The notes under the pieces: generated by a model
What the model saw: the letters and a program-made list of their open reading frames with translations, nothing else
Database searches by the model: none
What the model was told of the DNA's origin: nothing
From: an uncultured Christensenellaceae bacterium
Lineage (GTDB): Bacteria; Bacillota; Clostridia; Christensenellales; DTU072
Length of the DNA stretch: 64,000 nt
Reading direction: 5' to 3'
Assembly: GCA_964613035.1 (NCBI GenBank)
Contig: CAZTFQ010000007.1
Coordinates: 8,409 to 72,408, forward strand
Shown: one piece after another, positions 1-64,000 of the stretch
Layout of the letters: the number at the start of each line of letters is the position of its first letter
How positions within the stretch are numbered: the stretch's first letter is position 1
Program-made: the position numbers and the translations under genes

Positions 1-390
1 AATTCCGGCAGAGGCAGAGATTCTAAAAAAGAGCTCCCCAAGCTGATAGAAGACACTTGCGCCTATATCCAGCTCAACGCTCACCTCAACGTCAACGCCA
101 AGGAAGTCGCCAAAAAGCAGGGCTACAGCTACGACTACTTCCGCCATATCTTCAAAAAGTACCGCGGAGAAGGTCTCAAGGAATTTATCACTTCCGCCAG
201 AAAAGCCAAGGTCATCGAGTACCTAGTCAATACCGACAAGAGTATCAAAGAAATCGCCAAGCTGTGCAACTTCGGCGGAGTGCAGGATTTGTCTAAGTGG
301 TTCAAACAAGCCGCGGGAATAAGCCCCTCTCAGTATAGGAAGAAGTATAAACCGACCGAAAACAAGCTTCAGGTGAAATATACCGAGTAA
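1..390 (+). CDS. AraC-family transcriptional regulator, C-terminal double HTH (5'-partial, runs off window start)
   Basis: Frame +1 is open from base 1 to TAA 388-390: ...KLIEDTCAYIQLNAHLNVNAKEVAKKQGYSYDYFRHIFKKYRGEGLKEFITSARKAKVIEYLVNTDKSIKEIAKLCNFGGVQDLSKWFKQAAGISPSQYRKK. This is the AraC/XylS HTH pattern. It is absent from the ORF track because it has no start codon in the window. Confidence 0.9.
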   Translation, partial: NSGRGRDSKKELPKLIEDTCAYIQLNAHLNVNAKEVAKKQGYSYDYFRHIFKKYRGEGLKEFITSARKAKVIEYLVNTDKSIKEIAKLCNFGGVQDLSKWFKQAAGISPSQYRKKYKPTENKLQVKYTE

Positions 391-454
391 AATCGCTCTT
401 TAGTTATATAATATTAAGAGTTTTTAAGTAACTTAATATCCTTGTTCTCAATAT

Positions 455-482
455 AAAAAAGTCGGAAAAATCGGCTTTTTTA
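455..482 (+). terminator. Rho-independent terminator after the AraC gene
   Basis: AAAAAAGTCGG-AAAAA-TCGGCTTTTTT: inverted repeat (with G-U pairs) plus T-tract. Confidence 0.6.
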
Positions 483-515
483 TTTTATAAAAACGGCTCT
501 CTTCGGGGATTGATA

Positions 516-544
516 TTGAAATTGATTTTCGGAAATATTACAAT
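516..544 (+). promoter_or_regulatory. sigma70/sigmaA promoter of locus-1 operon
   Basis: TTGAAA (516-521), 17-nt spacer, TACAAT (539-544). Confidence 0.6.
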
Positions 545-635
545 GGCTATGCCGATACTGTCGAGTAGTATCGGATAGGCCGCCGTCGGAGCGGTCGGTA
601 CAATGAAAAAGCAATCAAAACAAGGAGTGTGTTAA

Positions 636-2534
636 ATGAAAAAGAATTATCTTACCAAGATTCTGGCGCTGATAGTCTTAATCGCGATCTGCGTGGGCGT
701 ACTGTATGCTTGCGACGGCGGTACTTTCAGCGGCAAGACCGAACTTTCTTTCTGGGTATACGGAGACAAGGAAGAATTGGCTCTGTATAAAACGATGACC
801 GACAAATTCAACGAAACGTACGGTGCGGAACACAACATCCATGTCAACGTCTCTCAGAAGCCCGCGGGCGGTTATGCGGATCAGGTTAAGCTGTACGCGA
901 CCTCCAAGTCCGGTCCGGACGTTTTCTTCACCTATGAAGACGTCTTCAAATCTTGGGTCAATATGGGTATCCTTGCCGATATGACGGACGAGCTTAACGC
1001 CGCCGCGGAAAAAATCGACATCAGCGATATCTACGAGACCGTCGTCTCCCGTATGCGTTACAACATCAACACCAATACTTCCAATGCGGACGATCCCCTC
1101 TACGGTCTTCCTCTGGACACCAAGCCCAGCGCGCTCTATTACAACGAGAGCTTCTTTAAGCAACTCGGTATCATCGTAATAAGCGTGGACGAAGAAAACA
1201 TGGACGCCTGGAACAGAGGCGAAATCGCCGACAACAGAGGTCAGTGGAAAAAAGACATTACCAAATTGGCAAACATCACAGTCCCCAAGAAAGGATATTA
1301 CAGAAGCGAAAAGCCCTACGCGGCAAGCGACGACAACTGGAGCGAGTGGTCTGTTCCGGATAAAGACGAAATACTCGTCTTCAACAACAGAATCGCCCTC
1401 AACTGGGACGAACTGGAAGACCTCGCTCGTCTTTTCACTCCCGAGCATAACCCTGCGGCAGCCGCTCTGGTCGGCTCCGACGGATACGGATTTTTCACCG
1501 AGTGGTGGTTTAACTACGGCTGGAGCGTAGGCGGCGACTGCCTGACCGACTTGTCAGGTAGCGGCGACTGGAACTTCTCCCTCCTCGACTACACCGCCAA
1601 CTACATCGTCGCCGACGGCAAGACTTACGTAGGCGTGTACTCCGGCACCACTTATAATGCAGGAGAGACTCTCTCCCTTAACGATAAACTGGCTCTTAGC
1701 AACGGCAAATACGTCGTCGCGGACAACGTAGGCGGTTATCACGAAAAGGATTCCGCTTCCGCAACCCTTACTAACAGCGAACTCGACGGAGAAGGCGCAC
1801 TCGGCATCCGTCAGGCTGTCATCGACGCCGCCGACGAGGGCATCCTCAACGAGCTCCCCTCCACCAGAGAGGCATTCACCAGATATCTGAAACTCGGCGC
1901 GACCGGTAACGCAAATATAGAAGGAGAAGGCGGACTCAACGTTTGCCCCAACCCCAACGTATTCAGCAACCGTACTCGTACCAACTATTTCTATTCCGGC
2001 AAGCTCGCCATGCTGGTAGAATATTCCGCCTATATGTCGGCTATCTCCGAACAGATGGAAGCTCACGGCTGGGAATGGGACGTCGCTCCTCTCGCGGTCT
2101 ATAAGCGATACGAAGATCCCTCCGACCCCGACTGCGACACCGTCGTAGCCAGAGGTAAGGTTGCAGGACAATCCAACTCCAAGGCAATGGTTTCCAGAGA
2201 AAACTCCAAAAACAAAGACGCCGCAGCAGAATTCATGGCGTGGATGGCTAGCCGTCAGGGACAGGCAATCGCCGCGGAAAACGGTTTCTTCACCAATCAG
2301 CTCGACCTCGTCAAAGACATCAAGTTCAAGGGCTACGCTCCCAAGAACGTTAAAGTCTTCGGAGAAGCGATGAGCTTCGAGGGCCCCGGCGACTGGTGGT
2401 ATATGAAGGACTACGAATGGATCAACATCTGGGCTATACCGCTCAATTCCAACGTCCGTAACGGTAATATGACCTATAACGATTGGAAAAAAGACGCAAT
2501 CAAAGATACCAACAACAGATTGCTCTCATACTAG
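636..2534 (+). CDS. Sugar ABC transporter substrate-binding lipoprotein (family 1-like, oversized at 632 aa)
   Basis: Signal peptide with lipobox LYAC. SBP motifs ELSFWVYG, GPDVFF, LYGLPLD..SALYYN, GKLAM, WDVAPL, AAAEFMAWM. Directly upstream of two permeases; RBS AAGGAG. Confidence 0.9.
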   Translation: MKKNYLTKILALIVLIAICVGVLYACDGGTFSGKTELSFWVYGDKEELALYKTMTDKFNETYGAEHNIHVNVSQKPAGGYADQVKLYATSKSGPDVFFTYEDVFKSWVNMGILADMTDELNAAAEKIDISDIYETVVSRMRYNINTNTSNADDPLYGLPLDTKPSALYYNESFFKQLGIIVISVDEENMDAWNRGEIADNRGQWKKDITKLANITVPKKGYYRSEKPYAASDDNWSEWSVPDKDEILVFNNRIALNWDELEDLARLFTPEHNPAAAALVGSDGYGFFTEWWFNYGWSVGGDCLTDLSGSGDWNFSLLDYTANYIVADGKTYVGVYSGTTYNAGETLSLNDKLALSNGKYVVADNVGGYHEKDSASATLTNSELDGEGALGIRQAVIDAADEGILNELPSTREAFTRYLKLGATGNANIEGEGGLNVCPNPNVFSNRTRTNYFYSGKLAMLVEYSAYMSAISEQMEAHGWEWDVAPLAVYKRYEDPSDPDCDTVVARGKVAGQSNSKAMVSRENSKNKDAAAEFMAWMASRQGQAIAAENGFFTNQLDLVKDIKFKGYAPKNVKVFGEAMSFEGPGDWWYMKDYEWINIWAIPLNSNVRNGNMTYNDWKKDAIKDTNNRLLSY

Positions 2535-2591
2535 AATTAACAACTATTCTGAAAAAGTGCCAACTAGCGCATAACTATAAGAGGAACTAAA

Positions 2592-3731
2592 ATGTATTTA
2601 CTGATAGGAATATTCGTCGCGTTGCATTTGTTGTCGGTCTTCATCAACTGGGACGAGGCAGAGAAAAACGGCGATAAAAAGATACTCTGGATGTTACTCG
2701 GACTCGTCTTCGGGATGTTCAGCGTAATCGCGTATAAAATCATGATGCTGGCGAGGAAGAAGAAAAACGCTCCTCGCCTCGCCGGCAGAAGCAGAAAGAA
2801 ACTGACCCGCGAGGCTCTCAAAGAGGACCTGACGGGTACCGCCATGGCGTCTCTTCCTTTCATCGGCTTCTTATGCTTCGTACTTATTCCTACGGCGATA
2901 TCCCTCGTAATGAGCTTATTCGAACTGCATTCTTACGATATTTCCAAGGCGACTTTCGTAGGATTTCAGAATTTCAATACTTTAATTTTCGAAGAACCTT
3001 CCGGGAGCAAATACGTCCCGGAAATGGTCAATAAAGCTTTCGTCAACACTCTGACGTACTGTATCAGCGTGCCGCTCAGAATAGTGGTGACCGTATTCAT
3101 CGCCAATCTTATGGCTAAGCCTATCCGCAAGTGCGTCAGCGCGCCCGTCAGAATAATATTGTTTCTCCCGTCGCTGTGCTCTTCCGTAGGCGTCACTCTG
3201 ATGTGGCAGTGGATACTCCAAGCCGACTACGGCGTCATCAACGTCGTCCTCGGCGCGCTGGGACTTAAAAAGGTCAACTTCATGGGCGACCCCGACTGGT
3301 TCTGGTTCAGCGTTAACTTGATGGTGCTGTGGATGAGAGCGACCAATATAGTCAATCTTCAGGCGGCTCTCGCCAACGTCTCCGAGAGCTCCATCGAGGC
3401 GGCTAAGATAGACGGCGCGTCCAAGAGACAGATCTTCTGGAAGATTACCTTGCCGTCCATTACGCCAACGCTCTTCTACGTGGTTACTATGGACCTCATC
3501 GCCGCTCTCCAGGAGTCCGGTATAATGCAATTCGTTACGACCAACGGCGTCGGTCCCGACTTCAAGGCGGTCACGTTGAGTTACTACGTATATCGTATGG
3601 CGTTCACCTCTATAGCGACGGACGGTCTGGGACTGGGCTGCGCGCTGGCACTGATGATGGCTATATTCATCATTACTCTTAACAAGCTCAACTTCCGTCT
3701 GGGCGACAGATGGGTCAGCTACGACGTATAA
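2592..3731 (+). CDS. Carbohydrate ABC transporter permease (MalF/UgpA-like) with extra N-terminal hydrophobic hairpin
   Basis: EAA loop EAAKIDGASKRQIFWKITLPSITP, FVGFQNF motif, multiple TM helices. Confidence 0.92.
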   Translation: MYLLIGIFVALHLLSVFINWDEAEKNGDKKILWMLLGLVFGMFSVIAYKIMMLARKKKNAPRLAGRSRKKLTREALKEDLTGTAMASLPFIGFLCFVLIPTAISLVMSLFELHSYDISKATFVGFQNFNTLIFEEPSGSKYVPEMVNKAFVNTLTYCISVPLRIVVTVFIANLMAKPIRKCVSAPVRIILFLPSLCSSVGVTLMWQWILQADYGVINVVLGALGLKKVNFMGDPDWFWFSVNLMVLWMRATNIVNLQAALANVSESSIEAAKIDGASKRQIFWKITLPSITPTLFYVVTMDLIAALQESGIMQFVTTNGVGPDFKAVTLSYYVYRMAFTSIATDGLGLGCALALMMAIFIITLNKLNFRLGDRWVSYDV

Positions 3732-3741
3732 GGAGAGTACC

Positions 3742-4767
3742 ATGAACGCAAAAGTAAAAGCAGTATTCAGTACAATCTCCTCAAAACTGAAATGCGCCCT
3801 CGTCGCGACGGGCGAATTTCTGCTGAAAGTCAAAACCAAAGTCGTAGGATTGCTTAAAAAAGATAAAAATCAATTCTCGCCGGAAGAGCTCCATAAGCAC
3901 GGCAGAGTATCTATGAGAAGGAAGCATAAGCTCAACGCGGCTTCTCCTATGGACTATATTCTCGCTATCCTTATAGGTCTCATCGTACTGGCTCCGTTCT
4001 ATATATTGATTATTACGTCCCTTATGACCGAGCAGGAATCCAACTACGCGGAGTTCCACTGGTGGCCTCAGATGGGCGCTACCCTCAAGTCGTATTACGA
4101 AGTACTCTTCACCAGTACGGGCGACGCGTCGGTCCTTTCGGGACTGATGAACACCTTCCTTATATACATCCCCGCCGTTACGGTAGGAATTCTTTCTTCC
4201 GCCATGGCGGCGTACGCCTTCGCCAAGATAAGGTTCAGAGCGTCCAAGTTTATGTTCAGCGTATTGATGTTCACGATGATGTTCCCCAACGTCATGAACA
4301 TGGTCGCGTCCTTCCTTATATTCGATACCATCGGCTGGATTAACACGCCTCTGCCGTTGATGATACCCGAGATGCTCGGTAACGTCAGCGCGATGTTCTT
4401 CTTCCGACAATATTTCCTGTCCGTACCGGACGTTATGATAAGTGCCGCCAAGGTAGACGGCGCGGGGCAGTTCAGAATATTCACTCAGATAGCCCTGCCT
4501 ATAGCCAAGCCGGTCCTTCTCGCTCAATGGATATTCAGATTCATGGCAGGTTACAACGACTACATGAATCCGCTCATTTATTTGCAGGACGCCAGGATGT
4601 ACACCGTCCAGCTGTCTCTTGCATTCTTCGTCGACCCCTATACGCAGAACTGGCCTCTACGTATGGCGGGCGTCGTCGTATCGCTCATCCCGATGCTCAT
4701 CATATATGCCTTCGCCCAAAAATACATAACCCAGGGGATGGCTATCACGTCGGGTCTTAAGGACTGA
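3742..4767 (+). CDS. Carbohydrate ABC transporter permease (MalG/UgpE-like)
   Basis: AYAFAKIRF, SAAKVDGAGQFRIFTQIALPIAKP, NDYMNPLIYL; C-terminal QKYITQGMA..GLK. Confidence 0.93.
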   Translation: MNAKVKAVFSTISSKLKCALVATGEFLLKVKTKVVGLLKKDKNQFSPEELHKHGRVSMRRKHKLNAASPMDYILAILIGLIVLAPFYILIITSLMTEQESNYAEFHWWPQMGATLKSYYEVLFTSTGDASVLSGLMNTFLIYIPAVTVGILSSAMAAYAFAKIRFRASKFMFSVLMFTMMFPNVMNMVASFLIFDTIGWINTPLPLMIPEMLGNVSAMFFFRQYFLSVPDVMISAAKVDGAGQFRIFTQIALPIAKPVLLAQWIFRFMAGYNDYMNPLIYLQDARMYTVQLSLAFFVDPYTQNWPLRMAGVVVSLIPMLIIYAFAQKYITQGMAITSGLKD

Positions 4768-4836
4768 TATATAATATTACGTTTTCTAATACTTCCCGGG
4801 GGGTATTGAAGATAATACACCACAAGGAGGCTATTT

Positions 4837-6987
4837 ATGAAAAAACTCAAAACGTTATCGATAATTATCGTATGTGCGATATGCGTCCTGACGATGATCG
4901 TTGTCGCCGGTTGCGACGACAGTGACGGTTATGTGAAGGGTTTCGCGCTGGCGCACTACGATGCCGCCGCGGAAGACGGCGCGCTGGACAGCAAGTATTT
5001 TTATCGTAACGACCTCAACGTAATCGGAGGCGACGCGGATATAGAATACGTGCCGATCGAGCGCGATCCCGTATATGGCGGATATTATTATCTGTACACT
5101 TCCGACAACGTTGCCAACAGTATCAACGACTATTGGAAAGAAGGTCAACCTCACACGGCTACTACGAGAGAAGAAGCCGGCTTGAATCTCGAGTACAGAC
5201 TCGTCACGACGTGCCTTCGTTCCAAGGACCTCAACGATTGGGAACTGTGTGGCGGCGTGGACGGAGAATTCGCCGTGTATCTGGAAGCCGACAGCTGGAT
5301 CGAGAGACACTGCTGGGCACCGGAAGTCATCTACGACGAGAAGACCGAGAAGTATTATATGTACTTCAATGCCATGAGTTACGACAACTTCGACGCAATC
5401 GACGAAGAAACTCAATACGGCAACCGTTCAGAGTTTTATTACGATACGTTCTATATGTGCATAATGGAATCCGATACCCCCGTCGGACCCTTCAAGCAGG
5501 TAGAGAGCGAGTCTTATTACGCGGGGCTCGAGTACGACGATATGAACGACGCCCAAAAGGCGACCTACGACGAGACCGGAAAACTCAGCAACCTTAACGG
5601 AAAAATTTTAACTCACCGCAATCCTTCGGTGAACTTCACTTACGACCTCGGAGTAGAGGGAGAAGTTTTCTCCGTTATCGACTTCAGTCCTTTCTTCGAC
5701 GACGACGGCACTCTGTATATGTCGTTTGTCCGTCATATCTCCGGCGGCCACGACCACAACTGTCTGTGGATAATGAGGATGAAGGACATGGTTACGCCCG
5801 ATTTCGATACGCTGACCTTGGTAGGAAAATGTAATTACGAATACGTAACCGACGAGAACGTAGGCGATACCGCTTCCGAGAGAATCGACGAGTCCGCCTA
5901 TACGCTTCACAATTGTTTTGCCATCCCCTCGACCGCGGACTACGCGCAGGACGTCAAAGCCACTCTGGAGTCTACCGCGATATCGGAGGACGGATACTAT
6001 CACATTCAGGGTGAAGACGGCGTAGAGCAGTGGGAGAAGAAAGGCGACACTTGGAACAAAGTCGGCTGGTCCAACGAAGGGACCGTCAACGAAGGACCTC
6101 ATATGTGGAAAGTCGGCGACAGGTATCTGTATATGTATTCCCCCAGAGGATATTCCGACCAGAATTACGACGCCTCTCAGGCATACAGCGACGACGGACC
6201 GCTCGGACCGTATCACAAGCTGCCCTCCATGCCCGGCGCCGTTATGAGCAGAGGTTTCAACGACTACGTCAATCAACATATGTCCGGTACGGGTCACCAC
6301 GCCATAGTGGAAGTGGAAGGCGAGTTGTACTGCATTTACTACGCGCACTCGAATCCCTTCGACGGTTCCAGCTCGACCTATGACGGCAGATTCTATGCCT
6401 TCGACAAGCTGGTAGTGATAGAAGACGCGACTTACGGCAAGCTGCTCGCAGGTCTCGGACCCACACAGACCGTCCAAGCCAAGCCCGCTTCTTATACGGG
6501 ACTGCACAACGTCGCGCCCAAGGCAACCGTCAGCGCGACCAACTGCGACAAAGATACCCTCAAGTATCTCAACGACGATTTCTTCGTGTGTCACGAATAT
6601 TTCGCCGACAGAGAATTCGTTGCCAACGGCAAGACGACCATCACGATGAAGTTCGACACGCCGGTAGCGATTTCCGCAATAATGATTTACAACACCCTCG
6701 ACTATCAATCGGCGTTTTCTAAGATAGACTCAATTCAGTTTACTCTGTCGGAAGCCGCCGCTTGGATGGACGACGCGCATAAAGAGCTCAGAGATTGCTA
6801 TATCGAAAACGTCGGTTTCAGCTCCGACTACGTCGATACCGAGATGCGCAAGATAAGCACGGGCGCGGCATCGGTCGTTTCGTTCAACGAAATAACCGTC
6901 AGCGAAATCAAAATCACGATTTCCGCTAAGATAAGCGACACTTCCGAGACCATCAAAGTCTCCGATATCGTAGTGCTGGGTAAATAG
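4837..6987 (+). CDS. GH43-family glycoside hydrolase lipoprotein with C-terminal beta-sandwich module
   Basis: Lipobox VAGC. Five-bladed propeller motifs WAPEVIYD..YYMYF, SDTPVGPF, VIDFSPFFDDDG, NEGP, GTGHHAIV, YCIYYAH. The C-terminal ~150 aa (NVAPKATVSAT...ISAIMIYN) resembles a discoidin/CBM32-like domain. Confidence 0.8.
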   Translation: MKKLKTLSIIIVCAICVLTMIVVAGCDDSDGYVKGFALAHYDAAAEDGALDSKYFYRNDLNVIGGDADIEYVPIERDPVYGGYYYLYTSDNVANSINDYWKEGQPHTATTREEAGLNLEYRLVTTCLRSKDLNDWELCGGVDGEFAVYLEADSWIERHCWAPEVIYDEKTEKYYMYFNAMSYDNFDAIDEETQYGNRSEFYYDTFYMCIMESDTPVGPFKQVESESYYAGLEYDDMNDAQKATYDETGKLSNLNGKILTHRNPSVNFTYDLGVEGEVFSVIDFSPFFDDDGTLYMSFVRHISGGHDHNCLWIMRMKDMVTPDFDTLTLVGKCNYEYVTDENVGDTASERIDESAYTLHNCFAIPSTADYAQDVKATLESTAISEDGYYHIQGEDGVEQWEKKGDTWNKVGWSNEGTVNEGPHMWKVGDRYLYMYSPRGYSDQNYDASQAYSDDGPLGPYHKLPSMPGAVMSRGFNDYVNQHMSGTGHHAIVEVEGELYCIYYAHSNPFDGSSSTYDGRFYAFDKLVVIEDATYGKLLAGLGPTQTVQAKPASYTGLHNVAPKATVSATNCDKDTLKYLNDDFFVCHEYFADREFVANGKTTITMKFDTPVAISAIMIYNTLDYQSAFSKIDSIQFTLSEAAAWMDDAHKELRDCYIENVGFSSDYVDTEMRKISTGAASVVSFNEITVSEIKITISAKISDTSETIKVSDIVVLGK

Positions 6988-6998
6988 GGGTGAATAAT

Positions 6999-9900
6999 AT
7001 GAAAAAAATAGGTAATAGATTATTTTTCGTAATAGCCGTTATACTGGTGGTAGCGTTCGCGATAGTCTGTTTCGCAGGCTGCAACGACGACCCCGATGCC
7101 GGCAAAGTAGAATATGACAACGAGTACGAATGGGAGTACGACCGCGAGTTTCAGGGAGAACCCGACGAGGGTATGAACATAGACGGCGTGCTGGACGAGG
7201 ACGTATGGAAAGACAGTAATCGTAAATGGTTGACTTTCTCCGAAAAGGGCGCCACAGTCTCGTACACTTCTTACTTCACGCAGAAGGGTCTCTATCTGGC
7301 TTCGACCGTAACCGACCCCAATCTGACTTGGACCGCGCGTCTCAATTTCAACGACGCCACGGCTCTCAACTCCGCGTTTTGCTATCTGATTACGTCGGAA
7401 AACGTCGAGACGCTCCAGATGTTCACTCTGTACAGATTCGCTTTCGACAGTAAGAACAAAGCGTCCCGCGAGCAGACTCCTTTCGCGGCAAAAGCCGTCA
7501 CCGACGGAGATATAGAAGCAGGTGAAGCGACCGTGATGACGGGTGAGTTTTTTGCGACTTGGGACGACCTCAATATGGAAGTCAGCGAAGAGACCGGCAT
7601 GCCTAATCTGGTCAACGTCATTCCCAAGTACAGAGTAGTGGTCGATACTGACGACAATACCGCCAACAAATGGATTATGCCGCTCTTCGCGGAAGAATAC
7701 AGACTACATTGTTATTCTCGTTTTAACGAGAACGGTTACATGAACGTCGACGCGGAAGACGCCGTATGGGGCAACGCCGCCAACGGTATTTCCAAGTCCG
7801 ACGGCTGGTCGATATCCGAAGACGATCCCACCGTCGTTACGTCCGATAAGGCTCACAGCCAAGGTATCTTCTTGACCGACAAGCGTTCCGACAGATATAT
7901 CTACAGCGTCGATATGCAACTGGTCGACGGAATAGCCGGCGTAGACGGCTCCGACGGTATTTTCCGTGCGGGTATCGCCACGATGTGCGAGAACAGTAAC
8001 GATTTCACTACGCTCCTCGTCGAAGGAAAAGGTCTCGAGAACAATCAGCTCAGAATGTATCGCCTGAAAATCGGTCCTTGGGAATATACCAATGCCGTCA
8101 ATCAGAAGCTTTCTTCCGAGTATAATTTCGAAGAGAGAAACCAAACAGTCACTCTTAAAGTTATAAAAGACGGCGCCAATTTCTACTACTTCGCGGAAGG
8201 CGAGCTGATATACTTCAATACGGAAGAAGACCTCGCGGGCGAGTGCTGCCCCGGCGTATATACGCTGAGCACCGAGGCGACTTTCTCCAATCCTCAATTC
8301 ACGGACTTCTCCGACAACGCGGAAGAACTCCGCAGAATGATTAGCGAATACGTCTATCTGATCGACGCTCCCGCAAGCATATCCGGCGGAAAGGTAGAAG
8401 TAGACAACACCGCTATCGACAAAAACGATACCAATAAGACCGTTACTATTACGATTAAACCCAACAACGGCTACGTTTTGAGTTCCTTCACCGTCAACGA
8501 CGAAGATAAGTTCGATTACGTGGTCGAGAATATCGACAACGGTCTGTTGACTCTGGAAGTCGACGAGAGTATCGCTATCGATGCTGAATTCACGCGTTTT
8601 GACAGAGGCAACGAAGTCGTCAAGATCCGCGGTACCGTCTATTCCAGCAACGGAACGGGAGTCCTCGGCGGAGCCAAAATCAAAGCGTACGATTTAAGCA
8701 ATCCTCTCTTCTGCTACGATATGGGTACCAACACCCAGGGCAGATTCGAGCTGTCTTTCCTTAAGCCTCAAGATTCCGCTTACGTGATCGGCGACAAAGA
8801 ATACGTCGTCGGTTCCGAGTACGTAGTCATGGTCAGCTTCGAAGACGGCGGATTCCCCGTTGTCAAGAATTTCAGTGCAAATTCGGCGGACGCCAACGGT
8901 ATCATCGAGTATAGTTTTAACACAGAAAGCACCTACGATATAGTCGGCGACAAGCCCGCGTATGAAGAATTCAATATGGACGGCTCGTACACCGCGACCG
9001 CCACTGCAATCGACAATACGGCGATCTTCATCAATAATTCATCGGAAATTCAAGGTAAAAACTGGACCGCTTCCGTCAACGTCAGGACTTCTACCATGAC
9101 CATCTGGCAGGTATACGGCGTTGCAGTCAAATACGCCGACGGACAATATATGATTCTCGGTCCCTCTCAGAGAGGTTCTGCAAGCTGGGTACAGGTAATA
9201 CCCGTCGTTAACGGCAGTCACAAAGGATTCTACGATGCGACCAATAGCGATATGTCCGCAGTAATCGCTTCCTATACGGACGAAGAGAACCTCAACGTCA
9301 AAGTAACGTACTATGAATCCGAGTATTACGTATACCTCAACGACGTCCTCTTCCGTATATTCAGTGCGGCAGAGCTCGGAGTGGGAGAATACGGCGAGCC
9401 GATAGAAGTCGGCTTCGGTTTCAGACTGGACGACAGTCTGCCTAAGAGCGTCACGCTCTCCGATTGGGGATACGAAATAGACGTAGAGGCGCCCGTAGTG
9501 CCCGCAGGCAACAGTCTCGAGCTGATGGGTATTATGCCTGCGTCTCAACAGTTTAACGATGACGGTTCTTACACCGCGACCGCCGAGGCAATTACAACTA
9601 CGGCACTTTTGATTAAAGATTCCGCAGAAATAGCCGGCAAGAGCTGGACGGCTTCCGTCAACATCAAGACTTCAACCATGACCATTTGGCAGGTGTTCGG
9701 CGTCGCAGTCAAATACTCTAACGGCGACTACGCCATCATCGGACCTTCTCAGAGAGGTTCTGCAGGCTGGACCCAGATAATACCCGTTGTCAACGGCATT
9801 CATAAGGGATTCTACGATTCTACCAATATCAATATGACGGGCGTGCTCGGTTCCTATTTAGCTCAAGAAAACCTCAGCGTAAAAGTGACCTACTACGGAG

Positions 9901-12900
9901 CCAAGTATTACGTGTACCTCAACGACGTACTCTTCCGTATCTTCACTACGACGGAAATGGGTGTAGCCGGATCCGGCGAGCCGATAGAAGTGGGCTTCGG
10001 TTTCAGATTGGACGACAGCCTCCCCAAGAGCGTCACGCTCTCAGACTGGAGCTACAGCGCAGACGTTGAGGAGCCCGTGATAGAAGAAGGCGAATATACT
10101 CTGGTCGGCAATATGCCCGCTACCCAGAGCTTCGATGACGACGGCTCTTACTCCGTTACTACCAAGCAACTGGTCGATACCGCAATCCTTATCAACGAGT
10201 CCAAAGAGATCCGTGGTAATAATTGGACGGCTTCCGTCAATATCAAGACCTCCACGCTCTCCGTCTGGCAAGTATACGGAATTGCAATTCAATACTCCAA
10301 CGGCGATTACGCTATCGTAGGACCTTCGCAGAGAGGAGATTCCGCTACTGTAATGATAGTGCCCGTGGTCAACGCTTATCATAAGGGATTCTATGAATCG
10401 ACCAACAGTATGAACATAGCGTCGAACGTCATAGACAAGTATTTGAGTCAAGAAAACCTTAACGTAAAAGTAACTTACTACGAGTCTCAATACTACGTGT
10501 ATCTCAACGACGTCCTCTTCCGCGTATTCAGTGCGGCAGAACTCGGCGTAAGCGAGAGCGGAGACCCCGTTAAGGTCGGCTTCGGCTTCAGAATCGACCA
10601 CTTCGGCGACGTAGACACCAGAAGCCTTACCTTGTCCGACTGGAGCTACTCTATAGAGTCGGAAAAGCCCGAACTGCCCGAGGACAAAGGTCTGGAATTG
10701 GTCGGCAACGCGCCGTACGGACAAGTCTTCAACTCGGACGGTTCCTGGACCGTGACTACCACCAAGTGGACCTCTACCGGTATCCTTATAAAAGATTCCG
10801 TCGCAATCCAAAACAAGAATTGGACCGCTTCCGTCAACGTCAAAGTAGACACGCTCACCTTCTGGCAGGTATACGGAATAGCTATTAAGTATTCAGATGG
10901 AAGACATATAGTTATCGGTGTCAGCCAGAGAAACTCGGTCGAGTCGGTACAAATAGCCGCTCTGCTGAACAACGCGTACGCAAGTTACGTCGGTTACGAC
11001 ACGACCAACGGCATCGGCATTAATAACGAACTGGCGATATATGGTACTAAAGAAAATCTCAACGTCAAGATCACGTACTACGATTCTCTGTACTACGTGT
11101 ACCTCAACGACGTCTTGTACCGTATATTCAGCGCGGCGGATCTCGGAATAAGCGAATACGGCACTCCCGTCCAAGTCGGATTCGGTTTCAGAATCGACGA
11201 TTATAACGGTGTAACTTCCAGAAGCCTCACTTTCTCCGACTGGGGATATGAAATAGACGTAGAGAAACCCGCGCCGGTCAAGAGCAACAATCTGACGGTA
11301 GTAGGTGCAGTACCTGCCGAGTCGTATGTTGCGGAAGACGGTTCCTACACTGCCAAGACCGAACAACCCGCGATGATTGCTACGGGCGTATTGATGAATG
11401 CGTCTAGCGAGATTCAGGGTAAGAACTGGACCGCGGAAGTCAATGTCAAGACTGCTACGCTCACGTTATGGCAGACCTACGGAATAGCTATTAAGTACTC
11501 TAACGACAGTTATGTCGTTATCGGCGCAAGCCAGAGAGGTTCTGCCGACAAGATCATAATAGTATCGTGGCTCAACGGTGGTTACGTAGGAGAATTCGAT
11601 CAGTCCAACACCGTCGGACTAGCAGACGTGCTGGGACAGTATCTTAACAATGAAAACCTTAACGTTAAAGTGACCTACTACAACGCTCAGTACTACGTGT
11701 ATCTCAATGACGTCCTGTTCCGCGTATTCAGTGCGGCAGAACTCGGAGTAGGCGAGTGCGGCGAGCCCGTGGCGGTAGGCTTCGGTCTCAGAATAGACGA
11801 CTTTAACACGACGACCACGCCTAGCCTGACGTTCTCCGATTGGGGATACAGTATAGACGTAGCCGAGCCCGCGGCTGTCAGCAATGACTTAACTCTGGTC
11901 GGAGTATCGCCCTATACCTTGGTGCACAATCCCGACGATTCCTACACGGCGACCGCTAATGAGATTGTCACTACAGGACTCCTTATCAACACTTCCGGCG
12001 ATATCCAAGGTAAGAGTTGGACCGCTCAGGTCAATATCAAGACCTCGACGCTATCTTTCTGGCAGGTATACGGAATAGCAATTCAATATTCCGACGACAA
12101 TTATGCCATCATAGGACCTTCTCAGAGAGAAAATTCCACAAGTATTGTTATGATAGTGCCCGTAGTCAACGGTTATCATAAGGGATTCTATGAATCGACC
12201 AACACCGTCGATATGCCCAATGTGATTAATACGTATTTGTCGCAAGATAACCTTAAGGTAAAAGTGACGTACTACAATTCGCAATACTACGTGTACCTTA
12301 ACGACGTCCTCTTCCGTATATTCAGTGCGGCGGAGCTCGGAGTGGCGGAATTAGGCGAGCCCGTAAAAGTCGGCTTCGGTTTCAGACTGGACGACAGTCT
12401 GCCTAAGAGTCTCACTTTCTCCGACTTCTCATACGGTATCAATTTGGACGAGCCTAAGGTCGGTACCAACAATCTGACGGTAGTAGGCAGTACGCCCGCT
12501 TCTCAAGTCTGCAACGCGGACGGCTCATACACGGTGACCACCGACGCACTCGTTAATACGGGTTTACTCATCGGTTCTTCCAGCGACGTCACCGGCAAAA
12601 ACTGGACCGCTCGCGTCAAAGTCAGTACTGCGGAGCTGTCCAACTGGCAGACCTACGGAATCGCAGTCAAGTACGAGGGCGGCAACTATGCCGTTATCGG
12701 CGTCAGCCAGAGAGGATCTACCGATTGGATTCAGACGATATCGATTCTCGACGCCAATTGGAAAGGATTCTTGAATACGAGCAACAGCATCGGCATGGCT
12801 AAGGTTCTGGGCGAGTATATGAGTAAAGAATGGCTGGATATCAAGGTTACGTATTACGATTCTCAGTACTACGTGTATCTTAACGACGTCCTGTTCCGCG

Positions 12901-13664
12901 TAGCGAGTGCGGCAGAATTTGAAATAGGCGATTGCGGAGCTCCCGTACAGGTCGGTTTCGGTTACAGAATCGACGACTTCACGGGTGTGGACTCCAGAAG
13001 TCTTACCTTCTCCGACTGGGGATACGAAATAGACGTGGATGCGCCTGCGGCTGTGAACAACGACATGACCATAATCGGTAATACTCCTAACGTGTTGGTT
13101 CTCAGTCCCGACGGTACTTATACCGCAAGGACCGCGGTTACAAGTGGGGTCAATACGGGGATTATGCCTAATTCTTCTACCGAGATAGCGGGTAAGAACT
13201 GGTCCGCGGAAGTCAATTTCAAGACCTCTACGCTCACGTTATGGCAGACCTACGGAATAGCGATTAAGTATTCCACCGGGAATTACGTTATTCTGGGTGC
13301 CAGCCAGAGAGGTTCCGCGAATGCGATTGCAATGGTGGATTGGCTCGATTCCTCTTATAAGGGAGAGTTCACGACGACCAACGATAGCGAAGAGATGACC
13401 GGCATACTCGATTCTTATCTTAACGAAGAGAACCTTAACGTTAAAGTGACGTACTACGAGTCTCAGTACTACGTATATCTCAACGGCGTCCTCTTCCGTA
13501 CGCTGAGTGCGACGGAGCTCGGAGTAGAAGACTTCGGAGAGCCCGTGCAGGTCGGTATCGGCTTCAGAATGGACGACTGGAGTACGTCGACCACGCCGAG
13601 CCTTAGCTTCTCCGACTGGAGTTACGGCGTAGACGTAGCCGCTCCTCAAGGTAGCGAGGAGTAA
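6999..13664 (+). CDS. Giant surface lipoprotein (2,221 aa): DOMON/CBM9-like, lectin-like and Ig-like domains, then 8 tandem ~195-aa repeats
   Basis: ATG 6999 follows the AGGGG RBS (the track's GTG 6990 abuts it). Lipobox FAGC. IDGVLDEDVW (CBM9/DOMON-like); VTITIKPNNGYVLSSFTVN (B-repeat-like); IRGTVYS..VLGGAKI (carboxypeptidase-regulatory-like). No catalytic motif recognised. Confidence 0.8.
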   Translation: MKKIGNRLFFVIAVILVVAFAIVCFAGCNDDPDAGKVEYDNEYEWEYDREFQGEPDEGMNIDGVLDEDVWKDSNRKWLTFSEKGATVSYTSYFTQKGLYLASTVTDPNLTWTARLNFNDATALNSAFCYLITSENVETLQMFTLYRFAFDSKNKASREQTPFAAKAVTDGDIEAGEATVMTGEFFATWDDLNMEVSEETGMPNLVNVIPKYRVVVDTDDNTANKWIMPLFAEEYRLHCYSRFNENGYMNVDAEDAVWGNAANGISKSDGWSISEDDPTVVTSDKAHSQGIFLTDKRSDRYIYSVDMQLVDGIAGVDGSDGIFRAGIATMCENSNDFTTLLVEGKGLENNQLRMYRLKIGPWEYTNAVNQKLSSEYNFEERNQTVTLKVIKDGANFYYFAEGELIYFNTEEDLAGECCPGVYTLSTEATFSNPQFTDFSDNAEELRRMISEYVYLIDAPASISGGKVEVDNTAIDKNDTNKTVTITIKPNNGYVLSSFTVNDEDKFDYVVENIDNGLLTLEVDESIAIDAEFTRFDRGNEVVKIRGTVYSSNGTGVLGGAKIKAYDLSNPLFCYDMGTNTQGRFELSFLKPQDSAYVIGDKEYVVGSEYVVMVSFEDGGFPVVKNFSANSADANGIIEYSFNTESTYDIVGDKPAYEEFNMDGSYTATATAIDNTAIFINNSSEIQGKNWTASVNVRTSTMTIWQVYGVAVKYADGQYMILGPSQRGSASWVQVIPVVNGSHKGFYDATNSDMSAVIASYTDEENLNVKVTYYESEYYVYLNDVLFRIFSAAELGVGEYGEPIEVGFGFRLDDSLPKSVTLSDWGYEIDVEAPVVPAGNSLELMGIMPASQQFNDDGSYTATAEAITTTALLIKDSAEIAGKSWTASVNIKTSTMTIWQVFGVAVKYSNGDYAIIGPSQRGSAGWTQIIPVVNGIHKGFYDSTNINMTGVLGSYLAQENLSVKVTYYGAKYYVYLNDVLFRIFTTTEMGVAGSGEPIEVGFGFRLDDSLPKSVTLSDWSYSADVEEPVIEEGEYTLVGNMPATQSFDDDGSYSVTTKQLVDTAILINESKEIRGNNWTASVNIKTSTLSVWQVYGIAIQYSNGDYAIVGPSQRGDSATVMIVPVVNAYHKGFYESTNSMNIASNVIDKYLSQENLNVKVTYYESQYYVYLNDVLFRVFSAAELGVSESGDPVKVGFGFRIDHFGDVDTRSLTLSDWSYSIESEKPELPEDKGLELVGNAPYGQVFNSDGSWTVTTTKWTSTGILIKDSVAIQNKNWTASVNVKVDTLTFWQVYGIAIKYSDGRHIVIGVSQRNSVESVQIAALLNNAYASYVGYDTTNGIGINNELAIYGTKENLNVKITYYDSLYYVYLNDVLYRIFSAADLGISEYGTPVQVGFGFRIDDYNGVTSRSLTFSDWGYEIDVEKPAPVKSNNLTVVGAVPAESYVAEDGSYTAKTEQPAMIATGVLMNASSEIQGKNWTAEVNVKTATLTLWQTYGIAIKYSNDSYVVIGASQRGSADKIIIVSWLNGGYVGEFDQSNTVGLADVLGQYLNNENLNVKVTYYNAQYYVYLNDVLFRVFSAAELGVGECGEPVAVGFGLRIDDFNTTTTPSLTFSDWGYSIDVAEPAAVSNDLTLVGVSPYTLVHNPDDSYTATANEIVTTGLLINTSGDIQGKSWTAQVNIKTSTLSFWQVYGIAIQYSDDNYAIIGPSQRENSTSIVMIVPVVNGYHKGFYESTNTVDMPNVINTYLSQDNLKVKVTYYNSQYYVYLNDVLFRIFSAAELGVAELGEPVKVGFGFRLDDSLPKSLTFSDFSYGINLDEPKVGTNNLTVVGSTPASQVCNADGSYTVTTDALVNTGLLIGSSSDVTGKNWTARVKVSTAELSNWQTYGIAVKYEGGNYAVIGVSQRGSTDWIQTISILDANWKGFLNTSNSIGMAKVLGEYMSKEWLDIKVTYYDSQYYVYLNDVLFRVASAAEFEIGDCGAPVQVGFGYRIDDFTGVDSRSLTFSDWGYEIDVDAPAAVNNDMTIIGNTPNVLVLSPDGTYTARTAVTSGVNTGIMPNSSTEIAGKNWSAEVNFKTSTLTLWQTYGIAIKYSTGNYVILGASQRGSANAIAMVDWLDSSYKGEFTTTNDSEEMTGILDSYLNEENLNVKVTYYESQYYVYLNGVLFRTLSATELGVEDFGEPVQVGIGFRMDDWSTSTTPSLSFSDWSYGVDVAAPQGSEE
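8934..13661 (+). repeat. Eight tandem intragenic repeats of ~580-600 bp
   Basis: Units start at about 8934, 9516, 10095, 10692, 11292, 11889, 12474 and 13065. Each carries DGSY, GK(N/S)WTA.VN.KT, WQ.YG.A.KY, G(P/V/A)SQR, NLNVKVTYY..YYVYLNDVLFR, VGFG.R.DD, SLT(L/F)SDW. Confidence 0.97.
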
Positions 13665-13675
13665 CAGAAAAAGTT

Positions 13676-13701
13676 TCGTGCTCCCCGGACAGGGAGCACG
13701 A
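13676..13701. other. Strong intergenic stem-loop without downstream U-tract (mRNA stabiliser or weak terminator)
   Basis: TCGTGCTCCC-CGGACA-GGGAGCACGA: perfect 10-bp stem between the giant lipoprotein gene and the ABC ATPase gene. Confidence 0.7.
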
Positions 13702-13751
13702 GAGGATATTACTAGGGAGAAGGATGAATATATGTTAACCGTAGAGGAAGA

Positions 13752-14474
13752 ATGGCTGAAATAGAATTAAAAGACGTAAGTGTAATCTACAGTAACAAAA
13801 GGACCGATACCGTTGCGCTGAACAACTTCAGCGCAACGTTTCGTGACGGAATGAACGTCATCGTCGGATATTCCGGATGCGGCAAGACGACTCTTCTTAA
13901 TTGTATATTGGGACTGGTGAATTACGACGGGAAGATATTTTTCGACGGTACGGATCTGGCAGACGTCAGAATCAAGGACCGTAATTTTTCTTTCGTATCG
14001 CAAGAATACGTGCTCTTTCCTCACAATACGGTGTTCGACAATATCGCGTTTCCTCTTAAAGTAATGGGCGCTAGCAGGCAGGAGATTATAGAGAGAGTGA
14101 AGCAAGTCGCGGAAATGACCGACATCGCTCATTGTCTGTCGCGGAGCCCCAAGCATATTTCGGGCGGTCAGCAACAGAGGACTGCGGTCGCCAGAGCGCT
14201 CGTCAAGCGTCCGTCGGTCTGTCTTATGGACGAGGCTTTTTCCAACACGGACGAATTGGCTCGTGCCAAAATGTGCGTCTGGGTGAAGAATCTGTTGAAA
14301 AAAGAAGGCTGTATGGCTATCTACGTCACGCATAACTTCAGAGAAGCACTTTCTCTCGCGGACACCCTCTACGTTATGGACGAGGGGCAATTGTCGATAT
14401 GCGGCACTCCGGAAGAGGTCTATAAATCCGACAACGAAGTCGTCCGCAATCTGAAAGAAGGGCTGTTTTTTTAA
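13752..14474 (+). CDS. ABC transporter ATP-binding protein (short, no C-terminal TOBE domain)
   Basis: Walker A GYSGCGKTT, Q-loop, signature ISGGQQQR, Walker B LMDE, H-loop YVTH. Confidence 0.93.
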   Translation: MAEIELKDVSVIYSNKRTDTVALNNFSATFRDGMNVIVGYSGCGKTTLLNCILGLVNYDGKIFFDGTDLADVRIKDRNFSFVSQEYVLFPHNTVFDNIAFPLKVMGASRQEIIERVKQVAEMTDIAHCLSRSPKHISGGQQQRTAVARALVKRPSVCLMDEAFSNTDELARAKMCVWVKNLLKKEGCMAIYVTHNFREALSLADTLYVMDEGQLSICGTPEEVYKSDNEVVRNLKEGLFF

Positions 14475-14495
14475 CGATGAAAAAGAGGTGATTGA

Positions 14496-14978
14496 ATGAT
14501 AGCTCTTTTTTCCGATACAGCCGCGGAAGCGGTGAAGAAGAAAAGAAAAAAATATATTCTGATAAGCCTCGTTACGGTCTTAATCGTCTTAATAGCGAGT
14601 ATAACGCTATGCTTTTTCGTCGACGACGACAACGCGGTTCTTTTTGAGATAATAGATATAGTATTATGTTCCGCGGGATTTTGCACGGCGTTGTTTTTTA
14701 TATTTAACGTTATTGTCCCTCTCGGCGACAGGCAAAAGCATCTCTACAGAATGCTCGACGGCGACAAACGTATCGTCTCGGGCGAAGTCTCCGAGTGCGG
14801 CGGAGCGATTACTCTGTCTAAAAACGTCTCCGCATACGAGATTACTCTCCGTACCGACGACAATGCTGAAAATCTCCTCTATTGGGATACGGAATACGCT
14901 CTCCCCGATATCGTCGGCAAGAGAATCGATTTTCAAGTAGTGCAAAACATAGTCTACGGGTACGAAGAAAAAGAATGA
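14496..14978 (+). CDS. Hypothetical membrane protein (2 TM plus small OB-like soluble domain)
   Basis: RBS GAGGTG; two hydrophobic helices; ATGA overlap with the next gene. Confidence 0.7.
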   Translation: MIALFSDTAAEAVKKKRKKYILISLVTVLIVLIASITLCFFVDDDNAVLFEIIDIVLCSAGFCTALFFIFNVIVPLGDRQKHLYRMLDGDKRIVSGEVSECGGAITLSKNVSAYEITLRTDDNAENLLYWDTEYALPDIVGKRIDFQVVQNIVYGYEEKE

Positions 14979-15577
14979 AAGCGTTTTTTAAAAAGATAAA
15001 GAATAATATTTGGGCGTATCTTCTGTGCATCTTCGTAGTCATAATAATGTGGAGCGGAGTGTTCAGCTTCCTCACCGTAGTGGACGAGGAAGAAAAGGTG
15101 TCCGTCTTCATAGGAAGTTATTCTCAGAGCTTCACTCGGACATCCGAGCTGGAAGAGTCCCGTCCCGATTATATCAAGAAGGTGGAAGTAACCGCCAGAG
15201 TTCTCAATTCACTGTATTTCGACGTGTATCTGAGTATGTTCGGTTACAGCAACGCGGATATATTGATTTTGCCGGAGAGCCTGGCGACCGCGGAAAACTG
15301 TGAATTGTATTTCGCGGAGATATCCCCCGAGTACGTCGAAGAGCTGGACAATCTCGGAGTATTCGAGTATAACGATAAAGTCTACGGACTGAAAGTACAC
15401 TCCAAAGGTATCGACGACGGATTGATTACGTGTATCGATTATTCCGCGGGAGACGAGGACGAAAACTATTATATGTTCTTCAGAAACAATTCTCTCCATA
15501 TCGGAGAGATGTCGGAAGAGGACGGCGAGACGGACGTCGCCGCGATAGAAATAGCTAAGAAGCTGCTTGAGTTATGA
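14975..15577 (+). CDS. Hypothetical membrane-anchored protein (single N-terminal TM, acidic extracellular domain)
   Basis: Probable start ATG 14975 (MKAFFKKIK...) overlapping the upstream stop; TM AYLLCIFVVIIMWSGVFSFL; stop overlaps the next ATG. Confidence 0.7.
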   Translation: MKAFFKKIKNNIWAYLLCIFVVIIMWSGVFSFLTVVDEEEKVSVFIGSYSQSFTRTSELEESRPDYIKKVEVTARVLNSLYFDVYLSMFGYSNADILILPESLATAENCELYFAEISPEYVEELDNLGVFEYNDKVYGLKVHSKGIDDGLITCIDYSAGDEDENYYMFFRNNSLHIGEMSEEDGETDVAAIEIAKKLLEL

Positions 15578-16497
15578 GAAAAGTAAGAAGCGCAAAAGAA
15601 GACTTTACCGAGCAAGATTTGCCTGCTACCAGAAAACAGGTCTTTTTCGATTGCTACAGAGAACAATTCTCTTTGGTTATGCGACTGGGTTTTGTATGCG
15701 TCGCACTCGTTTTGCCCGCAGTCATCGCGATGATGCTTAAGGACAATTATATAGTCTCCGAGACTGCTAAGCTCACTGAAATAACCTCCGAGACTCTCGC
15801 GCCGATATATTACGCGGCGAGGATGAGATACGGGATTATGTCCGTGTTGACGTTCACGTTGTTCTTCGCAATCTTTGCGGGGCTCGTGAGAATAATACGT
15901 CAATTCGTATGGAGAGAGCCTGTCTTCTGGAAAGAAGACTTCGCGGCGGGATTGAAGAACGATTCCGGCAGATTCGCACTGGTCGCGTTTTTCGTAGCCG
16001 TACTCGATTACATTATAGGATTACTCGACGGATCCGTACTGACTTATATATTCTTCGGAATATTCGTCGGATTGATTTTGCCCGTCATGATATGGACCCT
16101 CCTCCAGACGGTGTATTATAAAATCGGATTTTTCGGAAGTCTCAAAAACGGTATTTTATATTATTTGAAGACGCTTCCGGTTACCTTATTGTTGGTTTTG
16201 GTTACCGTATTGCCGTTTTGGTTGATAACGGAACTGGTTCCGATACCGCTCGTCAAATATCTGGCGATATTCTTATTGGGACTTGTATACATCGTCCCGA
16301 TTACAATGATTTGGCTACTCTTCGCCAACAAATATTTCGACGAGATTTTGAATAAAAAGCAGTACCCGAGTATCTATAGAAGGGGACTGAGGCCTCTCGA
16401 GGAAGACACCGACGAAGCGACCCCGGAAGAGCCCGAGGACCCCGAACAAGTACAATCCGAACAAGAGTCGGAGTCCGTGCAAGAACAGAAACAATAG
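15574..16497 (+). CDS. Integral membrane protein, DUF624/YesL-like
   Basis: About 6 TM helices. DFAAGLKND and FFGSLKNGILY resemble YesL-type proteins found in sugar loci. Acidic C-terminal tail. Confidence 0.6.
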   Translation: MRKVRSAKEDFTEQDLPATRKQVFFDCYREQFSLVMRLGFVCVALVLPAVIAMMLKDNYIVSETAKLTEITSETLAPIYYAARMRYGIMSVLTFTLFFAIFAGLVRIIRQFVWREPVFWKEDFAAGLKNDSGRFALVAFFVAVLDYIIGLLDGSVLTYIFFGIFVGLILPVMIWTLLQTVYYKIGFFGSLKNGILYYLKTLPVTLLLVLVTVLPFWLITELVPIPLVKYLAIFLLGLVYIVPITMIWLLFANKYFDEILNKKQYPSIYRRGLRPLEEDTDEATPEEPEDPEQVQSEQESESVQEQKQ

Positions 16498-16553
16498 ACA
16501 ATACAATCGTAAAACACATTATAGAATACAACAAGCCAGAGAAGGAGAACGAT

Positions 16554-17414
16554 ATGATTTATATTGCAGGAAGTCTGAATATGGATATGGTGATAACCAG
16601 CCCTTATATCCCTAAAGAGGGCGAGACGATTACGGGCGGCGATTTCATCACCAACGGCGGCGGAAAAGGTGCCAATCAGGCAGTGGCGTGCGCCAAGCTC
16701 GGCGGCAAGGTTGCGATGTGCGGAGCGGTCGGAGACGATATCTTCGGCGTGACTCTTATCGACAATCTGAATAAGGTCGGCGTCGACACGACTCATATAA
16801 GCGTGGTTAAGGGAGTCTCTACGGGGATAGCCGTCATTATAGTCACCGACAATAACAATCGCATCATCCTGGATAAAGGCGCCAATGCCCGTCTGACGAA
16901 AGAAAACATCCGCGACTTCTTAAAAGACGCTCAAGCGGGGGATATATATCTTACTCAGCTCGAGAACCCCGTCGACGTAGTGGGATACGGACTGAAATTG
17001 GCTAAGGAAAAGGGACTCTTTACGATTTTGAATCCCGCTCCCGCCGATACGGATATATCGGAATATTTCGAGTACGTCGATTTAATCACGCCCAACGAAA
17101 CCGAGTCGGAACTCTTCGGAGGCAAAGAGTCGCTGTTTTCCGAAGGCATCGAGAAGATCGTCACGACTCTCGGCGGCAGAGGATACGAGATTGCCTCCAA
17201 GGAAGGCTCCGTCGTATATCCTTGTATGAAAGTTAACGTCGTCGATACTACGGCAGCGGGCGATACCCTGTGCGGCGGGCTGGCGGTCGGACTCTCGGAA
17301 AACATGTCGCTCGAGGACGCTTGTGCATTGGGTAGTAAAGCTGCATCTATCGCGTGCGAAAAGAGAGGCGCGCAACAGTCTATTCCGACAAGAAAAGAGG
17401 TTGAAACCTATTAA
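16554..17414 (+). CDS. rbsK: Ribokinase (PfkB family)
   Basis: GSLNMD, GGKGANQAVA, VGDDIFG, ILNPAP, PNETE, VDTTAAGDT motifs. Confidence 0.88.
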   Translation: MIYIAGSLNMDMVITSPYIPKEGETITGGDFITNGGGKGANQAVACAKLGGKVAMCGAVGDDIFGVTLIDNLNKVGVDTTHISVVKGVSTGIAVIIVTDNNNRIILDKGANARLTKENIRDFLKDAQAGDIYLTQLENPVDVVGYGLKLAKEKGLFTILNPAPADTDISEYFEYVDLITPNETESELFGGKESLFSEGIEKIVTTLGGRGYEIASKEGSVVYPCMKVNVVDTTAAGDTLCGGLAVGLSENMSLEDACALGSKAASIACEKRGAQQSIPTRKEVETY

Positions 17415-17461
17415 CGACGATTCCGATTCTGTAAGGCAGGAATAAAAAACAGGAGAAAAAT

Positions 17462-20400
17462 ATGAAAAAGTCCAAGTTTTTATTTATCCTCATAACGATT
17501 ATAGCCGTCGTCGCGGTCGGACTCACCGCGTGCGATAACGGAGAAAAGGACAATGTAACCGTCACATTAGACGGCGAGACTTTATCCGTTAAGGCGGGAG
17601 AATCTATAGAGGAACCTTCCGTACCTAAAAAAGATTCCACCGCGCAATACGATTACGTTTTCGACGGATGGTATATAGAAGGGACCGACGTTAAATGGGA
17701 TTTCGCTACGGATAAAGCGACGGAGAACCTTTCTCTAGTGTCCGTTTTCACGGAAGTCACCAGACAATATCGAGTGAAAATCGGCGATACCGACTTAGGT
17801 TTAAAAGATTACGGAACCAGGCTCGACGTCCCCGAAGATCCGACCAAGGCTTCCGACCAATATTTCGATTATATCTTCCTCGGCTGGTATAAGGATGAAA
17901 AATACTCCGAGCAATGGGACTTCGACAACGACGTAGTCATCGGCGAAACGACGATACGCGCTAAGTTTAAGGGCGAGACAAGACGGTTCAACGTAACGAT
18001 TAACGGCGCCGAGCCCGTTACTTATAAGTACTTGGAAAAGATATCCCGACCCGCAGACCCCGAAGTCCCCGAAAATCTCCGCGGCACGCATAAGTTCGAT
18101 TGCTGGATTAATGAGGCTACCGATCGGATGTGGAATTTCGAAAAAGATTACGTCGCGTCGGATATCGTCCTTGTCCCGAGATTTATAGAACTGTTCACTT
18201 TCGAGATACTCTCCGAAGAAGTCGTCCTCGGCGGGAATAAATATGCGGCGATGAGTATTACCGACCAAGATTACGCGTCGATGACGGTAGTAATCAAGGA
18301 CTCTTCGGGAGAAGAGGTTGAGCTCGGCGCTATACGCGACGGCGCGTTAAGACTCGATATCGCAAGAGGCGATTATTCTTATGAAATTACTTTTCGAGGG
18401 ATGGTTTCTCAGGGACAGTTCAGCGTCGGCGACGTTAACGAGTACAAGGCGTATATCGCTCCCGACGTGAAGATAGGCGGCTATATGGGCAAGACTAGCG
18501 CCGTCTACAGATATCCTTCTTACGGCGTCAATTATGCCGTGGACGGAGACTCGATTTCTATGTGGAACATAACCTATGCCTTCGCAGGCGACGGCACTCT
18601 GGTGGATAAAGTTTATATCGAAGCCGACGAACTTTTCCCGTCCAATGCCCTGGGGATGATGGCGGGCATAATGCCTGCATGCGACTACGCCAATCTTTCG
18701 GGCGACGCCGCGTATGCATATCGCGGAGACACGGATAAAAACAAAAACAAATTGGTGTTCTCCGTATCTGCCAACAAAACTCTCTATTCGCAGATGTCCG
18801 AGGGATGGGGGAGCGGCACCGGTATTATCGCGGAAACGCAAAACGTCGTGTCGATCAATACCAAATATAAGCTCGCCGTGCTCAGATACGAAGACAACTA
18901 TTACGTTTTCGTCGACGGAAAACTTCAACTGGTCTATAATACGGACGCCTTCGACAAGTCAGGGTTCGGATTCTGCATAACGACGGATTTCGGTAAGACC
19001 GGCGAAAGTAACCCCATTACGTATTCCGACGTCAGATATATAACGGACGAGGAGGTTTTACTGAGAATGAAGCAAGAGGTCGTGGGCTCGGCTACCGTCG
19101 ATTACGATGCCGAGACGATATCGGTCACGCAATCCGATACGGAGCTCGTCGAAGGCGTCGCCATACCGGGCGTACGCACGTATCTGGAATTCAACGCTCC
19201 CTCGGGTAAGTCGATGGTAGGATACGAAGTCTCTTCCGATAACGGCAATGTAACCGTATACGAAGAAGACGGCAAGATTTGGTTCGTCCCGACGAGAGAC
19301 AGAGTCTATTCGATATCGGCGCGCTTTATCGACGAAATAGATTCCGCCGTTACGATTGAATTCAAGCCGTACGCGTTATTGCTGGGCGGCAAAGAATACG
19401 CGCTGCACGACTTCGATATCGACCCCGCGGATATAGAGCTGTCCGTATTCGATTATTCCTCTTCCGAGACCCGTTCGATTAAGGTCGAAGAACTTACGCC
19501 CGTGCTTAGTTTGAAGACCGGAAGATATACCTTTATCGCAAAATACGCCGATAACGTTACGGAAGTGCCCGTGTCCGTCACCGAGAACAGCGGCGTCGTA
19601 ACGATATATCTCTCCGATGCCTATATGGGCGGAAAAGTATCCGGTAACGGCTATACGGCTTCCAGTTATAATAACGCAGCGGCGGACGCGACGTCGGGTA
19701 CGAGCTGGAATCTGAAGAGCGGAATGCGCGATACGGTCAGTATGACCAACTACACCTTCGTGTATTACAGAGGTTTGTATGCTTCTTCTTATTACGCGGA
19801 AGCTTATTTCGATACGTCATTACCCGACTACAATCTCAATACGACCAATAAATTCAGCGGTATAATGATCGCTTCCAGACACGTTAATCTCGACGGCGAC
19901 GGAACGGGAACCGACGATAAAATGAAAATTCTGGTCGGAATATACGGCAAGAGCATCGTGCTTACCTATACCAACGGCTGGTCGGCATCCAACACGATCA
20001 CCGTTGCCAACTGGTCTCAGATTATCGATACGCTACCCGAAAAGGTCAAGCTGGGAGTCTTGAGAGACGGCACGGATTATTATTTCTTCGTCAACGATAC
20101 TTTCGTGACCAAGAAGAATCTCTCGCTGATCACCGAGGATTGCGGCGTGGGACTTGCAAGTTTAAACAATAAGAGCGTCGTGTATAAATTCAACGCTTCT
20201 ACGGACGCAAGTCTCGTTTCCGCGCTGAAGAGTATGGCGATAGAGGGACCCAAGCAGATAGACATCTATATAATGGCAGGTCAGTCGAACGCTTCCGGAT
20301 ATACCGCTTTCGACAACGCGACGATGATTGCTTACGACGACTCCACCGTCTACGGCAATAACAACGTCTTATACGCGGGCAGAGCGCAATATACCGGCAC

Positions 20401-21169
20401 TAACAAAACCGTCGGTTACAACGAATACAATTGGGGACTGGCTCGTGTGGGACAAGGCTGGTCCAACACTAAGATGAGCGCGGAAGCTTCCATGTCGGCG
20501 ATACTCGCGTCTTATTACAACGCATCCTCGGGCAAGGTGGCGGGCATAATCAAATTCGCTCACGGCGGAACCGCCCTTCTTAACAGCCTCACCGGCGAAA
20601 ACGCCGTCGGCGGCAACTGGGTTCCTAAGTCTTATGCGGATATCAAGGGGTATGAATGGTCCGTCGGAGATCCTCTTACGGGAAGATTGTATAGGAATCT
20701 CTTAAAGCAGGTCGAGCAGAGAGTAGAAGAGCTCAGAGCGGACGGTTATACGGAGATTAACATAAAAGGCGTATGGTGGATGCAGGGAGAAGCCGATAAG
20801 TATTCCCCCGACGAGTATAAAGTGATTCTCGAATACTTCATTTCCGACTTGAGAAGAGACCTCGGAGAAATTACCGACGAAGACTTGTCCGAGTTGCCAT
20901 TCATAATAGGAGAGATATCCAGAACCTCCGGCAACGCCGACATCTCAGTCAGCGTCAATAAGAAGTTCATCGCCATGCAAAACGCTTACTGCGAATCGCA
21001 CGATAACGTGTATATCAGTAAAATAGGCGATTACGATATCAATAAAATGGTCGACGGCACCAGCGTCGCGGTCGGTACCGACTCCTGGCACTGGAATCAG
21101 AACGATATGATTAAGATAGGCGAAGACGCCGCAAGAATCATCCTCGAAAAAATTCTCAACGTCGACTAG
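17462..21169 (+). CDS. Surface lipoprotein: Listeria-Bacteroides-type repeats, lectin-like domains and C-terminal SASA (sialate/carbohydrate O-acetylesterase, SGNH) domain
   Basis: Lipobox LTAC. Three repeats of the P.K....Y.F.GWY....WDF type. C-terminal IYIMAGQSNA, KFAHGGTAL, VWWMQGEAD, DSWHW (SGNH Ser and Asp-x-x-His). Confidence 0.82.
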   Translation: MKKSKFLFILITIIAVVAVGLTACDNGEKDNVTVTLDGETLSVKAGESIEEPSVPKKDSTAQYDYVFDGWYIEGTDVKWDFATDKATENLSLVSVFTEVTRQYRVKIGDTDLGLKDYGTRLDVPEDPTKASDQYFDYIFLGWYKDEKYSEQWDFDNDVVIGETTIRAKFKGETRRFNVTINGAEPVTYKYLEKISRPADPEVPENLRGTHKFDCWINEATDRMWNFEKDYVASDIVLVPRFIELFTFEILSEEVVLGGNKYAAMSITDQDYASMTVVIKDSSGEEVELGAIRDGALRLDIARGDYSYEITFRGMVSQGQFSVGDVNEYKAYIAPDVKIGGYMGKTSAVYRYPSYGVNYAVDGDSISMWNITYAFAGDGTLVDKVYIEADELFPSNALGMMAGIMPACDYANLSGDAAYAYRGDTDKNKNKLVFSVSANKTLYSQMSEGWGSGTGIIAETQNVVSINTKYKLAVLRYEDNYYVFVDGKLQLVYNTDAFDKSGFGFCITTDFGKTGESNPITYSDVRYITDEEVLLRMKQEVVGSATVDYDAETISVTQSDTELVEGVAIPGVRTYLEFNAPSGKSMVGYEVSSDNGNVTVYEEDGKIWFVPTRDRVYSISARFIDEIDSAVTIEFKPYALLLGGKEYALHDFDIDPADIELSVFDYSSSETRSIKVEELTPVLSLKTGRYTFIAKYADNVTEVPVSVTENSGVVTIYLSDAYMGGKVSGNGYTASSYNNAAADATSGTSWNLKSGMRDTVSMTNYTFVYYRGLYASSYYAEAYFDTSLPDYNLNTTNKFSGIMIASRHVNLDGDGTGTDDKMKILVGIYGKSIVLTYTNGWSASNTITVANWSQIIDTLPEKVKLGVLRDGTDYYFFVNDTFVTKKNLSLITEDCGVGLASLNNKSVVYKFNASTDASLVSALKSMAIEGPKQIDIYIMAGQSNASGYTAFDNATMIAYDDSTVYGNNNVLYAGRAQYTGTNKTVGYNEYNWGLARVGQGWSNTKMSAEASMSAILASYYNASSGKVAGIIKFAHGGTALLNSLTGENAVGGNWVPKSYADIKGYEWSVGDPLTGRLYRNLLKQVEQRVEELRADGYTEINIKGVWWMQGEADKYSPDEYKVILEYFISDLRRDLGEITDEDLSELPFIIGEISRTSGNADISVSVNKKFIAMQNAYCESHDNVYISKIGDYDINKMVDGTSVAVGTDSWHWNQNDMIKIGEDAARIILEKILNVD

Positions 21170-21190
21170 ACCTTAGATATTAAATCTTTT

Positions 21191-21224
21191 AAAAGAACCC
21201 GAGCAAAAATTTCGGGTTCTTTTT
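21191..21224. terminator. Bidirectional intrinsic terminator between convergent genes
   Basis: AAAAGAACCCGA-GCAAAAATT-TCGGGTTCTTTT. Confidence 0.85.
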
Positions 21225-21250
21225 ACGTTACAAAATATTTTATCGTATTT

Positions 21251-22072
21251 TCATAATTCTGACGGCTCGGCATAACGTTCCATCGCCTTTTTCGCATAAG
21301 TGCAGGGCGGAAGTCCCATACGGCGCTTAAAAGCGTAACTGAAATAAGACTGTGAAGAAAACCCGCATTCGTAAGCGATTTGAGTCAGCGTCATGTCGGT
21401 GGAAATCAACAGATTGACGGACTTTTTAATTCGTTCCTCTTCGATATAATCGTGCAGAGTTTTGCCGGTGGCGGCTTTGAAAAGTTTATGAAAATAAGTC
21501 GGAGAAAATTTAGCTTCGCTCGCCAGCGCGTCAAGGTCCAGTTTCGAGGTGATATTCTCGTTGATGTACGCTATTGCGTTTTCTATGACGGAGCGGTTGC
21601 TCCTCTTGGCGCGATAGGATGTTTTTGAATTGCGAGAATGGCGGTAGAGCAAATAAATCAATTCCAAAAACAGACTGTGGAGCATACATTCGTCTTCTTT
21701 AGTGCCGTTGTCGTAATGCTCGCACATTTGCATGAAGATATTGCGGATACGTTTCGAGTCGGACGTTTCGATGAAATCGGGCATATTTATTGCCATATCG
21801 TAAAGGAAGCCCTCTTGAAGAATCATATGGATGTAGTAACACTTAAAAGGAACTCTCGTATGACGGATTTGACCGGGTTTGGCGCAGATGACCAGATTTT
21901 TCTTAATCGGGTGCGAGGCGTCGTCGATATAGGATATGCCTCCGTCTTCCATCGGAATTTCTATTTCGAACATAGTCGTTTTTCTGTTCCGCGAGACGGT
22001 TCTGTTTTTCAGCGCGACTTGCGCGTTGTATATTCCCACCGCTACGATTTGCGGTAAAATCATTTCTTTCAT
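21251..22072 (-). CDS. AraC-family transcriptional regulator
   Basis: Probable start ATG 22072 (MKEMILPQ). C-terminal LDALASEAKFSPTYFHKLFK...IAYECGFSSQSYFSYAFKRRMGLPP. Divergent from the sugar-acid operon. Confidence 0.93.
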   Translation of the reverse strand: MKEMILPQIVAVGIYNAQVALKNRTVSRNRKTTMFEIEIPMEDGGISYIDDASHPIKKNLVICAKPGQIRHTRVPFKCYYIHMILQEGFLYDMAINMPDFIETSDSKRIRNIFMQMCEHYDNGTKEDECMLHSLFLELIYLLYRHSRNSKTSYRAKRSNRSVIENAIAYINENITSKLDLDALASEAKFSPTYFHKLFKAATGKTLHDYIEEERIKKSVNLLISTDMTLTQIAYECGFSSQSYFSYAFKRRMGLPPCTYAKKAMERYAEPSEL

Positions 22073-22185
22073 AAGCCCTCTTAATGACAAGATATCTAAT
22101 AAAGATAGCAAATTTTATATATACTCAGAACAAAAAATAATATACAATAAAATCGAAAAAAGAGTCAACGGGAATGTAGAATTTT

Positions 22186-22869
22186 ATGAAAATAACGTGG
22201 CTGGGACAGGCGGGATTGCTTTTTGAGGACGGCGAGACGAAAATATTGGTCGATCCTTATCTTACCGACAGCGTGGCTAAGATAGAACCGCTCAATTTCA
22301 GGCGGCAGCGTATAGACGAGCGATTCTTGAAAATACGTCCCGACGTTATCGTCGTTACCCACGATCACGCCGATCATATGGATAAAGAAACGTTGTCGAG
22401 TTATTTGTCGGAAAACAGCCGCGTGGCGGTGCTCGCACCGTTTTCCGCATGGAAAGAAGTGCGGAAATTCGGCGGCGAACGTAACAATTATATTATGTTC
22501 AACGACGGAACGACTCGGACGGAAAAAAGCGTGACTTTCCGTGCGGTAAAAGCCGAACATTCCGACGAATACGCTATAGGCGTCGTTATAACCGCGGACG
22601 GGAAGAATTATTACGTTACGGGCGACACGCTGTATAGCGAGAGAGTTTTTTCAGGTTTGCCCGAGATTAGGTTCGAGGCGGTCTTTTTGCCGATTAACGG
22701 AGTAGGCAACAATATGAACGTAGCCGACGCGGAGATGTTTTTAGAGAGAATAAAAACGAAATATGCCGTCCCTATTCATTTCGGGATGTTCGATTGCTTA
22801 ACGGGAGAGGAATTGTCGGGAGACAACGTCGTGATCCCTAAAATATACGAAGAGGTGGAGTTAAAATGA
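22186..22869 (+). CDS. Metallo-beta-lactamase-fold hydrolase (UlaG-like, candidate sugar lactonase)
   Basis: ITWLGQAG, LVDPYL, THDHADH (HxHxDH), AEH, GDT, PIH motifs. Confidence 0.8.
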   Translation: MKITWLGQAGLLFEDGETKILVDPYLTDSVAKIEPLNFRRQRIDERFLKIRPDVIVVTHDHADHMDKETLSSYLSENSRVAVLAPFSAWKEVRKFGGERNNYIMFNDGTTRTEKSVTFRAVKAEHSDEYAIGVVITADGKNYYVTGDTLYSERVFSGLPEIRFEAVFLPINGVGNNMNVADAEMFLERIKTKYAVPIHFGMFDCLTGEELSGDNVVIPKIYEEVELK

Positions 22870-24026
22870 AAATTACCGATATTAAAACTTTTGTGGTGGA
22901 TTGTTTTCGTACCAATTGGGTGTTTGTCAAAGTGTATACCGACGAGGGAATAACCGGCGTCGGCGAAGGGACTCTGGAATATAAAGAAAAAGCTCTCGTC
23001 GGCGCGGTGGAACATATAAGAAGTTATCTTATAGGAAAAGACCCTACGCAGATAGAGAAGCATTATCACTATATTTATCGCGACGCGTATTGGCGCGGCG
23101 GCGCGGTTTTGATGAGCGCTCTGTCAGCGGTCGAGTGCGCGTTGTGGGATATCGTCGGTAAGTCGCTGGGCGTGCCTGTATATAAATTATTGGGCGGCAA
23201 GGTCAACGACGACGTGAGAATTTACGTCAACGGATGGTTCTCGGGAGCAAAAACTCCCGAAGAATTCGGCGAAAAAGCCAAAGAAGCCGTTAAAAAAGGC
23301 GTAACGGCAATGAAATGGGATCCGTTCGGGAAAAGTTACTTACAGATTTCCAACGCCGATCTGGACAACGCTCTGAGATGCGTCGCCGAGGTAAGAAGCG
23401 CGGTGGGAGATAAGGTCGACTTGTTAATAGAAGGACACGGCAGATTCGACGTGCCCACGGGTATAAAAATCGCCAACGAGCTTGCTCCTTTCAAGCCGAT
23501 GTGGTTCGAAGAACCCGTCCCGCCTAACAATCTTGAAGCGCTAAAAGCGGTCAGAGATAAATCCCCCGTTGCGATTTCGGCGGGAGAAAGATTGTATACG
23601 AGGTTCGATTACAATGAATTGTTCCGCACTCGCGCTTGCGATTATATCCAGCCCGACGTGTCTCACGCCGGCGGAATAATGGAACTTAAAAAGATCGCGG
23701 CTATGGCGGAAGCCGACTATATTCCGTTCGCTCCGCACAATCCCTCGGGTCCGATCGCCAATGCGGCCACTCTTCAACTGGCGGCGTGCTGTCCCAACTT
23801 TTGTATTCTGGAGATAATGTATTCCGACGTGGAGTATCGTAAATACGTTACCGACGAAAATCTCGAATACAAAGACGGGAGAATAAAAATCGGAGACAAG
23901 CCCGGCTTGGGGATAGAATTAAACGAGGAAGAATGTCTGAAACATCCGTATACGGAACACAATTTACGCCATTATACGGGCGCGCTGACCGATATCCGTC
24001 CTCCTAAAACCGAGTTTTATTTTTAG
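22866..24026 (+). CDS. Enolase-superfamily aldonate dehydratase (galactonate dehydratase DgoD-like)
   Basis: FVKVYTDEGITGVGE, YWRGGAVLMSALSA, KWDP, EGHGRF, EEPVP, GERL, QPD, APHNP: mandelate racemase/DgoD pattern. Confidence 0.85.
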   Translation: MKITDIKTFVVDCFRTNWVFVKVYTDEGITGVGEGTLEYKEKALVGAVEHIRSYLIGKDPTQIEKHYHYIYRDAYWRGGAVLMSALSAVECALWDIVGKSLGVPVYKLLGGKVNDDVRIYVNGWFSGAKTPEEFGEKAKEAVKKGVTAMKWDPFGKSYLQISNADLDNALRCVAEVRSAVGDKVDLLIEGHGRFDVPTGIKIANELAPFKPMWFEEPVPPNNLEALKAVRDKSPVAISAGERLYTRFDYNELFRTRACDYIQPDVSHAGGIMELKKIAAMAEADYIPFAPHNPSGPIANAATLQLAACCPNFCILEIMYSDVEYRKYVTDENLEYKDGRIKIGDKPGLGIELNEEECLKHPYTEHNLRHYTGALTDIRPPKTEFYF

Positions 24027-24073
24027 TAACGTCGCTTTTGCGAAGAATATTATCTAAAATCAAGGAGTATACA

Positions 24074-24874
24074 ATGCAAAACATTAATATGACGGAAAAC
24101 TTCGCGCTCGTAACGGGAGCGTGTATCAATACCGGCGTAGCCATCGTGGAGAAATTTTTGTCGGAAGGAGTCAACGTCGTTTTTACCGGGAGAAACGCCT
24201 CGAGCGTATCGATAGCGGAAAAGACGTATCGCGAAAAATATCCTCGAGCGCAAGTCCTGGGATACGTTTTGAATTCGATCGACGAGAGCGGTCGGGTCGA
24301 CGAAGAGTCCGTAATAAAGTTGTTCGACACGTTGGACGAAAAAGGCGTTTTTGTCGGGAGTTTAGTGCTGAATGCGGCGGATCAGGGCTTGAATATGAAG
24401 ATTTTTGAGAGTCCTCTTGCCGATTTTCAGCGCGTAATCGATACCAACGTATGCTGGAATTACTGTCTTGCGGAACACGCGGCTAAGCGTATGAAACAGC
24501 GCGGCGGCGGAAGTATCGTTTTCGTTAACTCCAACACGGCGTATCGTGCCATTCCCGACAGAATAGCATACGAGGCGAGCAAAGGCGGTCAGCTCGGAAT
24601 GATGAGAGGACTGGCTTTGGATTTAGGCAAATATAATATTCGCGTCAATGCGGTGTTACCGGGGATGATAAAAACCGATCGCTGGGAGAAAAACCCCGAC
24701 TTCTACAAAAACGTACCCTCGCGTTATACTCCTCTCGGCGACGTGGCGACAGGAGAGGATATTGCCGACGCGGTCTGGTATTTCGTCGCGCACGCAAGGA
24801 ATACTACGGGTGCGGAACTCGTAGTAGACGGCGGCAACACGATTCAACTTTATCCGATCGTTCCGAAAAATTAG
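24074..24874 (+). CDS. Short-chain dehydrogenase/reductase (SDR)
   Basis: ATG 24074 after AAGGAG. Atypical Rossmann motif TGACINTG, LNAA, catalytic YEASK, IRVNAVLPG, VVDGG. Confidence 0.88.
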   Translation: MQNINMTENFALVTGACINTGVAIVEKFLSEGVNVVFTGRNASSVSIAEKTYREKYPRAQVLGYVLNSIDESGRVDEESVIKLFDTLDEKGVFVGSLVLNAADQGLNMKIFESPLADFQRVIDTNVCWNYCLAEHAAKRMKQRGGGSIVFVNSNTAYRAIPDRIAYEASKGGQLGMMRGLALDLGKYNIRVNAVLPGMIKTDRWEKNPDFYKNVPSRYTPLGDVATGEDIADAVWYFVAHARNTTGAELVVDGGNTIQLYPIVPKN

Positions 24875-24901
24875 CGACACTCGAATAACCGAAAAAGGAT
24901 A

Positions 24902-25495
24902 ATGAAAATGGATAGAGTAATACCCGTAGCGGTAATCGAAAATATAGAGGACACCGAGCGTATATTATCGTCCCTTAGGGAAGGCGGCGTTAACGTGGCG
25001 GAAATTACCTTTCGGACGGCTTGTGCTAAAGACGCGATCGCGCTAGGTCTGGAGCTGTTTCCCGATATGAATATCGGCGCGGGCACGGTGATTAACGCGG
25101 AACAATGCAATCAGGCGTTGGACGCGGGGGCTAAGTTTGTCGTTTCTCCGGGGTTTTCCGAGGACGTGGCAAAAATATGCAAGGCGCGCGGCGTAGACTA
25201 TTATCCCGGTTGCGTAACTCCTACCGAGATAATGACCGCGTTGGAATACGGCTTGACGACGATTAAGTTTTTCCCTGCCGACGTGTACGGCGGATTGAAA
25301 GCGTTGAAGGCTCTCTCGGGTCCCTTTCCTCAGGTTAAATTTATTCCCACCGGCGGCGTGAATTTGACCAATCTGAAGGATTTTTTGGAATTCGACAAGG
25401 TATATGCGGTCGGAGGTTCTTTTATGATGAAAGGAAATATCGTAGAAAATTGTAAAAAAATCAATGCAATAGTAAGGGAGACGGAATCTAAATGA
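24902..25495 (+). CDS. eda: KDPG/KHG aldolase
   Basis: AEITFRT, GAGTV, FVVSPG, PG..TPTE, KFFPA, PTGGV. Confidence 0.92.
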   Translation: MKMDRVIPVAVIENIEDTERILSSLREGGVNVAEITFRTACAKDAIALGLELFPDMNIGAGTVINAEQCNQALDAGAKFVVSPGFSEDVAKICKARGVDYYPGCVTPTEIMTALEYGLTTIKFFPADVYGGLKALKALSGPFPQVKFIPTGGVNLTNLKDFLEFDKVYAVGGSFMMKGNIVENCKKINAIVRETESK

Positions 25496-26514
25496 AAAAA
25501 GTAGTTACGTTCGGCGAATTGATGTTGAGACTCGCCCCGGAGAATTATTTAAGATTCGTACAGAGCGATAAATACGAAGCGACTTTCGGCGGTGCGGAAG
25601 CTAACGTTGCGGTCAGCCTCGCCAATTACGGCGTCGACGCGGCGTTTGTTTCAAAACTCCCCTCGCACGAGATAGGTCAAGCCGCGATCAACAGCTTAAG
25701 AAAATTCGGCGTGGATACGACTAAAATCGTCCGCGGCGGAGACAGAGTAGGAATCTATTATTGCGAAAAGGGCGCGAGTCAACGTCCCTCTAAGGTCATA
25801 TACGACAGAGCCTATTCTTCGATTGCCACGGCTAGTCCGTCCGATTTCGACTGGGATAAAATTTTTGAAGACGTCGACTGGTTTCATTTTACGGGTATTA
25901 CCCCGGCTCTAGGAGAGCTTATGCCCGATATTTTGGAAGAAGCGTGCCGTGTGGCAAAAGCTAAGGGCTGTACCGTCTCTTGCGACCTTAATTTCCGAAA
26001 AAAATTATGGAGTAAGGAAAAAGCCGAGAGGGTTATGAGCAAGCTTTGCGGTTACGTGGACTATTGCATTGCCAACGAGGAAGACGCAAAAGAAGTCTTC
26101 GGGATAGAAGCGGACAATACCGATATCGATACGGGCAGACTCGACAGAGACGGTTATGTATGCGTTGCGAAACGACTAACCGAGAGATTTGACTTCAAAG
26201 GAGTGGCGATTACTCTCAGAGAAAGCCTTTCCGCCAACGATAACAATTGGTCGGCTATGTTGTACACGGACGGAGAAGCGGTCTTTTCTAAAAAGTACTC
26301 GATGCATATCGTGGACAGAGTAGGAGGGGGCGACTCCTTCGGAGCGGGGTTGATTTACGCTATTCTTAACGGTTACGACGCACGGAAAACAATCGAATTC
26401 GCCGTAGCGGCGAGTTGCTTGAAGCATTCTATAGAAGGCGACTACAATATGGTCTCGGTATCCGAGGTTGAAGCCCTTGCCGAGGGCAACGCCTCCGGAA
26501 GAGTTCAAAGATAA
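25492..26514 (+). CDS. kdgK: 2-keto-3-deoxy-sugar-acid kinase (KdgK, PfkB family)
   Basis: FGELMLRL, GGAEANVA, GASQRPSKVIYDR, GITPAL, DLNFR.KLW, DRVGGGDSF. Confidence 0.9.
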   Translation: MKKVVTFGELMLRLAPENYLRFVQSDKYEATFGGAEANVAVSLANYGVDAAFVSKLPSHEIGQAAINSLRKFGVDTTKIVRGGDRVGIYYCEKGASQRPSKVIYDRAYSSIATASPSDFDWDKIFEDVDWFHFTGITPALGELMPDILEEACRVAKAKGCTVSCDLNFRKKLWSKEKAERVMSKLCGYVDYCIANEEDAKEVFGIEADNTDIDTGRLDRDGYVCVAKRLTERFDFKGVAITLRESLSANDNNWSAMLYTDGEAVFSKKYSMHIVDRVGGGDSFGAGLIYAILNGYDARKTIEFAVAASCLKHSIEGDYNMVSVSEVEALAEGNASGRVQR

Positions 26515-26552
26515 CTTATTAAGATAAAAGACCGATTTGTATAAATTACGTT

Positions 26553-26585
26553 AAAGAACCCGAACGAAAGTTTCGGGTTCTTTTT
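26553..26585 (+). terminator. Intrinsic terminator of the sugar-acid operon
   Basis: AAAGAACCCGAA-CGAAAGT-TTCGGGTTCTTTTT; nearly identical to the terminator at 21191-21224. Confidence 0.85.
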
Positions 26586-26646
26586 ACGATGTGACGTATT
26601 GCAAAAACTTTTTCGTTGTTGTATACTCGATACGAGGACAAATTTT

Positions 26647-27825
26647 ATGAAAAAGCAATCTAAAATAGCATTAACGCTGATTATAACGGCGGTGCTGATT
26701 ATCGCGGTGTCGCTAATCGTAATTTTACAAGACGTCACGATAGACGAGGGAGTCGGAGAACTTAACGGTCGATACGGGACCGTTATCGCCGATATAGACG
26801 GGATAAAAGAAGCCAATCCGCGCTTCGTCGACATCGCGATGCTCGGCTCTCACGACGCCGTTACGGATACTATCGACAGGTCCGCTCCCATAGATTACAA
26901 CGATAAGGATAAAGCTCAGGGAGTGCTGGATCCGTTGATAGGGGGTATTTCATATCGCTATGCGAAAACGCAGACCGTCGATATAACTCGACAGCTCGGA
27001 CAAGGGGCGAGGTTCTTTCATATCAAATGCACCGATTACGACGGAGAATGGTACGGCGCTCACTCCCATCTGTGCGGCAAGATGAGCGACTATATCACGC
27101 AATTGTTGAAATATCTGGCGTCCGACGAGGCGAAGGGAGAAATAATCGTCTTGTTGTTCCAGATCACCTATTTCGGCGAAGGTCGGAATCTGGATACGTT
27201 TAACGAATTTTTGTTGCAGACGACGTATGACGGGAAGTCGATATTCGATTACGTCTATATCGACGACGCCGACTCGTTCGACGAAGGAGACGGCGGAACG
27301 AGAGTAGGGGACTTAAGATATCGCGATTTGACTTTAGACGGCTCCGCCCCGGGAGCGGTGATTTTTTATCGCAGAGAATATGGTAAGTTTAAGCCCGAGT
27401 GGGAAGGTAAAGGAAAATTGACAAAAAAATGCTTCGATATGGACGCCTGCGCCGTACACGATTGGCATAACGGCATAGGAGAAGAGCGACTTATCGAAAA
27501 AATCAACGCCTCTTGCGATAAAATAGCCTCCGACGATAGTCTTTTGAGTAAGTTTAGGCTCAATCAGGCTCAGGCGTCGTTCGCCGTGCACGGAGCGGGA
27601 GAGTTCTTTTCGGTCATAGGGTCGTGGTCTCTCATACGTTTCGCGACGTCGTACAACGCGGCTCTTCTCGATAACGAAAATTTCGATAAATGGCTATCGG
27701 CAATGCCTGTTTTTCAAGTGGATTTTTGTAATAGCGACCATTATGATTTCAATAACCGCGTCAACGAAAAAATCAGAAAATTTAACGTCGATTTAGTTGA
27801 AAGCATACTTAATTATAAATATTGA
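26647..27825 (+). CDS. Secreted or membrane-anchored PI-PLC-like (PLC X-domain) phosphodiesterase
   Basis: Probable start ATG 26647 (MKKQSKI...) with an N-terminal TM/signal. MLGSHDA and TQ..DIT.QL..GARFFHI match the PI-PLC X-domain pattern (catalytic His in SHD). Confidence 0.65.
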   Translation: MKKQSKIALTLIITAVLIIAVSLIVILQDVTIDEGVGELNGRYGTVIADIDGIKEANPRFVDIAMLGSHDAVTDTIDRSAPIDYNDKDKAQGVLDPLIGGISYRYAKTQTVDITRQLGQGARFFHIKCTDYDGEWYGAHSHLCGKMSDYITQLLKYLASDEAKGEIIVLLFQITYFGEGRNLDTFNEFLLQTTYDGKSIFDYVYIDDADSFDEGDGGTRVGDLRYRDLTLDGSAPGAVIFYRREYGKFKPEWEGKGKLTKKCFDMDACAVHDWHNGIGEERLIEKINASCDKIASDDSLLSKFRLNQAQASFAVHGAGEFFSVIGSWSLIRFATSYNAALLDNENFDKWLSAMPVFQVDFCNSDHYDFNNRVNEKIRKFNVDLVESILNYKY

Positions 27826-27850
27826 CACGGCGAAAATAAAAAGTTAAAAT
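27822..27850 (+). promoter_or_regulatory. sigmaA promoter for the esterase/alpha-galactosidase genes
   Basis: TTGACA (27822-27827), 17 nt, TAAAAT (27845-27850). Confidence 0.7.
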
Positions 27851-27933
27851 GGACTTGTCGTGCGAAGGTCGGACCTATAACGCATATCGCGTACCGACGT
27901 TCGCAGAAAAACATTCAGACAGGAGACGGCGTC

Positions 27934-28764
27934 ATGATAATTGAAAAAATCGATCTTTATAACTATTTCGGCATAAAAAAGGGCAACGTGAGCGGAGGAT
28001 ATCTCAGTACGTATTCCAGAGATTATCAAACCGAGATTAAGCGCAAGGTGCGTCCTGCGGTGCTGGTAATTCCGGGCGGAGCGTATACTATGGTTTCCGG
28101 CAGAGAAGGAGAGCCCGTCGCGCTCGGATTTTTGAACGAGGGCTATTCCGCTTTCGTCCTCGATTACAGCGTCAACGTCCCTTACCCGATCGCTTTTAAC
28201 GAAGCGCTCATGGCATTGGCTTATATCAGAGAAAACGCCGATAAATACTTTGTGGACGTAGAGCATATAGTCGCGATAGGTTTCTCCGCGGGCGGGCATC
28301 TTACGGGAACGATCGCGACCGCAACGGAAGAAGAACTGAAGAGCGTCCCGTTTTCCGTATCCAAGCCCGACGCTGTCGTCTTGTCGTACCCCGTCGTCAC
28401 TACGGGGGAATTCACTCACGAGATGACTAAAAACATCATCTCGGACAACGAGCGTATCGACCTCGAGAAGCTGTCCGTAGAGAAGAGAGTCGACGGAAAC
28501 AGCGTCCCGGCGTTCATTTGGCATACCTACGAGGACGGCGGCGTATCCGTAGAAAACTCCCTGATGCTAGCCGAGGCGTACAGAAAAGCGGGAGTGCCGT
28601 TTTCGCTGCATATTTTCGAGAAGGGTTGGCACGGACTCAGTGTCTGCAACCGCGAGACGGCAGACGATTCGCCCGAACACTTCGCGCTTGCGCACGTGAG
28701 CAAGTGGCTGGAGCTGGCTATCGATTGGCTGAGAACGAGAGGCTTCGAAGTAAAGAATATCTAG
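27934..28764 (+). CDS. Alpha/beta hydrolase (carbohydrate esterase/lipase-like)
   Basis: PAVLVIPGGAY, nucleophile GFSAGG, LSYPV, WHTYED..V, HG (catalytic His). Confidence 0.9.
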   Translation: MIIEKIDLYNYFGIKKGNVSGGYLSTYSRDYQTEIKRKVRPAVLVIPGGAYTMVSGREGEPVALGFLNEGYSAFVLDYSVNVPYPIAFNEALMALAYIRENADKYFVDVEHIVAIGFSAGGHLTGTIATATEEELKSVPFSVSKPDAVVLSYPVVTTGEFTHEMTKNIISDNERIDLEKLSVEKRVDGNSVPAFIWHTYEDGGVSVENSLMLAEAYRKAGVPFSLHIFEKGWHGLSVCNRETADDSPEHFALAHVSKWLELAIDWLRTRGFEVKNI

Positions 28765-28773
28765 GAGACGATT

Positions 28774-30951
28774 ATGATAGAATATATCGAGTCTAAGAGA
28801 GCGTTTTTATTGAGCGGTAAGGGATATTGCTATGCAATGTACGTCAATCGGGCGGGCTTTTTGCAACAGCTGTATTACGGCAAGCCTATATCCGTAGGCG
28901 ATCTCGATATGCTGATATCCGTACACGGAATATCCGCGTCGCCCGATCCCGACGATATCAATTACGAGACTTTTACCGACAATATGCCTAGCGAATGCGG
29001 CTGTTTCGGCAAGGGAGATTATCGCCCTTCGACGGTTATAATCAATCGCGTCGACGGTGCGTCGATGAGCAGACTTAAGTATCTTTCTCACAGCGTGACC
29101 GCCGGTGCGCTCGACCTCGGCGACCTGCCTCATACGCGCAGCTGCGACGAAACGCTCACCGTTATATTGAAAGACGACCTTTCCGATACGGAAATAGCTC
29201 TCAATTATTCCGTAACAGCCGATTCTCCCGTTCTGGTACGCAATCTGGTCGTGCGTAACGTCGGAAAAGAGCCTATCGACCTTAAGAAAGCGTATTCTTT
29301 CTGCTTGGATTTACCCGATTCGGGCAGATATTCCGCGATGAGACTTGCCGGCGGCTGGGCTACGGAACGTACCCCCAAGGTTACGCCTTTGACGGACGGT
29401 ACCCTCAGAGTAGAATCTGCAGTGGGGTTTTCTTCCCACAGAATGAATCCTTTCTTAGGGATACTAGTAGACGATTGCAATGAAGACGGCGGCGAGTGCT
29501 ACGGCTTTAATCTGTTGTACAGCGGTTCCTTTGCATTGATAGCGGATACGTCGTATCAACAGCGTCTCCGTATCTGCGGCGGAATCAACGATACGATGTT
29601 CTCCTGGCACTTGGAATCGGGGGAAGAATTGGTTACGCCTCAGGTCGCCATGTGTTATTCGTCGGGCGGTCTGGGAGAAATGTCCAGAGGATATCACGAC
29701 TTTTTCCGCGATTATATAATCAATCCTAAATTTGCCTATAAGCATCATCCGATAGTCATCAACAACTGGGAAGGGACGTATTTCGACTTCGACAACGATA
29801 AGCTCTTCGCAATAATCGACGCGGCTAAGGATACCGGCATAGACACGTTCGTCTTAGACGACGGATGGTTCGGCGCGCGTAACGACGACAAGAGAGGCTT
29901 AGGCGACTGGTACGTCAACGAAAACAAGCTCCGCGGCGGACTTAAACCCGTCATCGACAGATGTAAACGTAACGGACTTAAATTCGGTCTCTGGTTCGAG
30001 CCCGAGATGATATCCGAGGACAGCGACTTGTATCGCGCGCATCCCGACTGGGCTATCAAAAAGGACGGCGTCGAGCCGTGCCGTTGCCGCAATCAGCTTA
30101 TACTGGACTTCACCAGAGCGGAAATCGTCGACTATATATTCGAGACGGTCTCGAAAATTCTCGGAGAAAACGATATATCTTACGTCAAATGGGACAGAAA
30201 TAAGGAGATGACGGAATTTTTCTCCGCGTCGCTTTCCTCCGACCGCCAGGGAGAATTCGTGCATAGATATACTCTGGGGTTCTATAACCTCGCAAGAAGG
30301 CTTCAGGAGGCTTTTCCCGACGTGTTTTTCGAAGGATGTGCGGGAGGCGGCGGAAGATTCGACGGCGGCGCGCTGTATTACTATCCTCAGATATGGACCA
30401 GCGACGACACCGACGGACTGGAGAGAACTAAGATTCAGTGGGGTACTTCTATGTGCTATCCCGTGTCGAGTATGAGCTGTCACGTCGCGGCTTGTCCCAA
30501 TCACCAGACGGGACGTACGACTCCGTTCTCAACCAGAGGCGCCATAGCGTCTCTCGGCTCTACGGGATACGAGCTGGACCTCGCCAAGTTGACGGAAGAA
30601 GAAAAGCGTCTGGTCATAGAACAGGTCGCCGCTTATAAGAGAATAGAAGAGCTTGTGATTAAAGGAGACCTCTTCAGAATTTCGGATCCTTTTAAGAGTA
30701 ATTACTTCTGTGAAATGCTCGTCTCTAAAGACAAGTCGAGAGCGTATCTCGTATGCGAAAGATTCCGCACGACGCCTTGCGAGCACGATATAGTGATGAA
30801 GCTAAAAGGTCTCGACGAGAACAAGACCTATATAGTCCTGCAGTCGGGAGTTAAAGCGACGGGAGCCGCTCTTATGAACGTCGGACTTCTCTATCCGCGC
30901 CTCTTCGATTGCGAGAGCGTTACCCTCAATCTGGAAGAAGCCTCCGACTAG
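28774..30951 (+). CDS. Alpha-galactosidase, GH36
   Basis: NNWEGTYFDF, FVLDDGWFG, GDW..N..K, FGLWFEPEM, YVKWD.N, EGCAGGGGRFD, WTSDDTD, HVAACPNHQTGR, GYELDL. Confidence 0.96.
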   Translation: MIEYIESKRAFLLSGKGYCYAMYVNRAGFLQQLYYGKPISVGDLDMLISVHGISASPDPDDINYETFTDNMPSECGCFGKGDYRPSTVIINRVDGASMSRLKYLSHSVTAGALDLGDLPHTRSCDETLTVILKDDLSDTEIALNYSVTADSPVLVRNLVVRNVGKEPIDLKKAYSFCLDLPDSGRYSAMRLAGGWATERTPKVTPLTDGTLRVESAVGFSSHRMNPFLGILVDDCNEDGGECYGFNLLYSGSFALIADTSYQQRLRICGGINDTMFSWHLESGEELVTPQVAMCYSSGGLGEMSRGYHDFFRDYIINPKFAYKHHPIVINNWEGTYFDFDNDKLFAIIDAAKDTGIDTFVLDDGWFGARNDDKRGLGDWYVNENKLRGGLKPVIDRCKRNGLKFGLWFEPEMISEDSDLYRAHPDWAIKKDGVEPCRCRNQLILDFTRAEIVDYIFETVSKILGENDISYVKWDRNKEMTEFFSASLSSDRQGEFVHRYTLGFYNLARRLQEAFPDVFFEGCAGGGGRFDGGALYYYPQIWTSDDTDGLERTKIQWGTSMCYPVSSMSCHVAACPNHQTGRTTPFSTRGAIASLGSTGYELDLAKLTEEEKRLVIEQVAAYKRIEELVIKGDLFRISDPFKSNYFCEMLVSKDKSRAYLVCERFRTTPCEHDIVMKLKGLDENKTYIVLQSGVKATGAALMNVGLLYPRLFDCESVTLNLEEASD

Positions 30952-30987
30952 TCGGCGACGGTGCGAAAAAAAGTTAAACAGGTTGTT

Positions 30988-31015
30988 AAAACGCTTGAGA
31001 AATCGAGCGTTTTTT
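30988..31015 (+). terminator. Intrinsic terminator after GH36
   Basis: AAAACGCTTGA-GAAA-TCGAGCGTTTTTT. Confidence 0.8.
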
Positions 31016-31069
31016 CGTATTAATAGGACGATTGAAAAGAAAAATTTAAGTTTTTATTAAAAAGCGATA

Positions 31070-31099
31070 TTGACTTGTTAAGAGATAATTGTATATAAT
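31070..31099 (+). promoter_or_regulatory. sigmaA promoter of the enoate reductase/aconitase X operon
   Basis: TTGACT (31070-31075), 18 nt, TATAAT (31094-31099). Confidence 0.6.
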
Positions 31100-31132
31100 A
31101 TTCTTATCAACCTTTTAAGGGAGTTTTTGCGT

Positions 31133-33187
31133 ATGAAACAAGAGTATCAATCATTATTCACGCCTTGGAAAATAGGCAACTGCGAGATTAAAAACCGCAT
31201 CGTTATGACTTCTATGGGTGGCACGTCCATATTCGGCTGGATGGAGCCCAATCATTTCGACGAAGAAGCCGCCCGCTTTTTGCTCGAGAGAGCCCAAAAC
31301 AACGTCGGTCTTATCCTACCCGGCATCGCGCCCATAAGAGATATCCTCTTAGGCAAGTGGCTCTATCAGGGCAAAGGAAAGTTTAAGAAACTGAAAGCCT
31401 TCATGGAAGAATTTCACAAGACGGGAGCCAAACTTTTCGTTCAATTGACGGCGGGATTCGGCAGAAGCCTCGCCATCAACGATATTATGATTAAAGCTAT
31501 CCACAACAAGACTCTGGGCAAGGTTCTTAAGCCCGTTTTGGACGTGGATTATCTGACCGCCAGCGCGTCGCGTACCCCCAACAGATGGGATAATACTTGC
31601 TGGTCGCGTCCTCTGACCGTAGAAGAAATACACGAGATGATAGAAGCCTTCGCCAAGACGTCCCTTCTTTTGAAAGAAGCCGGCGTGGACGGTGTGGAAA
31701 TACACGCCGTGCACGAAGGATACCTCATAGATCAGTTCACGATGAGATACACCAATCTCCGTGACGACGAGTACGGCGGAAGTTTCGAGAATCGTTATCG
31801 CTTCCCCGTAGAGATAGTCAAGGCAATCAAAGAGCGTTGCGGAAAGGACTTCCCCGTCTCTTTACGTTACTCCGTTTTGTCCAAGACGAAAGGTTTCCAG
31901 GAAGGCGCTCTTCCCGGAGAAGAGTACGTAGAAGTCGGCAGAGATATGGAGGAATCGGAAAAAGCCGCCAAATATCTCCAGGACGCCGGTTACGATATGC
32001 TCAACTGCGACAACGGAACCTACGACGCCTGGTACTGGGCTCATCCCGCGCCTTATATGCCCGACAACTGCAACTTAGAGGACGTGGAGCATATTAAGAA
32101 GTTTGTCGATATTCCGGTCGTGTGCGCGGGCAAAATGACCCTCGACGCTGGTGCCAAGGCGGTAGGAGAAGGCCGTATAGACGCAATGGGCGTAGCGAGA
32201 CAATTCCTTACCGATCCCGAGTGGATAACCAAGCTTCTCGACGACGACGAAGAGTCCATTCATCCTTGCATACATTGTCACAACGCTTGCTTCAATATGG
32301 CGCATTACGAGGGCGTAGGCAACGATCAGTCTCTATCCGACAACGCCGGTATGGCAAGATGTGCGCTCAATCCTATGACGATGCAGTCAAAGAAATATAA
32401 AATCGTCCCCGCCAAGAAGATTAAAAGAGTTGCCGTTATCGGCGGCGGCATAGGCGGTATGGAAGTAGCCAGAGTCGCTACGATGAGAGGTCATAAGGTC
32501 ACTATTTACGAGAAGAGCTCCGTCCTCGGCGGCGTGTTCATCGCGGCAGCCGCACCGTCCTTTAAGGATAAGGATAAAGAACTCATCAAGTGGTACGAGA
32601 AGGAGATGAAAGACCTCGGAATAGAAATTAAGTTTAATACCGAGATAAAGGACGTCGATTCTCTCGACGCGGACGTCGTGGTCGTGGCAACGGGGTCCGT
32701 TGCGAGAAAGCTTCGCGTAAAAGGCGGAGAGAAGGCGATTGAGGCGTGCGATTATCTGCTCGGCAAAAAAGAAGTGGGCGACAGAGTAGTCGTCATAGGC
32801 GGCGGACTTACCGGCTGCGAAATGGCTCTCGACCTCTACAATAAGGGTAAGACGCCTATAATCGTCGAGATGAAAAACGATCTCGTCGCGGTCAAGGGCG
32901 TGTGCCTCGCCAACTCTTCATACCTCAGAGACTTCTTTAAGCTACACAAAGTGGACGTCAGACTCAATACGGGCGTCGCGGAGATCACCGACAACGGCGT
33001 CATAGTGGTGGATAAAGACGGCAATAAAGAGCTCATAGAGGCGGATTCCGTCGTGGCAAGTATCGGTTATATTCCCGCTCCGATCGCGGAAGGCAAAGGA
33101 AAAGTCAAACTGGTCGGCGACTGTAACGGCATAGGCAACCTCCGCACCGTCGTATGGCGCGCGTGGGACGTTGCGATGAAGATTTAA
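31133..33187 (+). CDS. Old-yellow-enzyme/Fe-S/FAD oxidoreductase (2-enoate reductase / 2,4-dienoyl-CoA reductase-like)
   Basis: ATG 31133 after AAGGGA. IKNRIVM, HAVHEGYL.DQF, DEYGGSFENR.RF, Fe-S motif CIHCHNAC...C, two GGGxxG FAD/NAD motifs. Confidence 0.9.
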   Translation: MKQEYQSLFTPWKIGNCEIKNRIVMTSMGGTSIFGWMEPNHFDEEAARFLLERAQNNVGLILPGIAPIRDILLGKWLYQGKGKFKKLKAFMEEFHKTGAKLFVQLTAGFGRSLAINDIMIKAIHNKTLGKVLKPVLDVDYLTASASRTPNRWDNTCWSRPLTVEEIHEMIEAFAKTSLLLKEAGVDGVEIHAVHEGYLIDQFTMRYTNLRDDEYGGSFENRYRFPVEIVKAIKERCGKDFPVSLRYSVLSKTKGFQEGALPGEEYVEVGRDMEESEKAAKYLQDAGYDMLNCDNGTYDAWYWAHPAPYMPDNCNLEDVEHIKKFVDIPVVCAGKMTLDAGAKAVGEGRIDAMGVARQFLTDPEWITKLLDDDEESIHPCIHCHNACFNMAHYEGVGNDQSLSDNAGMARCALNPMTMQSKKYKIVPAKKIKRVAVIGGGIGGMEVARVATMRGHKVTIYEKSSVLGGVFIAAAAPSFKDKDKELIKWYEKEMKDLGIEIKFNTEIKDVDSLDADVVVVATGSVARKLRVKGGEKAIEACDYLLGKKEVGDRVVVIGGGLTGCEMALDLYNKGKTPIIVEMKNDLVAVKGVCLANSSYLRDFFKLHKVDVRLNTGVAEITDNGVIVVDKDGNKELIEADSVVASIGYIPAPIAEGKGKVKLVGDCNGIGNLRTVVWRAWDVAMKI

Positions 33188-33197
33188 GGAGATTATT

Positions 33198-34469
33198 ATG
33201 GAACTGACTAAAAATCAACAGGAAATATTAGACGGCTCTCAAGGCGAGGTCATGGCTAAGATTATGAAGACTCTCGTCATGTACGGAGAGACTTTCGGCG
33301 CGACCAAAATGGTCCCCGTCACGTCTACCTACGGACATATTGTGACGAGCTTCGGCGTAATCGTAATCAAGGGCGTGTTCGACCTCATGGACAGACTGAT
33401 AGAAGCAGGAGTGACTTCCAAACAGAAGTTCTCCGCAGACCCCAGACCCGTCGATAAAAACGTGCCTAAGAATCTTCTTCAGGATATCGTATTCAAGGTT
33501 ATGTACGGTCCGCAAAAGAGATACGAGAAACAGCTTAAAGCTCTCGGACTGCTCTCCGACGACTCTTTCACCTGCGCGTGTTATTTCCCTGAAGTGGGCA
33601 ATCGTCCTAAAAAAGGAGATATCCTCTCCTGGGCAGAATCGTCCGCGGTCAATTACGCCAATTCAGTACTGGGCGCCAGATGTAACCGTAACTCGGGAAT
33701 AATAGAATTGTTCGGATCCATAGTCGGCTACGTGCCGTACTTCGGTCTCCTCACCGACGAGGGTAGAAAAGCGAGCTGGATTGTGGAGATCAAAACTTCA
33801 AAGAAGCCCGAAGCTCAGCTCCTAGGCTCCGCCATCGGAATGAAGGTCTTAGAGGACGTACCGTACATTAAAGGACTCGACAAGTGGATAGGCACGGAGC
33901 TCAACGACGAGGCTACGTCCTATCTTAAGGACTTCGGCGCGGCGACCGCCTCCAACGGTTCCGTAGGTCTATATCACGTGGAGAACCTCACCCCCGAAGC
34001 TGTGGAGATGGGCGAAAAACTTATCAAAGAGGATGCCAAAGTCTTCGTTGTGGATGACCAAACTCTCGAAAACGTTAAAAACTCTTATCCCGTCATTTGG
34101 GAGAACAAAGAAGCCAAGCCCAAGCTCTGCTTCATGGGATGTCCTCATATGACTCTCGCTCAGCTCAAGGATTGGACTCATCGCCTCGAAGAAAAACTCG
34201 AGAGCAAGGGCCGCAAGAGAGTGACGATTAAGACGGTCTTCACGTCGGCTCCCGCGGTCATTAAAGAATTTGAAAAGACCTCCGAGTACGCTCGCCTCAG
34301 GAAGATGGGCGTAGTGGTGTCCTATATATGTCCTCTGATGTATATGAACAACCCCCTGTGCGCCAAGATGCCCGTCATCACCAATTCCAATAAGCTCCGC
34401 ACGTATACTTCGTGCAGATACTATAGCGACCAAGAAATTCTCGATCAGATTACGGGAGGTAACAAGTAA
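33198..34469 (+). CDS. Aconitase X large (catalytic) subunit, DUF521-like
   Basis: FTCACY, WAESSAVNYANSVLGARCNRNS, GLYHVENLTPE, GCPH, YICP: the conserved AcnX pattern with three Cys ligands. Confidence 0.88.
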   Translation: MELTKNQQEILDGSQGEVMAKIMKTLVMYGETFGATKMVPVTSTYGHIVTSFGVIVIKGVFDLMDRLIEAGVTSKQKFSADPRPVDKNVPKNLLQDIVFKVMYGPQKRYEKQLKALGLLSDDSFTCACYFPEVGNRPKKGDILSWAESSAVNYANSVLGARCNRNSGIIELFGSIVGYVPYFGLLTDEGRKASWIVEIKTSKKPEAQLLGSAIGMKVLEDVPYIKGLDKWIGTELNDEATSYLKDFGAATASNGSVGLYHVENLTPEAVEMGEKLIKEDAKVFVVDDQTLENVKNSYPVIWENKEAKPKLCFMGCPHMTLAQLKDWTHRLEEKLESKGRKRVTIKTVFTSAPAVIKEFEKTSEYARLRKMGVVVSYICPLMYMNNPLCAKMPVITNSNKLRTYTSCRYYSDQEILDQITGGNK

Positions 34470-34906
34470 TGGAAAAGATTTTTTCGGGCAGAACGGTAGT
34501 CCCCGGGACCGTGACGTTAAAAGCACTGGTATCGAGAGAAGGTTTCAATACGCTGGCTTCTTTCAAAGATTGCTCCGAGGGTAAAAATATTTGTACGGAC
34601 CAGAACAATCGCGACCTGTACGGAAAGTCCACCGTGGGAGTGGCGCTGTGTCTTCCTCAGACCATAGGCTCCACTACGGGCGGTATGGTGCTGTACAATT
34701 CCGCCGTGATAGGATGCAATCCCGGCGCGATGTTATTCTCCAAGCCTATCGATTCTCTGGCGGCTGCCGGTGCGATTTTGGCTTCCGTTTGGACTCCCAA
34801 CAACATCCCCACCGTGGACGGACTGGGAGACGAATTCCTCGCGTACGTTCAGGACGGCGACGAGATAGAGATAACTTCCGACGGTAAAGTCATCGTCAGA
34901 AGATAA
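34469..34906 (+). CDS. Aconitase X small (swivel) subunit, DUF126-like
   Basis: V.G.ALVS, L.LP..IGSTTGG, DSLAAAGAIL, IP.VD, GDEIEI; translationally coupled (TAATG) to the large subunit. Confidence 0.85.
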   Translation: MEKIFSGRTVVPGTVTLKALVSREGFNTLASFKDCSEGKNICTDQNNRDLYGKSTVGVALCLPQTIGSTTGGMVLYNSAVIGCNPGAMLFSKPIDSLAAAGAILASVWTPNNIPTVDGLGDEFLAYVQDGDEIEITSDGKVIVRR

Positions 34907-34930
34907 ACCTTCGACTTAACTAAAACGGAC

Positions 34931-34962
34931 CTCCGCGGCGAGTATCGTCGCGGAGATTTTTT
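34931..34962 (+). terminator. Intrinsic terminator
   Basis: CTCCGCGGCG-AGTAT-CGTCGCGGAG-ATTTTTT. Confidence 0.8.
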
Positions 34963-35019
34963 ATATCGCCAAAAGGGAAATAAAACAGTAAAAAATCAAA
35001 GCGAAATTTTTTCATCCCG

Positions 35020-35047
35020 TTGACAATCGATTTTCAAAAAATATAAT
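35020..35047 (+). promoter_or_regulatory. Consensus sigmaA promoter
   Basis: TTGACA (35020-35025), 16 nt, TATAAT (35042-35047). Confidence 0.75.
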
Positions 35048-35087
35048 TATTTTTGTGGACGATCGTGTCTTAACGGGGGTGAAACAT

Positions 35088-36248
35088 ATGAGAGTTACCA
35101 AGACGTTTTTGATGCCCGATTATTATACGTCTTTTAAGTGTAAGACGGGAGAATGTCGTCATTCTTGCTGTGACGGCTGGCAGGTTACTTTTTCGCTGGA
35201 CGACTATTTCAGACTGGAGAGCGAGGAATGCGGCCCCGCGCTTAGAGACCGTATCGACAGAGGTGTGAAGATATCCCTTCACCCGACGCCCGAGGCGTAC
35301 GCCTACGTCGGTCGCGATTATTACGGCAATTGCCCGATGAGACTTCGTGACGGCAGGTGCGCTATTCACGCGGAGCTGGGCGAAGACGCTCTTGCCACGG
35401 TGTGTAGATTGTATCCGAGAGGGATAAGGACTCTTCCCGACTACGAGTGCTCTATGGCGAATAGTTGCGAGGGCGTGGTCGAAATGCTTCTCGACAGAAA
35501 AGATTCCGTTAAATTTATTAAAAACACTCTGACCGCGGACGTGCCGCCGTACGGTAGAAGAGCGTATAACTTCAAGACGTACGGTCGAGAGCAAGACGTC
35601 AGATTGAAATTGATATCTTTATTACAGGACCGCACGCGCCCTCTGAGCGCAAGAATAACAGCCCTCGGCAGAGCATTGGAGGACCTTTCCCGCGCGGTCT
35701 GTTCCGACGACGAAAAAGAGACCGAAGAATTTTTATCCGCGACTTATTCTGCGACTCCTTTAACCGATACGGTGACTAAGGAAGGTCTCGCGGAAGGACT
35801 GAAAACGGCAGAGGCTTTTTTAGAGCTTGTAGACGAGGACAGCGAAAGCGTCCGCGAATACGGCGAGACCGCTCTCGAGTATTTTTCGGACTCTTCCTTA
35901 GAAAGATATTACGCCGCGAAAAAGCTCTTCGAGACGACTGTTCCCGAGTGGGAAAATTGGTTCGAAAATCTCCTCGTCAACCATATGTTTTTTCAGCAGT
36001 TTCCTTTTCAGGACAGACCCGACACCCCTCTCGACGAATATATCGCGATATGCGCTATTTACGCGATGATGAGATTTTTGTGTATCGGCTCGGCATATAA
36101 AATTTCCGATCGGTCGGATGCGGTCGATATCGTTGCGGCGTTGTTCAGACTGGTCGACCATACGGACTTCGACAGATACGCCTCGGGACGCCTTAAGGCT
36201 CTCGGATGCGACACTCTCTCGGAACTCTTCGATTTGATATTGCTGTAG
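35088..36248 (+). CDS. FliB-like (flagellin lysine-N-methylase family) Cys-rich protein
   Basis: ATG 35088 after GGGGGT. PDYY..FKC..G.C.HSCC.GW.V, CP....G.C.IH..LG...L..VC..YPR, FENLLVN..F. Confidence 0.75.
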   Translation: MRVTKTFLMPDYYTSFKCKTGECRHSCCDGWQVTFSLDDYFRLESEECGPALRDRIDRGVKISLHPTPEAYAYVGRDYYGNCPMRLRDGRCAIHAELGEDALATVCRLYPRGIRTLPDYECSMANSCEGVVEMLLDRKDSVKFIKNTLTADVPPYGRRAYNFKTYGREQDVRLKLISLLQDRTRPLSARITALGRALEDLSRAVCSDDEKETEEFLSATYSATPLTDTVTKEGLAEGLKTAEAFLELVDEDSESVREYGETALEYFSDSSLERYYAAKKLFETTVPEWENWFENLLVNHMFFQQFPFQDRPDTPLDEYIAICAIYAMMRFLCIGSAYKISDRSDAVDIVAALFRLVDHTDFDRYASGRLKALGCDTLSELFDLILL

Positions 36249-36249
36249 A

Positions 36250-36555
36250 TTATTTTTTAATATAAGTTTCGCACTTGGTGCGGACGAAGCTGTCCGCGAC
36301 CTTGATACCGACGGAAGAACATCTTCCCTCTCGGTTGTATACGCAGTCCGCGGTAGAACACTCCACACTCACTTCTTCGTCCGGAAGGAAGTCGTTGCCG
36401 GCTTCTATCTCCGCGAAGGTCTGCTCCAGCGCGCCACCGGGACGCTTAATCCTAGAATTACACAACCCCTTGTCGCCGATTACGAGTATGCCCGCGTCGC
36501 AGGTGTGCTTGAGATTGTGGATACAATTAGAGGTGGTACATTTGCATTTGGTCAT
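36250..36555 (-). CDS. Small protein with two DUF1540-like Cys-rich repeats
   Basis: ATG at 36555 after AAGGAG. C.TSNCIHN..H.C.AG.I.V and V.CSTADCVYN..GRC....I.V...T.C.T. Confidence 0.75.
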   Translation of the reverse strand: MTKCKCTTSNCIHNLKHTCDAGILVIGDKGLCNSRIKRPGGALEQTFAEIEAGNDFLPDEEVSVECSTADCVYNREGRCSSVGIKVADSFVRTKCETYIKK

Positions 36556-36605
36556 AGTCAACTCCTTTTTTCTTAGTATAAATGCCGTCGGGAGAATTAT
36601 TCGCG

Positions 36606-36634
36606 TTGACAAAAACTCCTTTTTGATATAGACT
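36606..36634 (+). promoter_or_regulatory. sigmaA promoter of rplI
   Basis: TTGACA (36606-36611), 17 nt, TAGACT (36629-36634). Confidence 0.6.
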
Positions 36635-36660
36635 AAAAAAAAGATTTTAAGGAGACCTAT

Positions 36661-37107
36661 ATGAAAGTCATATTGTTACAGGACGTCAAGCCTCACGGAA
36701 AGAAGGGTGAGTTGATCGAAACCAGCGACGGCTATGCCAAGAATTTTCTTATTCCTAAAAAGATGGCTATAGAAGCGACCGCAACGCGCATCAACGAATA
36801 TAAACAGAACGAAGCTAAAAAGGAACGTATAAGAAAGGAAGAACTTAAAAAGGCTCAGGAGCTTTTCCGCGCGCTTAAAGACGTCTCTCTGACCGTCCCG
36901 ACCAAGGCGGGAGCGGGAGACAAACTCTTCGGGAGCGTAACGCAACAGAATATATCCGACGCCTTCAAGACGGCCGGATACGACGTGCCGAAAAAGAACA
37001 TAACCATAAAAGAACCCATCAAGAGACTGGGCTCGTACACCGTTAACGTATGGGTGTACGCCAATATGACCGTGGACGTCAAAATTCAGGTCGTCCCCGA
37101 AAATTAA
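36661..37107 (+). CDS. rplI: 50S ribosomal protein L9
   Basis: MKVILLQDVK..GKKGE.....DGYA.NFLIPK..A; KLFGSVT...I; IK.LG.Y.V.V. Confidence 0.98.
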   Translation: MKVILLQDVKPHGKKGELIETSDGYAKNFLIPKKMAIEATATRINEYKQNEAKKERIRKEELKKAQELFRALKDVSLTVPTKAGAGDKLFGSVTQQNISDAFKTAGYDVPKKNITIKEPIKRLGSYTVNVWVYANMTVDVKIQVVPEN

Positions 37108-37118
37108 GGAGAATAATT

Positions 37119-37367
37119 ATGAGATATACGTATAGACCCAAGGGAGTGTGCTCCTCGGAAATCAGCTTTGAAATAGTAGACGGCAAGATGCACGACATCG
37201 TATTCGTGGGCGGTTGCAACGGCAATCTGAAAGCCATATCTAAAATTCTCGAGGGCTGGAAACCCGAAGACGTCGTCGAGAGACTGGAAGGCAACACTTG
37301 CGGTTTTCGCTCCACGTCTTGTGCGGACCAGTTGACCCGAGCGATAAAAGAAGCTATAGGAAAATAA
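37119..37367 (+). CDS. TSCPD-domain small protein (TIGR03905-like)
   Basis: ATG 37119 after AAGGAG. Y.P.GVCS..I.F, F.GGCNGNL.AI, GNTCG.R.TSCADQL. Confidence 0.85.
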   Translation: MRYTYRPKGVCSSEISFEIVDGKMHDIVFVGGCNGNLKAISKILEGWKPEDVVERLEGNTCGFRSTSCADQLTRAIKEAIGK

Positions 37368-37397
37368 AAAAAATCCTCTCGTCGGAGAGGATTTTTC
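37366..37397. terminator. Bidirectional terminator
   Basis: AAAAAAAATCCTCTC-GTCG-GAGAGGATTTTT between convergent genes. Confidence 0.85.
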
Positions 37398-37404
37398 TTA
37401 GTCG

Positions 37405-37962
37405 TTATTCGGACAACTTTTTCAGCGTATCTTTCTTGATCTCTTCTCGGAGCTCTTTGAAATATTCCGAAAATTCCACTTTGTCGTTATGATACGTCGC
37501 GTTGACGGCGCGTTCCTTTTCCGTCCAGGTGGACAGGTCGGACAGATTGTGCTGAATAAGAGCCTCGAGACCGTCGAGAGCTTTATATATTTTGGCTTCC
37601 GCGGACTTCTTTTCGGACATTTCGTCGTATAAGGCAAGCAATTCTTTCGATTCTTTTTCGGGCAGACTTCTTACCCAGTCGTAGAGAAGGGCTTCTTCGA
37701 CCTTCTCGTCGGCGTCCGTTTTGTCAAAAGTGGGTATATCTCCCGTGAAAGCCTCCCCGAGGTCGTGGATTAAACACATCTTGACGACTTTATTCATATC
37801 CGCTTCGGGAAAAGAATCCGATATCAGCATCGCCGCCAGCGCCGTCATCCAGCAGTGCTCGGCTACGCTTTCGCGCCTGCCGCCCGAGGTGTAGCAGTGT
37901 CTGGTCGCGTCTTTAAGTCGCTCCGCTATTATAAGGATATCCAATAATTCGCGCGGTTTCAT
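37405..37962 (-). CDS. HD-domain phosphohydrolase (YfbR/HDDC2-like)
   Basis: LK...RH, ESVAEH.W, MCLIHDLGEA.TGD, K.LD.LE. Confidence 0.9.
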   Translation of the reverse strand: MKPRELLDILIIAERLKDATRHCYTSGGRRESVAEHCWMTALAAMLISDSFPEADMNKVVKMCLIHDLGEAFTGDIPTFDKTDADEKVEEALLYDWVRSLPEKESKELLALYDEMSEKKSAEAKIYKALDGLEALIQHNLSDLSTWTEKERAVNATYHNDKVEFSEYFKELREEIKKDTLKKLSE

Positions 37963-38028
37963 AGAGTATTCCTCCTATATAAGGATACTCTCATTATATC
38001 ATCGCACGCAGCCTTTGTCTATATCGAG

Positions 38029-38625
38029 TTATACGCACGCGGTGTCCAGATTGAGCTCGAATGTTATTTGCTTGGACTGACACACGGGACACTTCTTGGG
38101 TGCCTGCTTCCCGTTATGACGATAGCCGCAAGAGGGGCATACCCAGGAATACTCGGTGTTTTTCTTGTATAAAGTGCCGTCTTTCATCTGGTCGTGCATA
38201 CTGAGGAAAACTTTTTCGTGTTGAAGTTCTATTTTGGATAAATTGTTAAACAAACCCGCGATATCGGGAAAACCTTCTTTTTCTGCGATTTTGGCGTATT
38301 CCGGATAAACTTCGCTGCCTTCCGTGTGCTCGTCGTCCGCGGACAGTTTCAGATTGTCGAGAAGATTCCATTTTTGTTTGAAAGGATATCCCGCTTTGAC
38401 GTCGATATTTTTAATCTCGTCTTCGCTCGCAGATTCGATGAAAGTGTATATCATCCTGGCGTGATTGAATTCCTGATAGATTATTCCGTCGATAATCTGC
38501 GCTATTGCCTCGTAGCCTTCCTTGCGAGCGCCGTATTCGACGAATTTGTACCTCGTCATCGCCTGACATTCTCCGGCAAAAGCCTTGGCTAAATTTTGAT
38601 AAGTTTTACTGTCTGTTAGTTTCAT
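38029..38625 (-). CDS. rbr: Rubrerythrin
   Basis: T..NL.KAFAGE.QA..RY, QEFNHA, E..E...YP..A..A..EG, IE..HE, C-terminal rubredoxin WVCPSCGY...P.KCPVC. Confidence 0.93.
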   Translation of the reverse strand: MKLTDSKTYQNLAKAFAGECQAMTRYKFVEYGARKEGYEAIAQIIDGIIYQEFNHARMIYTFIESASEDEIKNIDVKAGYPFKQKWNLLDNLKLSADDEHTEGSEVYPEYAKIAEKEGFPDIAGLFNNLSKIELQHEKVFLSMHDQMKDGTLYKKNTEYSWVCPSCGYRHNGKQAPKKCPVCQSKQITFELNLDTACV

Positions 38626-38718
38626 TTCGACCTCCGTTTTTTTTTGAGTATTTCCCGTATTACGGCTTTTATACGGATAATTCAGACAAGGTTTTACATT
38701 CTAAGAAAAAGGAGTTGT

Positions 38719-39219
38719 ATGAAAGACACCGGAGTTGTCAGAAGAATAGACGAGCTGGGCAGAGTGGTTATCCCCAAGGAAATACGCCGAGCGATGAGGA
38801 TGAGAGAGGGAGAAACGGTGGAAGTTTTCGTCTCGGGAGAAGACGAAGTCGTGTTGAAAAGATACTCGTCGTTAAAATCGATGCGCAGAATGTTTTCCGC
38901 TTACGGGAATATTCTGGCTAGGAAAGTAGGTCGTTCCGTCATCGTGACGGACCGAGAAGAAGTCGTCGACGGTCCGAGTGCGTACGTAGGGAAAAAACTC
39001 TCGGAAGAATTATGCGGAATTCTGGAAAAGAGAGCCCCTAAATCGACCTCGCTCTCGGTGATAAAGGGCTCTTTAGAAGAAAAAGTCTTCGTCGTGCCGT
39101 TGATAGCGAGGGGAGACACAGTCGGAGGGATTGTCGTGAGAGTATCTTCCGAGCTGTCCGAAGACGACCGTCGACTCGTAGAGACCGTCGGGGAATGTAT
39201 GGCTTTAGGGTTGGAATGA
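38719..39219 (+). CDS. spoVT: AbrB-family regulator, stage V sporulation protein T-like
   Basis: ATG 38719. TGVVRRIDELGRVVIPKEIRR.MR.REG, V.LK.YS, and a GAF-like C-terminus. Upstream of yabM/mazG as in Bacillus and Clostridia. Confidence 0.85.
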   Translation: MKDTGVVRRIDELGRVVIPKEIRRAMRMREGETVEVFVSGEDEVVLKRYSSLKSMRRMFSAYGNILARKVGRSVIVTDREEVVDGPSAYVGKKLSEELCGILEKRAPKSTSLSVIKGSLEEKVFVVPLIARGDTVGGIVVRVSSELSEDDRRLVETVGECMALGLE

Positions 39220-39220
39220 T

Positions 39221-40786
39221 ATGGGGAAAGACAGATTTTTGAAGGGCGCGACCCTTCTTGCCTGCGCGACTATCGTATCCAAGCTCATCGGAGCGTTGTA
39301 CAGAATACCTCTGACCAATATTTTGGGAGCGGAAGGGATAGGTCTGTATCAATTGGTCTTTCCGCTGTACGCGCTGGTGCTTACGCTGTCGTCGGGAGCG
39401 GTGCCCAATGCAGTCGCCATAGTCGTCTCGGGCGCGTACGCGTCTGACGCCGAGTCCGCCAAGAAGAGGTTTTCGATAGCGTTGAGAGTGATAACCGCGA
39501 TAGGAGCGGGGTTTTCGGCGATAATGGCATTGCTGGCATATCCTCTCAGCCTGTTACAACGTAACGAGGAGGCTGTATTCGGATATCTGGCGATAGCGCC
39601 CGCGGTCGCCGTCGTGTCCGCGGTGTCCGTCTACAGAGGTTATTTTCAGGGCAAAAAAAATATGCGCCCCACCTCTATATCCAATATAACGGAAGCGGTG
39701 GTCAAACTGTCCGCGGGATTGCTGGCGGCATTGCTCTTAAAAGACTTAGGGACGATATATTCCGTTATAGGCGCGCTTTCGGGCGTGACGATATCCGAAA
39801 TAGTCACTTTGATCGTATTGTACGCGATATTCAAAAAGAAAGAAGGCAAGCTGCCTCGTCTGAAAAAGAGCGACGATTATAAGGACGGACTGAGAGACGT
39901 GTTACGCGTCTCCGTGCCGATGGCGATATGCGGAGTCATCGCCAATCTGACCCAGTTTATAGACAGCGTGGCGGTCGTACCGTTTTTAGAATTCGTGGGG
40001 AAAGGCACTGCAGAGGCTACCAAGGAATACGGACTGTTTTCGGGTCCCGTATCGTCTCTTATCAGTCTCCCCGTAGTGGTCGGCATATGCTTATCCGTGG
40101 CAATCATTCCGTCCGTATCTACGGATAAAAAGAGACTTGACGTCGACGGAATTAAAGAAAAAACCTCTTCCGCGATAAAACTTTCTTTCGCTATAGGACT
40201 GCCCTTCGCCGCGTTTTTTATAGTGGCGGCGGACGGAATAGTCGCGTGTCTGTATCCGACTTTTTCTGCGGAAGAGACTGTTATGACGGCGACTCTTCTG
40301 AGAATAGCGTCGGTGTCCTCTCTGGCGTTGCTTTTAGGACAGATACTTGTGGCGGTCATGCAGGCGCTCGGTTATATCCGACTGCCTATCCGCAATTATG
40401 CGATAGGCGCTACGATAAAAGTAGGGCTGGACTTTATTCTGATGCCGTATATCGGAGTGTACGGGGTGGCGGTTGCCTCCGCGGTCAACGCCGTGGCGAC
40501 GTTGATTCTCAATGCGATATGTTATATTCGCCTGACGGGAAAACCGACCGTAAAAATCCGACCGACCGTCTCTATAATCGCATCCGCGGCGATAGTATCC
40601 GCAGTAGGAGCGATTATTACGGAAAGTTCTTTTCCCGTGACCGGCGCGATAGTCGCGGGATCTGTCGGCGTGGCGTTATATATAGTGCTGATGGCCCGAT
40701 TTAAGATTTTTTCGGACGAAGAACTTTTAGGACTTCCTCTCGGAAAAAATATAACGGAGTTGTTTTCCGTAATATCTAGGAGTTAA
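39221..40786 (+). CDS. MOP-superfamily flippase (YabM/SpoVB-like polysaccharide biosynthesis protein)
   Basis: F.KGA..L....I.SK.IGA.YRIPL..ILG.EG.G.YQ..FP, YRGYFQG..NM.PT; about 14 TM. Confidence 0.9.
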   Translation: MGKDRFLKGATLLACATIVSKLIGALYRIPLTNILGAEGIGLYQLVFPLYALVLTLSSGAVPNAVAIVVSGAYASDAESAKKRFSIALRVITAIGAGFSAIMALLAYPLSLLQRNEEAVFGYLAIAPAVAVVSAVSVYRGYFQGKKNMRPTSISNITEAVVKLSAGLLAALLLKDLGTIYSVIGALSGVTISEIVTLIVLYAIFKKKEGKLPRLKKSDDYKDGLRDVLRVSVPMAICGVIANLTQFIDSVAVVPFLEFVGKGTAEATKEYGLFSGPVSSLISLPVVVGICLSVAIIPSVSTDKKRLDVDGIKEKTSSAIKLSFAIGLPFAAFFIVAADGIVACLYPTFSAEETVMTATLLRIASVSSLALLLGQILVAVMQALGYIRLPIRNYAIGATIKVGLDFILMPYIGVYGVAVASAVNAVATLILNAICYIRLTGKPTVKIRPTVSIIASAAIVSAVGAIITESSFPVTGAIVAGSVGVALYIVLMARFKIFSDEELLGLPLGKNITELFSVISRS

Positions 40787-40860
40787 AACACTTTTCTTAA
40801 CAACGGAAAAATGCTACAATAGTCTTGCCGCGTAAGGCAAGATTTTTTTAGGAGTTAAGT

Positions 40861-41676
40861 ATGGAATTGACTAACGAATATCTCGAGCAGGTGGAAAAGG
40901 AGTTCGGAGAGCTGGTTAAAATCGTCTATCGTCTCCGTCAACCCGACGGATGTCCCTGGGACAGAGCGCAGACTCACGAGTCCATCCGCACCAATGCGAT
41001 AGAAGAAGCGTACGAGCTGGTAGAAGCCATAGAAAAAGCCGACCGCGAGAAGATGACCGAAGAATGCGGAGACGTCTTGCTTCAGGCGGTCTTCAACGGC
41101 ATCATCGCAGAAGACGCGGACGAGTTCACGTTACTGGACGTCCTCAAAGGTCTCAACGGTAAGTTGCGCTTCAGACATACGCATATATTCGGTCAAGACA
41201 AGGCGTATTCGGAAGAAGACGCGCTTAAGTTTTGGGAGAACAATAAAGCCAAAGAAAAGGGACAGAAGTCTCTTTCGGATAAGCTGGACGGCATAGCGAC
41301 CACTTTCCCCTCTACGATGAAAGCGGAAAAGGTCCAGAAGTACGTTAGAAAAATCGGCTTCGATTTCTCTTCTAAGGAGGACGCCGCCGATAAGGTGAGA
41401 GAAGAGCTCTCCGAGTACCTTGCCGCCACGAGCGCGGAAGAAAGAGAATCGGAAGGCGGCGACTTGCTCTTTTCCGTAATCAATCTTCTCCGTATGGACG
41501 GGATTTTTTCGGAAGTCGCCCTCAATCGATCCACTTCCAAGTTTACGGACAGAGTTAAACTTATGGAAACGCTGGCGTCTGAAGACAACAAGAATTTAGC
41601 CGACTTGTCTCTTGTCGAGCAAGAAGAATATTATCAAAAGGCAAAAAGAATTCTGAATGAAAAACCTCAAGTTTAG
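40861..41676 (+). CDS. mazG: Nucleoside triphosphate pyrophosphohydrolase MazG
   Basis: LRQPDGCPWDRAQTHES, EEAYE, EECGD.LLQ, K...RH.HIF, KVREE..E, E.GDLLF. Confidence 0.95.
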   Translation: MELTNEYLEQVEKEFGELVKIVYRLRQPDGCPWDRAQTHESIRTNAIEEAYELVEAIEKADREKMTEECGDVLLQAVFNGIIAEDADEFTLLDVLKGLNGKLRFRHTHIFGQDKAYSEEDALKFWENNKAKEKGQKSLSDKLDGIATTFPSTMKAEKVQKYVRKIGFDFSSKEDAADKVREELSEYLAATSAEERESEGGDLLFSVINLLRMDGIFSEVALNRSTSKFTDRVKLMETLASEDNKNLADLSLVEQEEYYQKAKRILNEKPQV

Positions 41677-42589
41677 CATCCCCGACAATCTTGTTTTGGC
41701 ACCTATAGCGGGATATTCCGACGTGGGGCTGAGGACGCTCTCGTATAAATACGGAGCGGGGCTTTGCTATACGGAGATGGTCTCGGCTAAAGGACTCTAT
41801 TACGGAAGTCGCGGCAGCGAGACTCTTCTGTATCTGAGCGAAGAAGAAAAAAATCGTACGGGAGTACAGCTCTTCGGGGAGGACGCACGCATTATATCGG
41901 AAGTCGCGGCGAGTAAGGCTATAGAGCCCTTTAGATACATAGATATCAATATGGGATGTCCCGTCCCCAAGGTTGTCAAAAACGGTGAAGGCAGCGCATT
42001 GCTTAAGTCGCCGTCCAAGATATACGATATCGTCTCGGCGTTAAAAAAAGCGGTCGGAGACGACAGGGTGATTTCGGTTAAGCTCCGACTCGGATTCGAG
42101 AAGGGGTCCTTTTACGCGCTCGACGCCGCCGGAGCCGCGGAAGACGGCGGAGCGGACCTCATATATCTCCACGGCAGAAGAAGAGAAGATTACTTTTCCG
42201 GTGAAATAGATTACGACGGCATAGCCGCGGTAAAAGCAAGCGTTAATATTCCCGTTTTCGGCAACGGCAACGTCTTCGATAAGAATAGTTACGAAAAAAT
42301 GCTCTCTACCGGAGTGGACGGCGTAATGATAGGCAGAGGCGCGCTGGGACGCCCGTGGGTTTTTGAAGAAGTAAGAGGGATCGAGAGCGAATATTCCGTC
42401 AGAGAAACGGTGTTGTATCACATATCCAAGCTTCTGGAAGTTTTGCCCGAGCACGTAGTAGCCAACAATATGAAGTCCGTACTGTCTCTCTACGTCAAAG
42501 GCTTGCCGGATGTCAAAGCCAGAAGAAGACGCATATTCGATTCAAAATCCTTGGAAGACATATACGCCATAACGGAGGAGTTGCCGTGA
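41657..42589 (+). CDS. dusB: tRNA-dihydrouridine synthase (DusB-like)
   Basis: LAPIAG.SD, TEMVSA, QLFG, IDINMGCP.PKV, SVK.R.G, HGR, GNG.V, GVMIGR.ALG.PW. Confidence 0.92.
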   Translation: MKNLKFSIPDNLVLAPIAGYSDVGLRTLSYKYGAGLCYTEMVSAKGLYYGSRGSETLLYLSEEEKNRTGVQLFGEDARIISEVAASKAIEPFRYIDINMGCPVPKVVKNGEGSALLKSPSKIYDIVSALKKAVGDDRVISVKLRLGFEKGSFYALDAAGAAEDGGADLIYLHGRRREDYFSGEIDYDGIAAVKASVNIPVFGNGNVFDKNSYEKMLSTGVDGVMIGRGALGRPWVFEEVRGIESEYSVRETVLYHISKLLEVLPEHVVANNMKSVLSLYVKGLPDVKARRRRIFDSKSLEDIYAITEELP

Positions 42590-43044
42590 TAACGATCAAT
42601 ATAGTGGCGGTAGGCAATCTTAAAGAAAAATTCACTCGCGACATGCAGGACGAGTATCTTAAACGTATCTCGAGGTTTGCTAAAATCAACGTCAAGGAAA
42701 TAGCGGAAAAAAACAAAGAAAGCAACGACGAGCTGACCCTGGCGAAAGAGGGCAAGGATATCGTTGCGGCACTCGAAGGATATCCGATTTTACTCGATAT
42801 AGGCGGCAGAGAATATTCGAGCACGGAGTTTGCTAAAAAAATCGCCGATTTAGCTCAGACTACTTCGAAAATAACCTTCGTAATAGGTTCTTCGTGCGGA
42901 GTTTCCTCGGAAGTGAAAGACGCCGTCAAGGATAAAATGTCTTTCGGCAAGGCGACTTTTCCGCACAACCTCGCCAGAATTATGCTGGAAGAACAGATTT
43001 ACAGGGCTTTTACCATACTCAACAACGTCAAGTATCATAAGTGA
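42586..43044 (+). CDS. rlmH: 23S rRNA (pseudouridine1915-N3)-methyltransferase RlmH
   Basis: I..VG.LKE......EY.KR, E...I, LD..G...SS, F.IG...G, S.G..TFPH.LAR..L.EQIYRA..I....YHK. Confidence 0.96.
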   Translation: MITINIVAVGNLKEKFTRDMQDEYLKRISRFAKINVKEIAEKNKESNDELTLAKEGKDIVAALEGYPILLDIGGREYSSTEFAKKIADLAQTTSKITFVIGSSCGVSSEVKDAVKDKMSFGKATFPHNLARIMLEEQIYRAFTILNNVKYHK

Positions 43045-43136
43045 CGACGGTCTCGTTGAAATTATCTATTTACATCCGCGCGTTTTTATTATATAATTTA
43101 CAGTAACTAGGATAATCGACTCTTCGGCGGTAGATA

Positions 43137-45824
43137 ATGTTCAAGCTGATAAAAAGCACCAAGTCTCTCGTTTTAGTTTTTGTACTGGTAGTGATACTGG
43201 TTGCTTGTCAAGCCGTTTTCGAGCTGGCGCTTCCCGATTATATGAGCGATATCGTCAATTACGGCATATACGAGGACTACGAGCCTCTGTATAAGTATGC
43301 CGATATGGAATGTCCGGAAGGATTCTCGATAGACGACGAAAAAGCCGCCACCGGCTACGACGTCTCCAGAATCCCGATTTTTTATATGAAAGACGGCTTT
43401 TCGACCGTCGATCTGAAAGAAGCCTATTCGGAATTGTACAACACGGATATTTCCGTTGAATTCAAAGACATCCGAGTTAAAGACAGCGAGGAATTGTTCA
43501 ACGACGTTCTGATGCCGTTTTTTAACGCTCTGTCTCCTTTTCAGGGAGAGAAATATGCCGATATGAGTGAGAGTCGGCGAGAGGAATATAAAGACGTTCT
43601 GTCGATGCTACTCGACGTGTCTACCGTAAAAGACACCGGCACTATCAATTACGATACGTTTTTAAGTTTGGAAAAAGATACGGAAGAAGCGGGAGAAGAA
43701 TCCGGTCTGTGGGAAAACGACACCGTCAGGAAGCTTCTTGCGTCTTGCTTCAAGTGTATGAAACACAGCGAGTACGGCAACGTTATGCCCATCCCCGTGT
43801 CGGCTGACAGTATTACTGAAGACGGTAGCTGGAACGGTGACAAGTCGTCGTATCTGTCTGTAGACGAGTACGGTCACGCCCTCGACGACGATAAGGTCAC
43901 GTACGTCTACGACGAAGCGTCCGAGAGAGCGGCTTCCATGTACGACTACGAAATCATCATGTGCCACAGAGTGTTCGGATACGCTTATAAATATAAGGAC
44001 GGCGAAAAGTGGGTGGACAACGTCTTGGGCACCAGCGTATCCACGGCGAAAGAACGCGCGGACAAATTCAACGCGGATCACGGAATAGACGTGTCGGAAA
44101 AAAATTGGTTCGAAAAGATTATAGACAATCTCTCTTTCACCAAGACGGAGAAAGAATCCGAAATCAATCCCGACGCCAAGACGTATGAAGATATGCTTAT
44201 TCCCGACGGACAGACCGTCCAGACGTCCGACTTCTCTTACATTCTCAGAAAAGGCGGACTGATGCTCCTGTTCGCATTCCTCGCACTCTCTACGGGCGTG
44301 ACGGCGGCTTACGTCTCGGCAGATTACGTGGCACGGTTTTCTTCCTTCGTCAGAGAAAAGATATTCAATAAGGTGGACTCGTTTTCTTCGGGAGAGTACG
44401 ACGACTTCACCACGGCGTCTCTCATTACCCGCAGTACCAACGACGTCAATCAGATACAGAACATATTCCTTCTTATTTTAAGGACTGCCCTGGGCGCGCC
44501 GGTCACTATCATAGGCGGATTGATTTTGTCTTTCCGCATCTCCGTCGATATGACGCTGGTCATCCTGTATCCGTTGCCCTTGCTGTTCATAGGCGCGTTC
44601 ATCGCGGCAAAAATCGTCTTCCCGATATTCGACGTCATTCAGACAAAAGTAGACCGTCTGACCCTCATTATGAGAGAGAACCTCACCGGTATACGCGTTA
44701 TACGTGCCTTCAACAAGCAGGAGAACGAAGAACGTCGATTCAAAGAAGTCAACGACAGCCTGACCAAGTCCGCCATTACGGTCAATCGTTGGACCGCTCT
44801 TATGGCTCCCGCGGTTACGGTGGCTATGAATATCACGGGGCTAGGAATTATCTACGTGGCGGCGTCGCTTATCGCGGATAATCAGAACATCAATATAGGC
44901 GAGATGCTGGCTATCCAGCAGTATATAGCTCTAACTATGACTGCTCTGGTTATGCTTGCGGTCGTCCTCGTAATGTACCCCAGAGCCGCCACCAGCGCCA
45001 AGCGTATCAACGAAGTTTTGGAGACGCCTCTTTCCGTACGTAACAAAACGGAACTTTTGCCCGAACTTACGGAATGCGGCAAGGTGGAGTTTAAGAACGT
45101 CTCGTTCAAATATTCCGAATCGGCGTCCGAATATATACTTAAAGATATATCTTTCGTCGCGGAGAAGGGCAAGACGACCGCAATAGTAGGCGGCACGGGC
45201 TCCGGTAAGTCGAGCGTCGTCGGACTTATCCCCAGAATGTACGACGTCACGGAGGGCGAAGTATTGTTGGACGGCGTGAGAGTGGACGAGATGCCCTTAG
45301 ACGAGTTGAGAGCCCGTATAGGTTACGTTCCGCAAAAGGCAATGCTCTTTTCCGGTACTATCAGAGATAATATCAAATTCGGCAAGAAGGACGCCACCGA
45401 CGACGAAATATGGCACGCTCTCGCCATAGCGCAATCGGAGCAATTCGTCCGAGAAAAATCGGGCGAACTGGACGCGGTCGTGGAGCAGGGCGGACAAAAC
45501 TTCTCGGGCGGACAAAAGCAACGTCTATCCATTGCCCGTGCGGTGGTGAGGAAGCCGGAAGTGTTCGTTTTCGACGACAGCTTTTCCGCACTCGATTTTC
45601 TTACCGACAGGAAGTTAAGGACGGCTCTTAAAGAAATCACGTCGGAGTCCGCCGTCATAATCATCGCGCAGAGAATAGGCACCGTTCTCGACGCGGACAA
45701 CATCATAGTTATGGACAACGGCAGAATAGTTGACGCGGGACGTCACGAAGAGCTCCTTCGTCGATGCTCCGTCTATCGGGATATCTGCTTGTCTCAAATG
45801 AGTAAGGAGGAGTTGGGGTTGTAA
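43137..45824 (+). CDS. ABC exporter half (TMD+NBD) with large extracytoplasmic insertion
   Basis: LPDYMSDIVN, SLITRSTNDV.Q.Q, RENLTG.RVIRAF, GGTGSGKS, FSGGQKQRLSIARA, VFDDSFSALD (degenerate site). About 320 extra residues between TM1 and TM2. Confidence 0.93.
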   Translation: MFKLIKSTKSLVLVFVLVVILVACQAVFELALPDYMSDIVNYGIYEDYEPLYKYADMECPEGFSIDDEKAATGYDVSRIPIFYMKDGFSTVDLKEAYSELYNTDISVEFKDIRVKDSEELFNDVLMPFFNALSPFQGEKYADMSESRREEYKDVLSMLLDVSTVKDTGTINYDTFLSLEKDTEEAGEESGLWENDTVRKLLASCFKCMKHSEYGNVMPIPVSADSITEDGSWNGDKSSYLSVDEYGHALDDDKVTYVYDEASERAASMYDYEIIMCHRVFGYAYKYKDGEKWVDNVLGTSVSTAKERADKFNADHGIDVSEKNWFEKIIDNLSFTKTEKESEINPDAKTYEDMLIPDGQTVQTSDFSYILRKGGLMLLFAFLALSTGVTAAYVSADYVARFSSFVREKIFNKVDSFSSGEYDDFTTASLITRSTNDVNQIQNIFLLILRTALGAPVTIIGGLILSFRISVDMTLVILYPLPLLFIGAFIAAKIVFPIFDVIQTKVDRLTLIMRENLTGIRVIRAFNKQENEERRFKEVNDSLTKSAITVNRWTALMAPAVTVAMNITGLGIIYVAASLIADNQNINIGEMLAIQQYIALTMTALVMLAVVLVMYPRAATSAKRINEVLETPLSVRNKTELLPELTECGKVEFKNVSFKYSESASEYILKDISFVAEKGKTTAIVGGTGSGKSSVVGLIPRMYDVTEGEVLLDGVRVDEMPLDELRARIGYVPQKAMLFSGTIRDNIKFGKKDATDDEIWHALAIAQSEQFVREKSGELDAVVEQGGQNFSGGQKQRLSIARAVVRKPEVFVFDDSFSALDFLTDRKLRTALKEITSESAVIIIAQRIGTVLDADNIIVMDNGRIVDAGRHEELLRRCSVYRDICLSQMSKEELGL

Positions 45825-47668
45825 TGGAAGAACGCGATTATCGGCAACAACAGAACTCCGGCTTCGATATAGCCTCTTCGCTAGGAGTTAATACCGGAGA
45901 GCATAAGCAGGTGCAGAAAGCTAACAATTTCTTAGGTACTTTTAAGAAGCTCCTCGTGTATTTGCGCCCCGAGACGGGCGTCCTTATAGCAATGGTGCTA
46001 CTTGCCGCCGCGTCGGCGGTGTTTGCCATCTGGGTACCGGAAATCAATAAGAAAATAACCAATCATCTCGTGGACAGCATACAATATTTCCGCGACGTCG
46101 ATATGAGCTTCGTATTAGAGATAATTCTTACGGGCGGCGTGCTGTATTTTCTGTCCGCTCTGGCGCAACTGGTTGCGGCTATGCTGGCGGCGAGTATGTC
46201 TCAGCGCGTCGTAAGACGTATGCGTAACGATATCCGCGACAAGTACGACCGCGTTGCGCTCAAGTATTTCGACGGAACGGCGACCGGAGACAATCTGTCG
46301 AGAATAACCAATGACGTTGAATTGGTTTCCGTCACCCTTCAGGATACTATCAATCAGATAATATCGGGTTTCATGACGATAGTGGGAGTGCTGGTGATGA
46401 TGTTCCGCATGGACTGGGTTCTGGCGCTTATTACAGTCGCTACGGTCCCCGTCTACGCTCTGATAACGGCATTGATAGTCAAGCGTAGCGAAAAGGAGTT
46501 CGCCCGTCAGCAAAAGTATCTCGGGGAACTCAACGGTCATATAGAAGAAATGTACGCCGGACATACCGTCATCGCCCTGTACGATATGCACGACGAATCC
46601 AAGAAAAAATACGCCGATATCAACGGAAATCTGGAGAAAAGTACGAAAAAAGCCCAGTTTTTAGGCGGAACGGTCCTCCCCGCGATGAGATTCGTCAACA
46701 ACTTCAACTACGTCCTCATATGCGTCCTGGGGGCAATAAGAGCAGGACAAAACAAAATAACCGTCGGCGATATTCAGGCTTTTATATCGTATATCAAGCA
46801 GTTTTCTACGCCGATAGAAAACATCGCCAATATCTCCAATACTATCCAGACCGCGATTGCGGCTGCCGAGAGAGTTTTCGAGGTGCTGGAGCTGGAAGAA
46901 ATGATTCCCGACAAGGAAAATTCTCTCACCGTGGCAGGAGTGAAAGGCGACGTCGAAATGGAGCACGTCCGCTTCGGGTACGTGAAAGATTGCGAGCTTA
47001 TTACCGATATGAACATATCCGTCAAAAGCGGCGAGTCCGTAGCCATAGTAGGTCCTACCGGCGCGGGAAAAACGACTATCGTCAACCTTCTGATGCGCTT
47101 TTACGAAATAGACGGCGGCTCTATCAAGATAGACGGCACGGACATTAGAGAGTATTCGCGTAACGACCTCATGAGCCTGTACGGAATGGTTTTGCAGGAC
47201 ACCTGGCTATTCAACGGCACGGTTGCGGAAAACATCGCCTACGGCGCGGAAAACGCGACCAGAGAAGACGTCGAGAGAGCCGCGAAAGAAGCCTATGCTC
47301 ACAACTTCATTATGCAGATGGAGAATGGCTACGACACCGTTCTGACGGAAGACGCCACCAATATATCCGCAGGACAGAGACAACTTCTCACCATCGCCAG
47401 AGCCATTTTGAAGAATCCTAAGATCATCATTCTCGACGAGGCTACCTCCGCCGTCGATACCCGTACGGAAGTCTACGTCCAAAAAGCCATGCTCAAGATG
47501 ATGGAAGGCAGGACGTCCTTCGTCATCGCGCACCGCCTCTCCACGATAATAGGATCTAAGCAAATATTGGTGATGAAAGACGGCGACGTCGTCGAAGTAG
47601 GCAATCATTCCGAGTTGATGAAAAAAGACGGCTTTTATAAGACTCTCTACGAATCTCAATTCAATTAA
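45824..47668 (+). CDS. ABC exporter half (TMD+NBD), partner subunit
   Basis: SRITNDV, GPTGAGKTT, ISAGQRQLLTIARA, ILDEATS, IAHRLST; coupled by a TAATG overlap. Confidence 0.95.
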   Translation: MEERDYRQQQNSGFDIASSLGVNTGEHKQVQKANNFLGTFKKLLVYLRPETGVLIAMVLLAAASAVFAIWVPEINKKITNHLVDSIQYFRDVDMSFVLEIILTGGVLYFLSALAQLVAAMLAASMSQRVVRRMRNDIRDKYDRVALKYFDGTATGDNLSRITNDVELVSVTLQDTINQIISGFMTIVGVLVMMFRMDWVLALITVATVPVYALITALIVKRSEKEFARQQKYLGELNGHIEEMYAGHTVIALYDMHDESKKKYADINGNLEKSTKKAQFLGGTVLPAMRFVNNFNYVLICVLGAIRAGQNKITVGDIQAFISYIKQFSTPIENIANISNTIQTAIAAAERVFEVLELEEMIPDKENSLTVAGVKGDVEMEHVRFGYVKDCELITDMNISVKSGESVAIVGPTGAGKTTIVNLLMRFYEIDGGSIKIDGTDIREYSRNDLMSLYGMVLQDTWLFNGTVAENIAYGAENATREDVERAAKEAYAHNFIMQMENGYDTVLTEDATNISAGQRQLLTIARAILKNPKIIILDEATSAVDTRTEVYVQKAMLKMMEGRTSFVIAHRLSTIIGSKQILVMKDGDVVEVGNHSELMKKDGFYKTLYESQFN

Positions 47669-47705
47669 AGCGCAAAAACCTCAAAAAATCCGCAAAAATA
47701 AAAAG

Positions 47706-47734
47706 AAACACTCAGGAATGCCTGAGTGTTTTTT
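47706..47734 (+). terminator. Intrinsic terminator
   Basis: AAACACTCAGG-AATG-CCTGAGTGTTTTTT. Confidence 0.88.
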
Positions 47735-48193
47735 GACGAAACTAAGTTCGTCTGTTCTGCCATTTTCATGACAGAAACTAAGGGGGAAGGACAAATTATC
47801 TTCAGTATAGAGACTATTCCTTAAAATAAACTTAAAAACACCTCCCTCGTAAGAATTTAACGCAGAAGTTTTTCCGTTTTTCCGAGCTGTTTTCGGGTCT
47901 GGTTTTTACGGTGTCTATAACGTCCGTAAAATTGTAGGTTAAGATGATTCTATCGGGATAATAAAAATGCGGCACACAAGCACGCTTCCCACACTCACTA
48001 CGTAAACTTTATAGTTGCTTTTAGATACATAAAAAAACTAAAATTCTATTGAAAAGAAGCATTAACATGACGTATAAAAATTATGACATTCGCCGAAGAG
48101 ATTTTTATACATATAACGTTCGAGCCCCCTTGATTGGGCAAGACGTACGTGGCGTAATCCAAATATTTCCTAAATTATTCACAATTTTTAATA

Positions 48194-48222
48194 TTGATTT
48201 TACTAGCTTTGTCGGCTATAAT
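48194..48222 (+). promoter_or_regulatory. sigmaA promoter of the locus-2 AraC gene
   Basis: TTGATT (48194-48199), 17 nt, TATAAT (48217-48222). Confidence 0.65.
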
Positions 48223-48242
48223 TAAATAAAAAGAGATTGTTT

Positions 48243-49097
48243 ATGAGACCGTATGTCAGATTTGCCATGCACGATACAATTAACAAAAATTGGCATTTGT
48301 CACGTGCAATATGGGACTACGAAATCATCTATATAGCCGACGGCTCGATGATAGTAGAAGTCGAGAAAAACAAGTATGTCGCAAAACAAGGCGATATAAT
48401 CTTTTTGCGCCCCGACGTGCATCATATACTTAAGAGCGGCAGCGACTCCACTCAACAGCCTCACGTGCACTTCGATTTTTACGAGGACGACATGTCCCCT
48501 ATAATCCCCGTCTCGCTCAAGCCTAAGAAGAATATGACCCCGGAGGAAAAGAGATTCTTCCGCAACGACGATTTGGCTGCAATCGGAGCGGATTTTCCTA
48601 CGGTTATGTCTCTACACGACCACGTGACGGTCCGCAATCTTCTGTATAGGATAATCGATGAATTCCGATTAAAAATGCCCTATTCTCAATCATATATGCA
48701 GGCGCTCCTTCTTGAGATGATAGTTACTATTCAACGCAGCTATACGGCGTCCAAGCAAGGACTCAGCCGAGAGCATATTATCGCATTCGACAGAATTAAG
48801 AAATATATAAGAGACAACGTCGATCGCAATATATCGGTAGACGAGCTGGCAGGGCTTACTTTCCTAAGTAAGTATCATTTCATCAGAGTCTTCACTGCGC
48901 ACTTCGAAGCCACCCCTCATAAATATATAACCACGTTGAGAGTGGAGCGCGCTAAAGAACTATTGCTATACGACTCATTCCTTACGGTAGGGGACGTCGC
49001 CGCTAAAATGGACTTTGACTCTCAGCAGACCTTTTCCGCTTGGTTTAAGAAAAACACATCTTTATCGCCTCTCGATTATCGCCGATTGCACAAATAG
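48243..49097 (+). CDS. AraC-family regulator with N-terminal cupin sensor
   Basis: WDYEIIYI..G, LRPDVHH, HVHFD; C-terminal ISVDELA....SKYHF.R.F...F..TP..Y....RVERAKELL, VA.KM.F.S...FS..FKK....SP..YR. Confidence 0.95.
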   Translation: MRPYVRFAMHDTINKNWHLSRAIWDYEIIYIADGSMIVEVEKNKYVAKQGDIIFLRPDVHHILKSGSDSTQQPHVHFDFYEDDMSPIIPVSLKPKKNMTPEEKRFFRNDDLAAIGADFPTVMSLHDHVTVRNLLYRIIDEFRLKMPYSQSYMQALLLEMIVTIQRSYTASKQGLSREHIIAFDRIKKYIRDNVDRNISVDELAGLTFLSKYHFIRVFTAHFEATPHKYITTLRVERAKELLLYDSFLTVGDVAAKMDFDSQQTFSAWFKKNTSLSPLDYRRLHK

Positions 49098-49194
49098 CAA
49101 TTTTTACTAAAAAATAAAACAACTTTTAATATTCAATAATCCTCTCTAATTGTTTTAAACTAATCTTGAAGATTATACGGGAGGTTTTTTTGTT

Positions 49195-50844
49195 ATGAAA
49201 AAAGCATTTTCGATATTGCTATGCTTGATTTTGATTACATCGGCATGTCTTTGCATGGCGGCTTGCGTAGAGTCAGACCCAGAAGGCGTCACGACAATCA
49301 AAATGTCCGTCGTCTGGAACGGTCTCTCCTATATGGACCCCGACTCGGACGATAATCGCATCGCAGGTATTATGCAAGAGAAGACCGGGGTCAAACTCGA
49401 CGTCAAGTGGGTCAACGGCACGGAAAACGAGCAACTCGTCCGTATTTTTAGTACGGGTCGTAATATGCCCGACGTAATCATGGCTCCTTACTGGGGTGGC
49501 GGCGACGCTTGCAGCGACACTATAAGGAAGGCGGCTCGCGACGGACTCATCGTGCCTCTTGACGAGATGATAGCCGAGTACGCGCCCAATCTTGAAGGCG
49601 CCTACACAACGGGTGTAGCAACCAGCTTTATCGAAAATGAACTTTCCGCGGAAGAATTCGGCGGTAAAAAGTATATCATTCCTATGCATACGCCTAAGAA
49701 TACCGACGAATATCAGAATTGGGGTTATACCGTATATTGCCGTAAGGATATATTAGAAGCCCTCGACGTCGATCCCTCTTCGATTACTTCGTCCGAAGCC
49801 GTCTACGAGCTGGCTAAGAAGATTAAGGCGGGCAACTTCACCGATATCAACGGCAATTCCATTATCCCCGCGTCTTGCTGGGCCAACGGATACGGTGCGG
49901 AGTGCTATATGAATAGTTACAGAACGCACAATATAACCAACGTCGTAGACAAGGGCGATCATTATGAGTGGTCGGCAATGCAGGACAACGTGGAGGAAGA
50001 AGTCCTCTTTATGCAGAAGATGATATCCGAGGGACTCTTTGACAAGACGGCTTTCTCTCACAACGAGACGACTGCTCTATCCAAGCACGTGACAGGAGGA
50101 GTAGGGCTGACCGCAACTCAATATCCTTATATTAAGAAGAATCTTGAAAACACCCTCTACGCAACCAATCCCGAGATGGAGTACGTCCCCCTCGGACCGA
50201 TTCTCGACGCCAACGGCAACGCTTATATGCCTAATACCGTCTATGAAGAAGGCGGCTATTACGGATTTGCCGTGCTGATGGTATCTAAGGATTGCTCGGA
50301 AGAGAAGCTCGTCGCATTGATGAAATATCTCGACTATATCAATAGCGAAGAAGGTATGCTCCTTGCGTATCTGGGAGAAGAGGGAGTAGATTACTATGTA
50401 ACCGACGACGGCGAGTATCGTATGACGGATGAGTTTTTTGCCAACGAAGCTCTCGATCCCGATTACGCATACAATCAAGGTATAGACTCTTACTTCACGT
50501 TCGGCTGCTCCGGAGTGCCGTTCAATACTTTCGAGAGAGCTCGAGCCGAGACAGAAGACCTGACTTATAAGACGGTCAAAGAGATGTATCCCGTAGTGGA
50601 GAAGTCCGGCAGGCGCGCCAGCTCGTGGGACGACGACTTCGAAGATATCGATTATTTGCACGGCATACTCGAGACCATAGATTACTCGCTCACTATCCAG
50701 AGCGCATATTGTGCCTCAACGTCTACGGAAGCTCTAAAAAAACTCAACGATTATCGTAGCGCTATTCGGAGCAAAGGCTATCTCGACGCCTATCTCGGGT
50801 GGTTGTACGCTAAGATAAGCGCGTCCAACGATATACTCTTCTGA
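49195..50844 (+). CDS. Oligosaccharide ABC transporter substrate-binding lipoprotein (LplA-like)
   Basis: Lipobox MAAC. I.EKTGV, MPDVI, G.K.Y.IP, .RKDILE.L, Y..LGP, YL.YINSEEG..L..LG.EG.DY. Confidence 0.9.
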   Translation: MKKAFSILLCLILITSACLCMAACVESDPEGVTTIKMSVVWNGLSYMDPDSDDNRIAGIMQEKTGVKLDVKWVNGTENEQLVRIFSTGRNMPDVIMAPYWGGGDACSDTIRKAARDGLIVPLDEMIAEYAPNLEGAYTTGVATSFIENELSAEEFGGKKYIIPMHTPKNTDEYQNWGYTVYCRKDILEALDVDPSSITSSEAVYELAKKIKAGNFTDINGNSIIPASCWANGYGAECYMNSYRTHNITNVVDKGDHYEWSAMQDNVEEEVLFMQKMISEGLFDKTAFSHNETTALSKHVTGGVGLTATQYPYIKKNLENTLYATNPEMEYVPLGPILDANGNAYMPNTVYEEGGYYGFAVLMVSKDCSEEKLVALMKYLDYINSEEGMLLAYLGEEGVDYYVTDDGEYRMTDEFFANEALDPDYAYNQGIDSYFTFGCSGVPFNTFERARAETEDLTYKTVKEMYPVVEKSGRRASSWDDDFEDIDYLHGILETIDYSLTIQSAYCASTSTEALKKLNDYRSAIRSKGYLDAYLGWLYAKISASNDILF

Positions 50845-50846
50845 TT

Positions 50847-51812
50847 ATGATCAACGTAGGAAGAATTAAAAAGGCAGGAGTAATGCTCCGCCTGGAAAAC
50901 CTCGGCAGAAGCATAATGAAGTACAGACATCTGTATCTCTTCTTGTTGCCTGCCGTAGTGTGGTTCTTTGTGTTTTGTTATATCCCGATGGGCGGATTGG
51001 TACTGGTCTTCAAGGACTACTCGTTCTCCAAGGGCGTCCTCGGTTCCGAGTGGGAAGAGCCTTTGTTGAAAAACTTCGAGTTGTTCTTCAACATGCCCGA
51101 GCTCGGCACTATGGTGACCAATACCATATATATTGCGCTCATACGTCTGGCACTCTTCCCCGCTCCGATAATATTAGCGATAATGCTCAACGAGGTCAAG
51201 AATCCCGTCTTCAAGAAATTTATCCAGACGGTATCGTACTTTCCCTTTTTCATATCTTGGGTCATCGTCGCCTCGATGCTGGAGCAGTTGCTCACTCCGT
51301 ACGGTAGCGGAGGTCCTCTCTACCATATGTTGCAACTCTTCTCCGGTAGTAGCGAAATCAAATATTATATGGTGGACAAGCCGTACTTCTATCCGCTTGT
51401 CGTAGTAACCTATCTATGGAAGACGGTCGGATGGAACTCCATCGTATACCTCGCGTCCATATCCAATATAGATCCGACGCTCTTCGAAGCAGCCGAGATA
51501 GACGGTTGTAGCAGATTCAGAGTTATACGCAAAGTTATTTTGCCTCATTTAAAACCGACGATTATATTGCTATTCGTCATGGCTCTCGGCTCTATTATGT
51601 CGGCGGGATTCGAGCAGATATATTTTCTTCAGACTCCCTCCAACTACGACTATAGCAACGTACTCGACGTCTGGGTAGTCAAATACGGTCTGGAGCAAGG
51701 CAAGTATGCCCTTGCCGCCGTGGCGGGACTGTTCCAGGGACTGATAGGATTGATATTTATAGTAGTCGGCAATACGGTCGTCAAGAAGATCGGAGGTACG
51801 TCGCTATGGTAA
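50847..51812 (+). CDS. ABC permease (LplB/YteP-like)
   Basis: YIPM.G....FKDY, KK..QT.SY.P.FISWV.V, WK..GWNSI.YLA.I..ID..L.EAA.IDG. Confidence 0.93.
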   Translation: MINVGRIKKAGVMLRLENLGRSIMKYRHLYLFLLPAVVWFFVFCYIPMGGLVLVFKDYSFSKGVLGSEWEEPLLKNFELFFNMPELGTMVTNTIYIALIRLALFPAPIILAIMLNEVKNPVFKKFIQTVSYFPFFISWVIVASMLEQLLTPYGSGGPLYHMLQLFSGSSEIKYYMVDKPYFYPLVVVTYLWKTVGWNSIVYLASISNIDPTLFEAAEIDGCSRFRVIRKVILPHLKPTIILLFVMALGSIMSAGFEQIYFLQTPSNYDYSNVLDVWVVKYGLEQGKYALAAVAGLFQGLIGLIFIVVGNTVVKKIGGTSLW

Positions 51813-52735
51813 ATTCCCGAATTAAACCCAAAAGACTATTCAAGCCGTCGCTACCTAAAAAACGGACCTCTCCCGGGGAGAAAGTCTTTTCCGCAATCAA
51901 CGCTATCCTTTTGATAGGACTCGCAGTCACGATGATATATCCGATGTATTACATCATTATATTGTCCTTCAACGACGGCGCCGACGCGCTCAAAGGCGGT
52001 ATATGGCTCTTCCCGAGAGTGTTTACTCTCGATAATTACAAGACGGTCTTCGCCAACGAACAGCTATTGACGGCTTTCGGCATATCGGTAGCAAGGACAG
52101 TCATCGGCACTATCGTATCGGTAATATTGATAGCGATGATGGCGTATGCACTGGCAATCAAAGAGCTGCCGGGGAGAAAAACGTTCAACAAGTTTTTCTT
52201 CTTCACGACGATATTCTCCGGCGGAATGATCCCCATGATCAGCTTGCTCAACAAGCTGGACCTGTTGGATAATCCTCTGGTCTATATTTTGCCGGCAATA
52301 TACTCGTTTTATAATATGTTGCTTATGAGGACGTCTTTCGAAGCCACCCCGAAAGCATTGAGAGAAGCCGCTCTTATGGACGGCGTCAGCGAATGGAAAA
52401 TATTCTTTAAGGTGTATATGCCGCTCAACAAGCCCGTCATCGCAACTGTCGCGCTTTTTACGGCGGTTTTCCATTGGAACGACTGGTTTGCAGGTAGCTA
52501 CTATATCTCTACCGACTGGATGAAACCTGCCGCGACTATCCTTCAAGAGATGCTTCAAGAAGCACTCGGCAACTTGAACAATGCCAGTGCCACTGGCGGC
52601 GCAGCAGTGACAACCACCGCGCAGACTCTCCAGATGGCTTTCGTCGTGGTTATTACCTTCCCGATAATGGTCGTGTATCCCTTTTTGCAGAAGTATTTTA
52701 CAAAAGGCGCCGTTGTAGGCTCCATCAAAGAATAA
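51806..52735 (+). CDS. ABC permease (LplC/YtcP-like)
   Basis: YP.YYI...SF, FSGG.IP, EAA..DG....IF..V..PL.KP, WNDWF, VYPFLQKYF.KG..VGSIK. Confidence 0.93.
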   Translation: MVNSRIKPKRLFKPSLPKKRTSPGEKVFSAINAILLIGLAVTMIYPMYYIIILSFNDGADALKGGIWLFPRVFTLDNYKTVFANEQLLTAFGISVARTVIGTIVSVILIAMMAYALAIKELPGRKTFNKFFFFTTIFSGGMIPMISLLNKLDLLDNPLVYILPAIYSFYNMLLMRTSFEATPKALREAALMDGVSEWKIFFKVYMPLNKPVIATVALFTAVFHWNDWFAGSYYISTDWMKPAATILQEMLQEALGNLNNASATGGAAVTTTAQTLQMAFVVVITFPIMVVYPFLQKYFTKGAVVGSIKE

Positions 52736-52767
52736 CAATCAACCTTAGAAAAAACAAGGAGGTTTTT

Positions 52768-55077
52768 ATGAAAACAAAAAGAGCTGGTAGAATCAAAAAG
52801 AGTTTGATTTCGCTATTGCTTATCTCGATGTTGGTCGTCCCTATATTCGGATGCGACGGCGATCCCGATCGGGGCTCATCGGAAGATAAGGTGCAGTTGA
52901 CGGAGAAAAACGATATGCTCGTATTGAACAACGACTCCGTATCGCTGTCGTTCATGAAGGACAACGGGTCTCTCGTCTCTATCAAGAATGCCTCTTCCGG
53001 TACGGACTATATAGAGGACTCCGAGGGCGGCAATTGGGCGTTGTCTATAGATTTATCTACCGACGATTGCTTCGAGTCTAACCCCACCGGCGCTAATACG
53101 GTCCTCGTCAGCAGCCGTACGCAAAGTATGACTTATAGTAAGACCGATCTCTCCGACGGCATTGCGCTGACTTTCGATTACGCCGTATCCTTCACTTCCG
53201 ACTCGGTTACTTACACGGGCATTACGGTCAAAGAGACCGTTACTCTCAAGAAGGGCGCCTCCGATGCGAGTTTTGCTTACGAAATAACCAACGGCGTCTC
53301 GGGCTCGGTCATAACGACCTTCACGGGAGCCCAAATCTCCGGTTTGAAGAACGACAACGGCGACTATAATCTCTTCTGGCCTTATAAAGAGGGCAAAATA
53401 TACGAGAATGCAGTCAAAACCGTCAAGACCGCCAAGGACGACACCGCCAGAATGGTAGCGGAGTATCCATCTCCCATGTCGATGCAATTGGTACAGCTCT
53501 ACAACGACAAAGAGGCGTTGTATTACTACGTGCCCGACGCGACCAGAGAGTATAAAGAATTCAACTTCGGCGCGTTCATCAACAAGGGACAATATGACTT
53601 CCAAGGAGTGCAGGTGGCGGATAAAGTATCCCTGTCTTGCAGCAGATATCCTTTCATCGAGCCGAATGAAACCAAGTCGGTAGAAGCGGTCATCGGCGTG
53701 TCCGCGCACGGCGATTGGTACGACGGCAGTGACAGATACAGACAATTTTTGATCGATTCCGGCATGACCAGAGCCTCCAATTCTCTTACGGAAGAGTGGA
53801 CGGGATTCTCGGTGCTGATCGGTACTCAATACGGCGATAAGCAATTCGCCGCATATGCTCAGGCGGAAGGCTTCGAAGATACTTACACCAATTGGGCAGA
53901 GAAGACCAATCAATACGGCGTGACAACCACGACTCTTATCGGTTGGCACGCGGGCGGATTCGATTCGATGTATCCCGATTATGAGTTCCAGACCGGGACC
54001 GGATTCGGCGAGGACAACTTCAAGCTGGCTATGGAGCAAGGTCACGCCAACGGCAATACTTTCCTTGCGTACATCAACGCGCATATAGCGGATAAAGAAT
54101 CCAAGTGGAGCAATACCGTTTACAACGCGGCAACGGGCATAACCAATATGGAACAAGCCGCTATCAAGACTAAAGGATTTTCTTCTACTACGGGAAAAGA
54201 CGATTATGTCAATTATATGATGAGAGAGTCTTACGGCACGGGTACTTATTACTATGCCATGTGTCCCGATTCCGAGCTCTTCCGAGACGCTATTTTATCC
54301 GCGGTCGGCAGACTTAGAAAAAACGGCGTCGACGGAATATGGTTCGATCAGTTAATGGAAATGCCTGCCAATCTGTGCTACGACGCCTCACACGGTCACG
54401 AGACGCCCGCTACCGCTTACGGTGAGGGTTACGGGGAACTTTTCGCAGAACTCGAGCGCGTTATGTCTTCCGTATCCGGCGCGTATATGTTCGCCGCGGA
54501 AGGCGTATGCGACGCCTGGATAGAATATGTCGACGTGTGCGGTTATATGTGGTCCAGAAAACTGGGCGCAAGAGATACCGACGGTAAGAATATGTCTCCC
54601 GAGCTTACTCGTTACACAATGCCCGCAACTTTCTTAGGAATAGAGGGCGCAGGGACGACTTCGGGCGATTCGGACGAGTTTGCAAGAGCGTTCGTAATGT
54701 CCGATCCTTTCCTTGCCGATCCCTATAAGCCGTCTGTCGGCAGCCTTACGAGCGTATATGCGCAAGATTCCACTTATCTGACCGGTAGATACGTCGATAC
54801 GTTGGGAGCTATTTCCGACGACGAGTATCTCATATTCGGTCAGACGCTATCATCGGACGGCAAGAAGATTGCGCTCACAGTCTACAACTACAACGACGAG
54901 GCTTCTTCCGGCGCGACGATTAAGCTGGATCTCGATAGGCTCGGACTCGGCGACTGCAAGATAGACTCCGCTATAGAGATGTTCACGGGAGACAAAGTCT
55001 CTTACAGCGGTAGCGTCATTAATCTCCCCGATATAGAAGAACTAGGCATCACGTCAATCCTCATCACACTCAAATAA
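52768..55077 (+). CDS. Uncharacterised lipoprotein, putative glycoside hydrolase (N-terminal beta-sandwich plus TIM barrel, DUF6259-like)
   Basis: Lipobox IFGC. Barrel-like motifs GWH.GG.D..YP.Y, AYIN, MCP, G.DG.W.DQ, AEG..D suggest a GH-like acid pair. Family assignment is from recollection only. Confidence 0.55.
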   Translation: MKTKRAGRIKKSLISLLLISMLVVPIFGCDGDPDRGSSEDKVQLTEKNDMLVLNNDSVSLSFMKDNGSLVSIKNASSGTDYIEDSEGGNWALSIDLSTDDCFESNPTGANTVLVSSRTQSMTYSKTDLSDGIALTFDYAVSFTSDSVTYTGITVKETVTLKKGASDASFAYEITNGVSGSVITTFTGAQISGLKNDNGDYNLFWPYKEGKIYENAVKTVKTAKDDTARMVAEYPSPMSMQLVQLYNDKEALYYYVPDATREYKEFNFGAFINKGQYDFQGVQVADKVSLSCSRYPFIEPNETKSVEAVIGVSAHGDWYDGSDRYRQFLIDSGMTRASNSLTEEWTGFSVLIGTQYGDKQFAAYAQAEGFEDTYTNWAEKTNQYGVTTTTLIGWHAGGFDSMYPDYEFQTGTGFGEDNFKLAMEQGHANGNTFLAYINAHIADKESKWSNTVYNAATGITNMEQAAIKTKGFSSTTGKDDYVNYMMRESYGTGTYYYAMCPDSELFRDAILSAVGRLRKNGVDGIWFDQLMEMPANLCYDASHGHETPATAYGEGYGELFAELERVMSSVSGAYMFAAEGVCDAWIEYVDVCGYMWSRKLGARDTDGKNMSPELTRYTMPATFLGIEGAGTTSGDSDEFARAFVMSDPFLADPYKPSVGSLTSVYAQDSTYLTGRYVDTLGAISDDEYLIFGQTLSSDGKKIALTVYNYNDEASSGATIKLDLDRLGLGDCKIDSAIEMFTGDKVSYSGSVINLPDIEELGITSILITLK

Positions 55078-55103
55078 CATTATTCGTATAAGGACTACAG
55101 TTT

Positions 55104-56129
55104 ATGAAATTCGATTTTAATTATCATCGCATACAATCTCGCGCAATCACCGCCGAAAACTTCCACGGAGATAAGGGCATGGGCGGCATGGCTACTGAAG
55201 GTATGGGAAAAATCCCTGCCGGAGATTTGGGCAAGACCTTCAAAATATCTCCCTGTATGCTCGTGCCTAAGCAGACCGACTTCGTTATGTGCGACATCAA
55301 AGGCAGCGGAGAAGTCAACCATATATGGATGACCTGCGCTCCGGAAGCTTATTCGGCGATTATAGAGTTTTATTACGACTGCGCGCAAGTACCTTCGGTC
55401 AGCCTGCCTATCGCTAAGCTCTTCGCTATAGGGTTTGACCGTAAGTCTATAGTCAACTCCCTAATGATCACCGTTAACCCCGCAGGCGGAATGAATCTCT
55501 ATTGGCCGATACCCTTCCGCAAAGGACTCAGAGTCGTGCTCAAGAACGTCACCGACAGCGATATCGTCATTTATTACCAATTCGATTATCAGCTCAAGCG
55601 TATTCCGCGCTCTACTTGCTATTTCCATGCCTTCTACAACGAGTCGTTGCCTCTAGAGGCTAAGAAGAACCATATGCTCCTCAATAAGATAGAGGGCAGA
55701 GGCACGTATTGCGGAACATTCATGACTTTCAAAACCGACTTCACTACCTGGTGGGGCGAGGGCGAAGTCAAGTTTTTCATCGACGGAGACAAAGATTATC
55801 CGACGATATGCGGTACGGGTACGGAGGACTACTTCGGCGGCGCGTGGAATTTCGAGCAACCGCTGGGTACCTACAGAAGCTATTCTACGGCGTATCAAGG
55901 ACTCGTCGACGTCATCCCCGAGGACAAAATATACGTCACGGATCAGAAGTTTTCTATGTATCGATGGCATATATCCGACCCCGTATATTTTGCCAAAGAT
56001 CTGCGAGTCGAGATACAGGCAATAGGTTGGGAAGAAGGTTTACTGCACTATCGTGCGCTGTCTCCCGAGATAACTTCCGTCGCCTACGTCTACCTCGACA
56101 AAATAACCAACGTAAAAAATAAAAAATAA
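55104..56129 (+). CDS. GH172 / DUF2961 glycoside hydrolase (alpha-D-arabinofuranosidase / alpha-D-fructofuranosidase family), cytoplasmic
   Basis: AENF.G.KG.GG, G.G...HIWMT, N..W..PF, YFHA, G.G.Y.G, WWGEGE.KF.IDG, GTGTEDYF.GAW, YRWHI.DP..F..DLRV.IQ. No signal peptide. Confidence 0.88.
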   Translation: MKFDFNYHRIQSRAITAENFHGDKGMGGMATEGMGKIPAGDLGKTFKISPCMLVPKQTDFVMCDIKGSGEVNHIWMTCAPEAYSAIIEFYYDCAQVPSVSLPIAKLFAIGFDRKSIVNSLMITVNPAGGMNLYWPIPFRKGLRVVLKNVTDSDIVIYYQFDYQLKRIPRSTCYFHAFYNESLPLEAKKNHMLLNKIEGRGTYCGTFMTFKTDFTTWWGEGEVKFFIDGDKDYPTICGTGTEDYFGGAWNFEQPLGTYRSYSTAYQGLVDVIPEDKIYVTDQKFSMYRWHISDPVYFAKDLRVEIQAIGWEEGLLHYRALSPEITSVAYVYLDKITNVKNKK

Positions 56130-56149
56130 ACAATTTGGAGGAAACAAAA

Positions 56150-58678
56150 ATGAAAAAATTAACCTATGTGTTGATTATCGCATTGTTGATTGTTTCGCTT
56201 ACCGCTCTAATCGCCTGCGACGACGAAGAAATCCCGTCGGGGACTCCTTCCGGCAGCGAATTAGAAGTGTCCGAGCGTACGATCAACGTGACCGTACTCG
56301 ACGGTTCTGCGGCTGTGTCGGGAGCAGGGGTCTATATCCGCTCGACCGATTACTCCGCGACAACCGACGCCTCGGGTAAATGTCAATTGGTTTTATCTGC
56401 TGACGACTCCTCCGCCGATTATTATTCTCTCATCGTCAAGAAGACCGATTACCTCGATGCCGGTTACAAAGTCAATGCTTCGGACTTTAGCGACAACGTA
56501 GCAGACGTCACCGTCTCTATCTATACCGAGGACATCGTTATATCGGGTTCCGTCTCATGCGGAGACGTCGCTTTACAAGACGTACTCGTATCGGTATCTT
56601 CGGACGACGCGACCGCTATAACGGATAAAGACGGCAACTACTCGCTCGTCATCCCTCGTCCCATAGAGAGCTTCTCGATAACTTTCTCCAAGTCTCTATA
56701 TGCCGATTATAGCTTAGAGATCACCGACCTTGAAAAATCTCTCTACACCGTCAATGCGGTTCTTAGCGAGAATTCCTTCAACGTAGAAGGTACCGTCGCT
56801 CATTACTTCAACGGTGCAATCGACGGCGCTACCGTCAAAGTCGTCGGCACCGATACATCCGTGACGACCGATAGCGAGGGCAACTTCTCTATATCCGATA
56901 TCAAGGGGCTCGATCTTCCTTATCGACTTGCAGTTACCAAGACCGGTAGTCAGACCGCAATCGTCAAGGTGGAAGAAGCCGACGCCGAGCTGGAGATAGA
57001 GCTCGTCGACGATCCCGTCAAACTCGGCATCCTCTCCCCCAGCAACAAGAATTACTCAATGTCCGTCGTGCGCGACTCCAAAGGTATATGGTTTTATTTC
57101 GACAGCGCGTTCCAATTTGTCGATGGCGATAAACTGTGCATCTACATCGACGTCAACGAAACGGGCACCGTCTCCGTAGGCAGCAGCGTACTGGAGTTTG
57201 CCCTGTGCGGGGACTGCGATGCCGAAGGCAATCCTATCGCACTTGTTTGGAATCTTAAAACAAGCCAATCGGTAACCGAAACTGCCGAAATCGAATGGGG
57301 TAAAGAAGTTATTTACAACCTATATAACACAGAAGAAGGGTCGTATATAGAGGCATTCATCTCTTATGACGTCTTCGCCAAAGCCGGCGCTGACTTCGCT
57401 ATCGACTACAAGTCCGTAGTGGGCATATCCTTCTTCGACCGTGGTTCAAACAGTTCCGGTGCCGTGGGCTGGGACAGCGCGGACTTCCCCGGAGCCGACG
57501 GTGCCAATTGGGTACATCCCGACAGACCTTACGACTTCGTCCGTCTCGCTCCCGAGAACGTCATCTACGAAGCCGCCGACAATACCTACGTACCTTATAT
57601 CGACTATAACGTCGTCATTAACGTCCAAGACGAGGAAGGTAACGCCATTAACGGAGCCTCCGTCAATATGGTCTATCCTTACGAGATTTCCAAGATAGCA
57701 GAAGAAGGCGAAGTCGCTTTCGTCCTCAACGGAAAATATTTCAATAAGGAGCCTCGCTTCACCGCTATTGCGGAAGGATATGCAATGGCATCCGTAACGA
57801 TCGCCAGAACGGAATTCGTCGACGGCTCGACGGTAGTCGACATAACGCTCAAAGAAAACGACGTCATCCTTAGCGGCACGGGAAAAGTATCATCTTTGTC
57901 GGGCGCTCTTCAGGGAGTATCCGTATCCGTAGAGGGCTATGAAGGCTCCGTGCTTACCGACGCCGACGGCTCTTATGACATTTCTACTCTCAATATCGAC
58001 GCTAAGGGATTATCTTCTTATCAACTCGTTTTCAGTAAAGACGGTTACGACAACAAGACCCTTAACGTCACCATCGGCATGGAAATAGACGACGTCACGA
58101 TGCTTGCCGAGGCTCGCAATCTGGGGACTTTCGGAAATTATGGTTGGAACGTCACCATAGATCGTAGCGAAACCAAGCTCATCGTTGATCTCGTCAGTGC
58201 TCATAACTGGTACGGAAAGACCGATCTGGACGGCAATACTACTTTTAGCGAGAACGAACTTCAGATATATTTCGTCACCGATCTTACCGCTAAATCGAAA
58301 ACCGCCGACGGATTAAGAGAACTCACGATAGTAGAAAAGGTTTCTCAAGGCGGTACCGACTGGGCAGGCTGGAGAGACGGTAGCAGAAGCTTCCTCACCT
58401 GGCCCGGAATTACCTATAGCGTATACAACGGTGACGACGGATGTAAGGTCCATGTAGAAGTTGCGTACAGCCTTCTCGGAATAGATAAGGGTGACACCGT
58501 AGGTCTGGCTCTCGGCGAGTGGTACGGTCAGGAGACGGCTAAGTGGTCTTGTCCTTTCTATACCAGCGGTACGCAGACTTTCGTAACCTCGGGCTGGGCA
58601 GTTAACGTCAATGATCCTTCCACGTCCCTTCACTGGGCGGCAGATAACTCCACCAAGGTAGTATACGTCGCAGAATAA
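56150..58678 (+). CDS. Non-catalytic-looking surface lipoprotein with repeated carboxypeptidase-regulatory-like (Ig/TTR-like) and DOMON-like domains
   Basis: ATG 56150, lipobox LIAC. Repeated (V/I).G.V......(L/V).GA.V......TD..G.(Y/F).(I/L) units; two sugar-binding-like domains (YIEAFISY..., VEVAYSLLG). Confidence 0.7.
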
Positions 58679-58688
58679 AATCAATCTA

Positions 58689-58720
58689 ATTTCTCCCGCG
58701 GAGCGATTCGCGGGAGAAAT
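58689..58720. other. Strong intergenic stem-loop without downstream U-tract
   Basis: ATTTCTCCCGCG-GAGCGATT-CGCGGGAGAAAT: perfect 12-bp stem just upstream of the ABC ATPase gene. Confidence 0.72.
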
Positions 58721-58739
58721 ATCAACGGAGATAATTTTC

Positions 58740-60359
58740 ATGACCGAAGAAAACAGAATAAAGAAGATCGAACTGAAGAAGAACGAAAAAATTCATCTAG
58801 AGATGATAGAAAATCAACTTCTCAACAGAAGATTGGTTAAGATCGCCCCCGAGGACGTCTGCATATCGTTCAAGAATATCAACAAGATATACCCCAATCA
58901 TAAGCAGGCGGTATTTGATTTCGATTTGGACATAAAAGAGAAAGAATTCATCGTATTCGTAGGTCCGTCGGGTTGCGGCAAGTCTACGACTCTCAGAATG
59001 CTCGCGGGATTAGAGGATATCACGTACGGAGACCTCTTCATCGACGGCAAGTACGCCAACGACCTTATGCCCAAGGAGCGCGACGTCGCGATGGTCTTCC
59101 AAAACTACGCCCTCTATCCCAATATGAGCGTCTATGACAATATGGCTTTCTCCCTACAAGCGAGGAAGTATGACAAAAAGGAGATAGATAAAAGGGTAAG
59201 GCACGCCGCGAAGATCTTAGAGATAGAAGAATATCTCGACGTCAAGCCTGCCAATCTGTCGGGCGGTCAGAGACAAAGAGTCGCGCTCGGAAGAGCGATT
59301 GTTCGTAATGCTAAAGTTTTTCTTATGGACGAGCCTCTCAGCAATCTTGACGCCAAGTTGAGAGTACAGATGCGTAGCGAGATAGTCAAACTTCACAACC
59401 AAGTGGGAGCCACTACGGTGTACGTCACTCACGACCAGACCGAGGCAATGACCATGGCGACCAGGATAGTGGTAATGAAAGGCGGATATGTCCAACAGAT
59501 AGGCACGCCCAAAGATATCTACAACAATCCTTCCAACGTTTTCGTCGCTAAGTTTATCGGTTCGCCCGCAATGAACGTACTCGACTGCGTCATAGAAGAC
59601 GGCTCTATAGTCTTGCCCAACGGTCTTATTATACCCCTCACTGAGGCAAGACTCTCCGCTATCAAGGACTTCTATATCGACGAAATCGACTCTACGGAGA
59701 AGAATATCGCCGCACTGGAGCAGGAAATAGAGGATCGCGAATACGAGCTCACTCACCCCGATTACGTTAGAGCCGCAATTGCCTTCGACAAAAAACGTAA
59801 CAAAATATCTTCCGAGATAGCCAAGTTGAGTGAAAAAATTAAAAAAGCCAAGCGCTCGTTTAAGGGCGACGACGTCATAGCGCCTCTTCAAGAGTCGTTG
59901 AGCCGTAAGAATGCAGAGTATGCGACATTCGTCGAGGAGCAAGAGGCTCTCCTTAAGTCGACGGAGTATAAGGAAGTCGTTCCGCGTAATTACGACAAGA
60001 TTCGAAACACCGACGATTATCTCAATATCTATCGTCAGGACTTAGAGAAACTCCGCGCCGACCTCAAGTATTACAAGTCGTGTGCGGCAGGAGAAAACAC
60101 CGCCTATCTATTCGGTATCCGCCCGGAAGAAATCTACTTCGACAACGATTCGGACGGATTGTCGGAGGAGTTTTCCGCCGATATTACCGTGGCGGAATTA
60201 TTGGGACACGAGTACTTCATCCACTTCAACGTAGGAGATACCGACGTTACCGCCAAGCTCAATACCGAGGAACTCGTCGCGGGACAGACGATCGGGCTGA
60301 AGCTAGACCTCAAATATCTGCATATATTTGACAAACATAGCGAAAAACGCATTTTTTAG
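58740..60359 (+). CDS. Sugar ABC transporter ATPase (MsmK/MalK-like) with ~150-aa helical insertion
   Basis: [83 protein letters not shown]. Confidence 0.93.
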
Positions 60360-60372
60360 ATAAAGGTGTAAT

Positions 60373-60957
60373 ATGTACAAAGATTTACTTCAAGACATAA
60401 TGATAAAAGAGCGTGACTCCGTCAATGCGCTCATCGAGTCGACTAACACTCAATACGACGAGGTCATAGAGACTTTGCTTAACTGCAAGGGCAAGGTAGT
60501 ATTCTTCGGAATCGGCAAGAGCGGTCATATCGGAGAGAAACTCGCCGCGACGTTTTCCAGTACTGGCACACCGTCTATATTCGTCCACGCGGCAGAGGCT
60601 CGTCACGGGGACTTCGGGATGATAGAGGCTCGCGACGTCGTCATATTGATGTCTCATAGCGGTACGACTTCAGAGACGGTCTCCGCCGTCGATACCCTCA
60701 AGACGATAGGCTGTAAGACGATAGCTTTTTGCCGAGACGGAGACACGACTTTGGCTAACCGATGCGATCTCCGTATAGGATATCCTTTCGGACAAGAGGC
60801 AGATCCTATGGGGGTTGCGCCCAGCAGCAGCACGACCGTGCAGTTGGTGCTAGGCGACGCGATAGGATTGACGCTGTCCTCTCTCAAGGGCTTCACCAGA
60901 GCGGATTTCGGCAAATTCCATCCGGGCGGAACTTTAGGGAAAATGCTCAATAAATAG
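60373..60957 (+). CDS. SIS-only D-arabinose-5-phosphate isomerase (KpsF/GutQ family, no CBS domains)
   Basis: G.GKSGHIG.K.AAT.SSTGTPS.F.H..EA.HGD.G, SHSG.T.E, AP.SSTT..L..GDA, DF..FHPGG.LG; the protein ends where the CBS pair would begin. Confidence 0.88.
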   Translation: MYKDLLQDIMIKERDSVNALIESTNTQYDEVIETLLNCKGKVVFFGIGKSGHIGEKLAATFSSTGTPSIFVHAAEARHGDFGMIEARDVVILMSHSGTTSETVSAVDTLKTIGCKTIAFCRDGDTTLANRCDLRIGYPFGQEADPMGVAPSSSTTVQLVLGDAIGLTLSSLKGFTRADFGKFHPGGTLGKMLNK

Positions 60958-61023
60958 TATTTGAGTTTTGGGTAACCGTATCGTATAATTAAGTAGACTA
61001 AACAAGGATTTTAGGAGAAAAAG

Positions 61024-61917
61024 ATGAGTATACTCGTAGTGGGAAGTTTCGTGACGGATCTGGTAGCGACCACCGACAGAGCCCCGGAGGCGGGCGAATC
61101 CGTCAGAGGCAATTCTTTCAACATATATCAAGGAGGCAAAGGCATCAATCAAGCCGTTGCGGCTAAGCGTATGGGTGCCGACGTTATTATGGCAGGGTGT
61201 CTGGGCAACGACTCCTTCGGCGATGACTTCATCAAGACAATCGAGGCAGAGGGGATGTCTACCGAGTATATCAAGAGATCGGATTCGGCTACCGGGTGCA
61301 GTCTGATAGTATTGGATAAAAACGGGCAGAATCGTATCTGTATGACTCCGGGAGCCAACCTCGACTATGCTACGGAAGACTTATACGGTATCGAGAGTCT
61401 GATAGAAGATGCCGACGTCGTCGTTACGCAATGCGAGATGATTCCCGAGATTGTCGATGAATTAGCCGCACTGTGCTCTAAGCACAATAAGAAGTTCATT
61501 CTCAATCCGGCTCCCGCAAGAGCTTTGAGCGACGAGGTGATCTCCGCTACTTACGTTATTTCTCCCAACGAGACCGAGCTGGGAGTGATTATCGGTAGGA
61601 CGCTAGTCAGCGACGAGGATTATATATCGGGTGCTCGAGAGTTGCTCGATAGAGGCGCCGACAACGTCGTCGTAACTCTCGGGAGCAGAGGAAGTCTTCT
61701 CGTCAATAAAGACGTCGTCGAGATAGTCCCGGCTAAGAAAGTCAAAGCCGTAGACACGGTAGGCGCGGGAGATTCTTTCACAGGGTCTCTGGCTGCCTTC
61801 ATAGCAGAAGGCAAAGATGTTTTGTCCGCGATGAAACTCAGTACTGCAGTAGCCGGACTGCAAGTCACTCGTCGCGGAGCCATTCCATCTATGCCGTATA
61901 GAAAGGAGATAGAATAA
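61024..61917 (+). CDS. Ribokinase-family pentose kinase (candidate D-arabinose kinase)
   Basis: GSFVTD, GGKGINQAVAA, GND.FG, LNPAPA, PNETE, VTLGSRG, VDTVGAGDSF. Confidence 0.88.
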   Translation: MSILVVGSFVTDLVATTDRAPEAGESVRGNSFNIYQGGKGINQAVAAKRMGADVIMAGCLGNDSFGDDFIKTIEAEGMSTEYIKRSDSATGCSLIVLDKNGQNRICMTPGANLDYATEDLYGIESLIEDADVVVTQCEMIPEIVDELAALCSKHNKKFILNPAPARALSDEVISATYVISPNETELGVIIGRTLVSDEDYISGARELLDRGADNVVVTLGSRGSLLVNKDVVEIVPAKKVKAVDTVGAGDSFTGSLAAFIAEGKDVLSAMKLSTAVAGLQVTRRGAIPSMPYRKEIE

Positions 61918-61930
61918 GGAGTTATTACTA

Positions 61931-63688
61931 ATGAAAAAGTCATTAAAAATATTTATGATTACCGTAGGAATAATCGTTTTGTTGCTATGCTTGATTATTG
62001 CAGGTTGCGACGAAAAACACACTCATAGTTACGTTATTTTTTCGACTTATAAAGAGGCTTCTTGTACGGAAGAGGGCGAGACGCGAGTATATTGCGAATG
62101 CGGCGAGTATATTTCCGAGACCATATCGGCTCCGGGGCATGACTACGGAGAGTGGACTACGATAGAAGAAGCCACCGTTACCGATGACGGGAAAAAACAA
62201 CGCGAGTGTTCTCGTTGTTATGATATAGATGAGCGGATTATCCCTGCCACAGGTGTATCGGTATCCGCATATCCGTCGGTCTACGTGTCCTTCGACAATC
62301 CGGACAACAACGGCAACTTCTATGACTGTATTTCAGGCGACGCTATCTACAATCACTTGGGCGTATCCGAAGCGGAAGGTCGGTCGTCAAAAGGCGCTGT
62401 CTTCGACGGCACCGATTATTTGGAGATAAGTGCGGCTGCTCCGACGAGCAATTCCGCCTATACGGTCTCTTGCTGGATCAAGATCGATACGACGTCTCTA
62501 GAGACCGGTCGAGAGTACGTGATAGTAGGCTGGGGCGACGCTACTTCCAATCAAGGAACTGCGTTGACTGTCAAAAACAATCGTCTCTACGCAACCTTCT
62601 TGACTAATAGACCGGTATGCGATCTGCCTTCTGACTGCGCAACGGTCTGGCATCACGTCGCACTGACTTACGACGGCGCTACGCATAAATTGTACCTCGA
62701 CGGCGACGAAAAGTCTTCTCTCACTCTTACCAACGGTATGGAAATAAGCGAGTCTCCTATATATGTCGGCGGATTGGACGGAGAAAAGAATTATTGCGGA
62801 AAAATAGACGAGCTGATGATATTCAACTCGGTAATAAACAACGAGGAGATAGTATATTATATGGATAATATAGGCAACTTAAGACTAAGCAATCCCACCA
62901 ACGACATCCCCGTTTCGGACGGGAAAAAACAATTCGACGTCAACGGAACGTACATCACCAACGGCTGGAATAGGTTCTATTACGAGTACAACGGCACAGA
63001 GCTCGGCGTAGCCGTACATTTGCCCAGGAATTACGACCCCTATAAAACCTATCCGCTGCTTATATCGCTGCACGGCGACGGATATCTTAACAAGACCCTC
63101 GATCAGATAATGACCTGCGGTGATAATAACTTTGCAAAAAGCGCCATGTCTCTAGGCGAAGATTGCATAATCGTCATGCCAAACGCAGGGACGGAAGTTT
63201 GGCTCTATGTACCCGATATTAAGCAATATGTAGACAATCAATATCTTTCTAGAAGTTACGATATGTCGACAGCTGTCCCCAGTGCTGAATTGAATGCGGT
63301 CGACAATCTCATAGACGTACTTATCGCCAACTACCCCGTCGATAGAGATAGAGTCTATCTCGCGGGATATAGCAGAGGTTGTATGGCGTCTTTTTATCTG
63401 ATGAATAAGAATCCCGAGCGTTTTTCCGCGGCAGTGCTTTGCTGCGGAGCGGGCGATTCCTCTATAATGCCCGACTTGGCATCCATACCGCTTTGGTTCT
63501 ATTGCGGAGACCAAGACAACCTCGTATACTACAATGACTTCAAAAAACTCTACGACATATACGTAGAAGCAGGTGGTCAGGGACACTTCACAACCTGCCC
63601 CGGCGGCGACCACGGAGCCCCCGCTAGCTACGTCAACAACAATACGGAACTTATCGAGTGGGTCTTCTCACAGAAGAAATCTTCTTAA
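61931..63688 (+). CDS. Lipoprotein: His/Cys surface repeat, LamG/ConA-like domain and alpha/beta-hydrolase (esterase) domain
   Basis: Lipobox IAGC. H.HSY....ASCTEEG...C.CG repeat; YTVSCWIK...WHHVALTYDG..LYLDG...IDELMIFN (LamG). Esterase motifs PLLISLHG.G, D.DRVYL.GYSRG, GDQD, GGDH. Confidence 0.85.
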   Translation: MKKSLKIFMITVGIIVLLLCLIIAGCDEKHTHSYVIFSTYKEASCTEEGETRVYCECGEYISETISAPGHDYGEWTTIEEATVTDDGKKQRECSRCYDIDERIIPATGVSVSAYPSVYVSFDNPDNNGNFYDCISGDAIYNHLGVSEAEGRSSKGAVFDGTDYLEISAAAPTSNSAYTVSCWIKIDTTSLETGREYVIVGWGDATSNQGTALTVKNNRLYATFLTNRPVCDLPSDCATVWHHVALTYDGATHKLYLDGDEKSSLTLTNGMEISESPIYVGGLDGEKNYCGKIDELMIFNSVINNEEIVYYMDNIGNLRLSNPTNDIPVSDGKKQFDVNGTYITNGWNRFYYEYNGTELGVAVHLPRNYDPYKTYPLLISLHGDGYLNKTLDQIMTCGDNNFAKSAMSLGEDCIIVMPNAGTEVWLYVPDIKQYVDNQYLSRSYDMSTAVPSAELNAVDNLIDVLIANYPVDRDRVYLAGYSRGCMASFYLMNKNPERFSAAVLCCGAGDSSIMPDLASIPLWFYCGDQDNLVYYNDFKKLYDIYVEAGGQGHFTTCPGGDHGAPASYVNNNTELIEWVFSQKKSS

Positions 63689-64000
63689 ATTCCAACCGTA
63701 CGACATTGTACGTACTATGCGCGGTTAGGATTACTTGTATTGTTAGCCTGTGACGGATATTCACGGTCCGACTCTGCTAAAAAGGATGTCATCCCGATAT
63801 CATTTTTGTTGTATAAACACAAAAGTGCCCAAAATAGCATTTTTCGTATATAAAAATTAGCTTAACGAATGACTCGAAAACTACATAAATCCATCTAACA
63901 AAATACGCACCTCAAAATAGTGATTTATCTATGATAGCAGGGTATATATTCTAACATTCTCTTCCGTCGAACTTGAACTCGTCGATATATGACGGTTTCC

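What the first reader, a model, noticed from the sequence alone, without database searches (positions are those of the whole stretch)
6999..13664. 2,221-aa lipoprotein with eight tandem copies of an unrecognised ~195-aa beta-rich domain
Seen: eight clear repeats with invariant Trp/Tyr/Arg/Gln/Asp positions (WQ.YG, SQR, GF.R.DD, SDW) and a strand pattern like ConA/DUF1080-type beta-sandwiches (LNVKVTYY..YYVYLND). It is encoded between a GH43 gene and the ABC ATPase of a sugar locus. No catalytic motif recognised. Inference: a multivalent surface lectin array and potentially a new CBM family. The variable central loop (after SQR) differs between copies, hinting at diversified specificities.
Basis: partly seen in the sequence, partly recalled or inferred. 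Interest (0 to 1): 0.75.

Follow-up and report, generated by a model that had tools for sequence, protein, structure and literature searches.

The report
Eight-module surface sugar-binding lipoprotein candidate
An uncultured gut-type Clostridia bacterium encodes a real 2,221-residue lipid-anchored surface protein ending in eight copies of a rare, unclassified lectin-fold module; the protein always sits beside an unusual GH43-type sugar-cutting enzyme and a sugar importer, so it most likely captures a polysaccharide for that enzyme, but no binding has been shown.

Summary
ORF 6999-13664 (+) encodes a 2,221-aa lipoprotein with eight tandem 191-198-aa units. They are 47-69% identical, old (dS 0.8-2.5) and under purifying selection (dN/dS 0.17-0.39).

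No unit reaches the threshold of any Pfam or NCBIfam model, and none matches a PDB sequence. AlphaFold2 gives a confident ConA/LamG-type jelly roll (pLDDT 83). The nearest relatives are DUF1349 (3o12), legume lectins, GH43 C-terminal domains and Laminin_G_3, the last below threshold.

The family is very rare. Only 18 of 1.84 billion protein representatives match, and about 700 sampled genomes of the same class, including the same-genus genome, have none.

The unit behaves like a carbohydrate-binding module. It occurs in 1-8 copies, is fused once to a bona fide GH43 catalytic domain, and occurs behind two different N-terminal modules.

The ~615-aa N-terminal module contains a CBM66-like domain. 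In all 8 loci examined, its gene lies directly downstream of a divergent GH43-like lipoprotein gene; in every locus whose upstream flank is held, a binding-protein ABC importer precedes the pair.

Best reading (about 0.6): a non-catalytic, multivalent surface glycan-capture protein and candidate new CBM family. Carbohydrate binding, the ligand and "diversified specificities" are unproven; the variable loop shows no positive selection.

The parts
6999..13664 (+). Whole gene: 2,221-aa lipoprotein (P0001), stop codon included
   Evidence: RBS GGGGTGA 5 nt upstream of the ATG
6999..7082 (+). Signal peptide and lipobox (aa 1-28, FAGC, lipidated Cys28)
   Evidence: Read directly from the sequence. 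The lipobox Cys is also present in P0002/8/11/13, the C10 paralogue, the L015 ORF and P0022.
7083..7799 (+). N-module domain 1 (aa 29-267), fold unknown. It is conserved in all N-module homologues (motif MxIDGxLDExVW).
   Evidence: 45-63% identity to homologues (A2). AlphaFold2 pLDDT is below 50. No Pfam or PDB hit.
7800..8312 (+). N-module domain 2 (aa ~268-438), a LamG/CBM66-like beta-sandwich
   Evidence: Foldseek match to B. subtilis CBM66 4b1m: target-normalised TM 0.74, rmsd 3.1 A over 168 columns. Model pLDDT is 60-89.
8352..8597 (+). N-module domain 3 (aa ~452-533), Ig-like / InlB B-repeat-like
   Evidence: Flg_new_2 E 8e-4, below cut-off; pLDDT about 90
8616..8921 (+). N-module domain 4 (aa ~540-641), transthyretin / CarboxypepD_reg-like beta-sandwich
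   Evidence: PF13620 E 6.5e-4, below cut-off; pLDDT about 90
8928..9500 (+). Unit 1 (aa 644-834)
   Evidence: AlphaFold2 model m315ebbea04e1, pLDDT 83, pTM 0.84
9510..10082 (+). Unit 2 (aa 838-1028)
10089..10676 (+). Unit 3 (aa 1031-1226)
10686..11276 (+). Unit 4 (aa 1230-1426)
11286..11876 (+). Unit 5 (aa 1430-1626)
11883..12461 (+). Unit 6 (aa 1629-1821)
12468..13052 (+). Unit 7 (aa 1824-2018)
13059..13652 (+). Unit 8 (aa 2021-2218)
4837..6987 (+). Partner gene: 716-aa divergent GH43-like lipoprotein (P0003, lipobox VAGC). Candidate catalytic residues are in RDP (aa ~77), IDFSP (aa ~282) and NEGP (aa ~419).
   Evidence: PDB GH43 4qqs E 2e-8 and 3kst E 3e-8. It lies immediately upstream of the N-module protein in 8/8 loci. 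The motif reading rests on my own knowledge of GH43 (for positions).
636..4767 (+). Sugar ABC importer: 632-aa solute-binding protein and two permeases
   Evidence: Pfam SBP_bac_1 and BPD_transp_1. The same order is seen in L014, L034 and L035.
13752..14474 (+). ABC ATPase: nucleotide-binding domain of the GlcV/UgpC/MalK type without the C-terminal regulatory domain
   Evidence: Syntenic in L014-L017.
14496..16497 (+). Three small predicted membrane proteins (160, up to 231 and 307 aa) with no family match, conserved in synteny after the ATPase
16554..17414 (+). Ribokinase-type PfkB kinase
   Evidence: PF00294 E 3e-59. TIGR02152 296.8 bits against a cut-off of 299.65.
17462..21169 (+). 1,235-aa protein with Listeria-Bacteroides repeats and a SASA-type carbohydrate esterase domain
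   Evidence: A SASA gene is syntenic in L015 and L016.

Best explanation
P0001 is most likely a non-catalytic, multivalent glycan-capture protein on the cell surface of a Gram-positive (monoderm) Clostridia bacterium. It is the functional counterpart of Bacteroidota SusE/F-type surface glycan-binding proteins and of multi-CBM surface proteins of gut Firmicutes.

Shown:
- It is lipid-anchored through Cys28.
- Next to the membrane sits a conserved ~615-aa module made of an unknown domain, a CBM66-like LamG sandwich, an Ig-like domain and a transthyretin-like domain.
- Distal to this are eight ConA/LamG-fold units joined by short (D/E)xP linkers.
- The protein type is always encoded directly after a divergent GH43-like surface lipoprotein; a binding-protein ABC importer precedes the pair wherever the upstream flank is held.

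Inferred:
- The eight units form a beads-on-a-string array long enough to reach through and beyond the cell wall.
- Each unit binds the same or closely related sugar epitopes of a polysaccharide through the conserved aromatic and polar residues (W60, Q61, S80-Q81-R82, K125, Y128/Y129, Y133-N138, R166, D168). Eightfold avidity would hold the polymer at the surface.
- The adjacent GH43-like lipoprotein and the SASA esterase then trim the polymer, and the SBP/permease/ATPase system imports the products. The only cytoplasmic enzyme in the locus is a ribokinase-type kinase, which hints at a pentofuranose product.

On this reading the unit is a candidate new carbohydrate-binding-module family within the ConA-like clan.
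For: - Fold: AlphaFold2 gives pLDDT 83 and pTM 0.84. Foldseek probability is 1.0 to many ConA-like lectin or glycan-binding domains: legume lectins, Lactococcus YwfG, the M. jannaschii lectin domain, GH43 C-terminal domains of 5jow, 6mly and 7k1r, and DUF1349 entries 3o12 and 3mep.
- Modular behaviour typical of CBMs: one unit is fused to a Pfam-positive GH43 catalytic domain in P0014 (PF04616 E 4.8e-25, unit E 3e-31). There are 1-8 copies per protein and two unrelated N-terminal contexts.
- Context: the GH43-like gene is immediately upstream in 8/8 loci (window, own C10, L014, L015, L021, L022/23, L034, L035). SBP and permeases lie upstream, and the sugar-type ATPase downstream in the window and L014-L017.
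- The N-module holds a CBM66-like domain.
- Selection: dN/dS between units is 0.17-0.39 at near-saturated dS, so all eight units are kept functional.
- The eight units are monophyletic (98/99 support), with pairing 3-6, 4-7, 5-8 and 1-2. The array therefore grew by block duplication in this lineage, meaning higher valency was gained and retained.
- No invariant Glu or His and no GH16 or PL7 motif across the family.
Against: - No binding experiment exists, and no ligand is identified.
- I could not obtain model coordinates, so the clustering of the conserved polar and aromatic residues on one face is untested.
- Many invariant residues (W, Y, G) may simply be fold determinants.
- Foldseek TM-scores are moderate (0.5-0.62), and the closest structures (3o12, 3mep; DUF1349) have no known function.
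- ConA-like domains also serve as protein-binding or purely structural modules.
- The family is so rare (18 representatives) that no characterised relative supports the function.
Confidence: 0.6

Rival explanations
1. Structural stalk. The eight units are inert spacer domains that only project something through the cell wall, and any ligand binding resides in the N-terminal module (CBM66-like domain) or nowhere.
For: Tandem beta-sandwich arrays are the usual build of Gram-positive surface stalks (general knowledge). Most family-wide invariant residues are W, Y and G, typical of a fold core. The N-module, not the unit array, is the universally conserved part: P0022 has the N-module and the GH43 partner but no canonical units.
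Against: The lipid anchor is N-terminal, so the N-module is proximal to the membrane and the units are distal. A stalk would lie between the anchor and the functional head, not beyond it. Stalk domains are normally ~90-aa Ig-like folds, not 195-aa lectin folds. A single unit is fused to a GH43 enzyme in P0014, where a spacer role makes little sense. Polar residues S80-Q81-R82, R166 and D168 are conserved.
Confidence: 0.15
2. Adhesin. The array binds glycans of host mucus, other microbes or food particles for attachment rather than for nutrient acquisition.
For: It is a multivalent lectin-fold array on the surface. Fold hits include lectin and receptor-binding domains of adhesin-like and toxin-like proteins.
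Against: The protein is strictly embedded between a GH43-like enzyme gene and ABC sugar-importer genes in all loci. Attachment and nutrient capture are not mutually exclusive.
Confidence: 0.1
3. Scaffold. The units are cohesin-like protein-docking modules that line up several copies of the partner GH43-like enzyme or other enzymes, forming a lipoprotein-based mini-cellulosome.
For: There are eight similar jelly-roll modules in a row, as in scaffoldins. The gene pair with one enzyme is strictly conserved.
Against: There is no cohesin or dockerin Pfam hit in P0001 or P0003. The partner is itself lipid-anchored (lipobox VAGC), so it needs no docking. The pair is conserved with the N-module even where canonical units are absent (P0022). 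A unit is covalently fused to a GH43 in P0014.
Confidence: 0.07
4. Catalytic units. Each unit is an enzyme of a new ConA-fold glycoside hydrolase or polysaccharide lyase family (as GH16 and PL7 are ConA-fold).
For: PL7 alginate lyases and a GH16 transglycosylase are among the fold hits (TM ~0.5). Polar residues Q61, S80-Q81-R82, R166 and D168 are invariant within P0001.
Against: No Glu or His is invariant in the family. Only D18, W60, G64, N140 (N138 in unit-1 numbering) and G164 are invariant across 22 diverse units. The GH16 ExDxxE motif and the PL7 Arg/Gln/His/Tyr set are therefore not met. To my knowledge, eightfold tandem catalytic domains are unprecedented.
Confidence: 0.04

Closest known systems
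CBM66 (LamG-like carbohydrate-binding module of Bacillus subtilis exo-levanase SacC; PDB 4azz/4b1m) and Pfam Laminin_G_3 (PF13385)
   Same: Both have a ConA/LamG jelly-roll beta-sandwich of ~160-195 aa appended to carbohydrate-active proteins. Five of 22 units give sub-threshold Laminin_G_3 hits. The N-module domain 2 of P0001 superposes on CBM66 with target-normalised TM 0.74.
   Different: The eight units themselves do not reach the Laminin_G_3 threshold, and CBM66 was not among their top 50 fold hits. The ligand is unknown. They occur as an eightfold tandem array on a lipoprotein rather than as a single module on an enzyme.
DUF1349 (PF07081; yeast YJL217W 3o12, Erwinia ECA2234 3mep)
   Same: This is the best structural match (TM 0.60/0.62, E 2.4e-6) and the only PDB sequence touched by the family profile (E 0.23). 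One unit hits PF07081 at E 0.023.
   Different: All sequence scores are far below significance. DUF1349 proteins are single-domain, cytosolic or unknown in location, and of unknown function.
C-terminal ConA-like domain of two-domain GH43 enzymes (Pfam GH43_C2 PF17851; e.g. BoGH43A 5jow, EcXyl43 7k1r)
   Same: They share the fold class and the position behind a GH43 catalytic domain, as in P0014. There is a weak GH43_C2 hit to unit 6 (E 0.004, 17.5 bits).
   Different: The hit is below the Pfam cut-off (22.7 bits). In P0001 the units are detached from any catalytic domain and multiplied eightfold.
Surface glycan-binding proteins of polysaccharide-utilisation loci (Bacteroidota SusE/SusF/SGBP-B) and multi-CBM surface proteins of gut Firmicutes (my own knowledge; not searched here)
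   Same: These are also lipid-anchored or surface-attached, non-catalytic, tandem beta-sandwich binding modules, encoded next to surface glycanases and a dedicated importer.
   Different: The phylum and envelope differ, the importer is an ABC system rather than SusC/D, the domain family is unrelated, and the copy number is far higher.
Cellulosomal scaffoldins (cohesin arrays)
   Same: Both have many similar jelly-roll modules in tandem on a surface protein associated with glycanases.
   Different: There is no cohesin or dockerin signature, and the partner enzyme carries its own lipid anchor.

Membership tests
ConA-like lectin/glucanase superfamily (fold level) | Two-sheet jelly-roll beta-sandwich of ~150-250 aa superposable on ConA/LamG/legume-lectin domains | tested here: met
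   AlphaFold2 unit 1 has pLDDT 83 and pTM 0.84 with 13 strands. 132 PDB matches at E<=1e-3; the 50 listed have ConA-like or related lectin-type beta-sandwich folds, with TM 0.39-0.62.
Pfam Laminin_G_3 (PF13385) | Score at or above the gathering threshold (27.6 bits) | tested here: not met
   None of the 8 units of P0001 hits it. Five of 22 family units hit below threshold, best E 2.5e-6. Whole P0005 scores 25.8 bits.
Pfam GH43_C2 (PF17851) | Score at or above the gathering threshold (22.7 bits) | tested here: not met
   17.5 bits, E 0.0037, one unit only
Pfam DUF1349 (PF07081) | Significant profile match | tested here: not met
   One of 22 units at E 0.023. PDB profile hit to 3o12 at E 0.23. 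The similarity is structural only.
Carbohydrate-binding module (CAZy sense) | Contiguous, independently folding module found within carbohydrate-active enzymes | tested here: met
   P0014 is a GH43 catalytic domain (PF04616, E 4.8e-25) with one unit at aa 476-663. The fold is discrete.
Carbohydrate-binding module (CAZy sense) | Experimentally demonstrated carbohydrate binding by at least one member | not testable with these tools
   No characterised member exists. No PDB, Pfam or NCBIfam relative was found.
Existing CAZy CBM families (sequence membership) | Match to a CAZy/dbCAN family model | not tested
   No CAZy or dbCAN library was available. Pfam CBM models gave no hit.
Bacterial lipoprotein | Signal peptide with positively charged n-region and hydrophobic h-region, plus a lipobox ending in Cys | tested here: met
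   MKKIGNR / LFFVIAVILVVAFAIVC / FAGC. The equivalent Cys is seen in P0002, P0008, P0011, P0013, the C10 paralogue, the L015 ORF and P0022. No SignalP/LipoP tool was available, so this is read by eye.
GH16 / PL7 (catalytic ConA-fold families) | Conserved catalytic residues (GH16 ExDxxE; PL7 Arg, Gln, His, Tyr) | tested here: not met
   Family-wide invariant residues are only D18, W60, G64, N140 and G164, with no invariant Glu or His. The motif definitions come from my own knowledge.
Cohesin/scaffoldin | Cohesin domain signature in the array and dockerin in the partners | tested here: not met
   No cohesin or dockerin Pfam hits in P0001, P0003 or neighbours

The most novel reading that the evidence does not exclude
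The ~195-aa unit founds a new carbohydrate-binding-module family. The conserved gene pair of a divergent GH43-like lipoprotein and an N-module giant lipoprotein would then define a previously undescribed Gram-positive surface glycan-capture apparatus. It would be recurrent in uncultured small-genome gut Clostridia, with C-terminal lectin-fold arrays swapped and expanded (0 to 8 units) to tune avidity or target. A bolder reading that the evidence does not exclude is that the array docks the partner enzymes, forming a lipoprotein-based mini-cellulosome.
Probability: 0.45. Interest if true: 0.55.

Novelty: new member of a known kind. Interest (0 to 1): 0.42.

Why it matters
Small-genome, uncultured Clostridia of the Christensenellales type are abundant gut members, and how they acquire glycans is almost unknown. 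This locus gives a concrete, testable model with four parts:
- a lipid-anchored eightfold lectin-fold array;
- a divergent GH43-like surface enzyme that hmmscan against Pfam does not detect;
- an esterase;
- an ABC importer with a ribokinase as the only cytoplasmic step.

If the unit binds a glycan, it becomes a new CBM family and a probe for that glycan. The partner enzyme may define a new GH43 subfamily or specificity. In kind, however, this is what glycobiologists expect of such loci, so the finding is useful rather than surprising.

Tried and rejected
- Tandem Repeats Finder reported nothing because the ~585-nt period exceeds its 500-nt limit. The repeats were defined at the protein level instead.
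- The NCBIfam TrmL hit has no passing stretch and scores 31 bits against a 282-bit cut-off, so I treated it as noise.
- A pattern scan of 185,579 species genomes with the unit found no relative. Order-level (301 genomes) and class-level (399 scored) searches found only the own genome plus marginal hits at E ~1e-4. No named cultured host could therefore be obtained.
- Public sequencing runs: none listed, so there is no expression or habitat evidence.
- AlphaFold2 of the N-module failed for domain 1 (pLDDT below 50), so its fold stays unknown.
- hhalign of the unit family against the four N-module domains gave only a non-significant topological similarity to domain 2 (probability 5-13%). The units are not recent copies of the N-module LamG domain.
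- Protein comparison of A1 against A2 only re-found the units of P0008 contained in A2.
- Test for diversifying selection in the variable region 83-120: pN/pS was 0.39-0.98, not above 1. I rejected 'diversified specificity' as a supported claim.
- Two literature searches returned nothing on this domain or protein type.
- Model coordinates are not exposed, so the conserved residues could not be mapped onto a surface.

Full report
**1. Observation**

The + strand ORF from ATG 6999 to the stop at 13664 encodes 2,221 aa. A GGGGTGA ribosome-binding site ends 5 nt before the ATG. The N-terminus (MKKIGNR, a hydrophobic stretch, then FAGC) is a lipoprotein signal. The same Cys-containing lipobox is present in the homologues (P0002, P0008, P0011 and P0013; the C10 paralogue; the L015 ORF; P0022).

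From aa 644 to 2218 there are eight head-to-tail units of 191-198 aa. They are separated by 2-3 unaligned residues within (D/E)xP-type linkers. Pairwise identity is 47-69%, and 45 columns are invariant.

Synonymous divergence between units is near saturation (dS 0.8-2.5) and dN/dS is 0.17-0.39. The array is therefore old, every unit is under purifying selection, and a collapsed or expanded assembly artefact is excluded. Tandem Repeats Finder missed it only because of its 500-nt period limit.

**2. What the unit is**

None of the units reaches the threshold of any Pfam or NCBIfam model. A profile of the eight units finds no PDB sequence even at E 10.

AlphaFold2 on the eight-row alignment gives a confident model: pLDDT 83, pTM 0.84, 13 strands. 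The only weak part is residues ~81-110.

Foldseek against the PDB returns 132 matches at E<=1e-3. The 50 listed are ConA-like or related lectin-type beta-sandwiches:
- DUF1349 proteins 3o12 and 3mep (TM 0.6);
- PL7 lyases;
- the jelly-roll half of clostridial neurotoxin binding domains;
- legume lectins;
- the YwfG and M. jannaschii lectin domains;
- a GH16 transglycosylase;
- the C-terminal sandwich of GH43 enzymes 5jow, 6mly and 7k1r.

Using 22 diverse units of the wider family (A3), five give sub-threshold Laminin_G_3 hits (best E 2.5e-6) and one gives a DUF1349 hit (E 0.023). The only PDB sequence touched by the profile is again 3o12, at E 0.23.

The unit is therefore a distinct, unannotated sequence family of the ConA/LamG clan.

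**3. How common it is**

An exhaustive HMMER search of 1.84 billion cluster representatives found 18 proteins at E<=1e-3 and 10 at E<=1e-30.

A pattern scan of one genome per 185,579 species found none. Searches of 301 genomes of the same order and 399 scored genomes of the same class found only the window's own genome plus marginal hits. The same-genus genome has neither the unit nor the GH43-like partner.

The own genome (1.65 Mb, 93% complete) holds 13 units:
- eight in P0001;
- two in a 1,055-aa paralogue on contig C10;
- three in a 956-aa protein on contig C10 (identical to P0005 apart from the called start).

**4. Architectures**

There are three contexts:
- (a) The same ~615-aa N-terminal module followed by 1-8 units: P0001, P0002, P0008, P0011, P0013, the own C10 paralogue, and an uncalled 2,205-aa ORF in L015.
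- (b) A different N-terminus followed by 3-4 units (1 canonical plus 2 weak in P0012): P0005, P0006, P0009, P0010, P0012.
- (c) P0014, a Pfam-positive GH43 catalytic domain (E 4.8e-25) with a single unit at its C-terminus.

More distant N-module proteins carry divergent ConA-like units (P0017, P0019) or no canonical units at all (P0022).

In a maximum-likelihood tree the eight units of P0001 form one clade (98/99), with internal pairing 1-2, 3-6, 4-7 and 5-8. This means expansion by block duplication within this lineage.

Variable copy number, shuffling between contexts and fusion to a glycoside hydrolase are together the signature behaviour of carbohydrate-binding modules.

**5. The N-terminal module**

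AlphaFold2 with five sequences modelled three of the four domains.
- Domain 2 superposes on B. subtilis CBM66 (4b1m; target-normalised TM 0.74, rmsd 3.1 A).
- Domains 3 and 4 are Ig-like and transthyretin-like, with weak Flg_new_2 and CarboxypepD_reg hits.
- Domain 1 stayed unmodelled and unmatched.

**6. Context**

In the window the gene order is:
- SBP, permease, permease;
- GH43-like lipoprotein (P0003);
- P0001;
- short GlcV/UgpC/MalK-type ATPase;
- three small membrane proteins;
- ribokinase-type kinase (296.8 bits against the 299.65-bit equivalog cut-off);
- 1,235-aa SASA esterase with Listeria-Bacteroides repeats.

P0003 has no Pfam hit of its own. It does match the PDB GH43 entries 4qqs and 3kst (E 2e-8). 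By my reading it keeps the GH43 Asp/Asp/Glu motifs RDP, IDFSP and NEGP (motif knowledge is my own).

A P0003 homologue (32-72% identity) lies immediately upstream of the N-module gene in every locus I could examine: the window, own C10, L014, L015, L021, L022/L023, L034 and L035. Wherever the contig extends upstream, SBP and/or permease genes precede it.

Other neighbours vary: GH2, GH3-like, GH31, GH106 and SASA esterase. In L015 and L016 the GH43-plus-unit fusion P0014 lies directly before the ATPase, the position P0001 holds in the window; in L015 the N-module ORF lies just upstream of it.

The GH43-like family occurs in 15 of 301 genomes of the order but in no other genome of the own family. 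The locus therefore looks like an accessory, probably horizontally acquired, trait.

**7. Mechanism proposed**

Shown:
- a lipid anchor;
- the domain order with the N-module proximal and the lectin-fold array distal;
- the conserved pairing with a surface GH43-like enzyme and an ABC sugar importer;
- purifying selection on all units.

Inferred:
- The array extends through and beyond the wall and binds a polysaccharide multivalently through the conserved aromatic and polar residues.
- The GH43-like enzyme and the esterase process the bound polymer.
- Oligosaccharides or monosaccharides enter through the ABC system.
- A ribokinase-type enzyme phosphorylates a pentose product.

The ligand is unknown. 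The GH43, SASA and ribokinase neighbours, with GH106, GH2 and GH31 in relatives, point loosely to a furanoside-bearing or pectic/arabinogalactan-type glycan.

**8. Rivals**

- Inert stalk (0.15). This is disfavoured because the units are distal to the anchor, and because one unit is fused to an enzyme.
- Attachment adhesin (0.10). This is not exclusive of nutrient capture.
- Cohesin-like scaffold for the partner enzyme (0.07). There are no cohesin or dockerin signatures, the partner has its own anchor, and the pair is conserved even without canonical units.
- Catalytic units (0.04). No Glu or His is invariant across the family.

**9. The 'diversified specificities' idea**

Residues 83-120 are indeed the least conserved part of the unit (mean pairwise identity 0.37 against 0.72 for residues 121-170). 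They are also the least confident part of the model.

However, pN/pS in the closest unit pairs is 0.39-0.98 in that region, against 0.33-0.49 elsewhere. This indicates relaxed constraint at most, not positive selection. The idea is possible but unsupported.

**10. Verdict**

The finding is a real feature with a correct fold guess and a reasonable functional inference. The inference is now strengthened by the GH43 fusion and by the 8/8 conserved gene pairing.

It is a new, very rare sequence family of a well-known fold and a well-known functional kind (surface glycan-binding arrays). It is worth an experimental test as a candidate CBM family, but it is not conceptually surprising.

I saw the same cassette type in the L015 ORF, which suggests a recurrent design in this group.

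Noticed in passing
L015 3351-9968 (+) (NCBI GCA_963618185.1, CAVEQV010000003.1): An intact 2,205-aa ORF has no gene call on record; only short minus-strand ORFs are listed there, and part of the stretch is masked. It has the same N-module, one canonical unit, and then repeated cassettes of Ig-like, transthyretin-like and divergent ConA-like domains, with Cys-rich CxxC...C motifs between them.
   Followed up: partly
own genome C10:26000-45900 (L013), minus strand: This is a second, paralogous locus. It holds a 729-aa GH43-like lipoprotein (60% identical to P0003), a 1,055-aa N-module lipoprotein with 2 units, a 252-aa Listeria-Bacteroides-repeat lipoprotein, a 529-aa GH3-like protein by my reading (not scanned), a 956-aa secreted protein with 3 units (P0005), a regulator-like protein, a membrane protein, a 482-aa lipoprotein, and SBP and permeases.
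   Followed up: partly
window 13752-16497: The sugar-type ABC ATPase is only 240 aa, i.e. a nucleotide-binding domain without the MalK/UgpC regulatory domain. It is followed by three small predicted membrane proteins (160, up to 231 and 307 aa) with no family match. The same set of ATPase plus three small genes is syntenic in L015-L017 (L014 ends after the first small gene), and its role is unknown.
   Followed up: partly
window 13676-13701: An 11-bp GC-rich hairpin (TCGTGCTCCCCGGACAGGGAGCACGA) starts 12 nt after the P0001 stop codon. It has no T-tract on the + strand, whereas the scan scores it as a terminator only on the - strand. It may be a partial terminator or an mRNA-stabilising element between P0001 and the ATPase gene.
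   Followed up: no
window 16554-17414: A ribokinase-type PfkB kinase scores just under the ribokinase equivalog cut-off (296.8 against 299.65 bits). It is the only cytoplasmic catabolic enzyme of the locus, which hints at a pentose (ribo- or arabino-furanose) product.
   Followed up: partly
window 4837-6987 (P0003) and the order-level search: The GH43-like partner has no hit when scanned against Pfam-A. It occurs in only 15 of 301 genomes of the order and in no other genome of the own family or genus. It is probably a distinct GH43 subfamily, and the locus is probably horizontally acquired.
   Followed up: partly
L035 15632-17923 (+): A second, shorter N-module protein (763 aa) lies directly after the 2,227-aa N-module protein P0017, in a locus with GH106, GH43 and GH31 genes.
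   Followed up: no

Follow-up and report, generated by a model that had tools for sequence, protein, structure and literature searches.

The archaeal semi-phosphorylative Entner-Doudoroff (ED) pathway of Sulfolobus, Thermoproteus, and Haloferax comprises a glucose dehydrogenase, a gluconolactonase, an enolase-superfamily gluconate dehydratase, a PfkB 2-keto-3-deoxy-gluconate (KDG) kinase, and a KDPG aldolase. The anhydrogalactose route of Zobellia likewise has a PfkB kinase, along with an aldolase of the Eda family and a regulator of the AraC family, and the known diketo hydrolases belong to the FAH fold family. A route of gluconate dehydratase, KDG kinase, and Eda was reportedly described for C. 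aceticum in 1969. The same route has been published for C. acetobutylicum (PMC4179846) and for gut Blautia and Enterocloster (PMC11424487), so such routes were already on record in Clostridia, a point against part of an earlier reading of the present DNA (the sequence-only reading). A succession of aldose dehydrogenase, lactonase, and dehydratase is likewise established (PMC6336799), and non-phosphorylative routes for L-fucose and pentoses, including those of anaerobes, are described (Watanabe 2020, cited in PMC11199699; PMC6336799).

Here we analyze an operon in a 64-kb window (the whole stretch of DNA that was analyzed). We propose, with a probability of about one half, that this AraC-controlled five-gene operon encodes a semi-phosphorylative ED-type route in which KDG is a more likely intermediate than its galactonate counterpart, KDGal.

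Results

Organization of the operon

Domain and HMM searches confirmed the families of five forward-strand ORFs at 22186-26514, which lie where the sequence-only reading had placed them. The first gene encodes a 227-aa MBL-fold binuclear metallo-hydrolase and proposed aldonolactonase (22186-22869; Lactamase_B_2/B_3), and it is followed by genes for a 386-aa enolase-superfamily acid-sugar dehydratase (22866-24026; MR_MLE_N and MR_MLE_C), a classical SDR and proposed aldose 1-dehydrogenase (24038-24874; adh_short and adh_short_C2), a KDPG (Eda-type) class I aldolase (24902-25495; TIGR01182), and a PfkB kinase predicted to act on 2-keto-3-deoxy-gluconate or -galactonate (25492-26514; PfkB domain, with KDG-type HMMs below their cut-offs). 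The MBL and dehydratase genes overlap by 4 nt, as do the aldolase and kinase genes, and the remaining gaps are short. A strong predicted intrinsic terminator on the same strand at 26553-26585, in which a hairpin (-19.5 kcal/mol, z -4.4) precedes a run of U, marks the operon end. The divergent AraC-family regulator gene (reverse strand, 21251-22111; HTH_AraC and HTH_18) probably starts at the ATG at 22072, preceded by AGAGGG, giving a 273-aa protein, and the 113-bp AT-rich divergent promoter region (22073-22185) contains promoter-like hexamers on both strands that are consensus matches only. The AraC-divergent operon proposed earlier is thus borne out as a tightly packed, terminator-closed unit.

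The GH36 gene, previously placed about 2.3 kb downstream and taken to point to galactose, indeed starts at 28774, 2.26 kb downstream. The terminator and two other genes intervene, and GH36 is predicted to be a transcription unit separate from the operon. A rubrerythrin gene also lies within the window; together with the gut-Clostridia MAG relatives, it fits the earlier description of the host as a probable anaerobe.

Conservation of a three-gene core

The same core is present in 80 loci from other species, indicating that the gene arrangement is not due to chance. In the 40 well-flanked loci (5 kb or more to either side), the SDR gene is always beside the dehydratase gene (40/40) with variable gene order, the MBL gene accompanies the dehydratase gene in 29, and an AraC gene is in the equivalent position in 34. 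The core of dehydratase, SDR, and MBL occurs widely among uncultured gut Clostridia, and our literature searches found no study of it. The dehydratases of the 80 loci are 85-90% identical across species. Identity stays near 88% even between families, although synonymous sites are saturated, indicating very strong purifying selection. The dehydratase family is very abundant in gut metagenomes of ruminants, chickens, and humans, with more than 7,800 clusters (90% identity) at E <= 1e-40, a set that also extends to remoter homologues, true DgoD enzymes among them.

The aldolase and kinase genes share the operon with the core in the window and in related locus L027, and the aldolase gene alone does so in L041. 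At almost every other locus, the core has neither Eda nor KdgK linked to it. In the order sample, Eda is found in all 10 genomes with a dehydratase of at least 56% identity (nine of them at 80% or more, counting G000) versus 120 of 201 genomes overall. Because UxaC occurs in seven of the eight further genomes in which a close orthologue is present, Eda and KdgK of those genomes need not serve the core.

The lack of a kinase and aldolase at most core loci would suit a non-phosphorylative diketo-hydrolase route of the L-fucose or L-rhamnose kind, in which the dehydratase acts first, the SDR oxidizes C4 of the resulting keto-deoxy acid, and the MBL protein splits a 2,4-diketo acid into pyruvate and a hydroxy acid; in the L-fucose route, SDR-type 4-dehydrogenases do follow enolase-type dehydratases (PMC11199699). 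However, the in-operon kinase and aldolase of the window and L027 would then be redundant. The FAH fold of the known diketo hydrolases also differs from that of the MBL protein, and we regard this route as highly unlikely.

Glycosidases and transporters linked to the core

Genes linked to the core include cytoplasmic glycosidases and oligosaccharide ABC importers. Signal-less GH16, GH39-like, GH42-like, and GH3 genes are often in or beside the related operons, and GH28 genes adjoin the core in six loci. GH36 does not accompany the core at any of the 80 related loci, and no acid-sugar transporter gene is in or beside the operon.

The GH16 enzymes inside related operons, whose ExDxxE motif is intact, could feed an anhydro-sugar route resembling that of marine 3,6-anhydrogalactose, with the enolase-type enzyme as a cycloisomerase rather than a dehydratase. 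One GH16 has a weak kappa-carrageenase HMM match (42 bits), and the Zobellia route resembles the operon in its kinase, aldolase, and regulator families. Nevertheless, the solved enzymes nearest to the GH16 profile are laminarinases (83 bits) rather than porphyranases or carrageenases (40-56 bits), and the hosts comprise land herbivores, chickens, and humans whose diet lacks seaweed. In a profile search of the PDB, the dehydratase scores 240 bits against DgoD/ManD-like structures but 140 bits against 5olc, an entry named 'Galactonate dehydratase' that we take to be the Zobellia cycloisomerase. Known anhydrogalactose routes moreover use an aldehyde dehydrogenase and not an SDR, making such a route extremely improbable here.

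The dehydratase and the aldolase argue against galactonate

The orthologues of the dehydratase are named galactonate dehydratase by NCBI, and the window enzyme passes the NF010624 'galactonate dehydratase' model (362 bits, cut-off 311). This match is not decisive for specificity, because the archaeal gluconate/galactonate dehydratase model NF040790 scores nearly the same (338 bits, below its equivalog cut-off). Aligned with E. coli DgoD, the dehydratase keeps the equivalents of H185, E209, E235, D258, and H285, and the first metal ligand, D183 in DgoD, is replaced by a Glu that is conserved among orthologues; the DgoD catalytic set, in which His185 is the acid, His285 and Asp258 form a dyad, and three carboxylates bind the metal, is thus in place. 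In the tree, E. coli DgoD and four enzymes of the same order that are 48-58% identical to it form one clade (support 100/99), and the dehydratases of the three-gene core form a separate clade outside it (support 94/98). With this position and 34% identity to E. coli DgoD, the window enzyme does not qualify as a DgoD orthologue.

The aldolase passes the eda model TIGR01182 (238 bits, cut-off 156), and falls below the cut-off of the KDPGal-aldolase model; its identity to E. coli Eda (40%) exceeds that to DgoA (27%). It keeps the Schiff-base Lys motif KFFPA. The core-linked aldolases (window, L027, and L041) carry PTGG, as does E. coli Eda, and those adjoining true DgoD orthologues carry AVGG, as does DgoA; we take Thr in the former and Val in the latter to mark stereochemistry, as presumably in the E. 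coli enzymes. A DgoA-type KDPGal aldolase partner was therefore not found, the linked aldolases being of the PTGG, Eda type. Judging from the phylogeny and the class of aldolase, the automatic 'galactonate dehydratase' annotation is probably incorrect.

The best-scoring models for the kinase are of the KDG type (NF041633, 608 bits on its kinase half, and the haloarchaeal KDG/KDGal kinase model, 250 bits), but all scores fall under the model cut-offs. NCBIfam holds archaeal bifunctional PfkB KDG/KDGal kinase models. A true DgoD/DgoA-type cluster of the same order contains a PfkB kinase 59% identical to the window kinase, so a PfkB enzyme in place of DgoK is not the non-canonical trait that the sequence-only reading had seen in it.

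That reading favored a De Ley-Doudoroff route in which the GH36 alpha-galactosidase would supply D-galactose, with the SDR as galactose dehydrogenase, the MBL protein as galactonolactonase, the dehydratase as DgoD, and KdgK for DgoK. The NF010624 match, the NCBI names, the kinase of the true dgo-type cluster, and the GH42-like and GH16 enzymes of related operons, which could free galactose, are in its favor. The dehydratase lying outside a DgoD clade that holds enzymes of the same order, the Eda-type rather than DgoA-type aldolase, the GH36 gene behind a terminator and absent from all related loci, and the Leloir genes described below make galactose a quite unlikely substrate.

The SDR and the direction of the redox step

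The likely start of the SDR is the ATG at 24074, with AAGGAG upstream. The atypical TGACINTG cofactor loop noted before is present; it is a TGAxxNTG variant of TGxxxGxG, conserved among orthologues, in which Asn replaces the second Gly, and 21 orthologues show no variation at T14, G15, A16, N19, T20, or G21. The NAAD and YxxSK motifs and an intact catalytic Ser-Tyr-Lys place the protein among the classical SDRs, and a conserved TGR motif suggests NADP(H) as its cofactor.

We propose that the SDR is an aldose 1-dehydrogenase. Its best PDB profile matches are generic (about 119 bits) and include no close characterized relative, so that a reductive role, or a step later than that of the dehydratase, is also conceivable. 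The top 60 PDB profile matches include 7b81, which we take to be an L-rhamnose 1-dehydrogenase, and no entry named as a keto-deoxy-acid 4-dehydrogenase, which speaks weakly against the diketo-hydrolase route. Gluconate 5-dehydrogenases score nearly as high as the best matches. The SDR might instead supply the aldonate by reducing a keto-acid or uronate (e.g., 5-keto-gluconate or fructuronate) in an acid-sugar route without sugar oxidation, with the MBL protein opening an acid lactone such as glucuronolactone and the roles of the dehydratase, kinase, and aldolase unchanged. An NADP(H) preference, as the TGR motif suggests, the fit of a reductive step to an anaerobe, the adjoining GH28 genes, and the known use of gluconate through dehydratase, KDG kinase, and Eda in gut Clostridia (PMC11424487) favor this route. 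However, fructuronate would have no evident source, as UxaC was not found in the genome, the operon and its flanks contain no acid-sugar transporter gene, and the linked glycosidases and oligosaccharide ABC importers deliver neutral sugars. We consider it unlikely.

The MBL hydrolase

The MBL protein matches Lactamase_B_2 (E 1.4e-15), and its binuclear metal site (HxHxDH 59-64, H125, D147, and H198) is invariant in 22 orthologues. The Foldseek top matches of its AF2 model (pLDDT 94) are 2wym/2wyl (UlaG; TM 0.78). The UlaG model NF008688, however, gives 31 bits against a cut-off of 306 and covers residues 32-122 only, which places the protein outside the UlaG family. The 'UlaG-like lactonase' of the sequence-only reading therefore holds for the closest solved fold, E. 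coli UlaG, but not for family membership. We propose, from the modeled fold, that the MBL protein is an aldonolactonase; our literature searches found no characterized free-aldonolactone lactonase with an MBL fold. Because lactone opening also proceeds spontaneously (PMC9795676), the absence of the MBL gene from some loci fits this role.

Competing pathways in the genome

The host, a gut anaerobe, has a small genome, available as a 93%-complete draft in which the operon Eda and KdgK are the only copies detected. UxaC, UxuA, UxaA, and KduI have no match in this draft, nor was DgoK found in it. Ordinary hexuronate catabolism, which the sequence-only reading had set against its own proposal, is thus unlikely here, and the Ashwell hexuronate (isomerase) pathway, for which UxaC, UxuA, and UxaA gave no match, is not apparent in the draft. 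The search for Leloir genes suggested for the galactose proposal turned up GalK-like and GalT genes elsewhere in the genome, and the Embden-Meyerhof-Parnas (EMP) genes include two PFK genes, a ROK kinase gene, and PGI. Because EMP and Leloir-type genes are present, oxidation of plain glucose or galactose would be redundant.

Discussion

The five enzymes can form a gap-free linear path from an aldose to pyruvate and glyceraldehyde-3-phosphate, as the sequence-only reading had held. In the proposed semi-phosphorylative ED-type route, the AraC regulator would control the operon, and the NADP-type SDR would oxidize C1 of an aldohexose made in the cytoplasm from imported oligosaccharides. The MBL hydrolase would open the resulting aldonolactone, and the dehydratase would convert the aldonate to a 2-keto-3-deoxy acid. 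The PfkB kinase would phosphorylate this acid, and the Eda-type aldolase would cleave the product to pyruvate and glyceraldehyde-3-phosphate. Family assignments support the last three steps, with their substrates predicted. KDG, with the gluco/manno configuration at C4-C5, is a better candidate for the keto-deoxy acid than KDGal, judging from the aldolase, which passes the eda model, fails the KDPGal model, and has the PTGG Thr, and from the dehydratase, which lies outside the DgoD clade. A KDG product would make a glucose- or mannose-configured hexose or derivative a more likely parent sugar than D-galactose.

More tentatively, the SDR-dehydratase pair, usually with the MBL protein, may constitute an unrecognized and very widespread gut-Clostridia pathway for a sugar beyond EMP and Leloir metabolism, possibly with the first MBL-fold aldonolactonase and a dehydratase of new specificity. 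The sugar, e.g., a modified or rare hexose, might be freed intracellularly by the divergent GH16, GH39-like, GH42-like, or GH3 enzymes from a dietary, fungal, or microbial glycan. If the name 'galactonate dehydratase' is wrong, a conserved carbohydrate route is mis-assigned in reconstructions of many uncultured Clostridia. The substrate would show which glycan these hard-to-culture bacteria harvest, work on it could reveal a lactonase fold new to sugar metabolism, and NADP-linked sugar oxidation in strict fermenters would bear on redox balance.

Among known systems, UlaG (L-ascorbate-6-phosphate lactonase) has the solved fold nearest to that of the MBL protein, shares its type of metal site, and opens the lactone of a sugar acid, but it is much longer (about 300 residues in the chains and 355 model positions versus 227 aa) and its substrate, unlike that proposed here, is phosphorylated. 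The non-phosphorylative L-fucose and pentose routes resemble the proposed upper module, in which an aldose 1-dehydrogenase and a lactonase precede an acid-sugar dehydratase, and provide a precedent in anaerobes; their last enzyme is either a non-phosphorylative aldolase or a diketo hydrolase, and they use amidohydrolase or SMP30 lactonases, whereas the window has a kinase, a KDPG aldolase, and an MBL-fold proposed lactonase. The E. coli dgo operon (DgoD, DgoK, and DgoA) is similar in the enolase superfamily, the catalytic His/Asp/Glu set, and the reaction type of its dehydratase, but the window dehydratase is 34% identical, belongs to another clade, and has Glu for Asp as the first metal ligand, and its partners are an Eda-type aldolase and a PfkB kinase instead of DgoA and DgoK. 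The clostridial gluconate route matches the proposed one in combining dehydratase, PfkB-family KDG kinase, and Eda aldolase in strictly anaerobic Clostridia; for C. acetobutylicum an IlvD-type dehydratase is predicted and a symporter imports gluconate, whereas the operon has an enolase-type enzyme and no acid transporter gene, adds an SDR and an MBL hydrolase, and is attached to cytoplasmic glycosidases. The archaeal semi-phosphorylative ED pathway has the order of five reactions that we propose here, the same dehydratase superfamily (NF040790, 338 bits), and a PfkB kinase (haloarchaeal model, 250 bits), both scores being below the equivalog cut-offs. The window differs from it in belonging to a strict gut anaerobe with EMP genes and in its MBL-fold proposed lactonase, divergent SDR dehydrogenase, and Eda-type aldolase.

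Organization and borders of the operon

The gene families and coordinates proposed in the sequence-only reading are borne out by ORF listing and HMM scans. The operon comprises an MBL-fold hydrolase gene (22186-22869), an enolase-superfamily dehydratase gene (22866-24026; NF010624 passed with 362 bits against a cut-off of 311), an SDR gene (24038-24874; likely start ATG 24074 behind AAGGAG), an Eda-type aldolase gene (24902-25495; TIGR01182 passed with 238 bits against a cut-off of 156), and a PfkB kinase gene (25492-26514), with 4-nt overlaps at two junctions. The AraC regulator gene is divergent, on the minus strand (21251-22111; likely start ATG 22072 behind AGAGGG). A terminator hairpin at 26553-26585 (-19.5 kcal/mol, z -4.4, U run after it), established by folding and missed by the terminator scan alone, closes the operon. 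It is followed by orf408 (26599-27825), then an esterase gene, then the GH36 gene. The 408-aa orf408 protein, which likely starts at the methionine of MKKQSK, matches nothing in Pfam or NCBIfam; a single membrane helix is present at its N terminus, and its GSHD motif resembles that of a PLC-type phosphodiesterase. Since the terminator precedes it, orf408 is excluded from the operon as a membrane-anchored, separate transcription unit, and GH36, which comes after the terminator, orf408 and the esterase, lies outside as well. A query for sequencing runs covering the operon listed none.

Just upstream of the AraC gene, at 16554-21169, a ribokinase-like PfkB gene (TIGR02152 297 bits, cut-off 300) adjoins a gene whose 1,235-aa product combines a SASA esterase domain with Listeria-Bacteroides repeats. 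At a related locus of another species (L004), a PfkB 48% identical to this ribokinase-like one and a 1,180-aa protein are encoded just downstream of the hydrolase, dehydratase and SDR genes (the trio).

A conserved module in gut Clostridia

A scan with one genome per species returned 540 dehydratase relatives, and the locus analysis was done on the best 80 of the 540. Each of the 80 loci comes from an uncultured gut member of the Clostridia (hosts: roe deer, sheep, goat, yak, reindeer, chicken, and Hadza and Nepali people), and the dehydratases are 85-90% identical to that of the window. Adjacency was counted where the flanks reach 5 kb or more on each side, which is the case at 40 loci. The SDR gene adjoins the dehydratase gene in 40/40 of them, an AraC gene is present in 34/40, and the MBL hydrolase gene is present in 29/40 (72%), either ahead of or behind the dehydratase-SDR pair. 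The divergent AraC slot in the 80 loci holds two types of regulator, about 46-62% and about 25-33% identical to that of the window.

The dehydratase identity of 85-90% spans different families and orders of gut Clostridia, while the adjacent genes are far more diverged (median identity to the window proteins 88% for the dehydratase, 71% for SDR, 55% for MBL, and 33% for AraC). In the dehydratase genes, identity at four-fold degenerate sites is just 35%, which is near saturation. The high protein identity thus reflects strong purifying selection; recent horizontal transfer is ruled out by these sites together with the much more diverged neighbors.

The dehydratase family takes in more than 7,800 protein-database clusters (90% identity) at E <= 1e-40, a set that includes more distant relatives such as true DgoD, and the few named sequences among the top matches carry the NCBI label 'galactonate dehydratase'. 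Even sampling of the order (201 genomes) gave close orthologues in nine genomes from four families, this genome included; the seven further genomes of its own family yielded none.

Linkage of the aldolase and kinase genes to this core was seen in the window and, among the 80 loci, at L027 only; one other locus, L041, has the aldolase. The L027 order is AraC / MBL-GH16-dehydratase-GH39-like-SDR-aldolase-kinase. Glycosidase genes lie in or beside the operon at many of the loci: GH16 at 21, a GH39-like enzyme at 13, GH28 at 6, and GH3 at 2, and about nine loci have an upstream set of an ABC binding protein, a permease, a GH42-like enzyme, and a CE4 deacetylase. The GH16, GH39-like, GH3, GH42-like, and GH28 genes are absent from the window. 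The inspected GH16 proteins keep ExDxxE, and laminarinases are nearest to the GH16 profile (83 bits). Because the inspected GH16, GH39-like, GH42-like, CE4, and GH28 proteins show no signal peptide, the input of the module appears to be a sugar freed in the cytoplasm from imported oligosaccharides.

At six loci (e.g., L003, L006, L011, L028, and L039), genes for a MurQ-like SIS (GKRP-type) protein and a BadF/BcrA-type sugar kinase adjoin the trio; homologues of the two, at 52% and 31% identity, are encoded about 2.5 kb ahead of the window (G000:C7:4237-5949 in this genome). This arrangement may be coincidental, or it may connect the module with an amino sugar carrying an ether or acyl substituent.

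The trio is distinct from the dgo system

The window dehydratase keeps the catalytic His/Asp/Glu set, with Glu as the first metal ligand, and a reading of the locus as an anhydro-sugar cycloisomerase route is extremely unlikely. The enzyme had also been read as DgoD-like, but orthology to DgoD is not supported: it is 34% identical to Escherichia coli DgoD, and in a maximum-likelihood tree the trio dehydratases form a separate clade (support 94/98), apart from a clade of E. coli DgoD and four enzymes of the same order (support 100/99). These four are 48-58% identical to E. coli DgoD and just 36-41% to the window dehydratase. They belong to true dgo-type clusters (L083, L084, L087, and L088, in genomes G029, G027, G164, and G078), and each adjoins an aldolase with AVGG, the motif of E. 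coli DgoA. The trio-linked aldolases (n = 3) have PTGG, the same as E. coli Eda, and the window aldolase shares 40% identity with Eda and 27% with DgoA. The Thr/Val position of this motif influences selectivity between KDPG and KDPGal, the phosphates of the alternative 2-keto-3-deoxy acids KDG and KDGal, in the E. coli structures. Judged by the dehydratase clade and the PTGG aldolases, the trio is separate from the dgo system that these bacteria have, and KDG is more likely than KDGal as its keto-deoxy acid.

The replacement of DgoK by a PfkB-type KdgK had been counted among the non-canonical parts of the operon. The true dgo-type cluster L084 has the same swap, its PfkB kinase sharing 59% identity with the KdgK of the window, so the trait is not peculiar to this operon; from this one cluster, a PfkB kinase apparently can replace DgoK in this order.

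Three further loci have other combinations. L089 (G102:C8:12000-24000), a sister cluster, combines a dehydratase at 56% identity to that of the window with two SDR genes and a CVGG aldolase, and 3 kb beyond these lies the gene of an MBL hydrolase at 52% identity to that of the window; L085 and L086 have a third dehydratase clade (48% identical), KdgK, and PSGG aldolases. These loci perhaps point to a family of modules for sugars of differing configuration.

Genome context and candidate substrates

The trio genes, Eda, and KdgK are all single-copy in the genome (1.65 Mb, 93% complete); UxaC, UxuA, UxaA, KduI, and DgoK were not found in it. Ordinary hexuronate catabolism, which would make the dehydratase a mannonate or altronate enzyme, was dismissed for this genome as unlikely from this gene content. 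With no other evident source of a keto-deoxy-hexonate in the genome, the dehydratase is tied to the kinase and aldolase. This exclusivity is particular to this genome, since UxaC is present in 7/8 other genomes with close dehydratase orthologues. Eda occurs in 10/10 genomes with a dehydratase of at least 56% identity, compared to 120/201 overall, which supports the tie weakly because the ten are related to one another.

A GalK-like GHMP kinase gene is divergent from the gene of a 506-aa type-2 GalT (G000:C3:76631-79128), probably forming a Leloir cluster, and the kinase (446-aa open frame) reaches 155 bits on TIGR00131, whose cut-off is 227. The genome also has two PFK genes, a ROK kinase, and PGI, and the operon pathway as the sole glycolysis of the organism was dismissed on these grounds. 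The genome thus offers canonical routes for both galactose and glucose, and with divergent glycosidases linked to the module, a modified or rare hexose is a serious possibility as substrate. The earlier galactose version had GH36 as its pointer to galactose, which loses its force with GH36 past the terminator; this version is distinctly unlikely, and the sugar of the pathway is probably not D-galactose.

Proposed pathway

The most economical reading is a semi-phosphorylative ED scheme in which all five enzymes are used once; we give it about an even chance (roughly 0.5). The SDR would oxidize an aldose to the lactone, the MBL hydrolase would open the lactone to the aldonate, the dehydratase would convert the aldonate to the keto-deoxy acid, the kinase would form the 6-phosphate, and the aldolase would cleave it to pyruvate and glyceraldehyde-3-phosphate. 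The lower three steps, by dehydratase, kinase, and aldolase, are likely to be correct.

The Ser-Tyr-Lys set of the SDR is intact. Its atypical cofactor loop, remarked on from the sequence, is confirmed as TGAxxNTG, with Asn for the second glycine, and is invariant in 21 orthologues, as is a TGR motif whose Arg suggests NADP(H) under SDR coenzyme rules. Searched against PDB and NCBIfam as a single sequence and as a profile, the SDR gave generic matches only (about 95-130 bits), with entry 7b81, which we take to be L-rhamnose 1-dehydrogenase, and gluconate 5-dehydrogenases at about the same score, so homology gives the SDR no role. That it is instead a reductase making the aldonate from a keto-acid or uronate is rather unlikely.

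The MBL hydrolase has an invariant binuclear site, and its model (pLDDT 94) has as top Foldseek matches 2wym/2wyl, presumably E. coli UlaG (TM 0.78), with UPF0173 hydrolases next. It scores far below the UlaG HMM cut-off, and an Atlas search returned only 'MBL fold metallo-hydrolase' clusters. That 72% of the well-flanked loci have it is consistent, in the semi-phosphorylative scheme, with a role in speeding up a reaction such as lactone opening, which also proceeds unaided (PMC9795676). MBL-type identity of the Haloferax pentonolactonase found no confirmation; the same review places it in SMP30 (PMC9795676). A diketo-hydrolase route for the locus is very unlikely.

Comparison with known systems

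A dehydratase-KDG kinase-Eda route was reportedly described in Clostridium aceticum in 1969. Such routes are already known in C. acetobutylicum, with a dehydratase predicted to be IlvD-type (PMC4179846), and in gut Blautia and Enterocloster (PMC11424487). Aldose dehydrogenase, lactonase, and dehydratase form a standard triad (PMC6336799) that, in the account of Watanabe 2020 given in PMC11199699, is reported in anaerobes for L-fucose. Literature searches turned up no relevant account of a gene cluster that combines an MBL lactonase, an enolase dehydratase, and an SDR, and nothing relevant under the PDB codes of the closest structures. The literature found describes none of the following: this enzyme combination; an enolase-type dehydratase that is DgoD-like yet non-DgoD and extremely constrained; a divergent, predicted NADP-type SDR; an MBL hydrolase of small size; GH16, GH39-like, or GH42-like partners inside the cell; and a spread over thousands of gut Clostridia sequences.

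Follow-up and report, generated by a model that had tools for sequence, protein, structure and literature searches.

The question raised by this locus is why an Fe-S flavoenzyme of the 2-enoate-reductase type is encoded together with both subunits of an aconitase X (AcnX), and on which substrate such a trio might act. The window analysed is a stretch of 64,000 nucleotides from an uncultured Christensenellaceae bacterium, a small-genome gut Clostridia bacterium. The trio and its signals comprise:

31070..31099, + strand: sigma-70-type promoter-like site, TTGACT-18-TATAAT (11/12 consensus matches)
31117..31123, + strand: ribosome-binding site AAGGGAG of the reductase gene, 9 nt upstream of the ATG at 31133
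31133..33187, + strand: Fe-S flavoenzyme, 2-enoate-reductase type ("type A"), 684 aa (ORF; Pfam PF00724 and Pyr_redox_2)
33198..34469, + strand: AcnX large subunit, 423 aa, type II (PF04412)
34469..34906, + strand: AcnX small (swivel) subunit, 145 aa (PF01989; aligns with TK1248, 7cnr_B)
34931..34965, + strand: intrinsic-terminator-like hairpin (34931-34955; 11-bp stem with 8 G-C pairs) followed by a T-run (from the sequence)

The initial annotation had described a stand-alone operon, and the open reading frames were found exactly as claimed: the trio, including promoter and terminator, spans 31070-34965, with a single promoter, three coupled genes and a single terminator. The reductase gene starts with the ATG at 31133, with an additional in-frame TTG at 31127; AAGGAG precedes the ATG of the AcnX large-subunit gene at 33198, 10 nt after the reductase stop codon, and the two AcnX genes share one base (TAATG) and are thus translationally coupled. 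The promoter-like site begins 57 nt past the terminator of the upstream GH36 gene (30988-31013), and the downstream FliB-like gene has a promoter of its own (12/12; 35020-35047); the flanking genes are separate transcription units. The GC content of the operon (approximately 0.50) is no different from that of its surroundings.

The reductase (PF00724, residues 7-368; Pyr_redox_2, residues 510-656) meets all parts of the family "2-ER" criterion, i.e. an N-terminal OYE/FMN barrel, a CX2CX3C...C cluster motif (here the four-Cys motif CIHCHNAC...C at residue 378, with the fourth Cys 23 residues further) and a C-terminal FAD/NAD(P) domain. It forms a distinct clade with 100% support and a long stem, in which HA[VI]HEGYLLDQF is invariant (HAVHEGY across 67 sequences), HEGY carrying the catalytic Tyr; the HAVHEGYL motif is one that we take to be typical of characterised clostridial 2-enoate/cinnamate-type reductases. 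The enzyme is 40-51% identical to homologues in a 4-Mb Clostridia genome, the HxxHEGYL motif being common to the 48-51% ones, and an 80%-identical protein carries the JGI name "2-enoate reductase". Its best PDB matches are NCR (6qkg, 210 bits) and FadH (1ps9), and its identity to the CoA-ester reductases in the PDB is about 25-30%. NADH-dependent reduction of free 2-enoates is thus an inference from similarity and the JGI name only, and free-acid specificity is not proven, since CoA esters are the substrates of the closest reductases of solved structure. The bilirubin reductase BilR (336 bits against an NCBIfam cut-off of 750) and the bile-acid enzyme BaiCD (309 against 825) were rejected as identities. 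In a published sequence-similarity network (PMC11759058), the catalytic Tyr (Tyr196 of OYE1) is reported to be strictly conserved in cluster 4 and in the DCR-containing cluster 1, whereas the cluster with the amine dehydrogenases has His in its place; the window's enzyme has the Tyr of the alkene reducers, not the His.

Both AcnX subunits score above the Pfam cut-offs (large, PF04412, 310 bits; small, PF01989, 47.9 bits), and the best solved-structure match of the large subunit is TkAcnX (7cnr, 145 bits). In the T. kodakarensis reference, the [4Fe-4S]/[3Fe-4S] cluster is held by Cys110, Cys283 and Cys342, and carboxylate and 3-hydroxyl are bound by Glu129, Ser130, Ser131, Lys361 and Tyr365, with Ser62/Thr63 of the small subunit. 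C126 and C315 of the window's large subunit align with cluster-ligand Cys and C378 with a Cys of AtAcnX; E147-S148-S149 and K399/Y403 (SNK399LRTY403) align with the carboxylate and 3-hydroxyl binders; and the small-subunit motif GSTTG corresponds in the alignment to GSTVG in TK1248, which contains the Ser62 base and Thr63 of TkAcnX. The three Cys ligands, the carboxylate/3-hydroxyl binders and the Ser are all kept and do not vary among 79 orthologs. The homologous residues of solved AcnX enzymes hold the carboxylate, the C3-hydroxyl and the C1-C2-C3 backbone, with the small-subunit Ser at C2 (PMC8184944). As judged by alignment, this AcnX retains all catalytic features of the solved enzymes.

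The substrate-specific residues are another matter. Neither of the two phosphate binders of phosphomevalonate dehydratase (PMDh) is retained in the trio's AcnX clade, an invariant Asp81 standing in place of Asn79 and Val, Ile or Leu in place of Asn53; an aromatic-rich insertion of about eight residues follows residue 86 relative to TkAcnX. The position of Asp203, which binds the nitrogen in the cis-3-hydroxy-L-proline (C3LHyp) enzyme, is occupied by Ile, Val or His in the alignment, never by Asp. In the loop at about residues 46-54, the alignment could be shifted by 1-2 positions, so that any reading of the pocket remains soft. The trio's AcnX is, by its predicted pocket, an uncharacterised type II subclass without the substrate-specific residues of either characterised activity; subclasses IIc-f are explicitly uncharacterised (PMC8184944).

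The initial annotation had named, as a refuting outcome, an AcnX that behaves as a hydroxyproline or mevalonate-phosphate dehydratase, and had noted that the usual neighbours of these enzymes are missing; both checks went its way. C3LHyp dehydratase was rejected (NF051439, 137 bits against a 700-bit cut-off; Asp203 not kept): no proline-racemase-like or Pyr2C reductase genes occur among the neighbours of 80 AcnX loci, and Pro_racemase, found in one of eight carrier genomes, is missing in the other seven. A bacterial PMDh of the modified mevalonate pathway is suggested by the closest solved homologue, TkAcnX, a mevalonate-5-phosphate dehydratase; this identity was also rejected, and the idea is already contradicted and scarcely tenable, given that Asn53 and Asn79 are replaced, that HMG-CoA reductase (PF00368) and UbiD (PF01977) were each found in none of the eight carrier genomes (controls positive), and that AcnX is partnered by a reductase instead of a decarboxylase.

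A substrate with an alpha- or gamma-amine is a wider proposal, in which AcnX converts a 3-hydroxyproline-like compound, another beta-hydroxy amino acid or carnitine to an enamine/imine or to crotonobetaine, and the flavoenzyme forms proline or gamma-butyrobetaine. C3LHyp dehydration is the activity of characterised bacterial AcnX, the invariant Asp81, set amid hydrophobic residues, might serve as the counter-ion of an ammonium group, genes for polar amino-acid ABC transporters adjoin the trio in a few loci (3 of the 63 neighbours on the upstream side), and E. coli has an analogous CoA-dependent route from carnitine via crotonobetaine to gamma-butyrobetaine. We consider the proposal improbable, however, in view of the low C3LHyp score, the lost Asp203 and the general lack of Pro_racemase; a BCCT transporter was not seen among the trio's neighbours, carnitine is scarce in herbivores, the main source of carriers, and the reductase has the Tyr of the DCR-containing cluster rather than the amine-dehydrogenase His (criterion from PMC11759058).

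Whether the two enzymes belong together was examined by comparison of genomes. An orthologous reductase adjoins AcnX in 62 of 80 related GTDB loci, in either gene order, and in three of the 80, as well as in three further genomes, it is replaced by a "type B" Fe-S flavoenzyme (29% identical, 753-786 aa); 11 of the 12 genomes with a lone AcnX encode a reductase ortholog elsewhere. The adjacency, non-conservation of which would have spoken against the proposal of the initial annotation, is conserved. The AcnX pocket residues are identical with either reductase type as partner. Among 300 Clostridia genomes, every checkable AcnX-bearing genome has a type A or type B reductase, while six of the 19 reductase-bearing genomes, including genomes of 0.8-1.0 Mb, have no AcnX; because it stands alone in these six, the reductase has a function that does not depend on AcnX. 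This asymmetric co-occurrence fits a dehydratase that feeds a reductase. The AcnX tree and the reductase tree agree in grouping the window with Ruminococcus bicirculans, a Lachnospiraceae MAG and Anaeroplasma (99% support), and the trio therefore moves horizontally as a unit. The tie between the two enzyme clades extends over more than 580 species of GTDB and more than 8000 protein clusters; common gut Clostridia of humans and ruminants are among them, and carriers are mostly from herbivore guts. No conserved transporter, regulator or riboswitch was found among the neighbours of the related loci, and the context therefore yields no clue to the substrate; neither was a CoA ligase or transferase linked to the trio among these neighbours.

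The same data bear on the notion of a linkage without a shared substrate, with the flavoenzyme acting as a general NADH oxidase, as an ene-reductase for detoxification or as an enzyme that maintains the oxygen-labile cluster of AcnX by reduction, and AcnX belonging to an unrelated pathway. The reductase does stand alone in 6 of 19 genomes, tiny ones included, and neither gene has other pathway partners nearby; but two different reductase types have been recruited beside the same AcnX, adjacency persists though gene order varies, the two trees are congruent, and the genes are translationally packed in one operon, which makes this notion very unlikely. A reverse or dienoate route could exist in principle, in which the first step is desaturation of an acid or reduction of a 2,4-dienoate by the flavoenzyme; the resulting 2-enoate would then be hydrated by AcnX, giving a 3-hydroxy acid in a step akin to beta-oxidation or serving detoxification. 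Some family members are oxidative (BaiCD), FadH reduces dienoyl substrates, and aconitase-type enzymes are reversible. On the other hand, the NAD+-dependent oxidation of a saturated acid is thermodynamically very unfavourable for a fermenter, no conserved 3-hydroxy-acid dehydrogenase or thiolase-like partner lies near the trio, and the reductase is sometimes alone whereas AcnX without a reductase was not seen in the checkable Clostridia genomes, which fits AcnX as the upstream enzyme; we regard this route as quite unlikely.

We favour, as probable though by no means certain, that the operon encodes a CoA-independent two-enzyme module for "reductive beta-dehydroxylation" of a free carboxylic acid. 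AcnX, a heterodimer with a [4Fe-4S] cluster, would hold a 3-hydroxy acid by its carboxylate and its 3-hydroxyl, the small-subunit serine would abstract the C2 proton, and a 2-enoate would be released; the Fe-S flavoenzyme would then pass two electrons from NAD(P)H via FAD, [4Fe-4S] and FMN to the C=C bond, yielding the saturated acid. The near-equilibrium dehydration would be pulled by the strongly exergonic reduction, and on balance the module would allow a fermenting anaerobe of the gut to dispose of NADH. The direction, the use of cofactors, a free acid rather than a CoA ester as substrate, and the physiological role including that of an electron sink are inferred; no activity or transcript data were found. 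The initial annotation had proposed this order of dehydration and reduction, and it is supported by both of the refutation tests set there, its substrate and its role as electron sink remaining inferences. That annotation knew of no described pathway with the AcnX-OYE pairing, and we likewise found no description of an AcnX-enoate reductase pairing in the literature.

Concerning the substrate of the proposed module, the hydrophobic residues and the invariant Asp81 at the phosphate-binder positions would favour a 3-hydroxy acid that has a single carboxylate and a tail either uncharged or cationic. On this soft reading, the predicted pocket favours 3-hydroxybutyrate or short 3-hydroxyalkanoates, 3-aryl-3-hydroxypropionates, mevalonate-like diols or carnitine-like amines, and disfavours malate, citrate and phosphorylated acids.

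The pocket thus bears on the possibility that the same two steps act on a di- or tricarboxylic acid (malate via fumarate to succinate, citramalate via mesaconate to methylsuccinate, or citrate via aconitate to tricarballylate). AcnX would then be a hydratase of the fumarase or aconitase kind, and the flavoenzyme a soluble fumarate or aconitate reductase that uses NADH. AcnX is a member of the aconitase superfamily, class I fumarase is missing in six of eight carrier genomes, a distant AcnX (29% identical) stands in an operon with a LeuCD-type aconitase, PrpF, PrpD, an ICL/PEP-mutase-family lyase and an OYE, and plant organic acids are abundant in herbivore guts, where most carriers come from. 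However, there is no extra Arg or Lys at the distal-anion positions of TkAcnX, the hydrophobic residues and Asp81 would be expected to repel a further carboxylate group, two carrier genomes have the trio alongside class I fumarase, and no dicarboxylate transporter is conserved near the trio; we consider such a substrate unlikely, without dismissing it.

Within the favoured monocarboxylic reading, our leading guess, a tentative one that is more likely wrong than right, is (R)-3-hydroxybutyrate or another short 3-hydroxyalkanoate, converted via crotonate to butyrate without CoA. (R)-3-Hydroxybutyrate occurs as a ketone body in the host and is the building block of PHB in bacteria. In models of the human colonic microbiota, the conversion of beta-hydroxybutyrate to butyrate varies from person to person (PMC7244492). 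If the guess holds, the trio would supply a gene marker for this difference, and the long-sought physiological role of the clostridial "2-butenoate" reductases.

Strong comparative evidence ties one clade of AcnX to one of enoate reductases. If the module exists as proposed, it would represent a new, thioester-free way of beta-hydroxyl removal and NADH disposal in anaerobes, a third activity of the AcnX family, and a physiological context for 2-enoate reductases, whose natural role has been debated since 1980; the module would yield a saturated acid, which might be a short-chain fatty acid of relevance to the host.

Among known systems, archaeal PMDh (AcnX type IIb; T. kodakarensis TK1249/TK1248, 7cnr/7cns, and A. 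pernix) has the same two-subunit build, Cys ligands, Glu-Ser-Ser, Lys/Tyr and Ser base, whereas the trio differs in the replaced phosphate binders, the insertion after residue 86, the ene-reductase partner and its occurrence in carriers without the mevalonate pathway or UbiD. In the C3LHyp pathway, the downstream enzyme is a Pyr2C reductase of other protein families, not an Fe-S OYE. C3LHyp dehydratase itself shares the superfamily and the beta-elimination chemistry, and a reductase step follows in its pathway (PMC8184944), but the trio's AcnX reaches only 60-66 bits to its PDB chains and has no hydroxyproline genes in its context.

The clostridial 2-enoate reductases (EC 1.3.1.31; 2-butenoate reductase of C. 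kluyveri and C. tyrobutyricum, and FldZ of C. sporogenes, a cinnamate reductase of 665 aa; PMC5882074) have the same three-cofactor architecture at a similar length, and their substrates are free alpha,beta-unsaturated carboxylates. The trio's reductase differs from this family in the spacer before the fourth Cys (23 residues, compared with 11-12 in the family motif) and as a distinct clade that is hard-wired to an AcnX dehydratase, a linkage not described for any characterised enoate reductase.

The CoA-dependent routes (crotonase with butyryl-CoA dehydrogenase; CaiD with CaiA in the carnitine respiration of E. coli) follow the same logic, from 3-hydroxy acid via 2-enoate to saturated acid as an electron sink. 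These routes, however, use CoA thioesters, crotonase-fold hydratases and acyl-CoA dehydrogenases, whereas the enzymes of the trio belong to unrelated families.

The three genes lie on the plus strand at the positions assigned in the initial annotation, as confirmed by ORF calls, and its description of three coupled genes under a single promoter and a single terminator is borne out by sites at both ends of the operon:

31070-31099, plus strand: promoter-like site TTGACT-18-TATAAT, 11/12 matches
31133-33187, plus strand: Fe-S flavoenzyme gene (684 aa; ORF call), with the ribosome-binding site AAGGGAG 9 nt 5' of the ATG
33198-34469, plus strand: aconitase X (AcnX) large-subunit gene (423 aa; ORF call), with AAGGAG within the 10-base gap after the first gene
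34469-34906, plus strand: AcnX small-subunit gene (145 aa), with a one-base overlap with the second gene (TAATG)
34931-34965, plus strand: terminator-like 11-bp G+C-rich hairpin with a T-run (sequence scan)

The upstream GH36 alpha-galactosidase gene has a terminator of its own and the downstream gene for a FliB-like lysine methylase has a 12/12 promoter of its own; because of these separate signals of both flanking genes, the trio is regarded as a self-contained transcription unit. No GC anomaly of the trio against its surroundings was found when G+C was compared within the window. A look for sequencing runs turned up none of RNA, and only 5% of the sampled words were present in DNA runs. The downstream gene (35055-36248, plus strand) encodes a homologue of flagellin lysine-N-methylase (FliB; NF038110, 181 bits, cut-off 85) behind a perfect sigma-70 promoter at 35020-35047, in a gut Clostridia genome of 1.65 Mb. 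Two genes upstream of the trio (27934-28764, plus strand), an alpha/beta hydrolase is encoded with a match to BD-FAE, a family of bifunctional feruloyl/acetyl-xylan esterases; such an enzyme could free hydroxycinnamates, which are classic enoate-reductase substrates, and its linkage to the trio is not kept in other loci.

The first protein comprises an OYE/FMN barrel (PF00724, residues 7-368), a pyridine-nucleotide-disulfide-type FAD/NAD domain (Pfam) and the Cys motif CIHCHNAC with a fourth Cys, i.e. the Fe-S flavoenzyme architecture (reviewed in PMC11574389), and it meets every testable membership feature of the Fe-S flavoenzyme family of the 2-enoate-reductase kind; an 80%-identical protein is labelled '2-enoate reductase' by JGI. 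Among proteins of solved structure it comes closest to 2-naphthoyl-CoA reductase (210 bits), then to 2,4-dienoyl-CoA reductase, and it is 40-51% identical to three paralogues of 665-676 aa in a 4-Mb Clostridia genome. The motif HA[VI]HEGYLLDQF is invariant across its clade and is common also to the closest of these paralogues; the Tyr of this motif is the proton donor, and it is strictly conserved in clusters 1 (which contains DCR) and 4 of a published sequence-similarity network (SSN), with His instead in the amine-dehydrogenase cluster (PMC11759058). Identities as bilirubin reductase (BilR; 336 bits against a curated cut-off of 750) and as BaiCD (309 bits against 825) were rejected.

By Pfam, the second protein is the large subunit of AcnX (PF04412, 310 bits) and the third its small swivel subunit (PF01989), and together they meet every testable membership feature of the type II family. 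In mevalonate-5-phosphate dehydratase of T. kodakarensis (PMDh; TkAcnX), the cluster is ligated by Cys110, Cys283 and Cys342, the carboxylate and C3-OH are bound by Glu129, Ser130, Ser131, Lys361 and Tyr365, and the small subunit contributes Ser62, the base at C2, and also Thr63 (Watanabe et al., PMC8184944). The aligned counterparts, i.e. C126, C315 and C378, E147-S148-S149, K399 and Y403 in SNKLRTY, and GSTTG in the small subunit, are all invariant in 79 orthologs.

PMDh is also the closest solved structure to the large subunit (145 bits; cis-3-hydroxy-L-proline (C3LHyp) dehydratases reach 60-66 bits), and a PMDh identity was weighed and rejected. The phosphate of the TkAcnX substrate is bound by the main chain of residues 48-50, Asn53 and Asn79 (PMC8184944); in the window AcnX and its orthologs, the Asn79 position is an invariant Asp81 and the Asn53 position Val, Ile or Leu; the loop has the sequence GH(I/L)VTSFG, and its alignment is uncertain by 1-2 positions. 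Furthermore, genome-wide searches found neither HMG-CoA reductase (0/8) nor UbiD (0/8) in the eight genomes that carry the trio. A C3LHyp dehydratase identity was rejected as well (137 bits with the NCBIfam model, cut-off 700). The proline nitrogen is bound by Asp203 in the C3LHyp dehydratase AtAcnX, and for amine-bearing acids, another class of substrate considered, no alignment of the window AcnX placed an Asp at this position; a proline-racemase-family gene was found in only one of the eight carrier genomes. With landmark residues replaced and partner genes wanting, AcnX is neither dehydratase, in agreement with the initial annotation, which had set it apart from both. The landmark residues of the two activities are both missing from AcnX subclasses IIc-IIf, none of which has been characterised (PMC8184944). 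The clade of the window AcnX is one of these, its letter being undetermined, since the supplement of Watanabe 2021 leaves IIc-f unnamed.

Databases contain more than 8000 relatives of the large subunit, of which the best 120 are at least 80% identical, and an AcnX relative is encoded in at least 582 GTDB species representatives. The adjacency of the OYE-type gene and AcnX, on which the earlier proposal depended, proved to be conserved. Among the best 80 loci (AcnX identity 69-87%), an ortholog of the 684-aa reductase (type A; 60-81% identity) directly adjoins AcnX in 62, mostly upstream and in six downstream; a second Fe-S flavoenzyme of only 29% identity (type B; 755-786 aa) takes its place in three, and 15 have no reductase within the DNA examined. 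For 12 of these 15 loci the genome was searched, and a type A ortholog (59-71% identity) is encoded elsewhere in 11. Of 300 evenly sampled Clostridia genomes, about 20 encode an AcnX ortholog, 19 type A, and 13 both; where AcnX genomes without type A were inspected (three genera), type B directly adjoined in all. The reductase without AcnX was found in six of the 300 genomes, three of these of only 0.8-1.0 Mb. Hence AcnX essentially never occurs without either of the two Fe-S flavoenzymes, and the reductase can stand alone. Unrelated functions of the two enzymes and the reverse reaction direction were weighed as explanations; the asymmetry is as expected if AcnX supplies the substrate of the reductase, with reduction pulling a near-equilibrium step. 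The AcnX pocket residues are the same beside type A or type B, which speaks for a single substrate to which two reductases were recruited. That the trio is a real functional module is well supported, with its substrate open.

In the window's own order, four sampled genomes of 0.8-1.0 Mb and 99-100% completeness (G105, G158, G132, G286) keep the 684-aa type A reductase, and AcnX is missing in three of the four; the reductase evidently matters on its own to these reduced-genome organisms.

In the trees of both the AcnX large subunit and the reductase, the window falls into a 99%-supported group with Ruminococcus bicirculans (Oscillospiraceae) and two MAGs, one of Lachnospiraceae and one of Anaeroplasma (Mycoplasmatota), at branch lengths of 0.1-0.3; in the AcnX tree only, an Erysipelotrichaceae MAG joins this group. 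The window's own order forms a separate, apparently vertical reductase clade (the same four genomes and G008). This grouping in both trees, together with the separate clade, indicates that the trio was acquired as a unit. Its patchy occurrence (about 7% of Clostridia genomes; present and absent inside one genus) indicates an accessory trait, not a housekeeping function, and tRNA genes flank the trio in several loci.

The genomic context gave no clue to the substrate. Clustering of all ORFs of the 80 loci revealed no common conserved genes besides the trio, and among 118 immediate neighbours (Pfam) only a MarR gene (in 4-6 of the 63 upstream positions) and an ABC system for polar amino acids (3/63) recur, the rest being unrelated; the neighbours of reductase-only, type B and unlinked loci are also unrelated (FIST, patatin, EAL, Mur ligase, UvrB, polysaccharide genes). 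Searching 13 loci that have long upstream regions against Rfam yielded no riboswitch or leader, only tRNAs. The Rex-box (TTGTTAAN4TTAACAA, up to 2 mismatches) was matched in 7/58 trio upstream regions compared with 11/254 other intergenic regions (p = 0.05); this enrichment is marginal, partly confounded by -35 boxes, and no more than a lead, and there is no Rex-like site upstream of the window's trio. A Rex-box-like palindrome, TTGTTGAC-N2-4-GTCAACAA, was noted upstream of the trio or its MarR gene in loci L076, L039, L046, L058, L055 and L067.

AcnX paralogs of 40-43% identity at two further loci (L091, 7971-9718; L092, 7965-9667) were uninformative, as catalytic residues are lost (E147 to G or D, S148 to P, K399 to V, and two Cys ligands in one case). 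They are still conserved beside a HisA/HisF-like gene and a nucleotidyltransferase gene, and could either be pseudo-enzymes or serve some new function.

The mechanism that we judge most likely, with somewhat better than even confidence, is a CoA-independent dehydration and reduction: AcnX would dehydrate a free 3-hydroxy acid to the 2-enoate, which the reductase would turn into the saturated acid at the expense of NAD(P)H, and regeneration of NAD+ would be the physiological gain. Independence of CoA is inferred because a CoA ligase or transferase is never linked to the trio. The distal pocket of AcnX is hydrophobic (I/L48, V49, F52, V/I/L54, small-subunit L29), with Thr/Ser and a single invariant Asp, and it has gained neither Arg nor Lys. 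Judged from these residues alone, it would speak against phosphorylated and di- or tricarboxylic substrates, and may favour a monocarboxylate whose tail is alkyl, aryl, hydroxylated or cationic.

Dicarboxylates were considered also in view of a distant AcnX pair (29% identical; locus L099, G157:C3:54381-71514, minus strand) in one long co-directional cluster with genes for a LeuC/LeuD-type aconitase, PrpF, MmgE/PrpD, a PEP-mutase/isocitrate-lyase-family protein, a split transketolase and three Zn-ADH-type proteins, and with an OYE-type gene at the contig edge. This cluster resembles a pathway that breaks down a branched polycarboxylic acid; AcnX of other subclasses may thus act on polycarboxylic acids, which at 29% identity would have little bearing on the window AcnX.

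For the dehydration-reduction route, 3-hydroxybutyrate or short 3-hydroxyalkanoates, yielding butyrate via crotonate, are a first guess of low probability and not a finding. It rests on the link of crotonate to enoate reductases, the availability of the compound, the gut origin of the carriers and its variable conversion to butyrate by human microbiota. EC 1.3.1.31 takes its name from its substrate crotonate, and 3-hydroxybutyrate is available in guts (host ketogenesis) and in digesters (PHB). AcnX carriers derive from ruminant, human and poultry guts; those in culture include Mediterraneibacter agrestimuris DSM 111629 (locus L079) and Ruminococcus bicirculans (locus L004). One enzyme purified from C. 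kluyveri was given the annotation 2-butenoate reductase (PMC5882074), and human microbiota vary in how they convert D-beta-hydroxybutyrate to butyrate (PMC7244492). FldZ-type enzymes accept aromatic enoates only (PMC5882074), which makes 3-aryl-3-hydroxypropionates a fair alternative.

Both protein families, AcnX type II and the Fe-S flavoenzymes of the 2-enoate-reductase kind, are known, and the membership criteria of the characterised subfamilies (PMDh, C3LHyp dehydratase, BilR, BaiCD) are not met. The pairing of AcnX and reductase is not mentioned in the searched literature on aconitase X, DUF521/DUF126, tricarballylate and Fe-S flavoenzyme clusters, including Pascal Andreu 2020 and the SSN study of the 2-ER family (PMC11759058); the statement that no pathway with this pairing has been described therefore stands for the literature searched, which gives no description of the pairing or of this AcnX subclass, and hence none of the pathway. 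Beyond these known systems, four things are new here: the genome-level co-occurrence asymmetry, the type B reductase as neighbour of an AcnX whose pocket residues are unchanged, the joint transfer of the three genes in congruent trees, and the genome-wide lack of mevalonate and hydroxyproline partners.
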